This document shows, piece by piece, positions 1-64,000 of a DNA stretch of 64,000 bases. The notes beneath the pieces were generated by a model, which had not been told where the DNA came from, made no database searches, and worked only from the letters and a program-made list of their open reading frames with translations. Every line of letters begins with the position of its first letter. Position 1 is the stretch's first letter. Position numbers and translations under genes: made by a program. Source of the DNA: a bacterium (GTDB taxonomy: Bacteria > Verrucomicrobiota > Verrucomicrobiia > Chthoniobacterales > UBA6821); assembly GCA_037130175.1 (NCBI GenBank), contig JBAXTN010000009.1, forward strand, positions 1,247-65,246. The letters are read 5' to 3'.

Positions 1-1
1 G

Positions 2-505
2 GTGCTTGGCCTTTCTGGCTGCGCCGATACACATCACCAGATGATCGTGAGCGTGCCTGATCAGCAAATGCTGGTGCTGACAGATGGAAAGCCTGTGGCA
101 CTCTACAGAATTTCGACGTCGAAATATGGAACCGGAGACCGTGAAGGAAGTTATGCCACTCCGCTTGGGCGTCTCTGTGTGCGGCAGAAAATCGGAGAAG
201 GGGCACCGCTTGGGGCGGTTTTTCATTCACGCCGTCCCACCGGTGAGGTTCTGCAACCCAATGCTCCGGGCCGCGACCCGATCGTGACGCGCATTCTCTG
301 GTTGGATGGTCTGGAGTCGCATAACCGCAACGCATTCAACCGCTGTATCTACATCCATGGTACACCGCAAGAGGCGATGCTTGGCACTCCGGCTAGTTAT
401 GGGTGTATCCGCATGCGATCCGCGGATGTCGCAAATCTCTATGATCTTGTCGGTCGAGGTGCCCGTGTGGAGATTACGCAAGAGCATCTTGTTCCGAATC
501 AATAA
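2..505 (+). CDS. L,D-transpeptidase (YkuD domain), 5'-truncated at window edge
   Basis: The ORF is open to the window edge. The first residues, LGLSGC, look like the end of a lipoprotein signal (lipobox). The YkuD catalytic motif HGTPQEAMLGTPASYGCIRM is present. Confidence 0.85.
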   Translation: MLGLSGCADTHHQMIVSVPDQQMLVLTDGKPVALYRISTSKYGTGDREGSYATPLGRLCVRQKIGEGAPLGAVFHSRRPTGEVLQPNAPGRDPIVTRILWLDGLESHNRNAFNRCIYIHGTPQEAMLGTPASYGCIRMRSADVANLYDLVGRGARVEITQEHLVPNQ

Positions 506-551
506 GCGTGTGCCAGTTGACGGATAAGGTGATCTGCGCGAAGCTGGCGGA

Positions 552-1247
552 TTGAATTTACCGAAACGACGCTTTCTCATACTATTTTCCCTGCTGATTT
601 CGTTCAGGGGAATGTCCTTTGCTGCAGAAATCTCGCAAGGAACCGAGGGAATTTCTTCCACAAGCACCGAAATTCTTCCCTCCGATCCGCATCACGAGAT
701 CATCGTGAGTGTGAAAGATCAGAAGATGCTCCTCATGACCGATGGCAAAGCAGATGGTCTCTATCCTGTATCCACCTCGAAATTCGGGGTTGGTGATCGT
801 CAGGGCAGCTATGCAACGCCACTTGGAAAGCTGATTGTCAAAGCCAAGATCGGAATGGGTCAGCCGCTTGGAGCCGTCTTTAAATCACGCGCGCCAACGG
901 GTGAAGTGCTCAAGCCAAACGCAACCGGTCGTGATCCGATTGTCACGCGTATTCTCTGGCTGGAAGGTTTGGAGCCGGGCAATCGGAATGCTTTTCAGCG
1001 CGGCATCTACATTCACGGAACCCCCCAAGAGAATCTGCTTGGTCGCCCGGCTAGTTACGGCTGTATCAGGATGAGTTCCATTGATGTAGCGTCCCTTTGC
1101 ACGCGCATACCGACCGGAGCCGTGGTGCGGATCATCTCCGATCATCTACCGATCCATGAGTCGTTACTAAAAAGACTCCTAGATGCCAACCGCTTCGTAG
1201 CGACGCAACCCGGTACGCCAAAGCCCCTTGGCAAGCAGCAGACATAG
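552..1247 (+). CDS. L,D-transpeptidase (YkuD domain), secreted paralogue
   Basis: TTG start and a signal-peptide-like N-terminus (MNLPKRRFLILFSLLISFRGMSFA). YkuD motif HGTPQENLLGRPASYGCIRM. About 70% identical to the upstream copy over 147 residues aligned by hand. Confidence 0.85.
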   Translation: MNLPKRRFLILFSLLISFRGMSFAAEISQGTEGISSTSTEILPSDPHHEIIVSVKDQKMLLMTDGKADGLYPVSTSKFGVGDRQGSYATPLGKLIVKAKIGMGQPLGAVFKSRAPTGEVLKPNATGRDPIVTRILWLEGLEPGNRNAFQRGIYIHGTPQENLLGRPASYGCIRMSSIDVASLCTRIPTGAVVRIISDHLPIHESLLKRLLDANRFVATQPGTPKPLGKQQT

Positions 1248-2012
1248 GAGGACCCATGTGGCCTGAATGACGAGTCCCTGCCAAAGTTGAGAGCCCTGAA
1301 CCTTTTCCATCAGCACAGCCACCGGGAAGTAAAGTTCGTAGGGAAACGGGAGAAAGCGAAGTATAGTGCCGGCTGTGCCAGGGACGGCATCAAGCGGAAA
1401 AAGCCGACCGCTCAGAAAATATTCAAAGGAGTAAAGAATGAAGACAACGGTCGAAATCTCTAGAATCCAAAAGGCGAGCATGGCAAGCGCGTAAGCGAGT
1501 AGGAACTGGATTGCTCCCGCCATGATGGTGCTGGGAAGGAAATAAAGCCAGGTGATGCCATGAGTCGGCCATTGAAGATATTGACGAAACCACCAGAAAA
1601 CGGCTGCGACAGGCAGAAGTGTGACCGCCGTATAGAGAAGACGCGAACCGATGAAAATACAGGAGCGGTAAGCGAGGAAATCAAAGGGCTTGAGCAGCAG
1701 GGAACTGAGTTGGCCTTCGCGGATCTCGGCGGCGATCTGCCATTCATCCTCGGTCGGCGTGACAAGATTTTCAACCAACAGAACAATGAGAAAATAGAAA
1801 ATCATCTCTCCGAAGTTATAACCCGCGATTTCACCCGAGGAACCGCTAAAAATGGAGCGCCAGATGAAGACCGTGCCGAAAAGGGGGATCAGGCCGAAGA
1901 GTGAGCGAAGAAGGAAGTTCCAGCGATAAACAAAGGTATTCTGCAAACCGATCGAGAAGATGGCCCGGTATTTTTCAAAAACAATTTCTATCGCTTGCCG
2001 AAGGGGACGCAT
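1179..2012 (-). CDS. ABC-2 family transporter permease (no adjacent ATPase)
   Basis: Polytopic membrane protein. The N-terminus (YRAIFSIGLQNTFVYRWNFLLRSLF) and the C-terminal RRYEAVG tail resemble the ABC-2 type permease family (ABC2_membrane_6-like). Confidence 0.6.
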   Translation of the reverse strand: MRPLRQAIEIVFEKYRAIFSIGLQNTFVYRWNFLLRSLFGLIPLFGTVFIWRSIFSGSSGEIAGYNFGEMIFYFLIVLLVENLVTPTEDEWQIAAEIREGQLSSLLLKPFDFLAYRSCIFIGSRLLYTAVTLLPVAAVFWWFRQYLQWPTHGITWLYFLPSTIMAGAIQFLLAYALAMLAFWILEISTVVFILYSFEYFLSGRLFPLDAVPGTAGTILRFLPFPYELYFPVAVLMEKVQGSQLWQGLVIQATWVLLCLLLAKGLWRTGLRRYEAVGI

Positions 2013-2057
2013 CTTGATTGTTTAAACGCAAATCCCATTTCACTCAAACATCCTTCC

Positions 2058-4016
2058 ATGACAACCCTCCTCGACTCAATCATCGCAGCTGAAAATACCG
2101 GCGTGCTGCTCCCTTCCTCAGCGGAGAATATCCGCAAGATGCTCTCCCGATCCGCATCACCCCTGACGATTGCCGTGATCACGGAACTCGTTGAGGGGAA
2201 ACGCTGGGATGAGCTGAATAACCGCTTCTTCCGCACACTGGCTTTTGGTACGGGTGGATTGCGTGGAAAGACTATTGGAGCCGTGCTGACCAAGGCCGAA
2301 GAAGGCCCAGGCCGTCCGGATGGTCGTCCCGAACATGCCTGCATCGGGACGAATGCAATGAATGACTACAACATCATTCGTGCTACTCAGGGCCTCGCCA
2401 TCTATTCCCGTCAGTGGCATATCAAACAGAATCGTCCCGGACGCGCCTCCATCGCGATCAGCTACGACACCCGTTTTTTCTCCCGCGAGTTCGCCGATCT
2501 CGCGGCAAAGGTCATGACTGAACTGGGCTGCGATGCTCTGCTCTTTGAGGGGCCGCGTTCGACGCCCGAGCTTTCCTTTGCCGTGCGATATAAAAATGCC
2601 ACTGCTGGGATCAATATCACCGCGAGCCACAATCCGCCCGCCTACAACGGTTACAAAGTCTATTTCGACGATGGAGCGCAGGTAATCGAGCCTCACGCCT
2701 CGGCAATCATTGATCTGGTGAATGCCGGTGACGGCGATTCCTACGAGGCCCTTCCTAAAGCGGAGCATGGAGAGGTGATCAAAATCGGTCGTGAAATTGA
2801 TGAAGCCTACATGGAGCGTCTTGAGAAGCTCATCATTGATCCCGAGCTTTTTCAGCGCAAACCGACTCTTAAGACCGTCTATACTCCTCTTCACGGAGTC
2901 GGCGGGGTCATCATCGTCCCGATGCTCCATCGTCTCGGAGTGGAGTGCTGGCCAGTGCCTTCTCAGATGGTGCCGGATGGTCTCTTCCCGACCGTCAAGT
3001 CTCCGAATCCAGAATACCCAGAGGCCCTGAGTCTCGGTATGGCCCTTGCCGATGTGGAGAAAGCCGATCTCGTTCAAGCAACCGATCCCGATGATGACCG
3101 TATGGGAATTGCCGCACGGGGAGCCGGTGGAAACCTTGTGCTGCTCACCGGAAATCAGATTGGTTCCCTCATGGTTTGGTATCGACTCAAGCGACTCTTT
3201 GAGAAAGGAATTTTGAACGAGGCCAACCGTGATCATGCCGTGGTGATCAAGAGTTTGGTGACGACTGATTTGCAAAAGGAGATCGCGCTTGGATTTCGCG
3301 TGAAGTGTGTGGAGACCCTTACCGGTTTCAAATACATCGGGGCCAAGCAGCGCGATTACGAAGAGAAGCTGCCGGAGCCGATTCGATCCCGCTATCGCGA
3401 GCTGTCCGAGGATGAGACTCGCGATGCACGACTCAAGGACTCCCTCTTCTTCGTCTTTGGTGGGGAGGAGAGCTACGGCTACAACACGGGGGATTTCGTC
3501 CGGGACAAGGATGGGAATGCGGCCGTCATCTGCTTTGCCGAAGTTGCCGCCTATGCAGCTTCTGTGGGGTTGACCGTGGTGACACTACTTGATCAGATTT
3601 TCGCGGAATATGGATTCTATCTGGAGAGGGGAGAGTCACTGACTTTCGATGGAGCTGAAGGGGCTGCAAAAATCAAGAAATTGGTCGATTCCTATGCGGG
3701 CAATCCTCCTGCGGAAATCAAGGGGGCTAAGGTGCTTTCCGTCCTCGATTATGATCAGCAGGACATCCATGATTCCGAAGGCGTATTGATTCCTAAGGAA
3801 GCAATGATCGTTTTTGAAATTGAGGGTGGGCTCAAAGTTGCCGTGCGTCCCTCCGGCACGGAGCCAAAGATCAAGTATTACCTCTATGCATCGGAGAAAC
3901 CCGCATCTGGAATCTTTACCACCGAGGAACTCGCCAAGACCAAGCTGCGTGTGGCTGAGGGGCTGGAGCGTCTCTGGCAGTGGCTGAAGGCCGATGCAGG
4001 GAAGAGAGCAGAGTAA
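2058..4016 (+). CDS. phospho-sugar mutase (phosphoglucomutase/phosphomannomutase family)
   Basis: Active-site serine loop GINITASHNPPAYNGYKVY and metal loop ATDPDDDRMG. Start moved to the internal ATG at 2058 to avoid overlapping the divergent gene. Confidence 0.9.
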   Translation: MTTLLDSIIAAENTGVLLPSSAENIRKMLSRSASPLTIAVITELVEGKRWDELNNRFFRTLAFGTGGLRGKTIGAVLTKAEEGPGRPDGRPEHACIGTNAMNDYNIIRATQGLAIYSRQWHIKQNRPGRASIAISYDTRFFSREFADLAAKVMTELGCDALLFEGPRSTPELSFAVRYKNATAGINITASHNPPAYNGYKVYFDDGAQVIEPHASAIIDLVNAGDGDSYEALPKAEHGEVIKIGREIDEAYMERLEKLIIDPELFQRKPTLKTVYTPLHGVGGVIIVPMLHRLGVECWPVPSQMVPDGLFPTVKSPNPEYPEALSLGMALADVEKADLVQATDPDDDRMGIAARGAGGNLVLLTGNQIGSLMVWYRLKRLFEKGILNEANRDHAVVIKSLVTTDLQKEIALGFRVKCVETLTGFKYIGAKQRDYEEKLPEPIRSRYRELSEDETRDARLKDSLFFVFGGEESYGYNTGDFVRDKDGNAAVICFAEVAAYAASVGLTVVTLLDQIFAEYGFYLERGESLTFDGAEGAAKIKKLVDSYAGNPPAEIKGAKVLSVLDYDQQDIHDSEGVLIPKEAMIVFEIEGGLKVAVRPSGTEPKIKYYLYASEKPASGIFTTEELAKTKLRVAEGLERLWQWLKADAGKRAE

Positions 4017-4034
4017 TCTCCCATCCTTCTCTTT

Positions 4035-4229
4035 ATGCCTTATGTGAATGTCCGAATCCTGCGTAACGGAGTTACTGCTGAGCAGAAAGCACGGATCGTT
4101 GCGGAGATTACTCGCACGCTGGAAACGGTGCTAAATAAAAAGCCAGAATACACCCATGTCGTGATTGATGAGATTGATCCTGAAAATTTGGGTTACGCGG
4201 GAATGCTCACCAGTGAAATGACTGATTGA
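4035..4229 (+). CDS. 4-oxalocrotonate tautomerase family protein
   Basis: 64 aa starting MPYVNVRI, with the catalytic Pro1 after Met removal. Typical size and beta-alpha-beta pattern. Confidence 0.8.
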   Translation: MPYVNVRILRNGVTAEQKARIVAEITRTLETVLNKKPEYTHVVIDEIDPENLGYAGMLTSEMTD

Positions 4230-4266
4230 TAGCTCTCCGATTCCCGACTTCTATAATCCCCCCTCA

Positions 4267-4593
4267 ATGCTTATCTCCACGACCTTCGATATTCCTGGCT
4301 ATCGCATCATTGCTCATAAGGGAATGGTGCGTGGTCTGATCGTCAGATCGCCCACTATCGCTCAGGGGATTCTGGGTGGACTGAAAAGCATCATCGGCGG
4401 TCGTATCGGTGCCTACACGGAGATGTGTGAGCAGGGACGCCAGCACGCCTATGATCAGATGGTTCTCCATGCTGCCCAACTCGGTGCTAACGCAATCATT
4501 GGGGTGCGTTACGATGCTTCAGACCTAGGGGCCAACCTATCTGCTACGGAGGTGCTATGCTACGGGACGGCGGTGACAGTAGAATCTCTTTGA
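4267..4593 (+). CDS. YbjQ/UPF0145 family protein
   Basis: 108 aa. Characteristic pattern STTFDIPGYRI...GLIVRS...GANAIIGVRYD. Confidence 0.85.
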   Translation: MLISTTFDIPGYRIIAHKGMVRGLIVRSPTIAQGILGGLKSIIGGRIGAYTEMCEQGRQHAYDQMVLHAAQLGANAIIGVRYDASDLGANLSATEVLCYGTAVTVESL

Positions 4594-4602
4594 TTACAAT
4601 GC

Positions 4603-6933
4603 TTGTTGCGGAGTGTGTTTTTTGGGACTAGGTTTCAGCTCCTGAGTCCTTCCGCTCCACCGCAGCGCATCGCCTTCCTGGGCGATTATTTGCCAAGGCT
4701 TTGCGGAATTGCGACTTTTACGCACGATTTGTGCGAGTCTGTCGCCCGTGAGATTCCCGATGCGGACTGCTTTGTCGGCGCAGTCAATGATCGCCAAGAG
4801 GGCTATGATTATTCATCAAGGGTTCGCTTTGAGCTTCTGGAGAAAGATCTCGACTCTTACAGACGGGCCGCTGATTTTCTGAATTTTAACAGGGCCGATG
4901 TGCTCTGCGTGCAGCATGAATTTGGCATTTACGGCGGGGCCGCAGGAAGTCATCTGCTTGCCTTGCTCAAGGAGGTACGGATGCCGGTGGTGACGACGCT
5001 CCATACCATCCTTCGGGAGCCCAGTCCCGCACAGCGCAAGGTGATGACTGAACTGGCCCGTTGCAGCGACCGACTGGTGGTGATGGCGCAACATGGGGCA
5101 GAGATTCTTCGTGAAGTCTATGATGTCTCTCAGGCAAAGATCGATGTGATCCCTCATGGCATCCCTGATCTTCCTTTCATGGACTCCTCGTTTTACAAGG
5201 CCGAGTTTGGAGTGGAGGGGCGAAGCGTGTTGTTGACCTTCGGCCTGATCTCTCCCGGCAAGGGAATTGAGTATGTGATCAAGGCTTTGCCCGAAATTGT
5301 CCAAAGACACCCGAATGTCGTCTATCTGGTGCTCGGTGCGACACACCCCCATCTGCTGGCGACCGAGGGGGAACGCTATCGCTTGAGTCTCGAACGGCTT
5401 GCCCGGGATTGCGGGGTGAAGGAGCATGTCATCTTCTACAACCGATTTGTTTCCCCGGAGGATCTTAAGGAATTCATCGGAGCGACTGACATTTATCTTA
5501 CCCCCTACCTAAACGCCGCGCAGGTGACTTCGGGTACGCTTGCCTATGTTTTCGGAGCAGGGAAGGCCGTGGTCTCCACACCCTACTGGCATGCTCAGGA
5601 ATTGCTTTCGGAGGAGCGAGGCGTGCTTGTTCCCTTTCGCGATTCCAAGGCAATCGCCGAAGGAGTATCTGGACTCCTTCATGATCCCTCCCGCATGGAG
5701 GCAATTCGTCGAGATGCTTATGCGATCGGACGCACGATGATCTGGCCGGCGGTGGCTCGGCGCTATCTTCAGACATTTCAAAAAGCTCGCGCCGACAGGA
5801 AGTCAGGATTTTCAATGCCCCGCGCGGCCTTTGCAGGGTGGACGCTTGGTAGTCGCCCTTCGGAGCTACCTCCACTGCGTCTTGATCATATCATTCGGAT
5901 GAGCGATGGAACCGGCATTTTTCAGCATGCAATTTTCAATGTGCCGAATTTTCACGAGGGCTATTGCACAGATGACAATGCCAGGGCCTATATCCTCTGC
6001 AATCTGCTGGATGAGGTGGGCGGGGAATCACCCGAGGAGAGTCTTGCCGGTCATGCCACCAACTATCTCGCCTTCCTCGCGGCGGCACTCGATTATGAAA
6101 GTGGACGATTCCGCAATTTCATGAGTCATGGACGGCAGTGGCTTGAAGTTGCCGGGAGTGAGGACAGTCATGCGCGTGCACTCTGGGCCCTTGGTACAGG
6201 CGTTGGGCGTTCCGGTGACGAAGGGCACCGAAGGCTCTGCGAACAGCTTTTTATGAAAGGATTGGGCGTGGTGGCGGAATTCACTTCGCCAAGGGCTTGG
6301 AATTTCGCCCTCTTGGGAATCCATGAATATCAGCGACGGTTTCCGGGGGAGAAAAAGACAAGTTTGCTGCGTGGGCACCTTGTCTCAAGGCTCCTGATGC
6401 TCTGGGAGGAATATGCCACGGAAGACTGGCTTTGGTTCGAGGCGAGTCTCACCTACGATAATGCAAGGTTCTGTCAGGCACTTATCCTGAGCGGTCAGTC
6501 CATGAGAGATGAGGGGTCTCTTGCGATCGGTTTGAAATCGCTTCGATGGCTGACATCACTTCAGAAAACGCAGGCAGGCTGTTTCCGCCCTATCGGTAGT
6601 AATGGATTTTACAAAAAGGATGGTGCGCGGGCCGATTTTGATCAGCAGCCACTGGAGGCTCTAGCGATGATTTCAGCCTGCCACGAGGCTTTTGCAGCGA
6701 CAGAAGATGTTGCCTGGACGCATGAGGCATGGCGGGCCTTTGAGTGGTTTCTGGGGCGCAACGATCTGGGGCTGCCACTATATGATTTCAGTACCGGTGG
6801 TTGCAGTGACGGATTGCACTGTGACCGGGTGAGTGAAAATCAGGGGGCGGAATCATCGCTGGCCTTTCATCTTGCACTCGTCGAAATGAACCGTGCCGAG
6901 CATCTCATTCCTCCCGCACCGATAGCTGCCTGA
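4603..6933 (+). CDS. GT4-family glycosyltransferase with large C-terminal extra domain
   Basis: TTG start. The N-terminal half is GT-B/GT4-like (LLTFGLISPGKGIEYVI..., TPYLNAAQVTSGTLAYVFGAGKAVVSTP). About 380 further residues form a helical domain that I could not assign. Confidence 0.8.
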   Translation: MLRSVFFGTRFQLLSPSAPPQRIAFLGDYLPRLCGIATFTHDLCESVAREIPDADCFVGAVNDRQEGYDYSSRVRFELLEKDLDSYRRAADFLNFNRADVLCVQHEFGIYGGAAGSHLLALLKEVRMPVVTTLHTILREPSPAQRKVMTELARCSDRLVVMAQHGAEILREVYDVSQAKIDVIPHGIPDLPFMDSSFYKAEFGVEGRSVLLTFGLISPGKGIEYVIKALPEIVQRHPNVVYLVLGATHPHLLATEGERYRLSLERLARDCGVKEHVIFYNRFVSPEDLKEFIGATDIYLTPYLNAAQVTSGTLAYVFGAGKAVVSTPYWHAQELLSEERGVLVPFRDSKAIAEGVSGLLHDPSRMEAIRRDAYAIGRTMIWPAVARRYLQTFQKARADRKSGFSMPRAAFAGWTLGSRPSELPPLRLDHIIRMSDGTGIFQHAIFNVPNFHEGYCTDDNARAYILCNLLDEVGGESPEESLAGHATNYLAFLAAALDYESGRFRNFMSHGRQWLEVAGSEDSHARALWALGTGVGRSGDEGHRRLCEQLFMKGLGVVAEFTSPRAWNFALLGIHEYQRRFPGEKKTSLLRGHLVSRLLMLWEEYATEDWLWFEASLTYDNARFCQALILSGQSMRDEGSLAIGLKSLRWLTSLQKTQAGCFRPIGSNGFYKKDGARADFDQQPLEALAMISACHEAFAATEDVAWTHEAWRAFEWFLGRNDLGLPLYDFSTGGCSDGLHCDRVSENQGAESSLAFHLALVEMNRAEHLIPPAPIAA

Positions 6934-6939
6934 TCAACC

Positions 6940-8400
6940 ATGATGAATCTCATCCAACTTTGCCGTCATGAGGTGACGCTTCTTCCGGAGAGTGCGCGTG
7001 TCATTATCCGTCCCATCATTCCGGCGGAGACTCACCGTGTCACCACGATCATCGGTCGCGCACTCGCACTCACCGAGGAAGAGGTGAGAATGCAACTCGC
7101 CGCGGTACTGGCGGAATTTGACGCACGGCATCTTGATACCCAATCAGTTCTGGAAGCACATTTCTTACGGGTTAAGCATCATGTGTTCACGCATCGAAAG
7201 CTTTCCCGCGAGAGGGAATTGCTGATCGGAGCGCTATTTTCCGGGGAGTATGCCCTCGAGTCTGCGGCGCTGTTCAATCCCTCCATGGTACCCCATCCGG
7301 ATCAGAGCAATCTTCCGGAAGGATCCCTCAGGTTTGTATTGAGTCTGCGTGCGACCGGGGAGGGCCATATTTCCTCCATTGAATTCCGCTCAGGTGTGGT
7401 TGCCGCTGAGGGAGGAATTTCTTTCGATCCTGTCTCCCGTTTTGTGACCCTTCCGGAAGTGGTTCCTAACCCCAGCTATCAGAAGCAACTCTTCATCATG
7501 AAACTTTCGGAAATGGGACTGGAAGAATCGTATGTTGGTGCTGTCATGGGGCATCTTGCGGATGACTTTGCACTTGCTGATTTGAACCAGAGCATCGCCA
7601 CGATCCTGCGCGAGCAGCAACCGGCAAACCACGAAATGCTGCGGACGTTGGAGAGCGTCAAGTGGCTGGCCAATTCAAACTACGAACTTCTTTTTTCGGA
7701 GAAACTGGCGATGAGCGAACGGATTATTTTTCCCGTTTCAACGAATGAGAGCAACGGGATTGAGGATGCCCGTTTTGTCCGCTTCATTGGGGATGATGGA
7801 AAGGTCATCTATTATGCCACTTACACGGCTTACAATGGGCGTTCCATTCTTCCCCAGCTCATCGAGACAAAAGATTTCCTTCACTTCCGTATCCTGACGC
7901 TTAATGGAAGTGCCATGCAGAACAAGGGAATGGCGTTCTTCCCCCGTCGGATTAATGGGCGTTACGCGATGCTCTCTAGGCAGGATGACGAGAATCTTTT
8001 TATCATGTTTTCAGACAGTCCCCATTACTGGAGTGATCCGCAGGTAATTCTGCGCCCTGCGGAAATGTGGGAGTCGGTGAAGATCGGCAATTGCGGTTCT
8101 CCCATCGAAACCGAGAAGGGGTGGTTGGTCATCACGCACGGGGTTGGTCCGATGCGTAAATATTGTATCGGAGCTGCGCTGCTGGATTTGAATGATCCCA
8201 CCAAGGTGATTGGACGCCTAAGGGAACCGCTGCTGTCTCCTGAAGGCAACGAACGCGAGGGATATGTTCCCAATGTCGTCTATAGTTGTGGCTCTATGTT
8301 GCACGGCGGAAAATTGGTTCTCCCCTTCGCCATCAGCGACCGGGCATCCGTTATTGCTAGCATTCCTATTGAAGATATTCTTTCAGCCCTACTTGCCTAG
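6940..8400 (+). CDS. GH130-like glycoside phosphorylase/hydrolase (DUF377, PH1107-related) with N-terminal extension
   Basis: Motifs IEDARFVRF, NKGMAFFPRRINGRYAMLSR, IGNCGSPIETEKGWLVITHGV, YCIGAALLDLNDPTKVIGR and GYVPNVVYSCG match the GH130 family pattern. The start is 6 nt after the GT4 stop. Confidence 0.8.
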   Translation: MMNLIQLCRHEVTLLPESARVIIRPIIPAETHRVTTIIGRALALTEEEVRMQLAAVLAEFDARHLDTQSVLEAHFLRVKHHVFTHRKLSRERELLIGALFSGEYALESAALFNPSMVPHPDQSNLPEGSLRFVLSLRATGEGHISSIEFRSGVVAAEGGISFDPVSRFVTLPEVVPNPSYQKQLFIMKLSEMGLEESYVGAVMGHLADDFALADLNQSIATILREQQPANHEMLRTLESVKWLANSNYELLFSEKLAMSERIIFPVSTNESNGIEDARFVRFIGDDGKVIYYATYTAYNGRSILPQLIETKDFLHFRILTLNGSAMQNKGMAFFPRRINGRYAMLSRQDDENLFIMFSDSPHYWSDPQVILRPAEMWESVKIGNCGSPIETEKGWLVITHGVGPMRKYCIGAALLDLNDPTKVIGRLREPLLSPEGNEREGYVPNVVYSCGSMLHGGKLVLPFAISDRASVIASIPIEDILSALLA

Positions 8401-8476
8401 GCGGCTTAGAAAAGAGCATCTATTCTCCAGACGCTTCTTGCCTGACACGGCATTTTGCGACTAGGATTATCGATTC

Positions 8477-8550
8477 CGGGGCGTAGCTCAGCTTGGTAGA
8501 GCGCTTGGTTTGGGACCAAGAAGTCGCAGGTTCGAATCCTGTCGCCCCGA
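8477..8550 (+). tRNA. tRNA-Pro (anticodon UGG)
   Basis: Hand-folded cloverleaf of 74 nt. The acceptor stem is CGGGGCG/CGCCCCG with discriminator A. The D arm is GCTC-AGCTTGGTA-GAGC. The anticodon stem is CTTGG/CCAAG with loop TTTGGGA. The T arm is GCAGG-TTCGAAT-CCTGT. CCA is not encoded. Confidence 0.9.
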
Positions 8551-8575
8551 TATTTCACAGTGAGCGATGGAGTCG

Positions 8576-8803
8576 CTAAATCCTGCCAGTCAGCCACTCA
8601 TCTTCCTCGCTTCCCAGTAAAATCTCCTTCCATGGTACTTTGCGAATGGTGTTAACAGGTGTCGGAGCGGGAGCTTTTTTACCTTTTTTGCGTGCCGTGT
8701 TTTTGATCGGAAGTACTTTCTTTCTTTGCTTAGATTTTTTAGAGGGACTCATCGTGTGTCCGGTGGATGACGCCGTGTTTTCAAATATGGGCCTAGTGCC
8801 CAT
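8576..8803 (-). CDS. small lysine-rich basic protein (hypothetical)
   Basis: Its ATG overlaps the stop of the upstream SPFH gene (TGATG). Contains a KKSKQRKKVLPIKNTARKKGKKAP stretch. No family recognised. Confidence 0.4.
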   Translation of the reverse strand: MGTRPIFENTASSTGHTMSPSKKSKQRKKVLPIKNTARKKGKKAPAPTPVNTIRKVPWKEILLGSEEDEWLTGRI

Positions 8804-9699
8804 CACTTTTTCTCTCTGATCGGCATGACGAGCTGCGGAGGATTATTGAGCGGAACAAAGACACGGTCTGCACCCTTAATGTTCTCCGCCTGGAGATATT
8901 GGATATAGAGGGGGTTAAGCACGGAGGTAATCACGGAGATTGCTTTGGCTTGTTCGATGGCTTGCGCCGAGGCTCGCGCTCCAGCGGCTTCGCCATTTTT
9001 ACGCTCGATAAGAACATTTTTTTCAGCGATTTGCTCCTCAACAGCTTTTTGTTCCAGTGTCTGATTCAGGGCGACCTTGCCTGCAATGGCCACGATGACT
9101 TGCTGTGGGGGGGATGCATTTCCCATGACGACGGACATGACTTCAAAGGGGGTGTTTTTCAGGAGATCCCGAACCTGTTTTTCAATTTCGTGAGAAATCT
9201 GGGGAAGGAATTCATTGACATCTAGGCCGTTGTACTGAGCTACCACTGAACGCGTGATGGTACGGAAGGGTTCGCAAATAAATTGAGTATAGGCCTGTTT
9301 GGCGATCCGGTCGGGATCGCCCGTATTTTCCCAACCTCCGAATTCCTCCATGAAGCGGCGCACCGATATTTCATCGGGTTTGAGCCTCCAAACGATATGA
9401 GCTTGACTGGACAGTGGGAGTTTATCCTTGGCGAGGATAGATCTGTCTGCGTCAAACGCCTCCGAATAGGTAAAAGGTGTGATCGAGACCGCTTGTCCGA
9501 AAAGCCGCCAGCGAAGTCCCGTGGAGGCTGGCCCGAAAATTACCTGCTTGAACTCCCCTCTCCCGAAGATCGGCTTGGAATAGATGTAGCTGGCATATCC
9601 GGCGGTCACGCGGACATTGGAGAGATTGGGGGTGAGGAAAAAGAGGGTGAATGCTGCAATGGCTGCAATGGCTACAATGGGAAGGGGTGCTTTCTGCAT
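8803..9699 (-). CDS. SPFH/band-7 (prohibitin-like) membrane protein
   Basis: N-terminal TM segment (PIVAIAAIAAFTLFFL), an SPFH-like core, and a C-terminal Ala/Glu/Gln-rich helix (LEQKAVEEQIAEKNVLIERKNGEAAGARASAQAIEQAKA). Confidence 0.8.
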   Translation of the reverse strand: MQKAPLPIVAIAAIAAFTLFFLTPNLSNVRVTAGYASYIYSKPIFGRGEFKQVIFGPASTGLRWRLFGQAVSITPFTYSEAFDADRSILAKDKLPLSSQAHIVWRLKPDEISVRRFMEEFGGWENTGDPDRIAKQAYTQFICEPFRTITRSVVAQYNGLDVNEFLPQISHEIEKQVRDLLKNTPFEVMSVVMGNASPPQQVIVAIAGKVALNQTLEQKAVEEQIAEKNVLIERKNGEAAGARASAQAIEQAKAISVITSVLNPLYIQYLQAENIKGADRVFVPLNNPPQLVMPIREKK

Positions 9700-9805
9700 G
9701 GGAAATCAGTGTCCCAGAAATGTTTTATAATCAAGTGTCATCAGCGACCTGTCCGTCTGGAAAAATGGTATCGCTCCATTTTCTCCACCTGATACTGAGA
9801 GAGGC

Positions 9806-10909
9806 ATGAATAAGTTTCGTTTGCTGTTTCTTCTGGGGCTCTTCTGCTGTTGTTGGCATTCTTCAGTCCTTGCTGAATCTCCGACAACTTCTCCGTCAGC
9901 GACTGTTAGAAGGCTGAAAGTTGCCGTCTATGACCGCCCTCCCTACTCATTCAAGGACCAGGATGGTGCATGGAGCGGTCTGAGTATCGATCTCTGGGAA
10001 AAAATTGCCGGACAACTAGGCGTCGCCTATGATTATGTCGAAGTGCCGCTTCCCGAGATCTATCAAAAACTTCATGATGGCATCTGTGATCTTACCCCGG
10101 TTAGTGCCATTTCCAGTGAAAGGACTAAGGATGTTGAATTCACGCAACCATATCTCTTCAGTCACGGGGCCGTGGTAACACTTCATAAGTCTTTTTTGGA
10201 GACGATGAAATCGCTCTGCTCCTATGTTTGGAATAAGGAAGTATTGCTGATACTTTTCATGATGAATCTAGGGATGGTAGCGTTCAGTTTTCTTTTGGTT
10301 CTTATCGAGAGGAAGTATCAACAGGGGCATTTTGGTGGCCCTTCTGCTGAAGGCTTTGGTTCCGCGCTCTGGTTCTCGGCAGTCACCATGACGACCGTGG
10401 GATACGGTGATAAGACCCCTCTTTCAGCAGCAGGTCGGATCATCACCTTCTTTTGGATGCTGGTCGGTGTACTGCTTATAGCACTCTTTACCGGCACGGT
10501 CGCATCTTCCATCACCACGGCACAGATCCAGAGCGGTCTGGTACGCTTTGATGATATCTCGCGTTTCCGTGTCGGATGCATGGAAGGATCCCGGATGGAT
10601 CTTCTCCTGGCAAACCGGGGAATTCCTGCCATTCGTTATCCGAATCCCGAGGCCGGGCTTGCCGGATTCGTATCTAAAAAAATCAATGCCTATGCTGGGG
10701 ATTCTGTTTCCTTAGAATACCTGATAACACACGATTTTCCGGGAAAATTCCGCATGTCGATCATACCCGACTCTGCGATGATGTTCGCTTTTGCTACACG
10801 ACCGAATCTGCCAGAGTTGGCTCATATCAACCATAATCTTCTTCAGATCACCCTAGCTCCAGATTGGAGGTCTAAGTTGGAGAGGTGGACCGGGCCACTC
10901 TCCTTCTAA
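9806..10909 (+). CDS. GluR0-like ligand-gated K+ channel (periplasmic binding domain split by a 2-TM pore)
   Basis: Signal peptide, then SBP type-3 lobe 1 (ISSERTKDVEFTQPY), M1, a P-loop with the K+ filter TMTTVGYGD, M2, then SBP lobe 2. Confidence 0.85.
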   Translation: MNKFRLLFLLGLFCCCWHSSVLAESPTTSPSATVRRLKVAVYDRPPYSFKDQDGAWSGLSIDLWEKIAGQLGVAYDYVEVPLPEIYQKLHDGICDLTPVSAISSERTKDVEFTQPYLFSHGAVVTLHKSFLETMKSLCSYVWNKEVLLILFMMNLGMVAFSFLLVLIERKYQQGHFGGPSAEGFGSALWFSAVTMTTVGYGDKTPLSAAGRIITFFWMLVGVLLIALFTGTVASSITTAQIQSGLVRFDDISRFRVGCMEGSRMDLLLANRGIPAIRYPNPEAGLAGFVSKKINAYAGDSVSLEYLITHDFPGKFRMSIIPDSAMMFAFATRPNLPELAHINHNLLQITLAPDWRSKLERWTGPLSF

Positions 10910-13206
10910 AATTTCTTCTGCTGGGCCATGGAAAACCAGTCCCCTCCACCGGTGCCAGGTTTTCCGGAGTCCTTCCGCAAGTAGCGGCTCATGTCGCCGT
11001 TGCCCCGATCAGAACCGGAGGCGCCTTTGGGTTGGCGGGGTGTGAGATCGACTTTTGTTTTGAGTGAGAGAGCAATGCGTTTGCGTGAAAGATCCACTTC
11101 CATGACGGTTGCCTGCACACGCTGTCCGACTTTCAGAAAATCGGCTGGATTCTTCACGAACTCATCGCTGATTTGGCTGACATGAACAAGCCCGTCCTGA
11201 TGTACCCCTATATCCACGAAGGCACCGAATGCGGTGACATTGGTCACAATTCCGGGGAGTTTTAGGCCTGGTTGAAGATCTTCCATTTTCTCAACCCCTT
11301 CGGCAAAACTGAAGGCCTCAAACTGCTCGCGTGGATCGCGTCCCGGTTTGGCAAGTTCGGCCACAATGTCCTTGAGCGTTGGCAATCCGACTTCTGGAGT
11401 GACATAAGTATCAAGCTTGATCGCGGTACGCTTTGCAGAGTCTTTGAGCAAGTCCGAGACAGTGCAGCCAAGATCGGAGGCCATGCGATCCACGATGGCG
11501 TAGCGTTCAGGATGGACGGCGCTTGCATCCAGTGGATGGGCACCACCGCGGATGCGTAGAAATCCGGCAGCTTGTTCAAAGGCTTTCGGCCCAAGGCCTG
11601 CGACTTTGAGTAGTTCGGCGCGCGACTTGAATGGGCCGCTGGTATCGCGATGGGCGACGAGGCTTGCCGCGGTGCGGGAGTTCAACCCTGAGACATAGGA
11701 GAGGAGATGACGGGAGGCAGTATTGAGTTCTACCCCGACACGGTTCACACAGGAGACGATTATATCGTCCAGAGATCGCTTGAGAGCTGCCTGATCCACA
11801 TCGTGCTGGTATTGACCAACCCCAATGGACTTTGGATCGAGCTTTACCAACTCTGCCATGGGATCCATGAGGCGGCGTCCGATGGAGATGGCTCCCCGCA
11901 CGGTGAGATCGAGGTCGGGGAATTCCTCACGAGCCACTTCGCTCGCAGAGTAGATGGAGGCTCCGCTTTCGCTGACAACCACGATGGAAATGGAGGAGGG
12001 AAGCCCGAGTTTTTTGATGAAGGCTTCCGTTTCGCGTGATGCAGTGCCGTTGCCGATGGCGATAGCCTCGACCTTGTGAAGTCGCACCATGTTGAGAATC
12101 GCCTCGGCAGCTTCCAGTTCGTCGTTGCGTCCCTTTCCGGGATAGATGACTTCATTGGCGAGGAGTTTACCTTGACGGTCCAGAAGAACGACCTTGCAGC
12201 CGGTGCGGAAACCGGGATCGATGCCCAGGGTGATTTTTTGTCCCAGTGGAGAGGCGAGCAGCAGTTCGCGTAGGTTATCGGCAAAGACTCGGATTGCCTC
12301 CTCGTCCGCTTGTTTTTTGTAAAAGCCTCGAGCTTCCACTTCCATCGCAAATCCGAGGAGTCGCTTCAGGCAGTCATCACAAGCAAGACGGACCTGCTCA
12401 GAGGCACGGGAGTCGCCTTTGACAAAGAGCATGTAGAGACTGCCGAGGGCTTCATTCTCCGGCGGTGTCAGTCGGAAATAGAGGAATCCCTCCGTCTCGC
12501 CGCGCCTCATGGCTAGAATGCGGTGCGAAGGGGCGGTTGAGGCGGGTTCGCTCCAGTCGAAGTAATCTTTGAACTTGGCGCCTTCTTCTTCCTTGCCGGA
12601 GATGACGGTTGATTTGATGACTCCTTTGTTCAGATAGAGACCTCGAAGCTGTGCGCGAGCGACTGCATCGTCGTTGATTCTTTCGGCGATGATGTCGCGT
12701 GCTCCGGCCAGAACCTGAGGCACGGTTTCAACGCTGGATTTTTTGGCATCAACTTCAATGGAGTTGCCGACAAAGGGAGCCGCCTCCGCCTCGGGGTCGA
12801 TTGCCGGATCCTGCGTCCAGAGAAGATCAGCCAGGGGTTCCAGCCCCAGTTCTTTCGCAATGGTGGCTCGGGTGCGTTTGCGTGGTTTGAAGGGAAGGTA
12901 GATATCTTCCAGTGCAGCCAGCGTTTCAGCCATCCCGACTTTGACTTCCAGTTCGGCGGTTAGAAGTTTGCGATCTGCGAGTGAACCGATGATCGTCTCC
13001 CGGCGTTTATCGAGAGCTTCCAACTGCTCGATACGGTCGCGGATCGCGGTGATCTTCACCTCGTCGAGTTCACCGGTACGCTCCTTACGATAACGGGCGA
13101 TAAAAGGGACAGTCGCCCCTTCTTCAAGTAGCACAGCGGTTGCGGCAACCTGACGGGCGGTAACGCCAAGTTCCCGGGTGATTTGAAGGAGATGTTTTTC
13201 GATCAT
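10906..13206 (-). CDS. tex: Tex-like transcription accessory protein (YqgF/HhH/S1 domains)
   Basis: N-terminus GATVPFIARYRKERTGELDE and C-terminal S1 domain GIVTNVTAFGAFVDIGVHQDGLVHVSQISDEFV. Start set at the ATG at 13206 (MIEKHLLQI). Confidence 0.9.
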   Translation of the reverse strand: MIEKHLLQITRELGVTARQVAATAVLLEEGATVPFIARYRKERTGELDEVKITAIRDRIEQLEALDKRRETIIGSLADRKLLTAELEVKVGMAETLAALEDIYLPFKPRKRTRATIAKELGLEPLADLLWTQDPAIDPEAEAAPFVGNSIEVDAKKSSVETVPQVLAGARDIIAERINDDAVARAQLRGLYLNKGVIKSTVISGKEEEGAKFKDYFDWSEPASTAPSHRILAMRRGETEGFLYFRLTPPENEALGSLYMLFVKGDSRASEQVRLACDDCLKRLLGFAMEVEARGFYKKQADEEAIRVFADNLRELLLASPLGQKITLGIDPGFRTGCKVVLLDRQGKLLANEVIYPGKGRNDELEAAEAILNMVRLHKVEAIAIGNGTASRETEAFIKKLGLPSSISIVVVSESGASIYSASEVAREEFPDLDLTVRGAISIGRRLMDPMAELVKLDPKSIGVGQYQHDVDQAALKRSLDDIIVSCVNRVGVELNTASRHLLSYVSGLNSRTAASLVAHRDTSGPFKSRAELLKVAGLGPKAFEQAAGFLRIRGGAHPLDASAVHPERYAIVDRMASDLGCTVSDLLKDSAKRTAIKLDTYVTPEVGLPTLKDIVAELAKPGRDPREQFEAFSFAEGVEKMEDLQPGLKLPGIVTNVTAFGAFVDIGVHQDGLVHVSQISDEFVKNPADFLKVGQRVQATVMEVDLSRKRIALSLKTKVDLTPRQPKGASGSDRGNGDMSRYLRKDSGKPGTGGGDWFSMAQQKKF

Positions 13207-13267
13207 GAAAAATGGAAGTGGTGAGACTAAAGGTGACGGACAGGAGAGAAGCAGACCAACCGGGCAG

Positions 13268-13999
13268 CTAAGCAAGCGGCTTGGGCGCCGGATTAAAAAA
13301 CCGGAACCAATTCCCGCAGTTTTTTTTCATCGACTCGGCAAAGGAGAGGTAGTTTTCCGTGCGCTTTCCCCCGTGTGGAACCGCGGCAAGAAGTGCCTTA
13401 AGCGAAAGTTCCGGAAGCTCGTAGGCAGTCGAGCAGAGGCCGGCTGCGGAGGCATGGTGGGCATCGCTTGAGGAGGTGGCGGCGATACCTCGACGAGCAG
13501 CATACTCTGCGGCCTTTTCATTGAAGCTTTTCATCGTGACCGCGGCATTGAAGGTTTCCAGAGCATCCAAGGAGAGTTGATCAAGGACTTCTTCACGAAT
13601 CCCAGCACGGAATGAGTCGAAAGGATGGGGAGCGATGGCGATGCCACCGCGTTCGTGGATAGCTGCTACCACTTCGATGGCGGGAGATCCCTTCATGTCG
13701 GGGAGAGTGGTTCCCAGACAGAGTAGATGCCCGTCTGCCGTCGATATCTCGACCCCCGGTATGATCAAAAATCCGTTTACCGCCGCACCATCCTCACGGA
13801 TGAGACCCGCGAGCTGGAGATGCTTCACCGCATCACAGGTATTGTGATCGGTGACAGCAATTCCGCTGAGTCCGCGCTTCTTTGCAGCAGCGATCATCGC
13901 CTCGGGAGAGGCGCAACCATCCGAGGAGTAATAGGTATGAAGATGAAGATCGAAACAATGAAGCATGCGGGGCAATTCTTGCGGGCGAAGCGTGCTCAT
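13268..13999 (-). CDS. PHP-domain metal-dependent phosphoesterase
   Basis: Motifs DLHLHTYYSSDG, IAVTDHN and SSSDAHH. The start is ambiguous between the ATG at 13999 and the ATG at 13966. Confidence 0.75.
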   Translation of the reverse strand: MSTLRPQELPRMLHCFDLHLHTYYSSDGCASPEAMIAAAKKRGLSGIAVTDHNTCDAVKHLQLAGLIREDGAAVNGFLIIPGVEISTADGHLLCLGTTLPDMKGSPAIEVVAAIHERGGIAIAPHPFDSFRAGIREEVLDQLSLDALETFNAAVTMKSFNEKAAEYAARRGIAATSSSDAHHASAAGLCSTAYELPELSLKALLAAVPHGGKRTENYLSFAESMKKNCGNWFRFFNPAPKPLA

Positions 14000-14069
14000 G
14001 CCAAGCATCCAAACCCAATGGACTAAAATTACTTTGAGACAGGGACTGATAGGGAGTATTGGATCGGGT

Positions 14070-16303
<2,234 letters not shown>

Positions 16304-16364
16304 CAGCAAGGTCTGCACTTGTTAAGTGCGTCATCCCCCCAATCTCCCCCTTCACAAAATACCG

Positions 16365-17411
16365 ATGCAAAAAGATCTAGAACGGATGGTCGAATTTGAG
16401 TTCGTCCGTGCCACTGAAAATGCAGCCCTACACTCCATGCACTGGATGGGGAGGGGAGACAAGGAAGCGGCTGATGCCGCTGCCTGTGATGCGATTCAGG
16501 GAATGTTTGATCTCGTCGACATTCGCGGCGAGGTGGTGATCGGTGAGGGAATCAAGGATAACGCTCCGGGGATATTTCTTGGTGATAAGCTCGGACGATG
16601 GGGAAAGGATCACCCGCGTTTCGATATCGCCCTCGATCCCATTGACGGCACGAGCAACATCTCCAAGGGGATGCCCAATTCCATCTCGGTCATGGCAGCG
16701 GTGCTGGTCCCTGAGGATCGGGAGCGGAGCATGGTGAATATCCCAAGCTTTTATGTGGAGAAGCTTTCCTACGGCGGCCGCATTGCCCGCTGCATCCGTA
16801 GCGGCATGATTCCTCCAATCACCCTTGATCTCAAATTTGAAAGAACCCTTCAACTTGCTGCTGATGCACTTGGGAAGAGAATCGGCGAGCTTGTCGTCTG
16901 TGTTCTTGATCGTCCCCGCAACCAGATCTATGTCGAAGCCACCCGCAAGGTGGGTGCTTCCCTGCGCTTGATTGCCGATGGAGACATTACCGCGGCAGTT
17001 GCTCCTTCCCTGCATGATTCCGGTATTGACCTCTATGTCGGTCGTGGCGGGGCACCTGAAGGTATTTTGACTGCGGCTGCTCTTAAGGCTCTGGGAGGCG
17101 ATATTCTTCTGAGAATGTGGCCCCGGGATGAAGAGGAACGGACGGATCTGCTCAAGACTCATACACAGGAGGATCTTGATCGTGTCTATCACACCGATGA
17201 TCTCGTACATGGAGAAAATGCCATCTTCTGTGCCACAGGAATCAGTGATAGCCCGATGTTACCAGGGGTAAAATTAATCGGTAAAACAGCGATTACCCAC
17301 TCTATCGTGATGCGTTCCCGCAGTCGGACGGTTCGCTATATCAAGGCCGTACACGATTTAGAGACCAAGACGATCCATCTTCATAGCACTCACCGCGAAC
17401 AGGCACTCTGA
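16365..17411 (+). CDS. glpX: fructose-1,6-bisphosphatase class II
   Basis: [28 protein letters not shown] and LDPIDGT are typical GlpX motifs. Confidence 0.9.
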
Positions 17412-17481
17412 CGGGATTCTGATCCTCTGTTGCCGAATTCCAGAATTGCATTCCAACCCAACTCGATCCAAGACTTCAACC

Positions 17482-18441
17482 ATGAGCGTAAATCAACTTC
17501 AGGCCCTTAAGCAGTTCACTACCGTTGTCGCCGACACGGGTGATTTTGAATCCATCCGGAAATTCACACCGCAGGATGCCACAACGAATCCTTCGCTGAT
17601 TCTCAAGGCCGTTCTTCAACCGGAATACCGCACACTTCTCGACAAGGCAATCGCGGACAACAGCGGGTACTCACTGAGTGGCTCTGCCCTTCTTCACAAG
17701 ATCATTGATGACACGCTCATCCACTTTGGTCTTGAAATCCTCAAGATTGTTCCGGGTCGTGTGAGCACCGAAGTCGATGCACGCCTCTCCTTTGACACCG
17801 AGGGAACACTCAAAAAAGCCCGTTACCTGATCGGACTCTACGAGAAGGCCGGCATTGGCCGAGAACGCATCCTCATCAAAATCGCTTCCACATGGGAGGG
17901 TATTCGTGCCGCCGAGATCCTTCAAAAAGAGGGGATCAATTGCAACCTGACCCTCCTTTTTTCGCTAGTTCAGGCTGTCGCTTGCGCAGAGGGAGGAATT
18001 CGCCTCATTTCCCCTTTCGTGGGCAGAATCTACGATTACTACAAGACAAAGACCGGCAAGGAATATTTCGGTCTTGAGGATCCCGGTGTCCAGTCCGTCC
18101 ATGGGATCTACAACTACTTTAAGAAATTCGGTCATCACACCCAGGTCATGGGGGCCAGCTTCCGCAACACGGGAGAAATCGTTGCCCTCGCGGGATGCGA
18201 CCTGCTCACCATCAGTCCCGACCTCCTTGCCAAACTGGAAGAGTCGATGGAACCGTTGGCACGCGTCCTTGATCCTGTAAATGCCAACACGCTCGACATC
18301 AAGAAGGTTCCCGTTGATGAGAAGAGCTTCCGCTGGGCACTCAACGAGGATGCCATGGCTACCGACAAGTTAGCTGAGGGCATCCGCAAGTTCGGCGAGG
18401 ACATCGTCAAACTGGAAGACATTATTTCAAAGGCTTCCTAG
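17482..18441 (+). CDS. tal: transaldolase
   Basis: [27 protein letters not shown] and the active-site region [11 protein letters not shown]. Confidence 0.9.
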
Positions 18442-18465
18442 CCGATTAAGTCATAGATTACTTTA

Positions 18466-19134
18466 ATGAAACGCGCACCCTTCCTCCTCTTTGCAGTTCT
18501 CCTGCTGACCCTGCCGATGCTCTCGGCAAAAAATACCGACAGCCCCGCCTCCGTGCCTGTTCTGCTTGGTCTGGAACCGGTGCGCGCTGATTTGAAGCTT
18601 TCCTCACTTCAATGTGCCCTGCTGGACTCCCTTCGTTCCGAATACAAAAAGCGGGCCCATCAGATCACGGCCATCGGGATGGCCGATCAGGACGCCGCCC
18701 TGCGTGCAAACTGGGATCTTCAGGATCTCCGCAGGCAGTTTAACAGCCGAGCAATCGATGTCCTGAGCCCCTCCCAGCAGGATCGACTCCGTCAGATCGA
18801 GCGCCAGATGCTCGGTGGCACGCTCTTGACCTCCGTCTCTGAGCAGAAACTGCTTGGCCTTTCACCCCAGCAACAGGCTTCGCTTGCAGTGATCGAGAAG
18901 AACAATCAGTCCACTGCATCAGCGATCACCACGCAGTTTAATAATGGGAAGATTTCTAACTTCAGTAAGGATATCAATCTCCACCGCAACCAGCAGAATT
19001 CCTCGAAGAAGATGCTGGCCGTGCTGACTCCAAAACAGAAGAAGCAGTGGGAGATTCTCAGTGGACAGAAACTGGGATTGCCAAAAATTCACGATCCGAA
19101 CGCCAATTCCAAGAGCCTCTTCGAGGGATATTGA
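18466..19134 (+). CDS. secreted protein with four L-S/T-P-x-Q helical repeats (hypothetical)
   Basis: Signal peptide MKRAPFLLFAVLLLTLPMLSA. Repeats LSSLQCALLDSL, LSPSQQDRLRQI, LSPQQQASLAVI and LTPKQKKQWEIL. Confidence 0.6.
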   Translation: MKRAPFLLFAVLLLTLPMLSAKNTDSPASVPVLLGLEPVRADLKLSSLQCALLDSLRSEYKKRAHQITAIGMADQDAALRANWDLQDLRRQFNSRAIDVLSPSQQDRLRQIERQMLGGTLLTSVSEQKLLGLSPQQQASLAVIEKNNQSTASAITTQFNNGKISNFSKDINLHRNQQNSSKKMLAVLTPKQKKQWEILSGQKLGLPKIHDPNANSKSLFEGY

Positions 19135-19174
19135 GTTGGAAACGCCTTTTGCGTTCTGGTTGTCCACCAAGCCA

Positions 19175-19647
19175 TCAACGGTAGCGGATCACGAGATACC
19201 GCGCGTGGGCGTTGTATAGCGGAGTCGTGGTTGAATTGGCAGTGGCATTCCCATAGCCGTAGCCATAGGAATTACGGTTCCGGCAATTTCCGTTATTAGA
19301 CTGATATTGATTCCAGTTGGCGTTCTGGGTTGTGCTGTATCCGACGAATTCCCGTACATCGGACTGCTGAATCACCCCCTGGCCACCATGTTCTCTTGCC
19401 AGATTAGCGACTGTCGCGGCTCGCGGTCCCATGGTCCAAGGGCCGACGGGTCGGCTGTCGGTGATGACTCCTATCACTTCGAAGGGACGGTTGGGAGCTC
19501 CCTCCTGCCAGAGGTCGATCCCATGCAGCGACTGATAGGCCCCCCCCTGCCTTGCTGGATGCCGGTGCCGGAGTAGCTCAGGTAGTTAGTCGAGGAGCAG
19601 CCGCTTAAGACGATGAGCGCAATGATGAGAAAAAGCAGTGTTTTCAT
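19175..19647 (-). pseudogene. lipoprotein gene interrupted by a frameshift at a G8 homopolymer (pseudogene, phase-variable gene, or sequencing error)
   Basis: Two ORFs (19474-19647 and 19175-19477) join into one 157-aa lipoprotein if the G8 run (C8 on the + strand, 19540-19547) is read as G9. Lipobox LSGC. Confidence 0.55.
19540..19547. repeat. C8/G8 homopolymeric tract inside the lipoprotein gene
   Basis: Counted directly: c at 19540 plus ccccccc at 19541-19547. Confidence 0.95.
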
Positions 19648-19715
19648 GGGGTTAAAGAGAGATTGCCCCACGGTGTCTGTTTGTCAAACGCCCCTCATGC
19701 TGCTTTGCTCCTTAC

Positions 19716-20987
19716 ATGCGAAAATCTGGCTTAGTTCACCTGGTGCCGACCGGCATTCTCTTTCTGATCATTATGGGAGGCATGATGATGAGCGTTCTGG
19801 CCTTCGATATGTTTTCCCATCGGCAGGGAAACCGGCCTGAGATTTTTGAAGGAGGTGATCTCTCCGCAATCAAGAAAACATATCCCAGATCATCCCTCCT
19901 CCAGCAGGAGATGATGGATTTCTCTGACCGTTACACGATGGCGATCTGGCAGGCACTCGATGAATATCTCCGCACTGAGACCACCCCGCTGAAGCGCTCG
20001 GCTGCCGAGCAGTGGAAGGTTCTTTTTTCGGCTGCCTCCATGGAAATTGCTGCCGAACGGGAAACGGCAGCCAGCCTTCTCGATATGGCTGTTTTCATCA
20101 ATCTCTCAGACTGGGTGGTTCGGAACTACTGGGTGCCGGAGGTGTTCGGCCCTGCTGGGAAGCCGCTGATTGCAGCCCACCGGCAGATGAAGAAGGACAT
20201 GGATGCGATTCTCTCCGGCGCTCTCTCGCCGCTCAAAAGGGAGCAGCTCTCCTCGGCGATAGAAGCATGGAAAAAGGAGCATCCGAAATCCTGCTATGTC
20301 GCGGATATCAGATTGCGTGATCTGGCCACCGTGCGCGGGGCAAAAGATCAATGGAAGGGTGCTTTTCCTGTTCTGGGAGACCTGCGTCACGCTCTCGGAA
20401 GGGTCGATGATGCCTTCCAGTACGGAGAGAGGATGATGTTCTATATCGAGCGCCTCTCCCGCATTCTCACGATGCAGACTTCACTGACGATCGCACAGAC
20501 CGGTGCATCACCCTCGATCATCTCCCTCACACAGAGTGCTGATGCAGCTTCCTCGGCGCTTGAAAAGCTTCCCGGCACGCTCTCAGCCACACTTCAGACC
20601 AATGCTTCCACGATCCAGGGACTGCTTCCGGGACTTCAGACGACTCTGGCAGATACCAAGTCGCTGGCGGAATCACTGGAACGCATCCAAAAGGCGAGCA
20701 ATGAGCATCCGACCGATCAGCCTTGGACTCCCGACAAGACCACGGCGGCCTTGGGGCAGTTTGTGGATGCCTCCCGCGAACTCAATGGGACATTAAAACA
20801 ACTCAACTCTATGCTGACAGCCGATGAACAGGGGAAGATGCCCGCCCTGCAACTTGTCAACGAAACCCATGCCAAAACCAGGGCGACCATCGACGATATT
20901 TTTCAGAAATGCCTGATCCTTCTGGGCGTTCTGCTGGCAGGAATGGCGGGACTTATTGTCATCTTCCGTCGCCTTCCCAAGCGATAA
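19716..20987 (+). CDS. hypothetical membrane protein, TM helices at both ends, long helical middle
   Basis: N-terminal hydrophobic LVPTGILFLIIMGGMMMSVLAF and C-terminal CLILLGVLLAGMAGLIVIF. No motif recognised. Confidence 0.6.
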   Translation: MRKSGLVHLVPTGILFLIIMGGMMMSVLAFDMFSHRQGNRPEIFEGGDLSAIKKTYPRSSLLQQEMMDFSDRYTMAIWQALDEYLRTETTPLKRSAAEQWKVLFSAASMEIAAERETAASLLDMAVFINLSDWVVRNYWVPEVFGPAGKPLIAAHRQMKKDMDAILSGALSPLKREQLSSAIEAWKKEHPKSCYVADIRLRDLATVRGAKDQWKGAFPVLGDLRHALGRVDDAFQYGERMMFYIERLSRILTMQTSLTIAQTGASPSIISLTQSADAASSALEKLPGTLSATLQTNASTIQGLLPGLQTTLADTKSLAESLERIQKASNEHPTDQPWTPDKTTAALGQFVDASRELNGTLKQLNSMLTADEQGKMPALQLVNETHAKTRATIDDIFQKCLILLGVLLAGMAGLIVIFRRLPKR

Positions 20988-21087
20988 AAGAGAAGAACCT
21001 TACAATGAGGGATTAGCCGCTTTCCTCCTCTCTTTTTCTTGACAAAATAAAGTGGAATAATAATTCTTTATTTAACCCCTCTCGAAC

Positions 21088-21837
21088 ATGAAAATATCCT
21101 TTTCATCGGTTTGCCATTTGATCCCAGTCTGCTTCCTGGTGGTGGCGGGATCTCTGCAGGCCCAATTTGTTTTCGGCACGGACAATGCCACAAACTCTCC
21201 CTATGTATACGGACAGGATTACAATGGCCTAAGTGGGGCAACAAGTGTTGCTCTTGGAGATTGGATTAGCAGTGGCGTGACACGCATCACTAATTCTCCC
21301 GCGGGAAGTTCCTCTTTCGGAGTGATGGCCACCACCAATTCCGGTGACGTTTCCACAGCGGCAAGGCAAGTTACCAGCGACACGGATTATTATCTCTCCT
21401 ATCAATTTGGGTACAATGGAATCAACTCCTCCGGGGGTGAATACAGGCTAATTCTCGGCACCATAGGTGCCGATACCTACAATCTGTTTTACAACCCCTC
21501 ATCTTCCGGAAGTCATTGGCTCTTCAATGACGGAACTGGGAATGTGGATACTGGGGTGACTGCCACATCCGGTGCCCTGCTCACTTACAACTTCACCCGG
21601 ATCTCGGCTACAGAATATACCGTCTCCTTGTCGGGAAGTGGTTCCTGGAGTCGTACCGCTACTCTCCAAGGAGCCAGTGATCTTTTTTCAATCCAAGCAA
21701 CGCAGAGTGGCGCGGGCAATGTGATCGGGGTGAACAGCATGGTGGTCGGAAGCGTTCCTGAGCCATCGACCTGGGCTCTCTTCGGGTTTGGAGGCCTTGT
21801 TCTTCTGGCATTCTCACTCCGAAGGAAGAAAATATGA
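21088..21837 (+). CDS. PEP-CTERM sorting-domain protein
   Basis: Signal peptide plus a C-terminal VPEPSTWALFGFGGLVLLAFSLRRKK (PEP motif, TM segment, basic tail). Confidence 0.85.
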   Translation: MKISFSSVCHLIPVCFLVVAGSLQAQFVFGTDNATNSPYVYGQDYNGLSGATSVALGDWISSGVTRITNSPAGSSSFGVMATTNSGDVSTAARQVTSDTDYYLSYQFGYNGINSSGGEYRLILGTIGADTYNLFYNPSSSGSHWLFNDGTGNVDTGVTATSGALLTYNFTRISATEYTVSLSGSGSWSRTATLQGASDLFSIQATQSGAGNVIGVNSMVVGSVPEPSTWALFGFGGLVLLAFSLRRKKI

Positions 21838-21971
21838 CATTGGGTAATAATTTCTAATGCCAAGCTTGTCTATCGTGATGAACCGCCAGGTAGACTCTGT
21901 CTCAAGGACGCACGCCTGCAATGAATTCAGCAGGAGTTACCTCGCCTCACTCCTCTCGGTAAAATCTCTGC

Positions 21972-23834
21972 ATGAATAAAGCCCCCACCCGATTCTTGAT
22001 CCTTCCGCTTGCGTTGGGACTCCTTAGCCACTCCCTCTTTGCACAGGTTATTCCGGGTTCAGTTGGTCTAGTTTCTCCCTTTTCTCCCGGTGGCTTCAAC
22101 ACGATTGGCAATGCCTCGGTGACGGGATACGGCTCACTTTTTTCCGCCAATGGAAATCCGATCACTTTTGAGGTTGATGCCGGGGCTGCTGGTCAAAAAA
22201 TGGATGTCTTTTCGATTGTCTATCCAGCAGCCCAATCGTCTCAATTCAGCGTGGTTTTCAGCTTTATCAACACCAGCCAAGGGATTCCGACATCATTTTT
22301 CGGTGTTCAGAACAATTTCTTAAATGGCAATCCCACTGCCCAGTTTCAAAGCGGACGCCAAGAGCCGACGAGCTACACGGTGACCGGCGCACCAAATATT
22401 ACCTATACCCTTGGGATTGGAACGGATGTTTACAGTCTTTCTGTCCGCTTCTGGTTGAATACTCAGACCAATATTACTGGTGGAAACTATTATCCAAACG
22501 GACTTCCAATCACCACAAATGCCCCTCCTAATTCCGTGGCATCCGGCACTCCGGGGTCAACGAATCCTCCGACCACTTCGGTGGTATCAGGTAGTACAGG
22601 TGGTGGCACCAATACGGTCGCTAGTACGCCCCAGGCTTCTTCAGTGCCGATCAACCCCGCCACAGGGCAGGTCTATGCATCCAATATCAATCCCTCAAAG
22701 CCTCTCAATATTAATGCCTACAACGCTTCGGGGCTGATCGACCATGTGGCCAACAACCAACTCACGAGCAATACCGACTTCAATAATGTCATCACGGTTC
22801 TTGCCTTCTTGCCAACCGCTGCGCAGACCGAGCAGGCACTCGACCAGATCCTTGCCGAGCCATATGCCTCAATTATCAGCGTCACAATGGAATCGATCAA
22901 CAGCTTCCGTCAGGCTTGCATGAGGGCCGCCTGGAGTGGCAAAAAGATCAAGCTTCCGGAGGACGAGCGCTGGAGTGTCTTCACCGATGTCGGTAATAAT
23001 CAGGCTAATATGACCGGAGCCAGAGACGGTCTAGCAAATTTCAACTACAATATCTTTCAGTCGATCCTCGGAGTAGAGTATGCCGTGACCAAGGATTTCA
23101 CGACGGGCGTGGTAATGGGGTACGGATATGATCATGCGGGAGGCTTCGAGTACACGAGCGCCAACCTTTACGCAAATAGCGTCAACATGGCCCTCCTCCA
23201 AAAATACAATCCCGGCAACTTCCGTTTTGTAGGATTGATGGGCTACAGCGACTTCCAGTACAGCTCGACACGTCAGATCAACTTTGGTTCACCCGCCGCT
23301 GGGTTTATCAACCGTCAGGCCAGTGGGCGGTGGCAATCGGATGGCTTGGTCGCCGCTCTCAACGCTGGCTATGAGCAGAAGTTGGGGCCACTTGTCTTTA
23401 CGCCAAGTCTTCTTTTCTCCTATGTCTACCAACTCCAACAGGGATTCACGGAGACGGGAGCCAACTCTCTGAATCTGCAGGTCAATGCCGCCCAGTCCAG
23501 CTCCATGATTCTTGCTCCCGGCTTTCAGATCGAGGCTCCCATCAGGCTCTCGAAGACTCTCATTCTCACCCCCAAGGCTTTTGCCTCGTGGGAGCATGAC
23601 TTCCTTGCCAATCAGGCGCAGAACCGTCAGGTCAATGCTTCCTTCGCGGCTGTTCCGGAACCGGGATCGCTCACGGTTTTCGGGGTCAACCGGGGTGCGG
23701 ATGCAGTCAATGTGGAGGCCGGATTGGAACTCACGGTGAATGAAAAATGGGCCGTCTACGCCGGGGCCCAATACCAGTATTGGGGGACTGATCAGGAACT
23801 CGGCTATAACGGTGGACTTCGTTACAGCTGGTAG
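21972..23834 (+). CDS. autotransporter-like outer-membrane protein
   Basis: Signal peptide, a Ser/Thr/Pro/Gly-rich passenger, and a C-terminal ~280-aa region of alternating beta-strand pattern ending in GGLRYSW (aromatic terminus). Confidence 0.75.
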   Translation: MNKAPTRFLILPLALGLLSHSLFAQVIPGSVGLVSPFSPGGFNTIGNASVTGYGSLFSANGNPITFEVDAGAAGQKMDVFSIVYPAAQSSQFSVVFSFINTSQGIPTSFFGVQNNFLNGNPTAQFQSGRQEPTSYTVTGAPNITYTLGIGTDVYSLSVRFWLNTQTNITGGNYYPNGLPITTNAPPNSVASGTPGSTNPPTTSVVSGSTGGGTNTVASTPQASSVPINPATGQVYASNINPSKPLNINAYNASGLIDHVANNQLTSNTDFNNVITVLAFLPTAAQTEQALDQILAEPYASIISVTMESINSFRQACMRAAWSGKKIKLPEDERWSVFTDVGNNQANMTGARDGLANFNYNIFQSILGVEYAVTKDFTTGVVMGYGYDHAGGFEYTSANLYANSVNMALLQKYNPGNFRFVGLMGYSDFQYSSTRQINFGSPAAGFINRQASGRWQSDGLVAALNAGYEQKLGPLVFTPSLLFSYVYQLQQGFTETGANSLNLQVNAAQSSSMILAPGFQIEAPIRLSKTLILTPKAFASWEHDFLANQAQNRQVNASFAAVPEPGSLTVFGVNRGADAVNVEAGLELTVNEKWAVYAGAQYQYWGTDQELGYNGGLRYSW

Positions 23835-23852
23835 GAAATTTATCCTGCCGCC

Positions 23853-24914
23853 CTATTTTAGTTCCGGCGGGAGAGGTAAATTCTTGATCTGCTGTACGGC
23901 GTCGCGGTGACAGACAAGGATCGCATCTTCGGTCTCCACCACGACGAGATCACTGACGCCGCAGAGAGCCACGGTTCGTTTCCCTGCCACAACAATGTTC
24001 CGTGACGAATCAAGCGAGATTACCGAGCCTTTCAGGGTATTCTCGTTGGCATCCTTGCCGAGATGAGCGGGAAGCGCCGCCCAGGAACCGACATCGTCCC
24101 AGTCGTATTCTGCAATGGCCGCGGCAACGCTGGAGGCATGTTCCATGATCGCGTAGTCAACGGAGATTTTGGGAAGATTGGGAAATGTTTCTTTCAGAAA
24201 GGAACCGACATCCGGGGTATTCCCGAGGGCCTCAATAAAATGAGCCAACTCGGGTTGCTGCCTTACACATTCTTCCAGAAAAAGTGATCCCTGCCAGAGA
24301 AACATGCCTGCATTCCAGCCATGCTGTTTTCCTTTCAGAAATTCCTGAGCACGGGCCACATCGGGTTTTTCGACAAAGCGTTGCACGGTCACAAATCTTG
24401 TGGTGCCTTGGGAAGGCAGCGGTGATCCGAGTTGGAGATAACCAAAGCCTGTGGAGGCGTAGGAGGGAGTGATTGAGAAAGTAAGGATCGTCGGGTGTTC
24501 GGCTGCAAAATCTGCCGACTCAGCAAGCTGCCGTCGAAAGGTTTCCGTGTCATGGATCATCGCATCGGCGGGGAAGAGAGCAACAATGGCATCCTTGCGT
24601 TGACGCAGGGCGAGGCCTGTTGCAAGAGCTGCGGCGGGTGCCGTATCGCGCTTGGCAGGTTCGGCGATTATGTTCTGCCTGGGCAGGAAGGGAATCGCAG
24701 CGATCGTAGAGTCGATCTGAACTGTGTTGGTCAGAATAAAGATCTGCTCCAACGGGACGATCCCCTCGAATCGGCGGACAGTCTGCTCGAGGAGAGTCTC
24801 TTCTCCCAGAAGTCTGAGGAGGTGTTTAGGTGTAACGGAACGACTTGCCGGCCAGAAACGCTCACCACTCCCACCTGCCATGATGAAGACGAAGAGGCGG
24901 TCGAGTGAGGACAT
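23853..24914 (-). CDS. mannose-1-phosphate guanylyltransferase
   Basis: N-terminal nucleotidyltransferase loop FIMAGGSGERFWPASR...PKHLL. At 353 aa it has no PMI domain. Confidence 0.85.
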   Translation of the reverse strand: MSSLDRLFVFIMAGGSGERFWPASRSVTPKHLLRLLGEETLLEQTVRRFEGIVPLEQIFILTNTVQIDSTIAAIPFLPRQNIIAEPAKRDTAPAAALATGLALRQRKDAIVALFPADAMIHDTETFRRQLAESADFAAEHPTILTFSITPSYASTGFGYLQLGSPLPSQGTTRFVTVQRFVEKPDVARAQEFLKGKQHGWNAGMFLWQGSLFLEECVRQQPELAHFIEALGNTPDVGSFLKETFPNLPKISVDYAIMEHASSVAAAIAEYDWDDVGSWAALPAHLGKDANENTLKGSVISLDSSRNIVVAGKRTVALCGVSDLVVVETEDAILVCHRDAVQQIKNLPLPPELK

Positions 24915-24955
24915 GGTGGAAGGATGAAACCGGAACGCTTAAACTTGAAGGAAAA

Positions 24956-27652
<2,697 letters not shown>

Positions 27653-27790
27653 GGGCAGCTGGAAAGCAAACACATGGACGGTGAGAAAAACAAGTTCTCT
27701 ATCCCTTCGGGCATTTCCCAATATGACAGAAAGTGACAGAAAACGGTTTCCAACCCTTAAGGCTCACATCATTCTTGTCTCACTCTACCG

Positions 27791-28348
27791 ATGGACAATG
27801 ACTGGTTTCAACTCGTGGTCGATGAATACTACGGCGATCTCTATCGTTTTGGATTAAAGCTTTCTCACAAGCCGGAGGATGCCTCCGATCTGGTGCAGCA
27901 AGCATTTGCAATCTTTGCTGCAAAAGGGGATCAGATTCGAGAGTCGGAAAAGGCCAGGCAGTGGCTCTTCACAACCCTCTACCGGGAATACGTGGCGAAG
28001 TATCATAAGAATAAGCCGTTGCTCTCACTCGATGATGAGGAACTGGATCTTCCTGAACCTACCGTGGAGAGTTCCGTGCATCGCGATGCAGAACGGAACG
28101 AATTGCTTGGTGCCCTTGATGATCTTGAAGCTCACTACCGGGTCATCCTCACGCTTTTTTATCTGAATCAGCACAGCTACAAGGAGATCGCCGCGATTCT
28201 GGATGTCCCCATAGGAACAGTCATGTCACGGCTTTCCCGAGCGAAAGATCTTCTCCGTCAAAGAGTGGAGGAAATATCACGACTCCATGGAATAAATGTC
28301 CTTCCGTTCCCCTCTAATGAACAGGAGAAGCTGTCCAAAAACCGCTGA
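27791..28348 (+). CDS. ECF-type RNA polymerase sigma factor
   Basis: Region 2 ([10 protein letters not shown]...[10 protein letters not shown]) and region 4 HTH ([27 protein letters not shown]). Confidence 0.9.
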
Positions 28349-28357
28349 GAACCCTAA

Positions 28358-29107
28358 ATGACCACACAAGAAGCCAAACTGATTTTGCAAGCATACCGCA
28401 CAGGAAGTGCGGATGAGGCGGATCCGTTTTTTACCGAGGCTTTGGAGCTCGCCCGGATCGACACCGATCTGGGGGCATGGTTTGAGAGGCAATCTGCTTT
28501 TGACCAAAAGATGGTCGGGGCACTTGAAAGTGAGATTCCTCCAGCAGGATTGAGGGATGCCATCCTTGCGAGAAAAACATCCCCGCTGGCGTTGAAGCAA
28601 TCCAAGCCCTACCGACCACTCAGCATGCTTGTCTCCCTGACAGCAGCAATCGTCCTCTTTGTGGGAATCGTATCCTTCCATCACGGCTCCGGCAGAATGA
28701 CCGTGGCTGCCTTCTCCAGAGAAGCACTCGATATCAAGGAGCAGGGGAAAATTGCGCTTGAGAAAATGAGCTCTGATCCGCAATCGCTTAGGAAATGGCT
28801 CGCTGATCGTGGCGCGCCCAGTGACTTTGTCCTTCCTCAAGGATTGAAAGGGGTTTCCTCATTCGGTTGCCAGAGCTTCGATATTGGAGGAAACAAGGTT
28901 TCGTTGATATGCTTCGATTTGGGAAACAATCAGGTTGCTCACCTTTTTGTGGTCGATAAATCGGCACTGGCTGACGCATCTCAATCATCCCTTCCCCAGA
29001 TGCACGTCGACAAGGGACTTGCCTTTGCCACCTGGACCTCAGGGAATAAATGCTTCGTGCTCACTGGAGACAATGTTTCCAAAGAGAAGCTGCAAAAACT
29101 GATTTAG
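28358..29107 (+). CDS. putative membrane-anchored anti-sigma factor
   Basis: Starts 10 nt after the sigma gene. Single TM segment (LSMLVSLTAAIVLFVGIV) after a ~85-aa cytoplasmic part. No zf-HC2 motif seen. Confidence 0.55.
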   Translation: MTTQEAKLILQAYRTGSADEADPFFTEALELARIDTDLGAWFERQSAFDQKMVGALESEIPPAGLRDAILARKTSPLALKQSKPYRPLSMLVSLTAAIVLFVGIVSFHHGSGRMTVAAFSREALDIKEQGKIALEKMSSDPQSLRKWLADRGAPSDFVLPQGLKGVSSFGCQSFDIGGNKVSLICFDLGNNQVAHLFVVDKSALADASQSSLPQMHVDKGLAFATWTSGNKCFVLTGDNVSKEKLQKLI

Positions 29108-29137
29108 GGAACTACTGAAATCTCATCGGAGTAAAAG

Positions 29138-29893
29138 TCACAGTTTAGAATTTTCCAGCAAAGCAGCTACCTGCGCGTGGAGTTGAAGCGCCGCCTCCTT
29201 TCGCCCGCGATCGGGCATAGACGGCGTCCCAAAATTCAGAAGAGCGACAAACGGCTTTCCTGAAAGAAGACTCAGAAGATGAGGAAGGAAGGTCATCTCC
29301 CCCCAGTAGGCGATCCCGGTGGCAATGGCTCCTCCTTCCTTCAACCGATAAGTAACGGATGCGGGCGTGATGGAACTGCCTGTGGACAGGGCGGCCTGAA
29401 GCAGTGAACTGCGAAACGGAAGCACACCCGTCCCGTCGGAGCTGGTTCCTTCCGGGAAGAGAACAAGAGGATACCCCTCTGCTAGAAGCGAGGAAATCCC
29501 CTTGATCTGGTGCGCCGCCTTGAGTCGTGAATCTCGCTGCACAAAATGAGTGCCAGCGAGTGAGGTGAGCCAGCCAAAGAGAGGCCAGCCCTTCACATCG
29601 TTCTTAGCAACAAATATTGCCGGACACACCGAGCCGATGACCAGAATATCGACATAGCCGAGATGATTGCAGACCACGAGGCCGCGCTCGGGAGGATTAC
29701 CCTGGACGGAGACGCGACCTCCAAGCAGTCGGAGAAAACGGCGGCTCATCCATTGCATCCAGGCAATTTTTCCACTGAGAGTAGTTTGGGTGAAGCGGAT
29801 TAAAAATGCCGGGTACGCAAGAAACCCCGTCACAATGATTCCCAGAAGGGAAAATATACGAGCGGAACCACGCAGAAATCCGGGGAAACTCAT
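29138..29893 (-). CDS. lysophospholipid acyltransferase (PlsC/OlsA-like)
   Basis: HX4D motif (CNHLGYVDI) and FPEGTSSDG motif. Overlaps the upstream GNAT gene by 4 nt. Confidence 0.75.
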   Translation of the reverse strand: MSFPGFLRGSARIFSLLGIIVTGFLAYPAFLIRFTQTTLSGKIAWMQWMSRRFLRLLGGRVSVQGNPPERGLVVCNHLGYVDILVIGSVCPAIFVAKNDVKGWPLFGWLTSLAGTHFVQRDSRLKAAHQIKGISSLLAEGYPLVLFPEGTSSDGTGVLPFRSSLLQAALSTGSSITPASVTYRLKEGGAIATGIAYWGEMTFLPHLLSLLSGKPFVALLNFGTPSMPDRGRKEAALQLHAQVAALLENSKL

Positions 29894-30654
29894 GGACTGC
29901 TAATCCCTTCTTTCTTAGGCCTCTCCACGAAGCGCTCCGTGGCGATCGGCGAACTGTTTCTAGAATCGATCATGGTTAGGAAATCAATGGTTTTGAATTC
30001 CCGATCTATTGCCGGAGGAGCGCAGATTTTTGCCCCGACCCCGAGATAGGCGCGGAGGAGTTTTGGCGGAGGAGGCGACTCGGCGAGAGGTTCGACATCA
30101 GGCAAGGCAAAGTCGGGCATAGGAAGAGTGCGAAGGGCTTCCTCCACGAGATATTTTTCCCTCTCGAAGCGAAGATACATCGCCTTCCCAAGTGCCGGAT
30201 CCTGGGAGGTGAGGGAACTGCAACCGATCATATAGCGTCCCTGATGAGACATGACATAGCGGACGAGTTCCTTCCAGAGCAGGCTGATGACGACGATGCT
30301 GCGATGATCCTTGTGAACACAGGCGCGGCCTAGTTCCACAATCTCCCCTCTCAGCGGTTCAAAAATTGACATATCAAACTCCCTCGCGCTGTAAAACCCC
30401 AGATTGCGTTCAGCCATGGCACCGGTTTGCATCCTGTAAGTTCCCACGACAGCCCCCGAGGATGATTCCTGAATGATGAGATGATCACAAACCGCATCAA
30501 ACTCATCCTCGTCCAATCCCTCGGCATGTGAGGTGGCAAGCCCCTCGTTCAGTTCGAGATTAAACACTTCATAGCGCAGACGGAGCGCCGCCCTTACCTC
30601 TTCGCGAGAGCCGGCAAAACGAACGATGTAGCCGGTTTTAAAAAATCCAGACAT
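29890..30654 (-). CDS. GNAT-family N-acyltransferase (OlsB/hemolysin-like)
   Basis: The pattern FAGSREEVRAALRLRYEVFNLELNEG...DEFD..CDHLII...VVGTYR is typical of ornithine/amino-acid N-acyltransferases. Confidence 0.7.
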   Translation of the reverse strand: MSGFFKTGYIVRFAGSREEVRAALRLRYEVFNLELNEGLATSHAEGLDEDEFDAVCDHLIIQESSSGAVVGTYRMQTGAMAERNLGFYSAREFDMSIFEPLRGEIVELGRACVHKDHRSIVVISLLWKELVRYVMSHQGRYMIGCSSLTSQDPALGKAMYLRFEREKYLVEEALRTLPMPDFALPDVEPLAESPPPPKLLRAYLGVGAKICAPPAIDREFKTIDFLTMIDSRNSSPIATERFVERPKKEGISSP

Positions 30655-30791
30655 GGGATAGGAGGTTGAGACAGGAAAAGGAGAGATAGCATTCAGAATG
30701 AATCCATTTCATCCAGCGCCCCTTCTTTCAACTCAGTGGCACTCTGTCCATGATAAATCCATCTAGGGAAACGCTGATAAAAAATTATGGA

Positions 30792-30875
30792 ATAAAATCC
30801 ATGGGAAGTTGCTCAATCAGAATAAGCGCCAGCTCTCATAAACAAATCACTTCAAAATGAACCCATGGATTTTAT
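30792..30875. repeat. 14-nt perfect inverted repeat (ATAAAATCCATGGG / CCCATGGATTTTAT); distal arm covers the YHS gene ATG
   Basis: Arms read directly at 30792-30805 and 30862-30875. Related copies: ATAAATCCAT at 30753-30762 and GAATCCAT at 30700-30707. Confidence 0.9.
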
Positions 30876-31359
30876 GCAAATCAAACAGACCAAGCAAGCC
30901 CCCCACAGTTTTCGACTACATGTATTTTTGGCAATGGCTTTTATCCTCTCTGCACAATTTGGATTTTCAAAGTCTCTGGAGAATGTCGATCGGACCGGTC
31001 TGGGGATCAAAGGTTACGATCCCGTCGCCTATTTCACGGACAACGCTCCAATTCTTGGGTCATCCCAGTTCCAGACCACCTTTGACGGGGTGATCTACCA
31101 TTTCAATAGTGCCGCGCACAAGGAGGCCTTCGATGCCAACCCTGAAAAGTACGCTCCGCAATTCGGAGGCTTTTGTGCTTATGGCGTCTCCAAAGGGAGC
31201 ACGGTGAGCATTGACCCTGCCGCCTTTCAGATCGTGGATGGCAGATTGCTACTGCAATACAGCAGAGGCATCAGGGAGACCTTCAACAAGGATTCGGTAG
31301 GAAACTTAAAGAAGGCAGACGCCAACTGGATTCTCCTCCTGGATAAAAAGGGGAAATGA
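30865..31359 (+). CDS. YHS-domain protein, secreted
   Basis: GYDPVAYFTDNAPILGSSQFQTTFDGVIYHFNSAAHKEAFDANPEKYAPQFGGFCAYG matches the YHS-domain family pattern. Hydrophobic N-terminus. Confidence 0.8.
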   Translation: MDFMQIKQTKQAPHSFRLHVFLAMAFILSAQFGFSKSLENVDRTGLGIKGYDPVAYFTDNAPILGSSQFQTTFDGVIYHFNSAAHKEAFDANPEKYAPQFGGFCAYGVSKGSTVSIDPAAFQIVDGRLLLQYSRGIRETFNKDSVGNLKKADANWILLLDKKGK

Positions 31360-31463
31360 GCGATTCCGATCCTAATCCCAACCCTCATCTTTCCCGAAAC
31401 GATTCTTTAACCTTGCCCGGCTCCACTTAACATCTCAGAAATCAGCTATTACATCTGAAACTG

Positions 31464-31868
31464 ATGAAACCGAATTCTCCACTCGTTACAGTGATACTCT
31501 GGATCTGCAGGATCGTTGCTGCGGCCATTTTGATTCAGACTCTGTATTTCAAATTCTCCGCCGCACCTGAATCGGTCTATATCTTCACCAAGGTAGGACT
31601 TGAGCCGTGGGGGCGTATCGGATCAGGAGTTGCCGAGCTGATAGCATCCTTTCTGATTCTGTTCCCACGCACTACCTGGATCGGTGCGATCCTTGCATTA
31701 GGAGTCATGGGTGGCGCTATCATGAGCCACCTGACGGTTCTAGGAATCGATGTGATGGGAGACCATGGGCTGCTCTTCTGTCTCGCGCTAACCGTGGCAT
31801 TTTGCTCCGCAGTTCTCCTCTTCCTTTCCAGAAAATCCATCCCCGTCATTGGAAAGATTCTACCGTGA
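31464..31868 (+). CDS. DoxX-family membrane protein
   Basis: 134 aa with four hydrophobic segments and a DoxX_2-like pattern (RIVAAAILIQTLYFKF...GVAELIASFLILFP). Confidence 0.7.
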   Translation: MKPNSPLVTVILWICRIVAAAILIQTLYFKFSAAPESVYIFTKVGLEPWGRIGSGVAELIASFLILFPRTTWIGAILALGVMGGAIMSHLTVLGIDVMGDHGLLFCLALTVAFCSAVLLFLSRKSIPVIGKILP

Positions 31869-31869
31869 T

Positions 31870-32397
31870 ATGAGACCACTGATGCTCCACGCTCTTGAAC
31901 AGGTTCTCGATCAAGGCGAAGGTCTTCTCCGTATTCTTAATGACGAGTCATTCAAGACTCCCTTGAGCTCTGCCAGGGGTGCCACCATTGGGGGGCATTA
32001 CCGGCATTGCTTGGATCACTTTGAAAAATTATTCACCGGAATTGACCATTTCCTCATCGATTACGATGCACGCGGCCGCGACCAGCGACTTGAAACTGAT
32101 CGAGAGTTTGCTCTGGGACGAACAGTGGAACTCCGATTATTCACGCGCACCATGGATGCTCGGCTGCTTAAACACTCCATCCAAATCCGCTGTGCTGTAT
32201 CCGGGGATGAGGGTGAATCGCCTTTTGTTACCTCCACGATTGAAAGGGAAATCATGTTCTGCATCTCCCACGCCATCCATCATTATGCCCTCATCGGAAT
32301 GATGTGCATGGAGATGGATGTGCGACTTCCAGTGGAATTCGGCGTGGCTCCCTCAACCTTGCATTACCGCTCGGTTTCCGCACTGCAAACTGCTTGA
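31870..32397 (+). CDS. DinB-superfamily-like protein
   Basis: Helical protein with His-rich putative metal ligands (GGHYRHCLDHF ... ISHAIHHYALIG). The ATG is 1 nt after the DoxX stop; an alternative start at 31849 would overlap DoxX. Confidence 0.55.
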   Translation: MRPLMLHALEQVLDQGEGLLRILNDESFKTPLSSARGATIGGHYRHCLDHFEKLFTGIDHFLIDYDARGRDQRLETDREFALGRTVELRLFTRTMDARLLKHSIQIRCAVSGDEGESPFVTSTIEREIMFCISHAIHHYALIGMMCMEMDVRLPVEFGVAPSTLHYRSVSALQTA

Positions 32398-32421
32398 GGC
32401 TTCTCTGGAGCGCCCCAGTTT

Positions 32422-34026
32422 ATGAGCCACGATTTCTGGACTTTTACCGGTCTGTTTCTGCTCACTTTTATTTCCGAGGATACGGCCACGCTTGGTGGCG
32501 CCTATCTTGCCTTGGCGGACGCCAAGGTATTGGAACGGGTCTTTCTGGCCTGTTTTTTAGGCATCTGGGCGGGTGATCTGGGGCTCTATTTTCTGGGGCG
32601 ATATTGTGGTCGTCCTTTGGCCAACCGAATTTTGGGAAACAAGAAACTTGCCGGGCAAAAAATCAATCAGAGCGAACTCTGGTTCCAACGCTATGGAATG
32701 CTCTCCTTGGTCATCTCTAGATTCGTTCCTGGGATGAGATTGCCGACATATCTTTCCGCTGGTTTTTTAAAAATGCCAGCCCTGCCTTTCATCTGCGCCA
32801 CCGGAGTACTTGCCGCACTGTGGGTGACGCTCCTCTTTTGGTTGGTTCACAGACTTGGCGCGACGGCGCCGGGAGTTTTTCATCAACTTCGACAGAATCA
32901 GGTCTTGGCTGTTTGTGCCCTGTTGGCCTTTGTGATTCTCCTCCATTTTCTCATGAGAGGCGCGAGCTCGATGCGCTGCCGGCAGTTCTTCCGAAAGCTT
33001 TGGCAGTGGGAATTCTGGCCTGCATGGTTTTTCTATCTGCCCGTTGTCGCAAACTTTCTCCGTCTCTCCATCCGATATGGCAGCATCTCCCTGCCTACCT
33101 CTGCCAATCCGGGAATGTTGACCGGGGGGATTATCGGCGAGTCCAAGTTCGAGACCCTTGATGAACTCCAGACAAGCAGCCCGGAATTCGTTGCTGCAAG
33201 TTATCTTCTTACGGAGGAAGGAGACCGCATGGGCAAGTTGCAGAGTCTGCTTATCGGGGGGGAACTGGAATATCCGTTTATTCTCAAACCGGATGTCGGG
33301 CAACGCGGAAGCGGCTTCAAAGTGATCCATCGTGAGGATCAGGCGCGTGCCTACCTGTCGCAAGTCGATGTGCCAATCGTTGCTCAGCAATATATTGCGG
33401 GGCCTTATGAAGCAGGTGTCTTCTACTATCGTTTTCCCAACGAAAATAAGGGGCGTATACTTGCCATGACGGAGAAGATCTTTCCCGTCATTGAGGGTGA
33501 TGGCAGCCACACGATCGCTGAACTGATTCGAGCGGACAAAAGGGCATCCCTTCTTGCGGAGACCTATCTCACTCGCTTCCAAGATTCGCTCGGAGAGATT
33601 CCTCCATCGGGGCAGAGCGTGCGTCTGGTCGAGGCGGGCAATCATGCTCAGGGCTGCATTTTTCGAGATGGGATGTATCTCTGGAGCAGTGAGTTAGAGA
33701 GCCGGATCGATGAGATTTCTCAAAAAATCAATGGTTTTTTTGTCGGCCGGTATGATCTCCGGTTTTCATCCGCTGAGGAGCTTACAAAGGGGAATGCGTT
33801 CTGGATTCTGGAACTCAACGGCGCCTCATCGGAACCAACAAGCGCCTATGATGCCTCCAAATCCCTTGCGGATGCCTACGGTCTGCTCTTCAAGCAATGG
33901 AATATTGTGTTTGCTATTGCCGCCCAGAACAGGGCGCTGGGTCATCAGTCGGATGCCATCATGAGTGTTCTTAGCGAATGGAGAAAATACCGACTCCGAA
34001 GCATCTGTCATCCTGCTGCTGACTAA
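32422..34026 (+). CDS. fusion protein: DedA/VTT membrane domain + extra TM segments + ATP-grasp ligase domain
   Basis: The N-terminus is DedA-like (ISRFVPGMRLPTYLSAGFLKM). The C-terminus has ATP-grasp motifs (FILKPDVGQRGSGFKVI, VAQQYIAGPYEAGVFYY, WILELNGASSEPT). Confidence 0.75.
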   Translation: MSHDFWTFTGLFLLTFISEDTATLGGAYLALADAKVLERVFLACFLGIWAGDLGLYFLGRYCGRPLANRILGNKKLAGQKINQSELWFQRYGMLSLVISRFVPGMRLPTYLSAGFLKMPALPFICATGVLAALWVTLLFWLVHRLGATAPGVFHQLRQNQVLAVCALLAFVILLHFLMRGASSMRCRQFFRKLWQWEFWPAWFFYLPVVANFLRLSIRYGSISLPTSANPGMLTGGIIGESKFETLDELQTSSPEFVAASYLLTEEGDRMGKLQSLLIGGELEYPFILKPDVGQRGSGFKVIHREDQARAYLSQVDVPIVAQQYIAGPYEAGVFYYRFPNENKGRILAMTEKIFPVIEGDGSHTIAELIRADKRASLLAETYLTRFQDSLGEIPPSGQSVRLVEAGNHAQGCIFRDGMYLWSSELESRIDEISQKINGFFVGRYDLRFSSAEELTKGNAFWILELNGASSEPTSAYDASKSLADAYGLLFKQWNIVFAIAAQNRALGHQSDAIMSVLSEWRKYRLRSICHPAAD

Positions 34027-34040
34027 TACGTATTCGCGAC

Positions 34041-34772
34041 ATGTGCACACTCTCCTTCCTTCCGGCAGACAAGGGCTTTCATCTTCTCATGAATCGTGAC
34101 GAGCAACGCAGCCGTCCAGCAGGCATCCCTCCCACGATTCATCAGTGCAATTCCAGAACAGCTATCTTTCCGAGCGAGCCTACGGGGGGCACATGGATCG
34201 GATCAAATGACCTCGGACTGACCTTTGCCCTGATCAATTGGTATTCAAAACCTCAGTTAATGACTCCGCTGGCTTTCAGTCGGGGGCAAATTATTCCGCA
34301 ACTACTCTGCCAACACACGATTGACGCTGCGGGGGAGATTTTCTCCACATTTCCTCATTCCTGTCTGAATCCCTTCCGATTGATCGGGATCTCACCTGTA
34401 GAACAACGACTTCAAGAGTGGCGCTCCTGCGTGACCGATACGGAGTTTCTCGCCTTAGACTGGAAAAAAAGACATTGGTTTTCATCCGGCTTTGAGGAAG
34501 CCGAAGCCTCGAAAGTCAGGGCCAATACATGTCAGGCTGAAACGGTTGATCATGGTCAGTCTTCCCTCGATTCACTGAGACGACTGCATTCCTCACATCT
34601 TCCCGCAAAAGGTCCCTACTCGATCTGCATGCACCGACCCGATGCCTGCACGGTCAGCTTTACGGAACTTTCCCTGACTCACGGAACGGTAACCATGCGG
34701 TACCACTCCGGTGCACCGTGTGAAGCTCTGGATCTTCCATGCTCTGAACTGAGCCTTTCCATATACCCATGA
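34041..34772 (+). CDS. NRDE/TANGO2-family protein (Ntn-hydrolase-like, Cys2)
   Basis: Starts MCTLSF...LLMNRDEQRSRP, the signature NRDE motif with an N-terminal Cys after Met. Confidence 0.8.
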   Translation: MCTLSFLPADKGFHLLMNRDEQRSRPAGIPPTIHQCNSRTAIFPSEPTGGTWIGSNDLGLTFALINWYSKPQLMTPLAFSRGQIIPQLLCQHTIDAAGEIFSTFPHSCLNPFRLIGISPVEQRLQEWRSCVTDTEFLALDWKKRHWFSSGFEEAEASKVRANTCQAETVDHGQSSLDSLRRLHSSHLPAKGPYSICMHRPDACTVSFTELSLTHGTVTMRYHSGAPCEALDLPCSELSLSIYP

Positions 34773-35362
34773 CCATGAAACCCAACAGATTGGAAGCCTT
34801 CAGCGACGGTGTCATTGCCATCATCATCACCATCATGGTGCTCGACCTGAAAGCGCCCCATGAACCGAATCTCGATTCCGTACTTAAGGTAGTCCCCACC
34901 CTGCTGACCTATGTGCTGAGCTTCATCATCGTAGCGATCTATTGGGTCAACCATCATCACCTTCTTCACCTTGTCACCAAGGTCGATGCGGGCATCCTTT
35001 GGGCCAATATCAACCTTCTCTTTTGGATGTCCCTCTTCCCATGGGTGACATCTTACCTGGGAGAGAATCACGCAGCACCCCTAGCCGTTTCCGCCTACGC
35101 CGTTGTGGCATTTGCAAGCGGGACTTCCTTCAACATCCTGAGAAGGATCATCGCCCGTCATCAAGAGCAGAGTGAAGCGCAGCACTCCCTGCATGCACGG
35201 AGAAACATTCTGAGTCTTGTCGCTCTTATTTGCTATTTCTCCGCGATCTTCACGGCCTGGCTTTATGTCCCTCTCGCTCTGGTTTCGATTGCGGCTCCGA
35301 TGATGATCTATTTTTTCCCGGATCTGATATTCCCGGATCACAAAGCTATGAAAAATGATTAA
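34769..35362 (+). CDS. TMEM175/DUF1211-family K+ channel homologue
   Basis: TM1 signature RLEAFSDGVIAIIITIMVL (RxxxFSD) and six hydrophobic segments. ATGA overlap with the NRDE gene. Confidence 0.8.
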   Translation: MTMKPNRLEAFSDGVIAIIITIMVLDLKAPHEPNLDSVLKVVPTLLTYVLSFIIVAIYWVNHHHLLHLVTKVDAGILWANINLLFWMSLFPWVTSYLGENHAAPLAVSAYAVVAFASGTSFNILRRIIARHQEQSEAQHSLHARRNILSLVALICYFSAIFTAWLYVPLALVSIAAPMMIYFFPDLIFPDHKAMKND

Positions 35363-36125
35363 TTTTAGTCATGCTCGCATCCGTCTCAGCTGCCTCCTTT
35401 TCCTGACTCTAACAGCTCTTCACAGGGCCGAAGGGTTCACCCCTTTGGCGCTACATAGCGAAGAGGCAAAAATCCAGCTAATCGAACTCTACACTTCCGA
35501 GGGATGCAGTAGTTGCCCCCCGGCAGAGAGTTGGTTCAGCAGTCTCAAACAGAATCCCGCGCTTTGGAAAAGATTCGTCCCTGTGGCCTTTCATGTGGAT
35601 TACTGGAATTACCTTGGGTGGACGGATCCCTATGCTTCGGCAGATTACAGTGTCAGACAACGCTCTTATGCGAATGCTTTGCACACAGGCAGCATTTACA
35701 CACCCGAGTTTTTTCTCAACGGGAAGGAATGGAAACCGGACATATTCGAGATCCCAACTTCCGTGCAAACTACCGGATCACTCAATGCCACACTCTCTGA
35801 TAGCGGAAAAGTAGAGCTTCTTTTTAAGCCTTTGAATCGACACATCACTTCGTATGTGATCGAGGTGGCGCTTCTTGAGTGCGACCTCAGCAATTCCGTG
35901 ACTCGCGGTGAAAATGCAGGGCGGATTCTGCATCATGATTTTGTGGCATATGCCCTCCTGAAGTCTAAATTAACCCCGGATGGAGAAAGAGGCTACAAGG
36001 CCGCGATCACTCTACCCTCACACCATTCAATGCCATCCACAGCCATCGCCATCTGGGTTCGAGAGGAGCAGAGTTTGATCCCGATTCAGGCGCTCGGGGG
36101 GATGGTTGAAATAAAACGCCTGTGA
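35355..36125 (+). CDS. DUF1223 protein (thioredoxin-like, CxxC), secreted
   Basis: Signal peptide, then IELYTSEGCSSCPPAE and FHVDYWNYLGWTDPYAS, typical DUF1223 motifs. 8-nt overlap with the TMEM175 gene. Confidence 0.8.
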   Translation: MINFSHARIRLSCLLFLTLTALHRAEGFTPLALHSEEAKIQLIELYTSEGCSSCPPAESWFSSLKQNPALWKRFVPVAFHVDYWNYLGWTDPYASADYSVRQRSYANALHTGSIYTPEFFLNGKEWKPDIFEIPTSVQTTGSLNATLSDSGKVELLFKPLNRHITSYVIEVALLECDLSNSVTRGENAGRILHHDFVAYALLKSKLTPDGERGYKAAITLPSHHSMPSTAIAIWVREEQSLIPIQALGGMVEIKRL

Positions 36126-36191
36126 TGAGGAATCTAAAGCTGCCCAAAGATTTATGGGAATAAAGATCACAGATAAAGGCTCTGATGAGTT

Positions 36192-37274
36192 ATGAAACAA
36201 CTTCTTTGGAATCAAGTTTACCCACTTCTCATCATACTCCTTCTTGCCGGATGCGAGCAGGGCAAAGCTGGCCAATCCACACCAAATACCTCCACAAACA
36301 CTATGATCCCTAGCAACCAGTTCCTACCCATCCCACACGAGGATCGTAAACAGAAGCTTACTCCCATGCAGTATGAGGTGACACAGCATGCGGCCACAGA
36401 GCCGGCTTTCCATAATGAGTTCTGGGACAATCATCAACCTGGAATCTATGTTGATGTCGTCTCAGGAAAGCCTCTCTTCAGTTCGCTCGATAAGTTTGAT
36501 TCCGGCTGCGGTTGGCCCAGCTTTAGTAAGCCTGTGGACCCCAAAGTCGTTGTGGAGAAGACTGATAAAACCTTCGGGATGGAACGCACCGAGGTTCGCT
36601 CCGAGGGGGCTGATTCACATCTCGGCCATGTCTTTGACGATGGTCCCGGCCCCACCCACCTGCGCTATTGCATTAACTCAGCTTCGCTCCGATTCATACC
36701 CGTTGATCAGATGGAGAAGGCCGGCTACGGATCGCTCGTGGCTCCTTTTATCAAGGCGGGGTTGTTCAAGTCTCCCGCGGGAAAACCAACACAGGAAACG
36801 GCTGTTGTGGCCGGAGGATGCTTCTGGGGAATGCAGGAGATCATCCGCAAGATTCCCGGCGTGATCAGTTCGACGGTTGGCTACACTGGAGGAACGATCC
36901 CAAATCCAACCTACGAGATGGTGTGTTCCCACAACACCGGGCATGCTGAAGCAGTAAAAGTTACCTTCGATCCCAGCGTCCTGAGTTACGATGAGTTTCT
37001 ACACTTCTTTTTCAGGATGCATGATCCCACCACCCTGAACCGCCAGGAAAACGATATCGGCGACCAATACCGTTCGGCCATCTTCTACACGAGTGAGGAG
37101 CAGAAACAAACCGCCCTCAAAGTGAAGGGGGAAGTCGATAAATCAGGAAAGTGGAAGAAGCCCGTAGTTACTGAGATAACCAAGGCGACGACTTTCTATC
37201 CAGCCGAGGAGCATCATCAGGATTACTTACAAAAGAACCCCGGCGGCTACATGTGCCACTTTCTGCGCAACTAA
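36192..37274 (+). CDS. msrAB: lipoprotein-anchored bifunctional methionine sulfoxide reductase MsrB-MsrA
   Basis: Lipobox LLLAGC. The MsrB part has GCGWPSF and RYCINSASL. The MsrA part has GGCFWGM and [12 protein letters not shown]. Confidence 0.9.
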
Positions 37275-37349
37275 ATCGACCAGATTATTCCCTGACTTAA
37301 AACTTGTCAGTTAATGCTTCTATGATGTAGCTTCTCCCTTCCTAAAAAA

Positions 37350-37610
37350 ATGACGACAACAGAAACAGCAGAAATTGCAGCACTCCGGCTGCATGATAAC
37401 GATACCGGCAGTGCCGATGTGCAGGTGGCCAATCTCACACAGAGAATCACGGTGCTGACAGAGCACCTTAAAGGCAACGCCAAGGATCACTCCTCCCGTC
37501 GTGGCCTTCTTAAAATGGTGGCCACACGCCGCCGTCTCCTTGATTACCTAAAAAATACCGCTTCAGAGCGTTATCAGGCAGTCATTGAGAAGCTCAATCT
37601 GCGCAAGTAG
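37350..37610 (+). CDS. rpsO: 30S ribosomal protein S15
   Basis: 86 aa; [40 protein letters not shown] is canonical S15. Confidence 0.95.
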
Positions 37611-37862
37611 CTATTTTCGGGGGCCCGGCTTTTCTCTGCGGGTCTGAAAAGACCTGTGTGAGGAGATCGGGAATCCGGCACACTTGCCTCCCTACCCTAC
37701 CTTTTATCACCTCTTGGTTAAGAGGGATTCTCCTGATTGGAGAGAAAGGCAAATAAACCCATTACCCAATATCGGCACCCGTTCAGGGGGCCATCCGCAT
37801 CCAAGGGCAATCAATATTTTCGCCCGTGTCGGATCCTTATTCCAACCCAAGAAACAAACACC

Positions 37863-40001
37863 ATGTCACACACCACTATTACGGCCAATGTCGGCCAGAA
37901 CCCTATCTCCTTTGAAACCGGCAAGATTGCCAAACTCGCCGATGGCGCGGTGATGGTTCGCTCCGGCGAGACCATCGTCCTCGTCAGCGCCGTTTCTGCC
38001 ACCAGCATCAAGGATGGGCAGGATTTCTTCCCTCTCACCGTAGATTACAAGGAAAAGGCTGCCGCCGTGGGCAAATTCCCAGGCGGTTATTTCAAGCGTG
38101 AAGGCCGTCCCAGTGAAAAAGAAATCCTCACTGCCCGTATGACAGACCGTCCGCTGCGTCCCCTTTTCCCGAAGGGATACTTCTACGATACCCAGATCAT
38201 CAGCATCCTGCTCTCTGCTGATGGCGAGATCGATCCTGATATCCTCTCAATCAATGGAGCTTCTGCCGCACTTTGTGTGTCAGACATTCCCTTTGAGAAG
38301 CCCATTGCAGCTGTTCGTGTGGGCCGCATCGGTGGTCAGTTCGTGGTCAATCCCACGCACACTCAGCGTGAAGAAAGCGATCTCGATCTTGTCTATGTCG
38401 GCGATGGCGAGAAGGTCATCATGATCGAGGGTGCGGCCAATGAATTGCCTGAAGAGGAGTTCAAGAAGGCCCTCGATTTTGCCCTCGTTGAGTCCAAGCC
38501 CCTCATCGCTGCCCAACGCGAGTTGATCGCTGCCGCTGGCAAGCCCAAGCGCGAATACAGCGTCCTTGCCGTGGATCAGGGAATGCTCGAAATCGCTTAT
38601 GCCGTCGCCGGTGATCGTATCGAGGCCGCTCTCTATACTCCTAGCAAGGTTGCCCGTGGCAAGGCTGTCGGCGCGCTTCGTGAGGAAGTGAAGGCCAAGA
38701 TCCTTGAGAGTTTCCCCACGGCAACGGGATTTGAAATTTCCCAAGCATTTGATTATCTCCAGAAAAAGGCATTCCGCGTCAGCATTCTCGACAAGCAGAA
38801 GCGTTGTGACGGACGCGGACTCTTTGAGTTGCGCCAGCTTACGAGCGAGACATCCATCCTGCCCCGTGCACACGGATCCGCCCTCTTCGCCCGTGGTGAG
38901 ACCCAGGCGATGGCCCTTGCAACGCTTGCAACCACCGATGAAGCCCAGATGATTGATGGATACGGTGGCGGTGAAACGACCAAGCGATTCCTGCTCCATT
39001 ACAACTTCCCTCCTTTCAGTGTGGGCGAGACTGGCCGCTTCGGTGGTCAGAATCGCCGCGAGATCGGTCATGGTGCCCTTGCCGAGCGCTCCGTCTTCCC
39101 AGTGATCCCCTCGCAGGAGGATTTCCCGTACGCGCTTAGGGTGACCAGCGAGGTCATGGAGTCAAACGGCTCCACCTCGATGGCCTCAGTCTGTGCCGGA
39201 GTGCTTGCGCTTCTGGATGCCGGAGTTCCGCTCAAGCGGCCGGTTGCCGGTATCTCCGTCGGTCTTGTTTCCGAGGATGATGGCAATGGTAATCTCACCC
39301 GCCACACCCTCCTCACCGACATCATAGGCAGTGAGGATCACTTCGGTGACATGGATTTCAAACTTTGCGGAACAGAGGAGGGAGTCACCGGCTTCCAACT
39401 CGATCTCAAGCTTGCAGGTATCAGCCACGAGCTTCTGGCCTCGGCAATCGACGACGCACGCAAAAATCGCGGGCTTATCATCGATCACATGAAGCAGACG
39501 CTCGGATCACACCGCACCGAGATGAGCAAGTATGCTCCCCGTATCGAGACCGTGAAGGTTCCGCAGGACAAGATTGGCATGATCATTGGCCCTGGTGGCA
39601 AGACGATCAAGAGCATCGTTGCCGAGACTGGTGCCGAGATCAACATCGAGGATGATGGCTCCGTCCACATCTACTCCAGCAATGGTGAGAGCCTGAAGCG
39701 CGCCAAGGAGATCATCGAAGGGATGATCCGGGAAATTGTGGTGGGTGACATCTATCAAGGTACTGTTGTTTCAATCAAAGACTTCGGTGCTTTCGTCGAG
39801 GTGCTTCCCGGAAAAGATGGTCTTGTTCATATCTCCGAATTGGCCGATGCCCGCGTCAACAAAGTTGAGGATGTTGTTAAGAGTGGAGATGTCATCTGGG
39901 TCAAGTGCATCGGCGTCGATGACAAAGGGCGCGTGAAGTTGAGCCGCAAGGCTGCAATGAAAGAGCGTGATCAGGCTGCTGCGGCAGCGCCTGTTGCTTA
40001 A
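37863..40001 (+). CDS. pnp: polyribonucleotide nucleotidyltransferase (PNPase)
   Basis: Two RNase PH domains, a KH domain (IGMIIGPGGKTIK) and an S1 domain (GTVVSIKDFGAFVEVLPGKDGLVHISE). Start set at MSHTTITA (37863). Confidence 0.95.
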   Translation: MSHTTITANVGQNPISFETGKIAKLADGAVMVRSGETIVLVSAVSATSIKDGQDFFPLTVDYKEKAAAVGKFPGGYFKREGRPSEKEILTARMTDRPLRPLFPKGYFYDTQIISILLSADGEIDPDILSINGASAALCVSDIPFEKPIAAVRVGRIGGQFVVNPTHTQREESDLDLVYVGDGEKVIMIEGAANELPEEEFKKALDFALVESKPLIAAQRELIAAAGKPKREYSVLAVDQGMLEIAYAVAGDRIEAALYTPSKVARGKAVGALREEVKAKILESFPTATGFEISQAFDYLQKKAFRVSILDKQKRCDGRGLFELRQLTSETSILPRAHGSALFARGETQAMALATLATTDEAQMIDGYGGGETTKRFLLHYNFPPFSVGETGRFGGQNRREIGHGALAERSVFPVIPSQEDFPYALRVTSEVMESNGSTSMASVCAGVLALLDAGVPLKRPVAGISVGLVSEDDGNGNLTRHTLLTDIIGSEDHFGDMDFKLCGTEEGVTGFQLDLKLAGISHELLASAIDDARKNRGLIIDHMKQTLGSHRTEMSKYAPRIETVKVPQDKIGMIIGPGGKTIKSIVAETGAEINIEDDGSVHIYSSNGESLKRAKEIIEGMIREIVVGDIYQGTVVSIKDFGAFVEVLPGKDGLVHISELADARVNKVEDVVKSGDVIWVKCIGVDDKGRVKLSRKAAMKERDQAAAAAPVA

Positions 40002-40038
40002 GTACACAATACCTGCCTCAAAGAAGGCATTCATAAAA

Positions 40039-40071
40039 ACCCGAAGGGAGAGACGCCCTTCGGGTTTTTTT
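40039..40071 (+). terminator. intrinsic terminator after pnp
   Basis: Perfect 10-bp stem ACCCGAAGGG/CCCTTCGGGT with a 7-nt loop, followed by a T7 run. Confidence 0.85.
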
Positions 40072-40125
40072 GTGGCGATATCGTAACAAAGAAAGTCTTT
40101 TCCTTATTTAACCAGACGATAAGGT

Positions 40126-41859
40126 ATGCTTCTCATGAAATTACGCAAAATATCACTCCTTGCGGTAGGGATTGTGATTCTGGGCGGCCTGACCGGGCAA
40201 CAAGCCACGGCGCAAAATGCCCCCCCTAAATTTTTGAATCCGACTCAGGAACTGGATAATGCTCAAAACGCAACTCCTTATCCCCGGTCTAAAAAATCGT
40301 TTTTGGCTAGTTGGTGGAGCGGAAAAGGTGCCACGGCCAACTGGCTTGGCTTAGGTAAGAAAGCCGACGATTACGGGCTGACAGTGACTGGTGACTGGCA
40401 GGGAAACTACTATGGGAATACAACAGGGGGATATCGTACGGGAAGCGCCTTTGACGAGCAGATTAAGCTCGGGTTCGCCTATGATTTTGGCAAGGTTTTT
40501 GGCCTGACAGGACTCAAGGCATATTCAAACCTTCGCTACCGGGATGGGAATGACATCAACAACATCACGGGTGCCGCCAACGGATTCAATCCTTCCAACA
40601 TTCAGAGTGGGAAGGAACTCCGCCTGATGGCTCAGTATTTGGAATACACCACATCCAATGGCAAGCTGATGATCAATGCTGGGTGGATGAATCCCTATGA
40701 CCAGTTCCTGCAGCAGCCCCTCTCTAAGCTCTTCATGAACAACCAGATTGCGAGTAACAAGGGAATCGGTGCCAACATGGGTGGTGGCGCGAAGCAACAC
40801 TGGCCCGGCAATGCCCGATACAACGGAAATACGGCTTCCAAGATCCCCTGGTCCAGTACCTATGACAGTTGGGGAGGAACATTGAAAGTGAAGCCCACCA
40901 AGGAAACCTATGTCATGAGCGGTCTTTATATGGCGATTCCCAATGCCGGTGGAGCCACTCAATCAGTCTATAGCCCGACACAAGTTGCTCCCTACACATC
41001 CGTTCCCAAGAATCAGCAGGGTCAGGCGAATCCTGCGTCCAAGGGAACAATCAACAACAACGGTGTGTCTAGCTTTGGGGGTGCCGGATGGAATGCCGTG
41101 GGAGCAGGTCAGCCAAATGGTAATACAGGAAATCCGAACGGTCTTTACAGTGTGACGGAATTTGGATGGGAGCCGAAATTTGGGAAGGACAAGCTCGAAG
41201 GAAAATATGCCTTTGGTATGATCTGGTGGGGTATTCAGAATCAAGACTTCCTCCCAGTGAATCAGTCCGGAACGGGAAAATCTGCCAAGGCCTATAACGC
41301 CGGCCCATTCAACATGGGTGCCTGGGCCTTCTACTGGCAGGCTGATCAAATGCTCTATCGTGTCCATGAACCACAACAAACCGTCTTTTCAGCTGACGGC
41401 AAGAGCGTGGTGGATGCCAAAAACCCGACAGAGGCCGCCAAGCCGACCCTCTCCAAGAAGGGACTCTACATGTTTAACGCCTTCACCTTCTCCCCACAGC
41501 AATACAGCCTGCTCGACTTCTACTACCAGACCGGCTTGGTGTACCAGGGACTGATCCCGGGTCGTCCGGAAGACCGCATGGGACTTGCCTTCGGCACCGC
41601 ATGGTTCAGCTCTCAGGCGGCTTCTGCCTACAACCAGACCTACGCCATTTCGAGTGCTGCTAGCACAGCTGCTAAGACGGCGGTCTATCCCGCCCAGCCG
41701 CAGCCCACATGGGGTGGAGTTCTGGAGTTTGATTATCAGATCATGGTGAACAAATGGTTCTCTGTGAAGCCGTTTGCAGAATACATCATGAATCCCCAGC
41801 AAAATGGAACATTGGGTAACGAACTGGTACTCGGTTCCCAAGTGGCCCTCAAATTTTAG
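40126..41859 (+). CDS. OprB-family carbohydrate-selective porin
   Basis: Signal peptide, the pattern GLTVTGDWQGNYYGNTTGG...IKLGFAYDFGKVFGLTGLKAYSNLRYRDG, and a C-terminal LKF. Confidence 0.75.
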   Translation: MLLMKLRKISLLAVGIVILGGLTGQQATAQNAPPKFLNPTQELDNAQNATPYPRSKKSFLASWWSGKGATANWLGLGKKADDYGLTVTGDWQGNYYGNTTGGYRTGSAFDEQIKLGFAYDFGKVFGLTGLKAYSNLRYRDGNDINNITGAANGFNPSNIQSGKELRLMAQYLEYTTSNGKLMINAGWMNPYDQFLQQPLSKLFMNNQIASNKGIGANMGGGAKQHWPGNARYNGNTASKIPWSSTYDSWGGTLKVKPTKETYVMSGLYMAIPNAGGATQSVYSPTQVAPYTSVPKNQQGQANPASKGTINNNGVSSFGGAGWNAVGAGQPNGNTGNPNGLYSVTEFGWEPKFGKDKLEGKYAFGMIWWGIQNQDFLPVNQSGTGKSAKAYNAGPFNMGAWAFYWQADQMLYRVHEPQQTVFSADGKSVVDAKNPTEAAKPTLSKKGLYMFNAFTFSPQQYSLLDFYYQTGLVYQGLIPGRPEDRMGLAFGTAWFSSQAASAYNQTYAISSAASTAAKTAVYPAQPQPTWGGVLEFDYQIMVNKWFSVKPFAEYIMNPQQNGTLGNELVLGSQVALKF

Positions 41860-42086
41860 GCTTGGGATTTTCTCGCGCTGCTGCGTTGCTGATCGCTCGG
41901 CGTAGGTCTACTACGCCATTTGCTCACGACGCCTTGCGGGGCATTGAAACTTCCTGCGCCTTTTCTACTCCTACGCTTGTTGGCCATGCTCTCCTTCTGA
42001 ATGGCTGCACTCAGTAAGGTAGTGAATGAAGATACCGTAAGGGATAAATTTTCAATAATCGGCTTTTAGCTTTTCGTTTTGGGCTT

Positions 42087-43007
42087 TTGGCTTTTTCTTA
42101 TCCGGTGCACGAATTTCTCCAGCAACTCATCAATGGTCTCTCCCTCGGGGCGATCTATGCGTTGATTGCCCTTGGCTACAGCATGGTCTATGGACTCCTG
42201 AAGTTCATCAATTTCGCGCATGGTGATGTGCTCATGGTGGGGGCCTTTGCCGGATACTATGCAGCACCACTTGCAACGAGGATTTTTCCCGATCCTTGGA
42301 TGGTCACTGCTGCTGTTATCCTTGCAGCGATGATCGTCTGCGCCCTGCTCGGAGTGCTGATTGAAAGACTTGCCTACCGACCACTTCGTAATCAGCCAAA
42401 GCTTGCAGTCCTGATCACCTCAATCGGAGTGTCCCTTTTGCTCTCCTACGGAGGACAGATTTTCTTTGGGGTAAACCAGAAAGCTTTCCCTGATCTGTTG
42501 CCTCCGATTCGATTTTCCCTAGGTGCCGGAGTCTCGATTTCCGGGAACCATCTTCTGGTGATCGCGGTGACGCTGGTTCTTCTGATTGCGCTTCGGGAAA
42601 TTGTCCTGCGCACCCGCTTTGGGCTGGCTCTGCGGGCACTTTCTCAGAATCGTGATGCCGCCGCCCTGATGGGGGTGAACAGCAACGTGGTGATCGCCGT
42701 GACCTTTGCTCTTGGTTCGGCTCTTGCCGGTGCAGCCGGCGTGCTCTACGCAATGAATATCCACTCTATCGAGCCCCTGATGGGAACTCTACCCGGCATC
42801 AAGGCCTTTGTGGCTGCCGTGCTCGGAGGGATTGGAAGTTTGCCCGGTGCGGCTGTGGGTGGGGTGCTTCTCGGATTGAGCGAATGCCTGCTCGGAGGAT
42901 CTTTTCTATCCTCCTACCGGGATGCGATCGCCTTTGGCATCCTGATCCTTATTCTCCTCCTGCGGCCATCGGGGCTTTTTGGAAGTACTGCAACGGAAAA
43001 GGTTTAG
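42087..43007 (+). CDS. livH: branched-chain amino acid ABC transporter permease (LivH-type), orphan
   Basis: FLQQLINGLSLGAIYALIALGYSMVYG is a typical LivH opening. TTG start at 42087, or GTG at 42105. No livM, livG, livF or livK nearby. Confidence 0.85.
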   Translation: MAFSYPVHEFLQQLINGLSLGAIYALIALGYSMVYGLLKFINFAHGDVLMVGAFAGYYAAPLATRIFPDPWMVTAAVILAAMIVCALLGVLIERLAYRPLRNQPKLAVLITSIGVSLLLSYGGQIFFGVNQKAFPDLLPPIRFSLGAGVSISGNHLLVIAVTLVLLIALREIVLRTRFGLALRALSQNRDAAALMGVNSNVVIAVTFALGSALAGAAGVLYAMNIHSIEPLMGTLPGIKAFVAAVLGGIGSLPGAAVGGVLLGLSECLLGGSFLSSYRDAIAFGILILILLLRPSGLFGSTATEKV

Positions 43008-43058
43008 TCGGAGATGGTAGATGGAAGTGAATTGATTGCTGAGCAGTAGGTCTCTCGT

Positions 43059-43751
43059 TCACTCCTTGCCCAAGATCTCCAGATAGTTCCTGGAGGTTGC
43101 CTCGTGGCCATTGCCGGGTAGGAAGCTTTCTATACGCATCTGTTTTAGTGTCCAGAATCCGTCGATTTCTTGTCCTGAGATGACCTCGAAGCGTCTCAGG
43201 AGTAGGCCTTTTTTATCATACCCCTCAATGCGCAGAATGGCCCCACTCTCCTTATCGATCCAGACTCTGGCAAGACCATAGATTGGCTCGCCTGCCGGAG
43301 CTTGAAGGTCAATTTTCCAAGAAGGGCGCGTTTTCACTGTTTCCTCGCCCTGAATGACGGGGTGAGGCCAATAAAGAAATCCCAGGGAAAGATCCTGGTA
43401 GGTGATCCCTGTTTGCCGAATGATGTCGTGACAATGGATCGGAGAGATAGGTTTCGTCTTGCCATTTACTTCTTCACTAAGCTTGGTTTCGGCAGGCAAG
43501 AGGGTGAGGAAGATGGTTTGGCTGGGATTTTCAAGTTCGTAGCGCACGACATGATTCTTGAGACGGATGGTCATGGGGATAGAGGCATTCTCCCCCCGGA
43601 TCCTGGCCCGTAATGTCGCCGTGTGTGTTGTCGGATTCATCCTCGCTGCCTGAAGGATTGACTCCGCATCCTGTCCCCGCAGCGAGAGAGGGAAGAGAGT
43701 TCCTTCCAGCAAAAGGAGGAGAGAAATGATTGTTGGGAGTCGGAAACTCAT
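43059..43751 (-). CDS. LolA-like outer-membrane lipoprotein-sorting-fold protein
   Basis: Signal peptide. The C-terminal pattern ARVWIDKESGAILRIEGYDKKGLLLRRFEVISGQEIDGFWTLKQMRI is typical of the LolA_like family. Confidence 0.65.
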   Translation of the reverse strand: MSFRLPTIISLLLLLEGTLFPLSLRGQDAESILQAARMNPTTHTATLRARIRGENASIPMTIRLKNHVVRYELENPSQTIFLTLLPAETKLSEEVNGKTKPISPIHCHDIIRQTGITYQDLSLGFLYWPHPVIQGEETVKTRPSWKIDLQAPAGEPIYGLARVWIDKESGAILRIEGYDKKGLLLRRFEVISGQEIDGFWTLKQMRIESFLPGNGHEATSRNYLEILGKE

Positions 43752-43859
43752 GGCGGACACATTAAGGCAGAGTGTTGCCAGAGTCCAATGATGTGTGGTG
43801 CGGTCGACTGCCAATGCAAAGAGCACTATCTTTCACAAAAGTCACCGCATATAGTTTTG

Positions 43860-44231
43860 ATGGTGAGTATTCAGGAAGAACATAGACCGCACCGGACACT
43901 CCTTCTCTATGACGGAGAATGTCGGTTTTGCCGCCGTTCGGCTCTCATGATGGCGCATGGTGCAGGGGAGAGGGTTCGCATATTGCCTGCACAGAGTGGT
44001 GCCGGAACCAGTTATGGAATTTGTGCCGACAGGAGGCCGAACGAGGTCACTCTGATTGAAAACAACGGAAAGATACTCCACGGGGCAGCAGCGATTTTCC
44101 GTCTTATGAATCTCCAGGGAAGTCGTGCAGGAGAGCTTCTGTGGTGGTTTTACCGAAAAGTCGGTATATTCAGAGCGTTTGCGGAATGGGGGTATCGGAT
44201 CATTGCGCGGATGAGACACATCATCCCTTGA
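43860..44231 (+). CDS. DCC-family thiol-disulfide oxidoreductase (DUF393)
   Basis: LLLYDGECRFCRR motif (DGxCxxC) near the N-terminus. Confidence 0.75.
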   Translation: MVSIQEEHRPHRTLLLYDGECRFCRRSALMMAHGAGERVRILPAQSGAGTSYGICADRRPNEVTLIENNGKILHGAAAIFRLMNLQGSRAGELLWWFYRKVGIFRAFAEWGYRIIARMRHIIP

Positions 44232-44494
44232 TTAAAGCAATGATAATGTAGTTCTTTGTATAACGAATATCTTGCAATGTGTATCGCCGTTCAGGTTTGC
44301 GTTTTTAGACTGATGAAAAAGCGTTGCCGGGGGCTAGACTTTCCCTCTTTCGGAAAAAGATGCTCCGGGCTCGATCGTAATAAAAAACGACCCTAAAATG
44401 GCTGGAAGGCTTGAGAAAGGGGCTGTGCAGCGAAATATTGAAATCGTACACCCGCTTCAGGCCAAAAAAACTGGGGTAAAATCACAAAATCTTC

Positions 44495-44522
44495 TTGCAG
44501 ATGAGCGTGCTTTCCCTACATT
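44495..44522 (+). promoter_or_regulatory. candidate sigma-70-type promoter for the ribosomal superoperon
   Basis: TTGCAG, a 16-nt spacer, then TACATT, about 130 nt upstream of the rpsL ATG. Pattern match only. Confidence 0.3.
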
Positions 44523-44650
44523 CCCACCTCCCGGCTTCTTCGGGAATTTCGCCAGCGCCGCAGTGATGTGGTCTATCGTTCCGCTGAAAAGTGGCACAGA
44601 ATGCAGCCGGGAGCCTCACGAAGAACAACGCCGGAACAAACCATTCTCAC

Positions 44651-45064
44651 ATGCCAACCATCAACCAACTCGTACGACAGGGTCGCCAAAAGGTAAGGGT
44701 GAAGTCCAAATCACCCGCCCTTGTGAATTGTCCTCAGCGCCGCGGCGTCTGCGTTCAGGTGATGACTCGTACCCCCAAGAAGCCGAATTCAGCACTTCGT
44801 AAAGTAGCCAAGGTTCGCCTCACCAATGGGCAGGAAGTCATTGCCTATATCGGTGGTGAGGGACACAACCTTCAGGAGCACTCGATCGTTCTGGTCAGGG
44901 GTGGGCGAGTGAAGGATCTTCCTGGTGTCCGGTATCATATCGTCCGTGGCACGCTTGACGCGCTCGGAGTCGATGGTCGCCGTCGTGGTCGCTCGAAGTA
45001 CGGAGCCAAGCGTCCAAAGCCGGGCGAAGAAGCAAAGGCAGCCGGTAAGGGCAAGAAAAAATAG
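44651..45064 (+). CDS. rpsL: 30S ribosomal protein S12
   Basis: [14 protein letters not shown]...[12 protein letters not shown]. Lys/Ala-rich C-terminal tail. Confidence 0.95.
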
Positions 45065-45111
45065 TCCCGCCGCGTAGAAACTCAAATTTAACAAACCAAC
45101 CGTTCTTTTCC

Positions 45112-45585
45112 ATGTCCCGTCGCAAACGCGTTATTCAAAAGGAGGTCAAACGCGACCTTCGCTACGCCAGCCCTCTGGTTGCCCGCCTCATCACCACGGT
45201 GATGCGTGGTGGCAAGCGTTCGCTTGCAGAGCGCATTGTTTACAATGCGATCGAGAGTACTCGTGACGGTTCGGAAGCAGTTGATCCTCTGGATGTTCTG
45301 CAAAAAGCCATGGACAATGCCCGTCCAAGGCTTGAAGTCAAGAGCCGCCGAGTCGGTGGTGCCACCTATCAGGTTCCCATGGAGGTTCCCGCTGATCGTC
45401 AACTAGCACTAGCCATGCGCTGGATCGTGACTTTTGCAGGTAACCGCAAGAGCGTCCCAATGCACAAGGCGCTCGCCTCCGAACTCAAAGAGGCGGCAGC
45501 TGGACAAGGGGCCGCTATCAAGAAGCGTGATGATCTGCATAAAATGGCGCAGGCCAATCGCGCCTTTGCCCATTTCCGCTGGTAA
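45112..45585 (+). CDS. rpsG: 30S ribosomal protein S7
   Basis: MSRRKRVIQKEV...GGATYQVPMEV...AFAHFRW. Confidence 0.95.
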   Translation: MSRRKRVIQKEVKRDLRYASPLVARLITTVMRGGKRSLAERIVYNAIESTRDGSEAVDPLDVLQKAMDNARPRLEVKSRRVGGATYQVPMEVPADRQLALAMRWIVTFAGNRKSVPMHKALASELKEAAAGQGAAIKKRDDLHKMAQANRAFAHFRW

Positions 45586-45629
45586 TCAATTCCTTCATCG
45601 TTCTTTAACAAATTGTTCTTTTTCATTCC

Positions 45630-47786
45630 ATGAGCGCCTCGCCAGAAACCAAAAATCCGAACTCTCCGGATCGTGCCTTTCCGTTGGATCGCACGCGTAA
45701 TATCGGTATTTGCGCTCACATTGATGCTGGCAAGACCACTCTTACAGAGAGGGTTCTCTTTTACACCGGCATGATCCACAAGATCGGCGAAGTGCATGAA
45801 GGAGCGGCGACTACCGACTGGATGGAGCAAGAAAAGGAGCGTGGAATCACCATCACTTCTGCCGCCACCACCTGTAGCTGGAAACAGCTCCCGCAGGAAA
45901 ATGTCGTTAAGCTTTTTGACGGAATCCAGCAGAGAATCAACATTATCGATACACCAGGCCATGTCGATTTCACGGCTGAGGTGGAGCGTTCCCTCCGTGT
46001 GCTTGATGGAGCAATTGCCGTGTTCTGTGGTGTTGCCGGCGTGCAACCACAATCTGAAACGGTTTGGCGACAAGCCAACAAATACAATGTTCCCCGCATC
46101 GCCTTCGTCAATAAGATGGATCGCACGGGTGCCAATTTTGATAACGCCGTTTCTGACATGCGTACCAAACTCGGTGCCAACGCTTGGCCGATTCTGATTC
46201 CCATAGGTGCCGAAGATCATCTTCAGGGGCAAATTGATGTAGTGAACCAAAAGGCTGTCATCTATGCCGATGACGCAAGCATGGGCTCAAACTATACGGT
46301 GGAAGAAATCCCGGAAGATTTAAAAGCCAAAGCGCAGGCCGCATACGAGGATCTCGTCAATCAGATGATGGATCTTGATGAAGAGGTAGGAATGCTCTTC
46401 TTGGAAGAAAAGCCTGTAACTCGCGAGATCCTTAAAAATGCGATCCGTCGCCAGACGATTACCAACCGATTTGTACCGGTTGCTGGCGGTTCAGCTTTCA
46501 AGAATAAGGGCGTCCAGTATCTTCTCGATGCTGTTGTTGATTATCTTCCAAGCCCGATTGACATTCCTCCCGCAAAGGGAATGGACCCTGACAACGGGAA
46601 TGACAAGTTCGCTGCAACCAGTGATTTTGAGCCCTTCTGTTCACTTGCATTCAAACTTTGGAGCGATCCATTCGTAGGGAAGCTCGTTTTCTTCCGCGTC
46701 TATTCCGGAAAACTTAGTAAGGGTGATACCGTACTCAATCCCCGTACCGGTAAACGGGAACGCATCAGCCGTCTGATTCAGATCCAAGCTGACAAACGCG
46801 AAGATATCGATACCTGTTACTCAGGTGACATTGCAGCAATCGTAGGCATCAGAAACATCACGACTGGCGATACGCTCTGTACCGAAGATGTGCCTATCGC
46901 TCTAGAGCCTCCTTCATTCCCTGATCCTGTTATCTCGATGTCCATCGAGCCTAAGACCAAGGTTGATCAGGAGAAAATGGGGAATGCCCTTCAACGCCTT
47001 TCCGAAGAAGATCCAACCTTCCGCGTCTTCACAGATGAGGAAACTGGACAGACCATCATCGCTGGGATGGGTGAGCTGCATCTCGAAATCATCAGGGATC
47101 GCATGCTCCGTGAGTTCAAGGTCGAGGCCAACTCTGGTAAGCCCCAGATTGCTTACAAAGAGACCATTCTTAATCCTGCAGGTGGCGAAGGAAAACTAGT
47201 CAAGCAGTCCGGTGGTCGTGGTCAATACGGCCATGTCGTCATCAAGCTTGCCCCGAATGAAAAGGGCAAGGGGGTCACTATCGAGAATAAAACAGTCGGC
47301 GGTTCCATTCCTAAGGATTTCATCCCTGCTGTCATCAAAGGTCTCAATGAGGCAGCGCTCAATGGAGTTGTTGGTGGCTACCCCGTCATTGATGTTCATG
47401 TAGAGATCGTGGATGGCTCCTACCACGATGTAGATTCCAACGAAATGGCATTCAAAATGGCTGCCATCTTTGCCATGAAAGATGGTCTTAAGAATGCTAA
47501 ATCCATTCTCCTTGAACCAATCATGAAGGTCGAAGCTGTTACTCCCGAAGAGTATCAGGGTGACATCATGGGTGATCTCAACCGCCGTCGCGGCAAGATC
47601 ATGTCGATTGAAACCAAGACCATCGTCACCAATGTCAACGCAGAGGTTCCCCTCTCCGAAATGTTCGGTTACGCCACTGCAATCCGCTCACTCTCCAAGG
47701 GTCGTGCATCCTACTCTATGGAGCCCTCTCACTTCGAACAAGTCCCGGCTCAGGTATTGGCCGCGGTTCTCGATCAGAAAAACTAA
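45630..47786 (+). CDS. fusA: elongation factor G
   Basis: G1 motif [19 protein letters not shown] and NKMDR. 718 aa. Confidence 0.95.
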
Positions 47787-47798
47787 CCACTTACGACT

Positions 47799-48110
47799 AT
47801 GGCCGCTGGACAACGCATCCGTATCCGCCTTAAAGGCTTCGATTTCCGACTTCTGGACATCTCCGCTCTCGAAATTGTCGAGACCGCAAAACGCACAGGC
47901 TCCAAAGTAACGGGACCCATTCCTCTTCCCACACGCATCGAGAAGTTCACCGTGAACCGTTCCCCCCATGTTGACAAAAAGTCAATGGATCAGTTTGAGA
48001 TTCGGACCCACAAGCGCCTCCTCGACATTCTCGAACCCACTGCGAAGACCGTGGATGAGCTGCGTAAGCTCAATCTGCCTGCCGGTGTGGATATCACCAT
48101 TAAGATCTGA
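47799..48110 (+). CDS. rpsJ: 30S ribosomal protein S10
   Basis: [10 protein letters not shown]...GPIPLPT...SPHVDKKS. Confidence 0.95.
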
Positions 48111-48151
48111 CGATCTGTTCACCACTAGGATTTACTACTTTTACAAGCATT

Positions 48152-48799
48152 ATGAGCATCGGTGTTCTCGGAAAAAAAGTCGGCATGACCCGCGTTTATG
48201 ACGCAAAGGGTCGCATCCGTCCTGTGACAGTTATCGAAGCAGGCGGCAATCGCGTTCTTCAGGTCAAGGGCAAGGAAAAGGAGGGATATTCATCCGTCCA
48301 AATCGGCTTTGGTGATCAGAAGGAGCATCGCATGAGCAAGCCTCAATTGGGGCACTTTGCCAAAAGTGCCTCCACACCAAAGCGTTTCATTCGTGAGTTC
48401 CGTCTAAAGGACGGGGAAGCGGCTCCCGAATTGGGCGATTGGTCAGTGACAAATTTTCAGGATGGACAGTTTGTGGATGTCATTTCGACTTCCAAGGGCA
48501 AGGGATTCCAGGGCGTTGTGCGACGTTTTAAATTTGCCGGCCAGCCAGAAACTCACGGTTCCATGATGCATCGCCGTAATGGTGCAATCGGAAACCGCCT
48601 GACTCCGGGTCGTGTTTGGAAGAACATGGGTATGCCCGGTCACATGGGTGATGAGCGCATCACAATCCAGAATCTTGAGATTGTACAGGTGCGTGAAGCC
48701 GACGGAGTAATCCTTGTTAGCGGGGCAATTCCCGGCGCAAAGGGAACTTTTGTTGTCGTCCGTCCCTCCAAGAAAAAATCAGCAAAAGTTACCAAGTAA
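48152..48799 (+). CDS. rplC: 50S ribosomal protein L3
   Basis: GVLGKKVGMTRVYD...GKGFQGVVRRF. Confidence 0.95.
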   Translation: MSIGVLGKKVGMTRVYDAKGRIRPVTVIEAGGNRVLQVKGKEKEGYSSVQIGFGDQKEHRMSKPQLGHFAKSASTPKRFIREFRLKDGEAAPELGDWSVTNFQDGQFVDVISTSKGKGFQGVVRRFKFAGQPETHGSMMHRRNGAIGNRLTPGRVWKNMGMPGHMGDERITIQNLEIVQVREADGVILVSGAIPGAKGTFVVVRPSKKKSAKVTK

Positions 48800-48802
48800 C
48801 CC

Positions 48803-49417
48803 ATGAGCGCTACCATTCTAACAGCCGATGCGGCCAAGCAGGCCAAAATCGATATCATCACTGACGGAAAAGGAACCCAGGCGGTTCACGATGTGGTTGT
48901 CGCAATGCGAGCCAACCGCCGCAGCGGAACGGCTTCTGTGAAGACCAAGGCCACAGTAAATCTGTCTGGCAAAAAACCCTGGAAACAAAAGGGTACAGGT
49001 CGTGCTCGCGCAGGATATGCCAGTTCTCCTGTCTGGGTAGGTGGTGGTGTCGTCCATGGACCTCACCCCCGCAGCTATGCCAAAACAACTCCCAAGGCCG
49101 TCAAGCGTCTTGCCTTTCGTAAGGCACTGAGCGCACGGGTTCTCTCCGGAGATGTCCTCATTGTGGATTCCTTCGAGTTAAAGGAGCCAAAAACCAAGCA
49201 ATTTATCTCACTCGTTGAAAGTTTCCATGGTGGTGTGCGCCGCACGCTCATCGTAGCAACCAGCTTCACAGAACCAACTTTCCTTGCTGCCCGCAATGTA
49301 CAGAGCGATCTGCTCATCACGGCATCTGAAGTAAACACCGAGAATCTCCTCGCATTCGACAAAATCATCATCACCAAGGATGCTCTCGAGGCACTTGGCA
49401 ACCGCCTGCAAGGCTAA
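48803..49417 (+). CDS. rplD: 50S ribosomal protein L4
   Basis: GKKPWKQKGTGRARAG...SPVWVGGGVVHGP. Confidence 0.95.
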   Translation: MSATILTADAAKQAKIDIITDGKGTQAVHDVVVAMRANRRSGTASVKTKATVNLSGKKPWKQKGTGRARAGYASSPVWVGGGVVHGPHPRSYAKTTPKAVKRLAFRKALSARVLSGDVLIVDSFELKEPKTKQFISLVESFHGGVRRTLIVATSFTEPTFLAARNVQSDLLITASEVNTENLLAFDKIIITKDALEALGNRLQG

Positions 49418-49421
49418 AGGC

Positions 49422-49706
49422 ATGAAAGAAGCCCACGATATTATCCGCCGCGTCCTTGTGACAGAGAAGGCAAGTCTTCTCTCTGAAAAATTCAACAAAT
49501 ATGTGTTCCGTGTCTCAACAGACGCCAACAAGATTGAGATTAAGCATGCCATAGAGACGCTTTTCAAGAAGAAGGTAGCCTTGGTCAACACACTTCAGGT
49601 TGATGGCAAGAAAAAGCGTGAGCGCCGCGCCGACTATGGTCGCACTCCGCACTGGAAGAAGGCCATTGTCACTCTCGCACCCGGCGAGAAAATTGATCTT
49701 GCCTAG
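49422..49706 (+). CDS. rplW: 50S ribosomal protein L23
   Basis: [12 protein letters not shown]...[20 protein letters not shown]. Start set at the ATG at 49422, just after the rplD stop. Confidence 0.9.
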
Positions 49707-49741
49707 GAAAAAATAACGTAGCCCATACCTATCCAAAGACC

Positions 49742-50581
49742 ATGGCACTAAAAACCTTTCGTCCTCTGACTCCTTCGCAACGCTTTAAGGCGCTGCCATC
49801 CTTTGAGGAGATCACCAAGAGCAAACCTGAGAAATCACTTGTTGAGAGTAAACACCGCACCGGTGGTCGCAACAACATGGGTCGCAAGACTTCTCGGCAT
49901 CGTGGTGGTGGTCACAAGAAAAAATACCGCATCATCGACTTTAAGCGTTGCCGCCGTGATGCAGTCGCGGAAGTCATCGCCATCGAGTACGATCCGAACC
50001 GCAGTGCGCGACTTGCCCTCATTCAGTATCCTGACGGCGAAAAAGCCTACATTCTTGCAGCCAGTGGTCTAACTGTCGGCCTTAAGGTCGCAGCCGGTGA
50101 AGCCGCAGAGCCCAATGTTGGCAATGCTCTGCCGCTCAAATCCATTCCGCTCGGTCTTGCGATTCACAATATCGAACTGATTCCGGGTAAAGGCGGACAG
50201 ATTGTTCGCAGTGCGGGGTCACAGGCAATTCTCAGCAACCGTGAAGGAGGCTTTGCTCTGCTCAAACTGGCCTCCGGCGAACTTCGCCGTGTCAACGAAG
50301 AGTGCTACGCAACCATCGGACAGGTAGGGAATATTGAGCACATGAATGTCATCAGTGGAAAGGCAGGGCGATCCCGCTGGCTCGGTATCCGTCCCCAGAC
50401 CCGCGGTATGGCAATGAACCCGGTCGATCACCCGATGGGTGGTGGGCAGGGCAAGAGTAAGGGAGGTGGCGGACGCCATCATCCCATGAGCCCGTGGGGT
50501 CAGCTTTCCAAGGGCTTTAAGACCCGAGACAAACATAAACAAAGCGACCGATTCATCGTGCAGCGTCGCAAAAAGAAATAA
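49742..50581 (+). CDS. rplB: 50S ribosomal protein L2
   Basis: [29 protein letters not shown] and [11 protein letters not shown]. Confidence 0.95.
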
Positions 50582-50587
50582 TTTACT

Positions 50588-50866
50588 ATGGCACGCTCCC
50601 TAAAAAAAGGTCCGTTCGTCGAGTGGAAACTCCTCGAAAAGATTGATAAACTCAACGAGAACAACACCAAGAAGCCGATCAAGACTTGGTCTCGTCGTTC
50701 CACCGTGACCCCTGACTTTGTTGGCCACACATTCAATGTCCACAACGGGCGTTCTTTCATTCCTGTTTTCGTCACGGAAAACATGGTGGGTCACAAACTT
50801 GGAGAGTTTGCCCCCACCCGTATCTTTAAGAAACACGGATCTCATACTGCCAAGGTCACGAAGTAA
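50588..50866 (+). CDS. rpsS: 30S ribosomal protein S19
   Basis: [11 protein letters not shown]...[23 protein letters not shown]. Confidence 0.95.
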
Positions 50867-50891
50867 TCAAGATACTCACCAGCCTTTTCGC

Positions 50892-51668
50892 ATGTCATTA
50901 TCACGCCATACAAGCCATCTGTCAGCGGTGACAGCAGCTGCCCTTGCCTCCCTTGTGGGCATTCCGGTTGCTGCTGCCCTTGCACAGAATTCGACGGCTT
51001 CGAGGGTGGGTAGCGAAACTGCAGGAGCCGCTTCATTCCGTGAAAAACTCATCCTTTCAGAGGCTTCAATCAAGGGGTTGACCGAGAGCCTTGCTGTTGC
51101 CAACGGAGAGACTGAGCTCTTCAAACGCAAGTATGACGATCTCAACATGCGCGTCGAGGCCTTGGGTATTGCTCCCCCGGGCAAGGAGGAGGAGGCTCTT
51201 CGAGCCCGTCTTCTGGCGGCGGTTCGCGATATGCGGCTTTTGCAGAAAGAAAATGATGCCACGCGCGAACAGATGGTTCGCCTCACGGAGGTGGTGATGG
51301 ATCTGTTGAAAACTTCGGATGGCATTGATGCCAAGACCCGCCTCAAGGTAGAACAGGAATTGCGCTCATCGGCTGCACTGACAGCGTCCAAGAACAGTGC
51401 TTCTAGCACAACAGGAACTGTGGGTTTGACAAGCGGAATGGTGGTTGATTACAAGCCCGATCTCGCTCTTGTTGTCGCCAATCTCGGTGCTCGTCAGGGA
51501 GTCAAGACCGGTATGCCCTTTCAAATCTGGCACGGTGACAGACAGATTGCCTCCGCCAGGGTTGTGGATGTACGGGACGCCATCAGCGGTGCCATTGTGC
51601 AGAATGCAACGACCACTTCCGACACAGTCAAGCCGGGAGACACCTTCCGTATCGATACCACCCGCTGA
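50892..51668 (+). CDS. secreted coiled-coil protein of unknown family inserted between rpsS and rplV
   Basis: 258 codons from the ATG at 50892; the longer ORF-track version (from 50718) would overlap rpsS. Signal-peptide-like AAALASLVGIPVAAALA, a heptad-rich middle, and a beta-rich C-terminal module. Gaps of 25 and 32 nt to the neighbouring genes. Confidence 0.65.
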   Translation: MSLSRHTSHLSAVTAAALASLVGIPVAAALAQNSTASRVGSETAGAASFREKLILSEASIKGLTESLAVANGETELFKRKYDDLNMRVEALGIAPPGKEEEALRARLLAAVRDMRLLQKENDATREQMVRLTEVVMDLLKTSDGIDAKTRLKVEQELRSSAALTASKNSASSTTGTVGLTSGMVVDYKPDLALVVANLGARQGVKTGMPFQIWHGDRQIASARVVDVRDAISGAIVQNATTTSDTVKPGDTFRIDTTR

Positions 51669-51700
51669 TTCAAGAATCTTCACGAACTAATTTTCTAACC

Positions 51701-52171
51701 ATGCAAGTCATCGCCACCCACCGTTACGCGCGCATCTCCGCCTTTAAGGCCCGTGAGGTTACCCGTGAGATTCAAGGCCTGCCAGCCGTTGACGCTCTCC
51801 AGCAACTTGGATTCATTCCCAAGAAGGCTGCCCCACTGATTGCTAAGACTCTCAAGAGCGCCATCGCCAACGCCGAGCACAACAACAATGTGAGGGCTGA
51901 GCTCCTGGTCATCAAAGAGGCTGTGATCGGTGAAGCCCCGACAATCAAGCGAATCCGTCCGAAGGCCCGTGGAAGCGCAGGTCCTGTTCGCAAGCGCAAC
52001 AGCCACATTCGGATTGTCCTGACCGACGAAGTACCGATCGTGCGGCGTGCCGATAAGGCAGCTAAGACAGGCAGATCCAAAACTTCCAAAAAACCCAAAG
52101 CCGAAAATCAACCAGTCCCAGCTACTCCAGAGGCAACGAATCTTGAAGTAACAGGGGAATCCGCATCCTAA
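51701..52171 (+). CDS. rplV: 50S ribosomal protein L22 with C-terminal extension
   Basis: RISAFKAREVTREIQG...AIANAEHN...RGSAGPVRKRNSHIRIVL, plus a ~45-aa Lys/Pro/Ala tail. Confidence 0.95.
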   Translation: MQVIATHRYARISAFKAREVTREIQGLPAVDALQQLGFIPKKAAPLIAKTLKSAIANAEHNNNVRAELLVIKEAVIGEAPTIKRIRPKARGSAGPVRKRNSHIRIVLTDEVPIVRRADKAAKTGRSKTSKKPKAENQPVPATPEATNLEVTGESAS

Positions 52172-52206
52172 GTCTCTCAGACTACAAGCCAACCGAACAA
52201 TAAATT

Positions 52207-52935
52207 ATGGGACAAAAAGTCAACCCAATCGGCTTCCGCCTACCGATCACCCGTGATTGGACTTCGCGCTGGTATGCCAACGAGAAAGAATTTGCCGATT
52301 TCCTTTATGCAGATCAGCTGATCCGCGGCTGGCTCAAGAAGAAACTCAAGACTGCTGCCGTATCACGCATCGTGATTGAACGAGCATGGAACAGCGTGCG
52401 CGTGACAATTTTCACCGCCCGCCCCGGCATCGTGATCGGACGCAAAGGCTCCGAAATCGAGACCATGACCAAAGAGGTCTCGCGTCTCGCGGGAGGAAAG
52501 CAGGCAAAAATCGATATTATTGAAATCAAGCAACCGGAGTTGGATGCCACGCTTGTTGCCGAAAGTGTTGCCGGTCAACTGGAACGCCGCATCGGATTCC
52601 GTCGTGCCATGAAAAAGGCAATGCAGATTGCAATGGATATGGGTGCGGATGGTATCAAGATCCGTGCGAGCGGTCGCCTCGGCGGTGCTGAAATTGCACG
52701 CACCGAGGTGGTTCGCAACGGGACGATACCCCTTCACACTCTTCGCACCAACATCGATTATGGATTTGCAGAGGCTGATACCATTGCAGGAAAAATCGGT
52801 GTCAAATGCTGGATTTGCAAAAAGCCAGAGAAGTCCGTTGAGACGGAGAATCAAAACAGAGATGCGGCGTCTGCTGGCAATCGTGCAGCTTCCAACCGGG
52901 ATGTCCAGGCTCCGGTCGAGGCAGTTGCCCAATAA
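52207..52935 (+). CDS. rpsC: 30S ribosomal protein S3
   Basis: [12 protein letters not shown]... and KH domain GRKGSEIE. C-terminal tail. Confidence 0.95.
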
Positions 52936-52953
52936 TTTTTAAGGAGAACAGTC

Positions 52954-53373
52954 ATGCCTTTGCTACCCAAAAGAGTTAAGTATCGCAAGACCCAGCGCGG
53001 AAGTCGCACTGGCACCGCTTCGCGTAACATCAATATTGATTTTGGTGAATTCGGTCTTCAGACCCTGGAAAGGGCTTGGATCACCAACACTCAGATTGAA
53101 GCTGCCCGTGTTGCCCTCACTCGCAACATGAAAAGAAAAGGCAAGCTGTGGATTCGCATTTTTCCCGACAAGTCAGTGACAGCCCGTCCACCGGAGACGC
53201 GTATGGGTAAAGGTAAGGGCCAGCCAGAATATTGGGTCGCCACGGTGCGTCCGGGAAACATCCTCTTTGAGCTTGATGGTATCCCTGAGTCGGTCGCACG
53301 CGAATCTCTGCGCCTTGCAGCCAACAAACTGCCGATTCGCACGAAATTTATCACCCGTCACCACGCTTCCTAG
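52954..53373 (+). CDS. rplP: 50S ribosomal protein L16
   Basis: [16 protein letters not shown]...RMGKGKG.PEYWVA. Confidence 0.95.
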
Positions 53374-53398
53374 GCACTTTTAATTACAGGATCTGAAT

Positions 53399-53593
53399 AT
53401 GAATCTTGACGAAATCCGCGAACTGACGCCTAATGAACTTTCTTCCCGTAAAAAGGAACTGCGTCAGGAGATATTCCATCTCCGCTTACAGCAGCAGGCT
53501 GGTCAGCTTGAAAAGCCTCATCTTCTGCGCACCTTGCGCCGTGAAATTGCCCGGCTTGAAACCGTACTGACGGCCAAATCCAAGGCACAGTAA
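53399..53593 (+). CDS. rpmC: 50S ribosomal protein L29
   Basis: 64 aa; ELRQEIFHLRLQQQAGQLEKPH pattern. Confidence 0.9.
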   Translation: MNLDEIRELTPNELSSRKKELRQEIFHLRLQQQAGQLEKPHLLRTLRREIARLETVLTAKSKAQ

Positions 53594-53639
53594 GAAGAAC
53601 AAGTATCAAGCCCTGCACCATTTACATTAGGCCATAGCC

Positions 53640-53933
53640 ATGAACGACACCGCAATTCAAACACCCTCCGAATCACCAACCGTTGCATCCCGCGGACTCC
53701 GCAAGACTCGCGTCGGTGAAGTGATCTCTGACAAGATGGACAAGACCATTGTGGTCAAGACCATCACGCGTGTTCCTCACCCCCTTTTCGGAAAGATTGT
53801 CAAGCAGGTGAAGAAATTCCATGTGCATGATGAAAAAAACGAGGCTAAAATCGGCGATCGCGTCTCCATTGCGGAGACCCGTCCTCTGAGCCGTCTCAAG
53901 CGCTGGCGCCTTGTTGAGGTGATCCGTCACTAA
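53640..53933 (+). CDS. rpsQ: 30S ribosomal protein S17
   Basis: [18 protein letters not shown]...[19 protein letters not shown]. Confidence 0.9.
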
Positions 53934-53986
53934 GCCGTACTTCAAAATTTTTTAAGGAAACCCCTTCTTTACAGGAACCAACTCCC

Positions 53987-54352
53987 ATGATCCAGATTCG
54001 CTCCCGCCTCGATGTTGCCGACAATACCGGTGCTCGCATGGCAACCATGATCGGTGTTATCGGCAAGCGCACACTCGTCGCCCGCGTCGGTGATGTGATC
54101 ACAGCCAATGTGAAGGAGGCCGCTACAGGTGGTGCCGTCAAAAAGGGTGATGTCGTCCGCGCTGTCGTGGTCCGCACAAGACAGCCGGTTCGCCGAGAGG
54201 ATGGTTCGTATCTGCGATTTGACAGCAACGCCATTGTGATCATCGACAAGGATCTTAATCCACGCGGTACCCGTATTTTCGGCCCTGTCGCACGCGAACT
54301 CCGTGAGAAGAACTTCATGAAGATCGTTTCACTGGCCCCGGAAGTCCTCTAG
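53987..54352 (+). CDS. rplN: 50S ribosomal protein L14
   Basis: [17 protein letters not shown]...[10 protein letters not shown]. Confidence 0.95.
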
Positions 54353-54366
54353 TATTTTTTCAGACC

Positions 54367-54729
54367 ATGCCCGCTCTTCAGCTCATTAACACTCATGTCC
54401 ATGCCGGTGACCTTGTCAAGGTCATCTCAGGAAACCACCGCGGTTCCGAAGGAAAGATCCTTCAGGTAAACCGTGCCAAGCACCAAGTTGTCATCGAGGG
54501 GGTTCGCATGATCAAGAAACATGTGAAGCGTTCTCAGGAACAGCCCAACGGCGCCATCATTGAGCGCGAGGGGCCCATTCATATTTCCAATGTGAAGCTA
54601 ATCGAAAAGAAAGCCCCTTCTTCAGCTTCAGCCAAGGAAGCCAAAGTGAGTAAGCCCGCCAAGGAAAAGAGTGCTCCCAAGCCAAAGGTTTCTAAGGCTC
54701 CCAAAGCTGCCAAGACAACAGTCGAATAA
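54367..54729 (+). CDS. rplX: 50S ribosomal protein L24 with Lys/Ala-rich tail
   Basis: KOW motif GDLVKVISGNHRGSEGKI, then a C-terminal KEAKVSKPAKEKSAPKPKVSKAPKAAK. Confidence 0.9.
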   Translation: MPALQLINTHVHAGDLVKVISGNHRGSEGKILQVNRAKHQVVIEGVRMIKKHVKRSQEQPNGAIIEREGPIHISNVKLIEKKAPSSASAKEAKVSKPAKEKSAPKPKVSKAPKAAKTTVE

Positions 54730-54740
54730 GTTAATCCGCC

Positions 54741-55352
54741 ATGTCACTTCCAATCGCCGAACTCCAGAACGAATACACCACGCGTGTCATTCCTGCGCTT
54801 AAGGAAAAGCGCGGCTACAACAATGTCCATCAGGTGCCCAGACTGGTCAAGGTGGTCATCAACACATCCATCGCTTCCGCTCCCGATGTGAAGGCCGCCT
54901 TGGAAATCGCCAAGGATGAACTGGAACTTATCACGGGCCAGAAACCCGTTGAGACGATCGCCAAGAAGGCGATTTCCAATTTCAAACTTCGGGCCGGACA
55001 ACCGATCGGAGCAAAGGTCACCCTGCGTGGCCGGATCATGTATGAGTTCCTTGAGCGCCTGATTAAGACGGCGCTTCCTAGGATCCGTGATTTTCGTGGG
55101 GTATCCGGCCGTGCATTTGACGGCAACGGCAACTACACACTTGGTGTGGCTGACCAGTCCATCTTTCCCGAAGTGGAGCTTGATAAAATCAAGCGAAACA
55201 TAGGCTTTGACATCACCATCGTGACTTCCGCGACAAATAACGACGAGGCTCGGGCCCTGCTTACAGAGCTAGGTGTTCCTTTTGTCGGTCGTAATGCCAA
55301 GAAAGCAGAAAAAACTGCTGAGGCTACCGAAGAAACAGCAACCGCCGCCTGA
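54741..55352 (+). CDS. rplE: 50S ribosomal protein L5
   Basis: AKVTLRGRIMYEFLERLI..ALPRIRDFRG...GNYTLG. Confidence 0.95.
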   Translation: MSLPIAELQNEYTTRVIPALKEKRGYNNVHQVPRLVKVVINTSIASAPDVKAALEIAKDELELITGQKPVETIAKKAISNFKLRAGQPIGAKVTLRGRIMYEFLERLIKTALPRIRDFRGVSGRAFDGNGNYTLGVADQSIFPEVELDKIKRNIGFDITIVTSATNNDEARALLTELGVPFVGRNAKKAEKTAEATEETATAA

Positions 55353-55357
55353 TATTC

Positions 55358-55756
55358 ATGAGTGCCCTGACCGATCCCATAGCCGATCTACTTACCCGAG
55401 TCCGTAACGCTGTAAGCGTTCAGAAGGTGGAGTTCTTTGTGCCCTATTCCAAGATTAAGAGCGATATCGTCGCCATTCTGAAGCGTGAGGGGTACATTGA
55501 GGACTACGAACTTGACAATCAAGAGTCGCATCCTCGCATCAAGGTACGCCCCCGCTATGTCGGCAAGACTCCGGCCATTGCTGGTCTCCGTCGAATAAGC
55601 CGGCCTGGGCTCCGCCGCTATGTAGGCAGCGAAGAAATTCCCCGCGTTCTCGGCGGATTGGGAATTTCGATCATCTCCACTTCCCGTGGAGTTCTTTCCG
55701 GGCATGAGGCCCGCAAGCAGAAAGTCGGCGGCGAACTCCTCGCCTACATCTGGTAA
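55358..55756 (+). CDS. rpsH: 30S ribosomal protein S8
   Basis: LTDPIADLLTRVRNA...GGELLAYIW. Starts 5 nt after rplE, so there is no room for rpsN. Confidence 0.95.
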   Translation: MSALTDPIADLLTRVRNAVSVQKVEFFVPYSKIKSDIVAILKREGYIEDYELDNQESHPRIKVRPRYVGKTPAIAGLRRISRPGLRRYVGSEEIPRVLGGLGISIISTSRGVLSGHEARKQKVGGELLAYIW

Positions 55757-55780
55757 ACAATACCGTTAACACCCACTCTC

Positions 55781-56320
55781 ATGTCACGAATCGGTAAAAC
55801 ACCAATCACTCTCCCCGCCGGAGTCAAAGTCGCCTTGGAACAAGGCGGCAAAGTAACGGTCGAGGGATCCAAGGGCAAGCTAAGCTGGGAACTCCCATCC
55901 GGCATCACTGCTTCTTTGGAAGGAACTACCCTCACTGTCAGCCGAGCCAATGAAGATCGCTCCGTTCGTGCCCTTCATGGTCTTGCCCGCGCCCTGCTCA
56001 ACAATATGGTCACCGGAGTCAGTCAAGGATTCCGTCGTGAACTTGAGATTCAGGGGGTTGGTTTCCGTGCCGCCGTCAAGGGTGACAAACTCGATCTTTC
56101 AGTCGGTTACTCACATCCAATCCTCTTCGAGATCCCTAAAGAGATCAAGGTGGCCGTCACCGACAATACCAAGATTTCCATTGAAGGGATTGACAAGCAC
56201 CTCGTGGGTCAGGTTGCAGCGGACATTCGTGCCTACTATCCACCTGAGCCGTACAAGGGCAAAGGCATACGCTATGCCGGCGAAGTTGTTCGCCGGAAAG
56301 AGGGCAAGACCGTTCAATAA
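55781..56320 (+). CDS. rplF: 50S ribosomal protein L6
   Basis: MSRIGKTPITLPAGV...GYSHPI...PEPYKGKGIRY. Confidence 0.95.
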   Translation: MSRIGKTPITLPAGVKVALEQGGKVTVEGSKGKLSWELPSGITASLEGTTLTVSRANEDRSVRALHGLARALLNNMVTGVSQGFRRELEIQGVGFRAAVKGDKLDLSVGYSHPILFEIPKEIKVAVTDNTKISIEGIDKHLVGQVAADIRAYYPPEPYKGKGIRYAGEVVRRKEGKTVQ

Positions 56321-56353
56321 TCACAAGTCCAGTAATCACCGGAAGCACACACC

Positions 56354-56710
56354 ATGTCCGCCACCAATTCACGCAAACTGCGTCATATCAGACTTCGCAA
56401 GAAGGTATCCGGCACCCCGGAGCGCCCTCGTCTGGCCATTCATTTCTCAGGGCAGCATATCACCGCCCAGGTCATCGACGATCTTGCCGGTGCCACGCTG
56501 GCCAGCGTCAACACAACTGAGGAGTCCTTTCGTAAAGACTCCAATAGCCGAGCGAATGTCGCCACAGCGGTCAAGGTTGGCAAACTGATCGCCGAGCGCG
56601 GTCTTGCCAATAAAGTTGACAAAGTTGTGTTTGATCGCGGTGGATTCCATTATCATGGCAAGGTTAAAGCCTTGGCCGATGCCGCCCGTGAAGGCGGACT
56701 TCAGTTTTAA
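56354..56710 (+). CDS. rplR: 50S ribosomal protein L18
   Basis: RPRLAIHFSGQHITAQVIDD...VVFDRGGFHYHGKVKALADAAREGGL. Confidence 0.95.
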   Translation: MSATNSRKLRHIRLRKKVSGTPERPRLAIHFSGQHITAQVIDDLAGATLASVNTTEESFRKDSNSRANVATAVKVGKLIAERGLANKVDKVVFDRGGFHYHGKVKALADAAREGGLQF

Positions 56711-56732
56711 CCTTCCCTAACTTTCTACTCTC

Positions 56733-57290
56733 ATGGCCGAAAAACCAAACAAACGCGGACCTCGCCGGGACAAACCCGCAGACGACACTCCAAAAGACAC
56801 AATTGAAAAAGTCGTGTTCATCAACCGCTGCGCCAAAGTCGTCAAGGGTGGACGCCGTTTCAGCTTCAGCGCACTTATCGTGACGGGTGACATGAAAGGT
56901 CGGGTAGGCATTGGCTTCGGCAAGGCGAATGAAGTGAGCGAAGCAATCCGAAAAGGTTCTGACGCAGCACGCAAAGCAATGGTTCCTGTCTCCATTTCCG
57001 AGAACACGATTCCTCACGAAGTCATCGGGGAATTTGGCGGTGGACGAGTCCTTCTTCGCCCGGCATCACCTGGAACAGGTGTGATCGCCGGAGGTGGTGT
57101 TCGTGCCGTGATCGAGGCTGCCGGTATACGCGATGTGCTTGCCAAGTCGCTTGGTTCAAGCAATCACTCCAATGTCGTCAAGGCAACCCTATCCGCACTT
57201 ACCAGCCTGCGTCCACGCGCTGAGATCATGAAACTCCGTGGAAAAAAAATCCGTACTGCAGAAACTGCTGTTGATGCAGTTGCTGCCTGA
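56733..57290 (+). CDS. rpsE: 30S ribosomal protein S5
   Basis: [37 protein letters not shown]. Confidence 0.95.
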
Positions 57291-57328
57291 TTAAACAGAC
57301 GCGTTCAAACTTGTAACATATTATACTC

Positions 57329-57847
57329 ATGCGACTTCATAATCTCGCCCCTCGTCCCGGTGCCAAGCACCGTCGTAAGCGCCTTGGTTGCGGTGAAAGC
57401 AGCGGCCACGGAAAGACCTCCGGCCGTGGTCACAAAGGCCAGAAAGCCCGTTCCGGTGGAAGTGTCCGCCTGGGATTCGAGGGTGGCCAGATGCCCTTGA
57501 TTCGTCGTCTTCCCAAACGCGGCTTCAATAACACTGATTTTAAACCCGTATATGCCGTGGTTAATCTTGACACACTGGAGGAACGCTTTGAAGCCGGAGC
57601 ACGCATTGATGAGACGGCGCTCCGAGCGAATCGTCTTGTGCATGGTCGCAATGACGGAATCAAGCTTCTCGCCCGTGGCACGGTGACTAAATCGTTCACC
57701 GTTGAAGTGGACAAATCGAGTGCCGCAGCCCGTGAAAAACTAGAGCAAGCTGGAGGATCACTTGTTCTGCGTGAACCCAAGCTTAAAAAAACCAAGCTTG
57801 AGTCCAAGGTAGCCAAGTCTGCCGAAAGAACAGCAAAGGCCGCCTAA
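57329..57847 (+). CDS. rplO: 50S ribosomal protein L15
   Basis: MRLHNLAPRPGAKHRRKRLGCGESSGHGKTSGRGHKGQ. No rpmD between rpsE and rplO. Confidence 0.95.
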   Translation: MRLHNLAPRPGAKHRRKRLGCGESSGHGKTSGRGHKGQKARSGGSVRLGFEGGQMPLIRRLPKRGFNNTDFKPVYAVVNLDTLEERFEAGARIDETALRANRLVHGRNDGIKLLARGTVTKSFTVEVDKSSAAAREKLEQAGGSLVLREPKLKKTKLESKVAKSAERTAKAA

Positions 57848-57904
57848 CGCTGCCTTCTATCCCCGGGAGGCTTTTTTCATCAGAAGCATGCTCGGAACGC
57901 ACCA

Positions 57905-59407
57905 ATGATTTCGGCCTTTGCCAACATATTCAAGATTCCCGAGCTGAGACAACGCGTTCTCTTCACGCTCGGTATGATCGTGATCATGCGAATTGGTGCC
58001 GCTATCACCACGCCTGGTGTGAATGCCATGGTCTTGCGGGATTGGTTCCTTAATGTTGCGGATGCAAAGGTCGGTGGCGGTGTGGCCGCTCTTTTTAATC
58101 TATTTTCAGGTGGAGCCCTTGGAAACTGCGCAATTTTTTCCCTGGGTATCATGCCCTACATCAGTGCCTCCATCATGCTTCAGCTTCTTGGTGCTGTGAT
58201 TCCAAAACTAGGCCGACTTGCCCGGGAGGACGGAGGTCGCCAAAAAATAGCCCAGTACACGCGCTACACCACGATTTTACTGTGTCTCTTTCAGGGGTGG
58301 CTGCTCGCTCTTTCGTTTGAGAGTCCCCAATCAAACCCATTTCTTCCCGGAATTTCAGAAACGATCGCTCGGCTTGGCATTCCGTTGGTCGCGGATCCCG
58401 GCTTCGCCTTCCGCCTGCTTACAGTACTGGTGATGACTGCGGGCACTCTCTTTCTCATGTGGATGGGGGATCAGATCACAGAACGCGGTATAGGAAATGG
58501 GATCTCGGTGATCATTACGATTGGTATTTTGGCTCAGCTTCCAGCCGGATTGGTGCAGGCATGGCGAACTTTTGTCCCGACAACTGGGGAAACATCCAAT
58601 GTCAGTCCTGTTGTGCTGGTGATTTTATGCGCCTTTCTCTTTATCGTGATTGCATCGGTCATTGCGGTCACGCAGGCTACCCGACGGATCAGCGTACAGT
58701 ATGCCAAAAGAGTTGTTGGCCGTAAGGTTTATGGCGGTCAGACGCAGTACATGCCACTCAAGGTCAATTACTCGGGTGTGATGCCAATTATTTTTGCGCA
58801 GGCCATACTCATGTTCCCTTCTCAGATATTGAGCATGGCATTCGGTCACAAGGGTTGGGCTGTCGAATTGGCGAATTTGCTGACCAACGGATGGCTTCAT
58901 TACCTTCTCTATGCCCTGCTGATCTTCAGTTTCAGCTACTTCTGGGTTGCCACACAGTTTCAACCCGCACAGATTGCCGATGATCTAAAGAAGAACGGTG
59001 GATTTATACCTGGAGTTCGCCCGGGCAAACCTACTGCTGAATTTCTCGATTATACGATGGGCAGGCTTACATTTGCCGGAGCTCTCTTTCTGGTCATTAT
59101 CGCAGTGTTGCCACAACTCCTGAGTCGAGCTCTTCAGGTTCCGTACATGGCTGCGCAGTTCTTCGGCGGTACCGGTTTGCTCATTATTGTTGGAGTGACT
59201 CTGGACACCATGCGTCAGGTGGAGACCTACCTGCTCCAGCGGCATTACGATGGTTTCTTGAGAAAAGGCAAGTTGCGTGGTCGCAGCGGTACCCGCCCAT
59301 CGGTAAGCGGTTCTGCGGTCAGTGACACCTCCTTGGTCTGGCTGTTTGCAGGACTGGGACTGTTTGTTATCGCGGGAGTGACGATTGTCCTCACTCGCCA
59401 TCACTAA
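57905..59407 (+). CDS. secY: preprotein translocase subunit SecY with C-terminal extension containing an extra hydrophobic helix
   Basis: Canonical SecY from IFKIPELRQRVLFT to LLQRHYDGFLRKG, followed by ~50 extra residues including LVWLFAGLGLFVIAGVTIVL. Confidence 0.95.
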   Translation: MISAFANIFKIPELRQRVLFTLGMIVIMRIGAAITTPGVNAMVLRDWFLNVADAKVGGGVAALFNLFSGGALGNCAIFSLGIMPYISASIMLQLLGAVIPKLGRLAREDGGRQKIAQYTRYTTILLCLFQGWLLALSFESPQSNPFLPGISETIARLGIPLVADPGFAFRLLTVLVMTAGTLFLMWMGDQITERGIGNGISVIITIGILAQLPAGLVQAWRTFVPTTGETSNVSPVVLVILCAFLFIVIASVIAVTQATRRISVQYAKRVVGRKVYGGQTQYMPLKVNYSGVMPIIFAQAILMFPSQILSMAFGHKGWAVELANLLTNGWLHYLLYALLIFSFSYFWVATQFQPAQIADDLKKNGGFIPGVRPGKPTAEFLDYTMGRLTFAGALFLVIIAVLPQLLSRALQVPYMAAQFFGGTGLLIIVGVTLDTMRQVETYLLQRHYDGFLRKGKLRGRSGTRPSVSGSAVSDTSLVWLFAGLGLFVIAGVTIVLTRHH

Positions 59408-59417
59408 GGCCGCTCGA

Positions 59418-60068
59418 ATGAAGCAGCGGATCGTGCTGCTCGGCCCTCCCGCATCAGGGAAGGGGACTCAGGCTGAGTTCATAGTCTCTTCATTCGGCAT
59501 CCCGCATGTTTCCACAGGGGCACTGCTTCGTGCAGAGTGTGCAAATGGCACATCCCTTGGAAAGGAGGCGAATCGTTGGACGCATCAGGGATTGCTCGTT
59601 CCTGATGAACTTGCCATCAGGATGATTACCGCATGGATCGCTGAACATGGAACGAGGTTTCTTTTCGATGGGTTTCCCCGAACGGAGGCTCAGGCTGAAC
59701 ATCTCTATACCGCCCTTGCTTCACTGAGTGCGCCACTCGATCTTGTGATCGTCCTTGAACTTGGCGAAGAGGAGATTCGTCGCCGTATTTCCTCGCGACT
59801 TTCCTGTCTTGCCTGTGGAGCCACCTTTAGCGGTACGCTTAATTCCCTAAAGGCCGGTGATGCCTGTCTGCGGTGCGGTGAAAAATTGGTTCGCCGAACC
59901 GATGATCAGCCTGCTGCCGTGGAGAAACGCTTGGAATCGTATCACAAGCTGACATTTCCGGTTATCGGCTATTATGAACGCAACGCATCGAATTTGATTT
60001 ATCGCGTGGATGCGGGCAGGGAGAGCGATGCTGTTTTCTCCGACATCTGCAAACTGATACAATCATGA
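59418..60068 (+). CDS. adk: adenylate kinase (Zn-lid type)
   Basis: P-loop LLGPPASGKGTQ. The lid has CLACG...CLRCG (four Cys). Confidence 0.95.
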   Translation: MKQRIVLLGPPASGKGTQAEFIVSSFGIPHVSTGALLRAECANGTSLGKEANRWTHQGLLVPDELAIRMITAWIAEHGTRFLFDGFPRTEAQAEHLYTALASLSAPLDLVIVLELGEEEIRRRISSRLSCLACGATFSGTLNSLKAGDACLRCGEKLVRRTDDQPAAVEKRLESYHKLTFPVIGYYERNASNLIYRVDAGRESDAVFSDICKLIQS

Positions 60069-60123
60069 CCGATTTTTCCAGCTTCCCTCCCAAGCCGTAT
60101 TGCTGAATTCTAAAGTTATTTTC

Positions 60124-60888
60124 ATGTCGCTCATACCGATTAAATCCCCCGCCGAAATTGAGAAGATGCGTGCTGCAGGACAGGCGGCTGCACTTGTCTT
60201 AGATCGTCTTGCAAAGTTGGTTGCTCCGGGCGTGACGACCGGGGAGATCGACCGTGCGGCGGGAGAGTATATGGCCGAGCTGGGAGGAAAGAGTGCTTTT
60301 CTTGGGTACCGCAAATTTCCAGGACAAATTTGCATCTCGGTAAACGAGGAGGTGGTTCATGGTATCGGTGGCCCTCGTCGATTGGCCTATGGTGACATTG
60401 TCAAGATTGATACGGGGGTTGTTCTCGACGGATATATTGGCGACACCGCCACCACGGTGCCATGCGGTGCCGTGGATCCAGAAACAGAACGACTCTGCAC
60501 TGCGACAAAGAAACTTCTGGAGGGGGCGATTCACTTTGCCGTGGCAGGGTGCAAACTGGGTGATCTGAGTCACTATATCGAGACGGAGGCTCTCAGGCAG
60601 GGACTCGGTGTCGTCCGTGAGTTTGTGGGGCATGGCGTGGGTCGCAAACTGCATGAGGAACCTCAGATCCCCAACTATGGGCGTCGCGGTTCAGGGCCCA
60701 GGCTTAAGGCAGGAATGACACTGGCGATCGAGCCGATGATCAACCTCGGTGCTGAGGGGGTCAGGATTCTGGATGACAAATGGACGGTGGTGACGGCGGA
60801 CGGGAAACCCTCCGCCCATTTCGAGCACACAATTTTAGTGACAGAAAATGCACCGGAGGTCTTGACATGCCTGCCACTTATAGCTTAA
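60124..60888 (+). CDS. map: type I methionine aminopeptidase
   Basis: IKSPAEIEKMR, DIVKIDTG, FVGHGVG and EHTILVT metal-ligand motifs. Confidence 0.95.
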   Translation: MSLIPIKSPAEIEKMRAAGQAAALVLDRLAKLVAPGVTTGEIDRAAGEYMAELGGKSAFLGYRKFPGQICISVNEEVVHGIGGPRRLAYGDIVKIDTGVVLDGYIGDTATTVPCGAVDPETERLCTATKKLLEGAIHFAVAGCKLGDLSHYIETEALRQGLGVVREFVGHGVGRKLHEEPQIPNYGRRGSGPRLKAGMTLAIEPMINLGAEGVRILDDKWTVVTADGKPSAHFEHTILVTENAPEVLTCLPLIA

Positions 60889-61106
60889 AACATTCGGCCC
60901 TTGTCGTAGAGAAACTGTCCAAAGCCCGCTTCCGTGTGGAGTTGGCTGGAGGCAGAAGGATACTGACTACGGTCTCAGGCTTGTTGCGTTTGAAATTCAC
61001 TCGCATTCTTCCCGGGCATCATGTAGTTGTCAGTGTTTCTCCTTACGATCTCAATAAGGGAACAATCATCCAGCGACTTCCGAGTCTTCAATCCACCCAA
61101 TCATAA
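60867..61106 (+). CDS. infA: translation initiation factor IF-1 (divergent)
   Basis: FRVELAGGRRILTTVSGLLRLKFTRILPGHHVVVSVSPYDLNKGTI aligns with the canonical IF-1 S1-fold. The ATG lies 22 nt inside map. Confidence 0.8.
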   Translation: MPATYSLKHSALVVEKLSKARFRVELAGGRRILTTVSGLLRLKFTRILPGHHVVVSVSPYDLNKGTIIQRLPSLQSTQS

Positions 61107-61163
61107 AACTGATCTTTGTGACGGCCTAGGCCGATGCCATTTTTTCTCACTCCATTTCCAAAT

Positions 61164-61277
61164 ATGAAAGTTCGAGCCTCCGTCAAACGCCTTTGCGAAA
61201 CCTGCAAGATTGTCCGCCGCAACAATGTGGTGCGTGTTGTCTGCAAAAACCCCCGTCACAAACAACGCCAGGGCTAA
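61164..61277 (+). CDS. rpmJ: 50S ribosomal protein L36
   Basis: Not in the ORF track (37 aa). Hand translation: [37 protein letters not shown]. Confidence 0.95.
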
Positions 61278-61311
61278 TTGCCAGGGCCTCACACCATACA
61301 GAACCACGATC

Positions 61312-61689
61312 ATGCCACGACTCCTCGGCGTAGAAATCCCCGGTGACAAGCGCATCGAAGCCTCGCTTGTTTACATTTACGGAATTGGCCCCAAAACCTC
61401 AAGGCGTGTCCTTGAGCAGGCCAATATCAATCCAGATATCCGAGCCAAGGAGCTCTCTCCCGAGCAGATCGGTTCCCTCATCTCAGCCATCACGGCGCAG
61501 AAGGTGACAATCGAAGGTGATCTTCGCAGAGAGATCCAGGGCAACCTAAAGCGGCTTCAGGCAATCAACTGCTACCGCGGTCTGCGCCATCGTCGTGGCC
61601 TTCCCGTTCGCGGTCAGCGCACCCAGACCAATGCCCGCACCCGCAAGGGACCTCGTAAGACCGTGGGCGTTGTCCGTGCCAAGGATTAA
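61312..61689 (+). CDS. rpsM: 30S ribosomal protein S13
   Basis: [26 protein letters not shown]...[16 protein letters not shown]. Confidence 0.95.
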
Positions 61690-61729
61690 TATCAATCCAG
61701 CATCCGTTCAGAAATAGCATAGACCATTC

Positions 61730-62365
61730 ATGTCCGAAGAAACGCCCGTCACACCAGAAACTCCCGCTCCAGCATCCGAGAGCCTCTCCCAAGATGCAAA
61801 ACGCCATGAGGAGACCCAGGAGCATCATCCGGTAGCGCCTGAAGCCGCGCAAGTTGCAGCCGTCGTCGAGACAGTCGCAGCTCCCAAAGCCGAAAAGCCA
61901 AAGACCAAGAAGAGCAAGGAAAAGAAGACAGAGGAAGCTGCTCCTGCTGCCCCTGTGAGCTTCAATCTTGATGACCCGATCGAGCCACCCAAGATCGTCA
62001 AGGCCAAGGGCAGCAAGAATATCACGCACGGCATCGCTCATGTGCAGGCTACCTTCAACAACACTATCGTCAGCATTACCGACCTTCGCGGCGCGGTGAT
62101 CGGATGGGCAAGTGCCGGCAAGATGGGATTCAAGGGATCCCGTAAGAGCACTGCCTACGCAGCCCAGATGGTTGCACAGGATGCCTGCCGTCAGGCTATG
62201 GGCCACGGTCTCAAGGAAGTCCAAGTCCGCGTGAAAGGCCCGGGATCAGGCCGTGAATCCGCTGTGCGTGCAATGCAGGCCATCGGACTTGAAATCTCTG
62301 TCATTCAGGATGTGACCCCAGTTCCACACAACGGATGCCGTCCTCCCAAACAGCGCCGCGTCTGA
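61730..62365 (+). CDS. rpsK: 30S ribosomal protein S11 with ~80-aa N-terminal extension
   Basis: The core [18 protein letters not shown]...[16 protein letters not shown] is preceded by an open 100-codon Pro/Glu/Ala/Lys-rich region. An alternative in-frame GTG at 61955 would give a canonical-length protein. Confidence 0.9.
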
Positions 62366-62406
62366 GTCGATCAACCACAGCCTTTACCTACTAATTTTCT
62401 TATCCC

Positions 62407-63018
62407 ATGGCCCGTCATACTGGACCCAAAACAAAAGTCAGCCGTCGTTACGGCGTACTCCTCGCCGGATCAGCTCGTGCATTTGAGAACAAGCCCTATG
62501 CTCCCGGACAACACGGCCCCAAAGGATCCCGCCGCAAGATTTCCGAATATGGAACGGCCCTTGCTGAGAAGCAAAAGCTGCGTTTTCAGTACGGAGTCCT
62601 GGAGCGTCAGTTTCGTCGCTACTTTGAGACAGCGCTCAAGACCCGCGGTATCACTGGGTTGATCCTGCTGCAGATTCTTGAAACCCGTCTTGACAATGTC
62701 GTCTATCGTCTTGGTTTTTCCAAGACGCGTGCCGGAGCCCGCCAGCTTGTCGCTCATGGTCATGTTTCCCTGAATGGCCGCAAGACCGATATTTCCTCAG
62801 CCACTCTCAAAGTCGGTGATGTGGTTGCCATACGCGCTAAGGATGGTTCCAAGCGGCTTGCCCAGCGGGGTCTGGAGCAGACTCAGATTGTTGAGCCTCC
62901 CGATTGGCTGCTTGTGGACAAGGAAAACCTGAGCGGTAAGGTCGTGCGTATCCCCACTCGCGAAGAGATCAATCCTGTGGTCAACGAGCAACTTGTGGTC
63001 GAGTTGTACTCACGCTAA
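62407..63018 (+). CDS. rpsD: 30S ribosomal protein S4
   Basis: MARHTGPKTKVSRRYG...LEKQKLRFQYG...RLDNVVYRLGF. Confidence 0.95.
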   Translation: MARHTGPKTKVSRRYGVLLAGSARAFENKPYAPGQHGPKGSRRKISEYGTALAEKQKLRFQYGVLERQFRRYFETALKTRGITGLILLQILETRLDNVVYRLGFSKTRAGARQLVAHGHVSLNGRKTDISSATLKVGDVVAIRAKDGSKRLAQRGLEQTQIVEPPDWLLVDKENLSGKVVRIPTREEINPVVNEQLVVELYSR

Positions 63019-63040
63019 GGCACTTCTCTTTTTCTAGGAA

Positions 63041-63076
63041 AAGCCCCCGGATGATTCCGGGGGCTTTTTGTTTTTT
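63041..63076 (+). terminator. intrinsic terminator after rpsD
   Basis: Perfect 10-bp stem AAGCCCCCGG/CCGGGGGCTT with a 6-nt loop, followed by a T-rich run (TTTTTGTTTTTT). Confidence 0.85.
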
Positions 63077-63101
63077 ATAAGGAACGGTATGGTTGCTTCG
63101 C

Positions 63102-64000
63102 ATGAGAAGGGTTTACCATAATGCACGGTTAATACTGCCTCCGCATCTGCGCTCAGGTGAGGGATTTTTGTCGGAGGAGGATGGTCATATTAGGAGTGTG
63201 CAACTCAGGGAGGGGAAATCAGATTTTGAAGATCTCCTGAGCCTGGAGAAGCAACTTTGTGAGGAGGAGATCGATTGTCAGGGTGATTATCTCTCGCCCG
63301 GCCTGATTGATCTTCACTGCCATGGAGCCCTTGGCCGAGACACCATGGAAGCCACCCAGGAGGCCTTTGATGTCATCCTGAATTATCACGCGACTCGTGG
63401 AACGACACTTGCCGTTCTGACCACTGTTGCGGCTTCTTTAAGCGAAATCGAAGGGGTGCTATCCGGTGCAGAGAAGTATCAAAAAGAAAGGAAGAATCCG
63501 CTTTTTGCAGGAATTCATCTGGAAGGACCCTATTTCTCTCCTCTCCGTCAGGGAGCGCATCGACAGGCGATGCTTCGTCACCCCTCTCCAGAAGAAACAG
63601 AAGTGCTGTTGAAGTATGCCGGGGTGATTTCGAGAATCACACTTGCCCCGGAAATTCCCGGAGTCATCGAACTCATACCGATTCTGAAGCTCCATGGAAT
63701 CGTCGTTAGTGCGGGACATTCCGAGGCCATCCATGATGAGGCACTTGCTGGATTTTCCGCCGGGATCACACAAGTCACCCATCTCTATAACTGCATGTCT
63801 TCGCTTCATAGTAAAAAGGGACGCCGCTCTACGGGATTGGCGGAGGCGGCTCTGACGATGCCGGGGGTGCTTTGCGAGGTGATTGCCGATGGGAGGCACC
63901 TCTCGCCGACATTACTCCGTCTGGCCTGGCTTGCCAAGGGATGGCAGGAGATTGCGATTGTTTCCGATGCGACTGCGGGATCGGGTCTGCCGGAAGGGGC
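63102..64000 (+). CDS. nagA: N-acetylglucosamine-6-phosphate deacetylase, 3'-truncated at window edge
   Basis: Not in the ORF track because it has no stop in the window. Hand translation gives MRRVYHNARLILP..., GLIDLHCHGALG, GIHLEGPYFS and SAGHSEA, which are amidohydrolase/NagA motifs. Confidence 0.8.
   Translation, partial: MRRVYHNARLILPPHLRSGEGFLSEEDGHIRSVQLREGKSDFEDLLSLEKQLCEEEIDCQGDYLSPGLIDLHCHGALGRDTMEATQEAFDVILNYHATRGTTLAVLTTVAASLSEIEGVLSGAEKYQKERKNPLFAGIHLEGPYFSPLRQGAHRQAMLRHPSPEETEVLLKYAGVISRITLAPEIPGVIELIPILKLHGIVVSAGHSEAIHDEALAGFSAGITQVTHLYNCMSSLHSKKGRRSTGLAEAALTMPGVLCEVIADGRHLSPTLLRLAWLAKGWQEIAIVSDATAGSGLPEG

Follow-up and report, generated by a model that had tools for sequence, protein, structure and literature searches.

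The analysed locus lies in a 64,000-nt window of contig JBAXTN010000009.1 (GCA_037130175.1), and all coordinates given here are window positions. A run of plus-strand genes extends from a gene of the YHS domain-containing (seleno)protein family through those of a DoxX-family protein, a DinB-like protein, a DedA::ATP-grasp fusion, an NRDE/TANGO2-family protein, a TMEM175 homologue and a DUF1223 protein to that of an MsrB-MsrA fusion, and the OlsB and OlsA homologues are its divergent neighbours (Table 1). A sequence-only reading of this DNA had singled out the fusion, NRDE, and TMEM175 genes as a tightly packed same-strand trio leading into the DUF1223 gene. The common strand was confirmed, and the run proved to be longer than had been stated. 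The open reading frames and the three junctions of that reading were borne out by the DNA. The fusion gene ends with TAA at 34024–34026 and is followed by a 14-nt spacer and the ATG of the NRDE gene at 34041; the NRDE and TMEM175 genes share an ATGA overlap at 34769–34772, with a further ATG 6 nt downstream; and the TMEM175 and DUF1223 genes overlap by 8 nt (ATG at 35355, stop codon TAA at 35360–35362). Such close packing is by itself an ordinary operon feature. All of the peptide motifs named in the sequence-only reading were found in the translations, and its domain calls (DedA/VTT, ATP-grasp, NRDE/TANGO2 with an N-terminal Cys, TMEM175 with RxxxFSD, and DUF1223) hold.

Table 1. Genes and protein parts at the studied locus (window positions).
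Feature	Position	Strand	Basis
OlsA-like lyso-aminolipid O-acyltransferase	29138..29893	-	Pfam PF01553 and best NCBIfam model
OlsB-like N-acyltransferase (aminolipid synthesis step 1)	29890..30654	-	Pfam PF13444 and best NCBIfam model
YHS domain-containing (seleno)protein family, Cys form	30865..31359	+	NCBIfam NF041384, 144.5 bits, above cut-off
DoxX-family small membrane protein	31464..31868	+	Pfam DoxX, 28.6 bits
DinB/YfiT-like four-helix-bundle protein, putative metalloprotein	31870..32397	+	Pfam matches of relatives, AlphaFold/Foldseek
DedA::ATP-grasp fusion, 534 aa	32422..34026	+	VTT_dom and structural matches
DedA/VTT membrane part of the fusion, residues 1-185	32422..32976	+	Pfam VTT_dom, 52.6 bits
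Remainder of the fusion: aromatic helix (residues 196-219) and ATP-grasp domain (residues ~255-534)	32977..34026	+	AlphaFold/Foldseek
NRDE/TANGO2-family Cys-Ntn-hydrolase-like protein, 243 aa	34041..34772	+	Pfam TANGO2, 28.7 bits
TMEM175-type K+ channel homologue, 197 aa	34769..35362	+	Pfam TMEM175, 106.5 bits
DUF1223 thioredoxin-like protein, CSSC motif, 256 aa	35355..36125	+	Pfam DUF1223, 145 bits
MsrB-MsrA fusion, lipoprotein-type signal, stress-repair neighbour	36192..37274	+	Pfam SelR and PMSR

The DedA part of the fusion protein scored above the gathering cut-off of Pfam VTT_dom (PF09335; 52.6 against 33.9 bits). It contains hydrophobic segments at residues 39–59, 113–148, and 155–184, and its invariant residues are E19-D20, G51-D52, and R100-x2-P-G-x-R106. 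The VTT domain and the acidic and RxxPGxR motifs are shared with the DedA family transporters and scramblases UptA, YqjA/YghB, and TMEM41B/VMP1; however, we know of no characterised DedA protein that is fused to an enzyme domain. Next in the chain is an aromatic interfacial or transmembrane helix, WEFWPAWFFYLP (the WEFWP helix). It was retained in all architectures, including those without DedA, and a search with the helix and the ATP-grasp module as a lone query retrieved 2,785 protein clusters in which the helix was always included. Its retention in every architecture points to a membrane substrate. In the AlphaFold model of the fusion (pLDDT 85.5, pTM 0.66), the relative placement of the domains is uncertain.

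The C-terminal part of the protein is supported as an ATP-grasp domain by its predicted fold and its invariant motifs. Pfam ATP-grasp models gave no match above threshold with the window protein, and the NCBIfam matches were weak, partial, and far below cut-off (cyanophycin synthetase, E = 7e-6); one relative reached the RimK model (24.1 bits, cut-off 21). The assignment draws on the weak NCBIfam matches together with structure comparison and the motifs. Foldseek returned 371 PDB matches at E ≤ 1e-3 for this part, and the nearest structures were the G domain of cyanophycin synthetase 1 (CphA1, E = 4e-10), the C-terminal domain of GshAB, and D-Ala-D-Ala ligases (Ddl), all with probability 1.00, E values of 4e-10 to 1e-7, and approximately 250–300 aligned columns. 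Among 55 sequences, K289, R295-G296-x-G298-F299, Q322, R443-x-D445, and E464-x-N466 were invariant, and S297 of the GQRGSGF loop was nearly so. We take K289, the Gly-rich loop, RxD, and ExN to match the ATP-binding Lys, the flexible loop, and the Mg-binding residues of Ddl. This catalytic pattern is common to both groups, whereas sequence identity is 12–19%, and the characterised enzymes are soluble, unlike the fusion family with its N-terminal membrane helix and its DedA, hydrolase, NRDE, or DinB fusions. The fold match and these invariant residues suggest that the ligase is competent, and these features support a predicted activity in which a carboxylate and an amine are joined at the membrane at the cost of ATP. 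The DedA and ATP-grasp combination had been regarded as unusual; it is in fact common, with more than 1,100 clusters at 50% identity (E ≤ 1e-30).

The NRDE protein matched Pfam TANGO2 (PF05742) above the cut-off of 22.6 bits, and its family profile matched human TANGO2 structures weakly (E = 3e-8), with the N-terminal half alone aligned; its assignment was upheld by these profile searches. C2, R19-D20-E21, N66, R81, S149, R160, and H183 were invariant among 43 sequences, and N18 of the NRDE motif was nearly invariant. The motif aligns to TANGO2 residues 25–28, and N66 is the equivalent of Asn75; the profile alignments end at approximately TANGO2 residue 128, and S149 and R160 are only candidates for the equivalents of the C-terminal catalytic residues Asn157 and Lys166. 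In a 2026 crystal-structure paper, Cys2, the NRDE motif, and Asn75 were proposed as catalytic residues of a Cys-Ntn hydrolase of fatty-acid amides. Bacterial TANGO2 homologues, such as HtpA of Shewanella, have been reported to bind and traffic heme (PMC10470608). The NRDE protein might likewise be a non-enzymatic heme-trafficking protein in a cluster that serves hemoprotein or cytochrome assembly, and a ferric-reductase-type heme membrane protein with a Rieske domain does recur near the genes studied here. This explanation appears very unlikely: the residues proposed for Ntn catalysis do not vary, the fusion and coupling partners of NRDE are a ligase and a hydrolase rather than heme or cytochrome c maturation genes, heme binding by TANGO2 was non-specific in the 2026 study, and most homologues were not interchangeable in the HtpA study (PMC10470608). 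Human TANGO2, HtpA, and the NRDE protein belong to the same PF05742 family, and the N-terminal Cys2, the NRDE motif, and the Asn75 equivalent are kept here; however, a ligase/aminolipid operon context such as that of the present protein is undescribed for TANGO2 or HtpA.

The product of the gene upstream of the fusion scored below the gathering cut-off of Pfam DinB_2 (17.8 against 24.8 bits), and DinB_2 or DinB matches were obtained for 19 of 20 relatives at E ≤ 0.1 (best 7e-6). Its AlphaFold model (pLDDT 94.4) was most similar to YizA, BH3987 DinB, YfiT, mycothiol S-transferase, and BstA in the Foldseek search. Six invariant histidines (H43, H46, H50, H134, H137, and H138, in HYRHxLxH and HxxHHYA motifs) and the model indicate a four-helix-bundle fold with a conserved His metal site, whose ligands would be among these residues. 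An alternative TTG start is present at 31849, and gene callers choose the ATG at 31870.

Conservation of the gene order was surveyed in 160 homologous loci, 80 from genomes and 80 from metagenomes. The 80 species genomes are labelled Verrucomicrobiota, Alphaproteobacteria, Acidobacteriota, and others; labels of the MAGs are partly unreliable, and the phylum count is approximate. Where the contig left room, a same-strand DinB-like gene preceded the fusion in 74 of 75 genome loci, and NRDE followed the fusion directly, with a gap of 3–69 nt, in 69 of 74. DoxX (50–76% identity across loci) was present in 51/80 genome loci, mostly directly upstream of DinB, and in 16/80 metagenome loci, in 15 of which it adjoined the fusion. 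The conserved unit is the DinB/YfiT-like gene, then DedA::ATP-grasp, then NRDE, usually accompanied by a well-conserved DoxX gene. A wider branch carries ligases with an extra N-terminal alpha/beta-hydrolase domain, whose best matches were PHB depolymerase, alpha/beta hydrolase 6i8w (aligned from its N-terminal end), a lipase, and ABHD6, the last of these a monoacylglycerol lipase. Rare single polypeptides join NRDE, hydrolase, DedA, and ATP-grasp (P0198 and P0254, both beginning MCTVT) or DinB and ATP-grasp (P0222). Adjacency in 69 of the 74 other genomes with sufficient flanking sequence indicates that the ligase and NRDE are linked beyond chance, and the conserved adjacency across lineages together with the natural NRDE-hydrolase-DedA-ATP-grasp proteins argues for a functional link. 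No description of the DinB/ligase/NRDE module was found in the literature. The sequence-only reading had missed the DinB-like gene directly upstream, DoxX, and OlsB/OlsA as partners.

The proposed linkage of the trio held for the ATP-grasp fusion and NRDE; it did not hold for TMEM175. The TMEM175 homologue itself is clear (Pfam PF06736, 106.5 bits against 25; R7-LEA-FSD motif in the first transmembrane helix). It followed NRDE in near relatives only (at least 83% identity), was already missing at 59% identity, and was found in 0/80 genome and 0/80 metagenome loci outside the near relatives. In relatives of 88% identity, the gene is truncated beside an ISL3 transposase and the remaining cluster is intact. 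Absence of the adjacency from relatives had been named in advance as grounds for abandoning the idea, and the adjacency is indeed confined to close relatives; TMEM175 is accordingly not supported as a third partner. A single pathway made up of the fusion, NRDE, and the K+ channel would agree with the ATGA overlap and the same-strand packing of the window, both of which reappear in 20 samples with identical contigs. Given the distribution and the truncation, this model is largely refuted and retains hardly any probability. The TMEM175 gene is a local passenger, a lineage-specific insertion outside the conserved module.

Comparison of the wider neighbourhoods revealed a link with aminolipid synthesis. 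In the window, OlsA matched Pfam Acyltransferase (PF01553) with 84.8 bits and OlsB matched Acetyltransf_5 (PF13444) with 115.5 bits. The best NCBIfam equivalog models were lyso-ornithine lipid O-acyltransferase for OlsA (138 bits, below the cut-off of 300) and L-ornithine N(alpha)-acyltransferase for OlsB (133 bits, below the cut-off of 350). Judging by these matches, both are aminolipid synthase homologues, with scores too far below the cut-offs to name the head-group amino acid. OlsA homologues stood beside the module in 9/80 genome and 28/80 metagenome loci, and OlsB homologues in 14/80 (in varied arrangements) and 30/80, respectively, where approximately 0.1–0.6 loci with OlsB would be expected by chance. 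The one-operon order OlsB, OlsA, DinB, NRDE, fusion was complete in 10 metagenome loci, and 8 further ones had the same order of OlsB, OlsA, DinB, and fusion without NRDE. For the hydrolase-type loci with at least 3.6 kb of upstream sequence (n = 27), same-strand upstream OlsA was found in 17 and OlsB in 16. The junctions overlap in L089 (OlsB, OlsA, DinB, TANGO2, fusion), and L088 encodes OlsB, OlsA, and the fusion. Within the window's own subfamily, OlsB was adjacent in only 14/80 loci, which weighs against an aminolipid role.

On the basis of gene neighbourhood, fusions, and motifs, the module may be an accessory to OlsB/OlsA synthesis of aminolipids of the ornithine-lipid type and form an undescribed remodelling pathway, a reading to which we give about even chances. 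The domain identities, intact catalytic motifs, gene order, domain fusions, and operon linkage to OlsB/OlsA are observed; the substrate, the type of bond formed, the direction in which it is transported, and what DinB and DoxX contribute are inferred. The fusion would be a membrane-embedded amide ligase composed of a lipid-handling DedA/VTT domain, the aromatic interfacial helix, and an intact ATP-grasp domain that phosphorylates a carboxylate and joins it to an amine. The likeliest carboxylate would be the free alpha-carboxylate of an N-acyl-amino-acid head group, and the product a head-group-extended or capped aminolipid resembling the taurine-ornithine lipid cerilipin. Less likely, the ligase could aminoacylate a head-group amine or use a free fatty acid to restore the N-acyl amide. 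DedA may present the lipid or carry it across the inner membrane, and NRDE, with the alpha/beta-hydrolase in the larger variants, would cut lipid amide and ester bonds in turnover or editing. No gene that would supply a special amine was found to be conserved, which speaks against this reading.

Two known systems combine comparable activities. MprF is one membrane protein that acts as a head-group-modifying aminoacyl-phosphatidylglycerol synthase and as a lipid flippase. The combination of a head-group synthase and a lipid-translocating domain in a single membrane protein is the one proposed here; however, MprF uses aminoacyl-tRNA, and its synthase and flippase folds are unrelated to ATP-grasp and DedA/VTT, with no homology. 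In glutathionylspermidine synthetase/amidase, one and the same bond is made by an ATP-grasp-type amide synthetase and cut by a cysteine-nucleophile amidase. This enzyme resembles the module in the pairing of an ATP-grasp ligase with a Cys-nucleophile amidase and differs in its CHAP rather than Ntn amidase fold, its solubility, and its thiol-polyamine substrate. The proposed chemistry has a precedent in cerilipin synthesis in Gluconobacter cerinus, in which an ATP-dependent amide is formed on the carboxyl of an OlsB/OlsA-type aminolipid; the gene for this transfer of taurine to the ornithine-lipid carboxyl group is still unknown (PMC12971839). An ATP-grasp enzyme in OlsB/OlsA operons would be expected to perform chemistry of the cerilipin type (PMC12971839). 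The taurine-transfer enzyme is an orphan without a known sequence, and its likeness is to the chemistry proposed for the module.

Modification of a polyprenyl-phosphate-linked envelope precursor would also employ these domains: DedA would handle undecaprenyl phosphate in the manner of UptA, and a Ddl-like ATP-grasp domain would extend a lipid-linked peptide or glycan by an amino acid. The UptA undecaprenyl-phosphate transporter equivalog (NF052604) was the best NCBIfam match of the DedA part, and Ddl and archaeal pseudomurein ligases were among the ATP-grasp matches. However, the UptA score (60.2 bits) falls far short of its cut-off of 250, and no peptidoglycan or glycan genes recur nearby, in contrast to the recurrent OlsB/OlsA. 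We therefore regard this alternative as distinctly unlikely.

In the window's subfamily, the commonest neighbours are the redox or stress proteins YHS, DoxX, DUF1223, MsrBA, and ECF sigma factors; they would fit a thiol or redox role too. YHS was found in 37/80 genome loci; DUF1223 in 19/80, upstream of the fusion every time (downstream in the window); and MsrB-MsrA near the module in 7/80, as well as in L084. The best-known activity of DinB-fold enzymes is thiol S-transfer, for which the lipid model has no explanation and which counts against it. The ligase and amidase could instead share a soluble substrate, a low-molecular-weight thiol or redox conjugate. ATP-grasp would make a small amide-linked thiol conjugate, as glutathione and glutathionylspermidine synthetases do; the Cys-nucleophile NRDE protein would break it down by hydrolysis, perhaps in the role of a redox switch; the DinB-like protein would use it as a thiol S-transferase; and its export to the envelope would fall to DedA. 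GshAB is among the nearest ATP-grasp structures, mycothiol and bacillithiol S-transferases are among the matches of the DinB model, AhpC-like and OsmC proteins add to the redox neighbours (with the CSSC protein DUF1223), and ECF sigma factors with zf-HC2 anti-sigma partners lie near modules of the window's subfamily. Left unexplained are the single operon of OlsB, OlsA, DinB, NRDE, and fusion, the lipase-like hydrolase fusions, and the invariant membrane-interface helix, and no conserved cysteine- or glutamate-ligase partner gene was found at the module loci. Thus, a thiol conjugate seems an unlikely substrate.

Humans deficient in TANGO2 suffer a severe disease, and what the protein does biochemically is still contested, with a heme chaperone, an acyl-CoA binder, and an Ntn hydrolase as the competing proposals. 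In operons and single polypeptides, its homologues are tied to a predicted amide ligase, to a lipase-like domain, and to synthases of N-acyl-amino-acid lipids; these ties suggest a testable substrate class, and the module offers a way of testing human TANGO2 function. Returning to the aminolipid reading, a more specific and tentative form, possible but not probable in our estimate, would make NRDE/TANGO2 proteins Cys-Ntn amidohydrolases of N-acyl-amino-acid lipids and the DedA-fused ATP-grasp protein the missing head-group-extending ligase of the cerilipin type. If this were true, the operon would show the biochemistry ancestral to human TANGO2 and give DedA proteins a new, enzyme-coupled role. 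The fusion is a candidate for the orphan ATP-dependent ornithine-lipid-modifying enzyme, and a DedA domain fused to a catalytic partner is useful, since DedA substrates are poorly defined. The number of clusters with the DedA and ATP-grasp architecture indicates a widespread unannotated ATP-grasp family, and its proteins are presently annotated just as "VTT domain-containing protein" or "alpha/beta hydrolase."

The sequence-only reading had described the genes of the DedA/VTT::ATP-grasp fusion, the TANGO2-family NRDE protein and a TMEM175-type channel as a tightly packed same-strand trio leading into a DUF1223 gene, and the four reading frames and their junctions were confirmed from the translations and the DNA. 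The fusion gene ends with TAA at 34024-34026 and is followed by a 14-nt spacer and the NRDE start codon (ATG 34041). The NRDE and TMEM175 genes share an ATGA overlap (34769-34772), with a further in-frame ATG 6 nt 3′, and an 8-nt overlap at the TMEM175 stop leads into the DUF1223 gene (ATG 35355). The same-strand run is real but longer than had been described: YHS, DoxX and DinB-like genes lie on its 5′ side and an MsrB-MsrA gene on its 3′ side. Gene callers and relatives place the start of the DinB-like gene at ATG 31870 (175 aa), 1 nt past the DoxX stop, and 24 nt separate its end from the fusion gene; the longest ORF, from TTG 31849, would overlap DoxX by 20 nt. The OlsB-like and OlsA-like genes, homologues of aminolipid synthases, are located on the opposite strand, and a 210-bp divergent intergenic region separates them from the run. 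A promoter and terminator scan of window positions 27.5-38 kb yielded counts no higher than in shuffled sequence and no intergenic terminator, and is silent on operon structure. The 249-aa protein 3′ of the ECF sigma factor may be an anti-sigma factor.

Genes of the window in and around the fusion locus
Feature	Position	Strand	Remarks
Autotransporter beta-domain protein	21972-23834		Unrelated to module
Mannose-1-phosphate guanylyltransferase-like gene	23853-24914	-	Unrelated to module
Valyl-tRNA synthetase	24956-27721	-	Unrelated to module
ECF sigma factor	27791-28348
249-aa protein after ECF sigma factor	within 27791-29107		One hydrophobic segment, no Pfam match
OlsA-like gene	29138-29893	-
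OlsB-like gene	29890-30654	-
YHS (seleno)protein-family gene	30865-31359	+	NCBI 'YHS domain-containing (seleno)protein' family; Cys here (FGGFCAYG)
DoxX gene	31464-31868	+
Fusion gene	32422-34026	+	534 aa
NRDE gene	34041-34772	+	243 aa
TMEM175 gene	34769-35362	+	197 aa
DUF1223 gene	35355-36125	+	256 aa; CSSC motif
MsrB-MsrA fusion, lipoprotein-type	36192-37274	+
rpsO and pnp	37350-40001		After MsrB-MsrA; unrelated to module

The fusion had been regarded as unusual; instead, it is far from rare, with 2,961 matches at 90% clustering and a relative in 280 GTDB species genomes. Gene neighbourhoods were counted at 80 of these 280 loci from tblastn and HMM matches, which were used in place of the 'families' obtained by ORF clustering; the latter arose from greedy ORF calling in GC-rich loci and were spurious and antisense. 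Where the contig left room, 74 of 75 loci had a co-directional DinB-like gene immediately 5′ of the fusion, and 69 of 74 had an NRDE gene 3-69 nt 3′ of it. Thus, the proposed ligase-NRDE linkage recurs, whereas TMEM175 was found at none of the 80 loci. DoxX (50-76% identical) was present in 51 of the 80, YHS in 37, DUF1223 in 19, OlsB in 14, OlsA in 9 and MsrB-MsrA in 7. ECF sigma factors were observed near the module in 12 of the 80 and in the homologous loci L084 and L088, some of them with a zf-HC2 anti-sigma factor.

The 80 loci carry the labels Verrucomicrobiota, Alphaproteobacteria (e.g., Rhizomicrobium) and Acidobacteriota, with single contigs of Nitrospirota, Myxococcota and Chloroflexota; this phylum count is approximate, because some labels of metagenome-assembled genomes are unreliable. 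Doubtful labels (Dongiaceae, Rhizobium, Bifidobacteriaceae, Akkermansia) were noted for L068, L019, L025, L036, L062, L067 and L077. The L068 fusion shares 65-70% identity with its best 120 relatives, of which the few taxonomically named ones are labelled Verrucomicrobiota. When the 'Dongiaceae' member was used as a query for Acetobacteraceae/Gluconobacter homologues, the best 120 matches were all of verrucomicrobial type. A binning error probably explains the 'Dongiaceae' label, and the data suggest binning or labelling errors for L068 and the other oddly labelled metagenome-assembled contigs. The alphaproteobacterial and acidobacterial loci are much more divergent and differently arranged, and therefore several independent lineages hold the module. 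We consider it almost certain that the DinB-like protein, the fusion and the NRDE protein, usually joined by DoxX, form a conserved module that excludes TMEM175.

TMEM175 had been proposed as the third partner, and it does adjoin NRDE in near relatives. Contigs with the identical protein (20 contigs examined) are arranged as in the window. In relatives at 88% identity, TMEM175 is still located 3′ of NRDE but is 163 aa long, compared with 197 aa in the window, and an ISL3-family transposase sits between it and DUF1223 (L081:8376-9751 and L082:7862-9643). L082 also has a further, separate Zn-ribbon/HTH ORF. In a relative at 59% identity the order is ECF sigma factor, anti-sigma factor, DUF1223, DoxX, DinB, fusion and TANGO2, without TMEM175, and tblastn at E<=1e-3 detected TMEM175 in none of 160 loci (80 from genomes and 80 from metagenomes). 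It was accordingly rejected as a module partner. Since it is confined to identical and 88%-identical relatives, TMEM175 is a lineage-specific insertion, and the ATGA overlap shows co-expression in this lineage without implying a shared pathway.

Pfam upheld the earlier assignments of VTT/DedA (52.6 bits), TANGO2/NRDE (28.7 bits, cut-off 22.6), TMEM175 (106.5 bits) and DUF1223 (145 bits), and gave no match for the last 280 residues of the fusion protein. This part showed weak, partial NCBIfam matches to cyanophycin synthetase and related ligases and weak PDB sequence matches to CphA2, CphA1 and GshAB. An AlphaFold model built with 55 homologues (pLDDT 85.5; pTM 0.66, inter-domain geometry uncertain) gave alignments of 250-300 columns with cyanophycin synthetase 1 (E=4e-10), with GshAB and with dozens of D-Ala-D-Ala ligases. 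Together with the invariant motifs, these matches bear out the ATP-grasp assignment despite the lack of a Pfam match. The ligase appears competent for catalysis, since K289, R295-G296-x-G298-F299 in the GQRGSGF loop, Q322, R443-x-D445 and E464-x-N466 are all invariant. Between the DedA and ligase parts, an invariant W196-E-F-W-P200 opens an aromatic hydrophobic helix.

MC(T/S) is the N-terminus of the NRDE protein and of every relative that was called correctly, and R19-D20-E21, N66, R81, S149, R160 and H183 are invariant. Residues of this set align to Cys2, Arg26-Asp27-Glu28 and Asn75 of human TANGO2; with two profiles the alignment covers the N-terminal half alone, to about residue 128, and stops short of the C-terminal catalytic residues. 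According to a 2026 crystal-structure paper, TANGO2 may be a cysteine Ntn hydrolase of fatty-acid amides, with these residues as its proposed active site. The upstream 175-aa protein is a member of the DinB/YfiT superfamily: DinB_2 or DinB was matched by 19 of 20 relatives, six histidines are invariant, and its model (pLDDT 94.4) matched YizA, BH3987 DinB, YfiT, mycothiol S-transferase, BstA and ClbS in Foldseek. A family sequence profile gave no match in the PDB.

A search with the helix-plus-ATP-grasp part alone against 1.8 billion representative proteins returned 2,785 clusters at E<=1e-3, of which 1,112 reached E<=1e-30. Among the best 150 of the 2,785, DedA plus ATP-grasp was the architecture of 83, and 34 (about 800-1,030 aa) carried an additional alpha/beta-hydrolase domain; five hydrolase-bearing proteins (577-847 aa) had no detected DedA part. 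ATP-grasp alone was found in 25, possibly fragments on short contigs (P0130, the one checked, lies on a contig of 1,356 nt). Two proteins, P0198 and P0254, combined NRDE, hydrolase, DedA and ATP-grasp, and one, P0222, was DinB plus ATP-grasp without DedA. Pfam agreed with every architecture on which it was run, including that of P0198, while those of P0254 and P0222 are HMM matches. Both NRDE fusions begin with MCTVT (the true start in P0198), so the nucleophile cysteine stays N-terminal. The WEFWP helix occurs in every architecture; the 543-aa metagenome protein P0222 keeps it as FEFWPAWFFYFP, which shows that the ligase can be anchored in the membrane without DedA. The hydrolase domain has a consensus GxSxG nucleophile elbow, and its best profile matches were PHB depolymerase, 6i8w, a lipase and monoacylglycerol lipase ABHD6. 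The match to the alpha/beta hydrolase 6i8w, which we take to be the membrane-anchored phospholipase PlaF, spans the whole length, including the N-terminus. Source annotations read merely 'VTT domain-containing protein', 'DedA family protein' or 'alpha/beta fold hydrolase'. Such natural fusions show NRDE, DinB, DedA and the ligase to be parts that act together. A heme-trafficking role, as reported for the NRDE homologue HtpA (PMC10470608), accords poorly with the invariance of the catalytic residues in NRDE and with its fusion to enzymes, and heme binding by TANGO2 was lately found to be non-specific (2026 crystal-structure paper).

The hydrolase-type branch makes up 56 of the 80 metagenome loci, and its neighbourhoods carry the main evidence for a link to aminolipid synthesis. 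In L089, OlsB-like, OlsA-like, DinB, TANGO2 and fusion genes follow one another on a single strand with overlapping junctions; L088 has OlsB-like, OlsA-like and then the fusion, and L087 has DinB before an NRDE-hydrolase-DedA-ATP-grasp protein. Where there was room, DinB was upstream in 27 of 39 hydrolase-type loci and NRDE in 18 of 39; with at least 3.6 kb upstream, OlsA and OlsB were found there on the same strand in 17 and 16 of 27, respectively. The complete order OlsB, OlsA, DinB, NRDE, fusion occurred in 10 metagenome loci, and 8 more lacked only NRDE. DoxX, present in 16 of the 80 metagenome loci, adjoins the fusion in 15 of them. OlsB was observed 14 times in 0.99 Mb of genome loci and 30 times in 0.72 Mb of metagenome loci, against 0.1-0.6 expected by chance if 1-3 OlsB genes per 5 Mb are assumed. 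The link is rarer in the window subfamily (14/80) than in the hydrolase-type one, and its OlsB/OlsA positions are divergent, convergent or co-directional, which is typical of a selected association. The two proteins of the window match the NCBI models for OlsB and OlsA best, yet score far below equivalog cut-offs; by these scores, which do not fix the head-group amino acid, they are aminolipid synthase homologues.

In ATP-grasp ligases of the Ddl/CphA/GshAB type, an amino acid or peptide is phosphorylated on its alpha-carboxylate and then coupled to an amine. An OlsB/OlsA product is an N-acylated amino acid whose alpha-carboxylate is free and lies at the membrane surface; a ligase equipped with a DedA domain for lipid handling and with an interfacial helix would be well positioned to extend or cap this carboxylate with an amine. 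NRDE would cleave an amide of the lipid, whether the newly formed one or the N-acyl one (cf. the 2026 TANGO2 proposal), and the ester-linked acyl chain would be the target of the lipase-like domain. A biochemical precedent for such carboxyl amidation is cerilipin, in which taurine transfer to the carboxyl group of an ornithine lipid is ATP-dependent and the gene still unknown (PMC12971839). Other chemistries for an aminolipid pathway would be to aminoacylate the amine of the head group or to ligate a free fatty acid back onto an amino acid. Gene context gives an aminolipid substrate an even chance or marginally better, and carboxyl amidation specifically is a tentative and rather less probable proposal. 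Among the neighbours of the module, none was a conserved gene for the synthesis of a special amine substrate.

A soluble ligase/amidase system for a thiol conjugate is also consistent with the DinB fold, with the resemblance to GshAB and with the redox genes nearby (YHS, DUF1223, MsrB-MsrA, AhpC-like, OsmC and ECF sigma factor with zf-HC2 anti-sigma); however, it leaves the OlsB/OlsA operons, the lipase-like fusions and the membrane helix unexplained. YHS, DUF1223, DoxX and MsrB-MsrA look like an envelope redox-repair set accompanying the module in Verrucomicrobiota, and the redox genes may reflect simple co-regulation; ornithine-lipid formation is a stress response in its own right (PMC12971839). 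A polyprenyl-phosphate-linked substrate is suggested solely by a weak UptA match.

All component families of the module are already known. In the full texts searched, DedA, ATP-grasp, TANGO2/NRDE, DoxX and DinB were not linked to ornithine lipids or aminolipids, although an earlier computational mention is possible, and a module-type enzyme was missing from two recent aminolipid reviews. A functional analogue of an aminolipid-modifying module would be MprF, which couples modification of a lipid head group to translocation. In addition, a membrane protein with both a ferric-reductase-type heme domain and a Rieske domain recurs near the module, at L084:10381-12192 and L087:4253-5413 and also in 13 GTDB and 6 metagenome loci.
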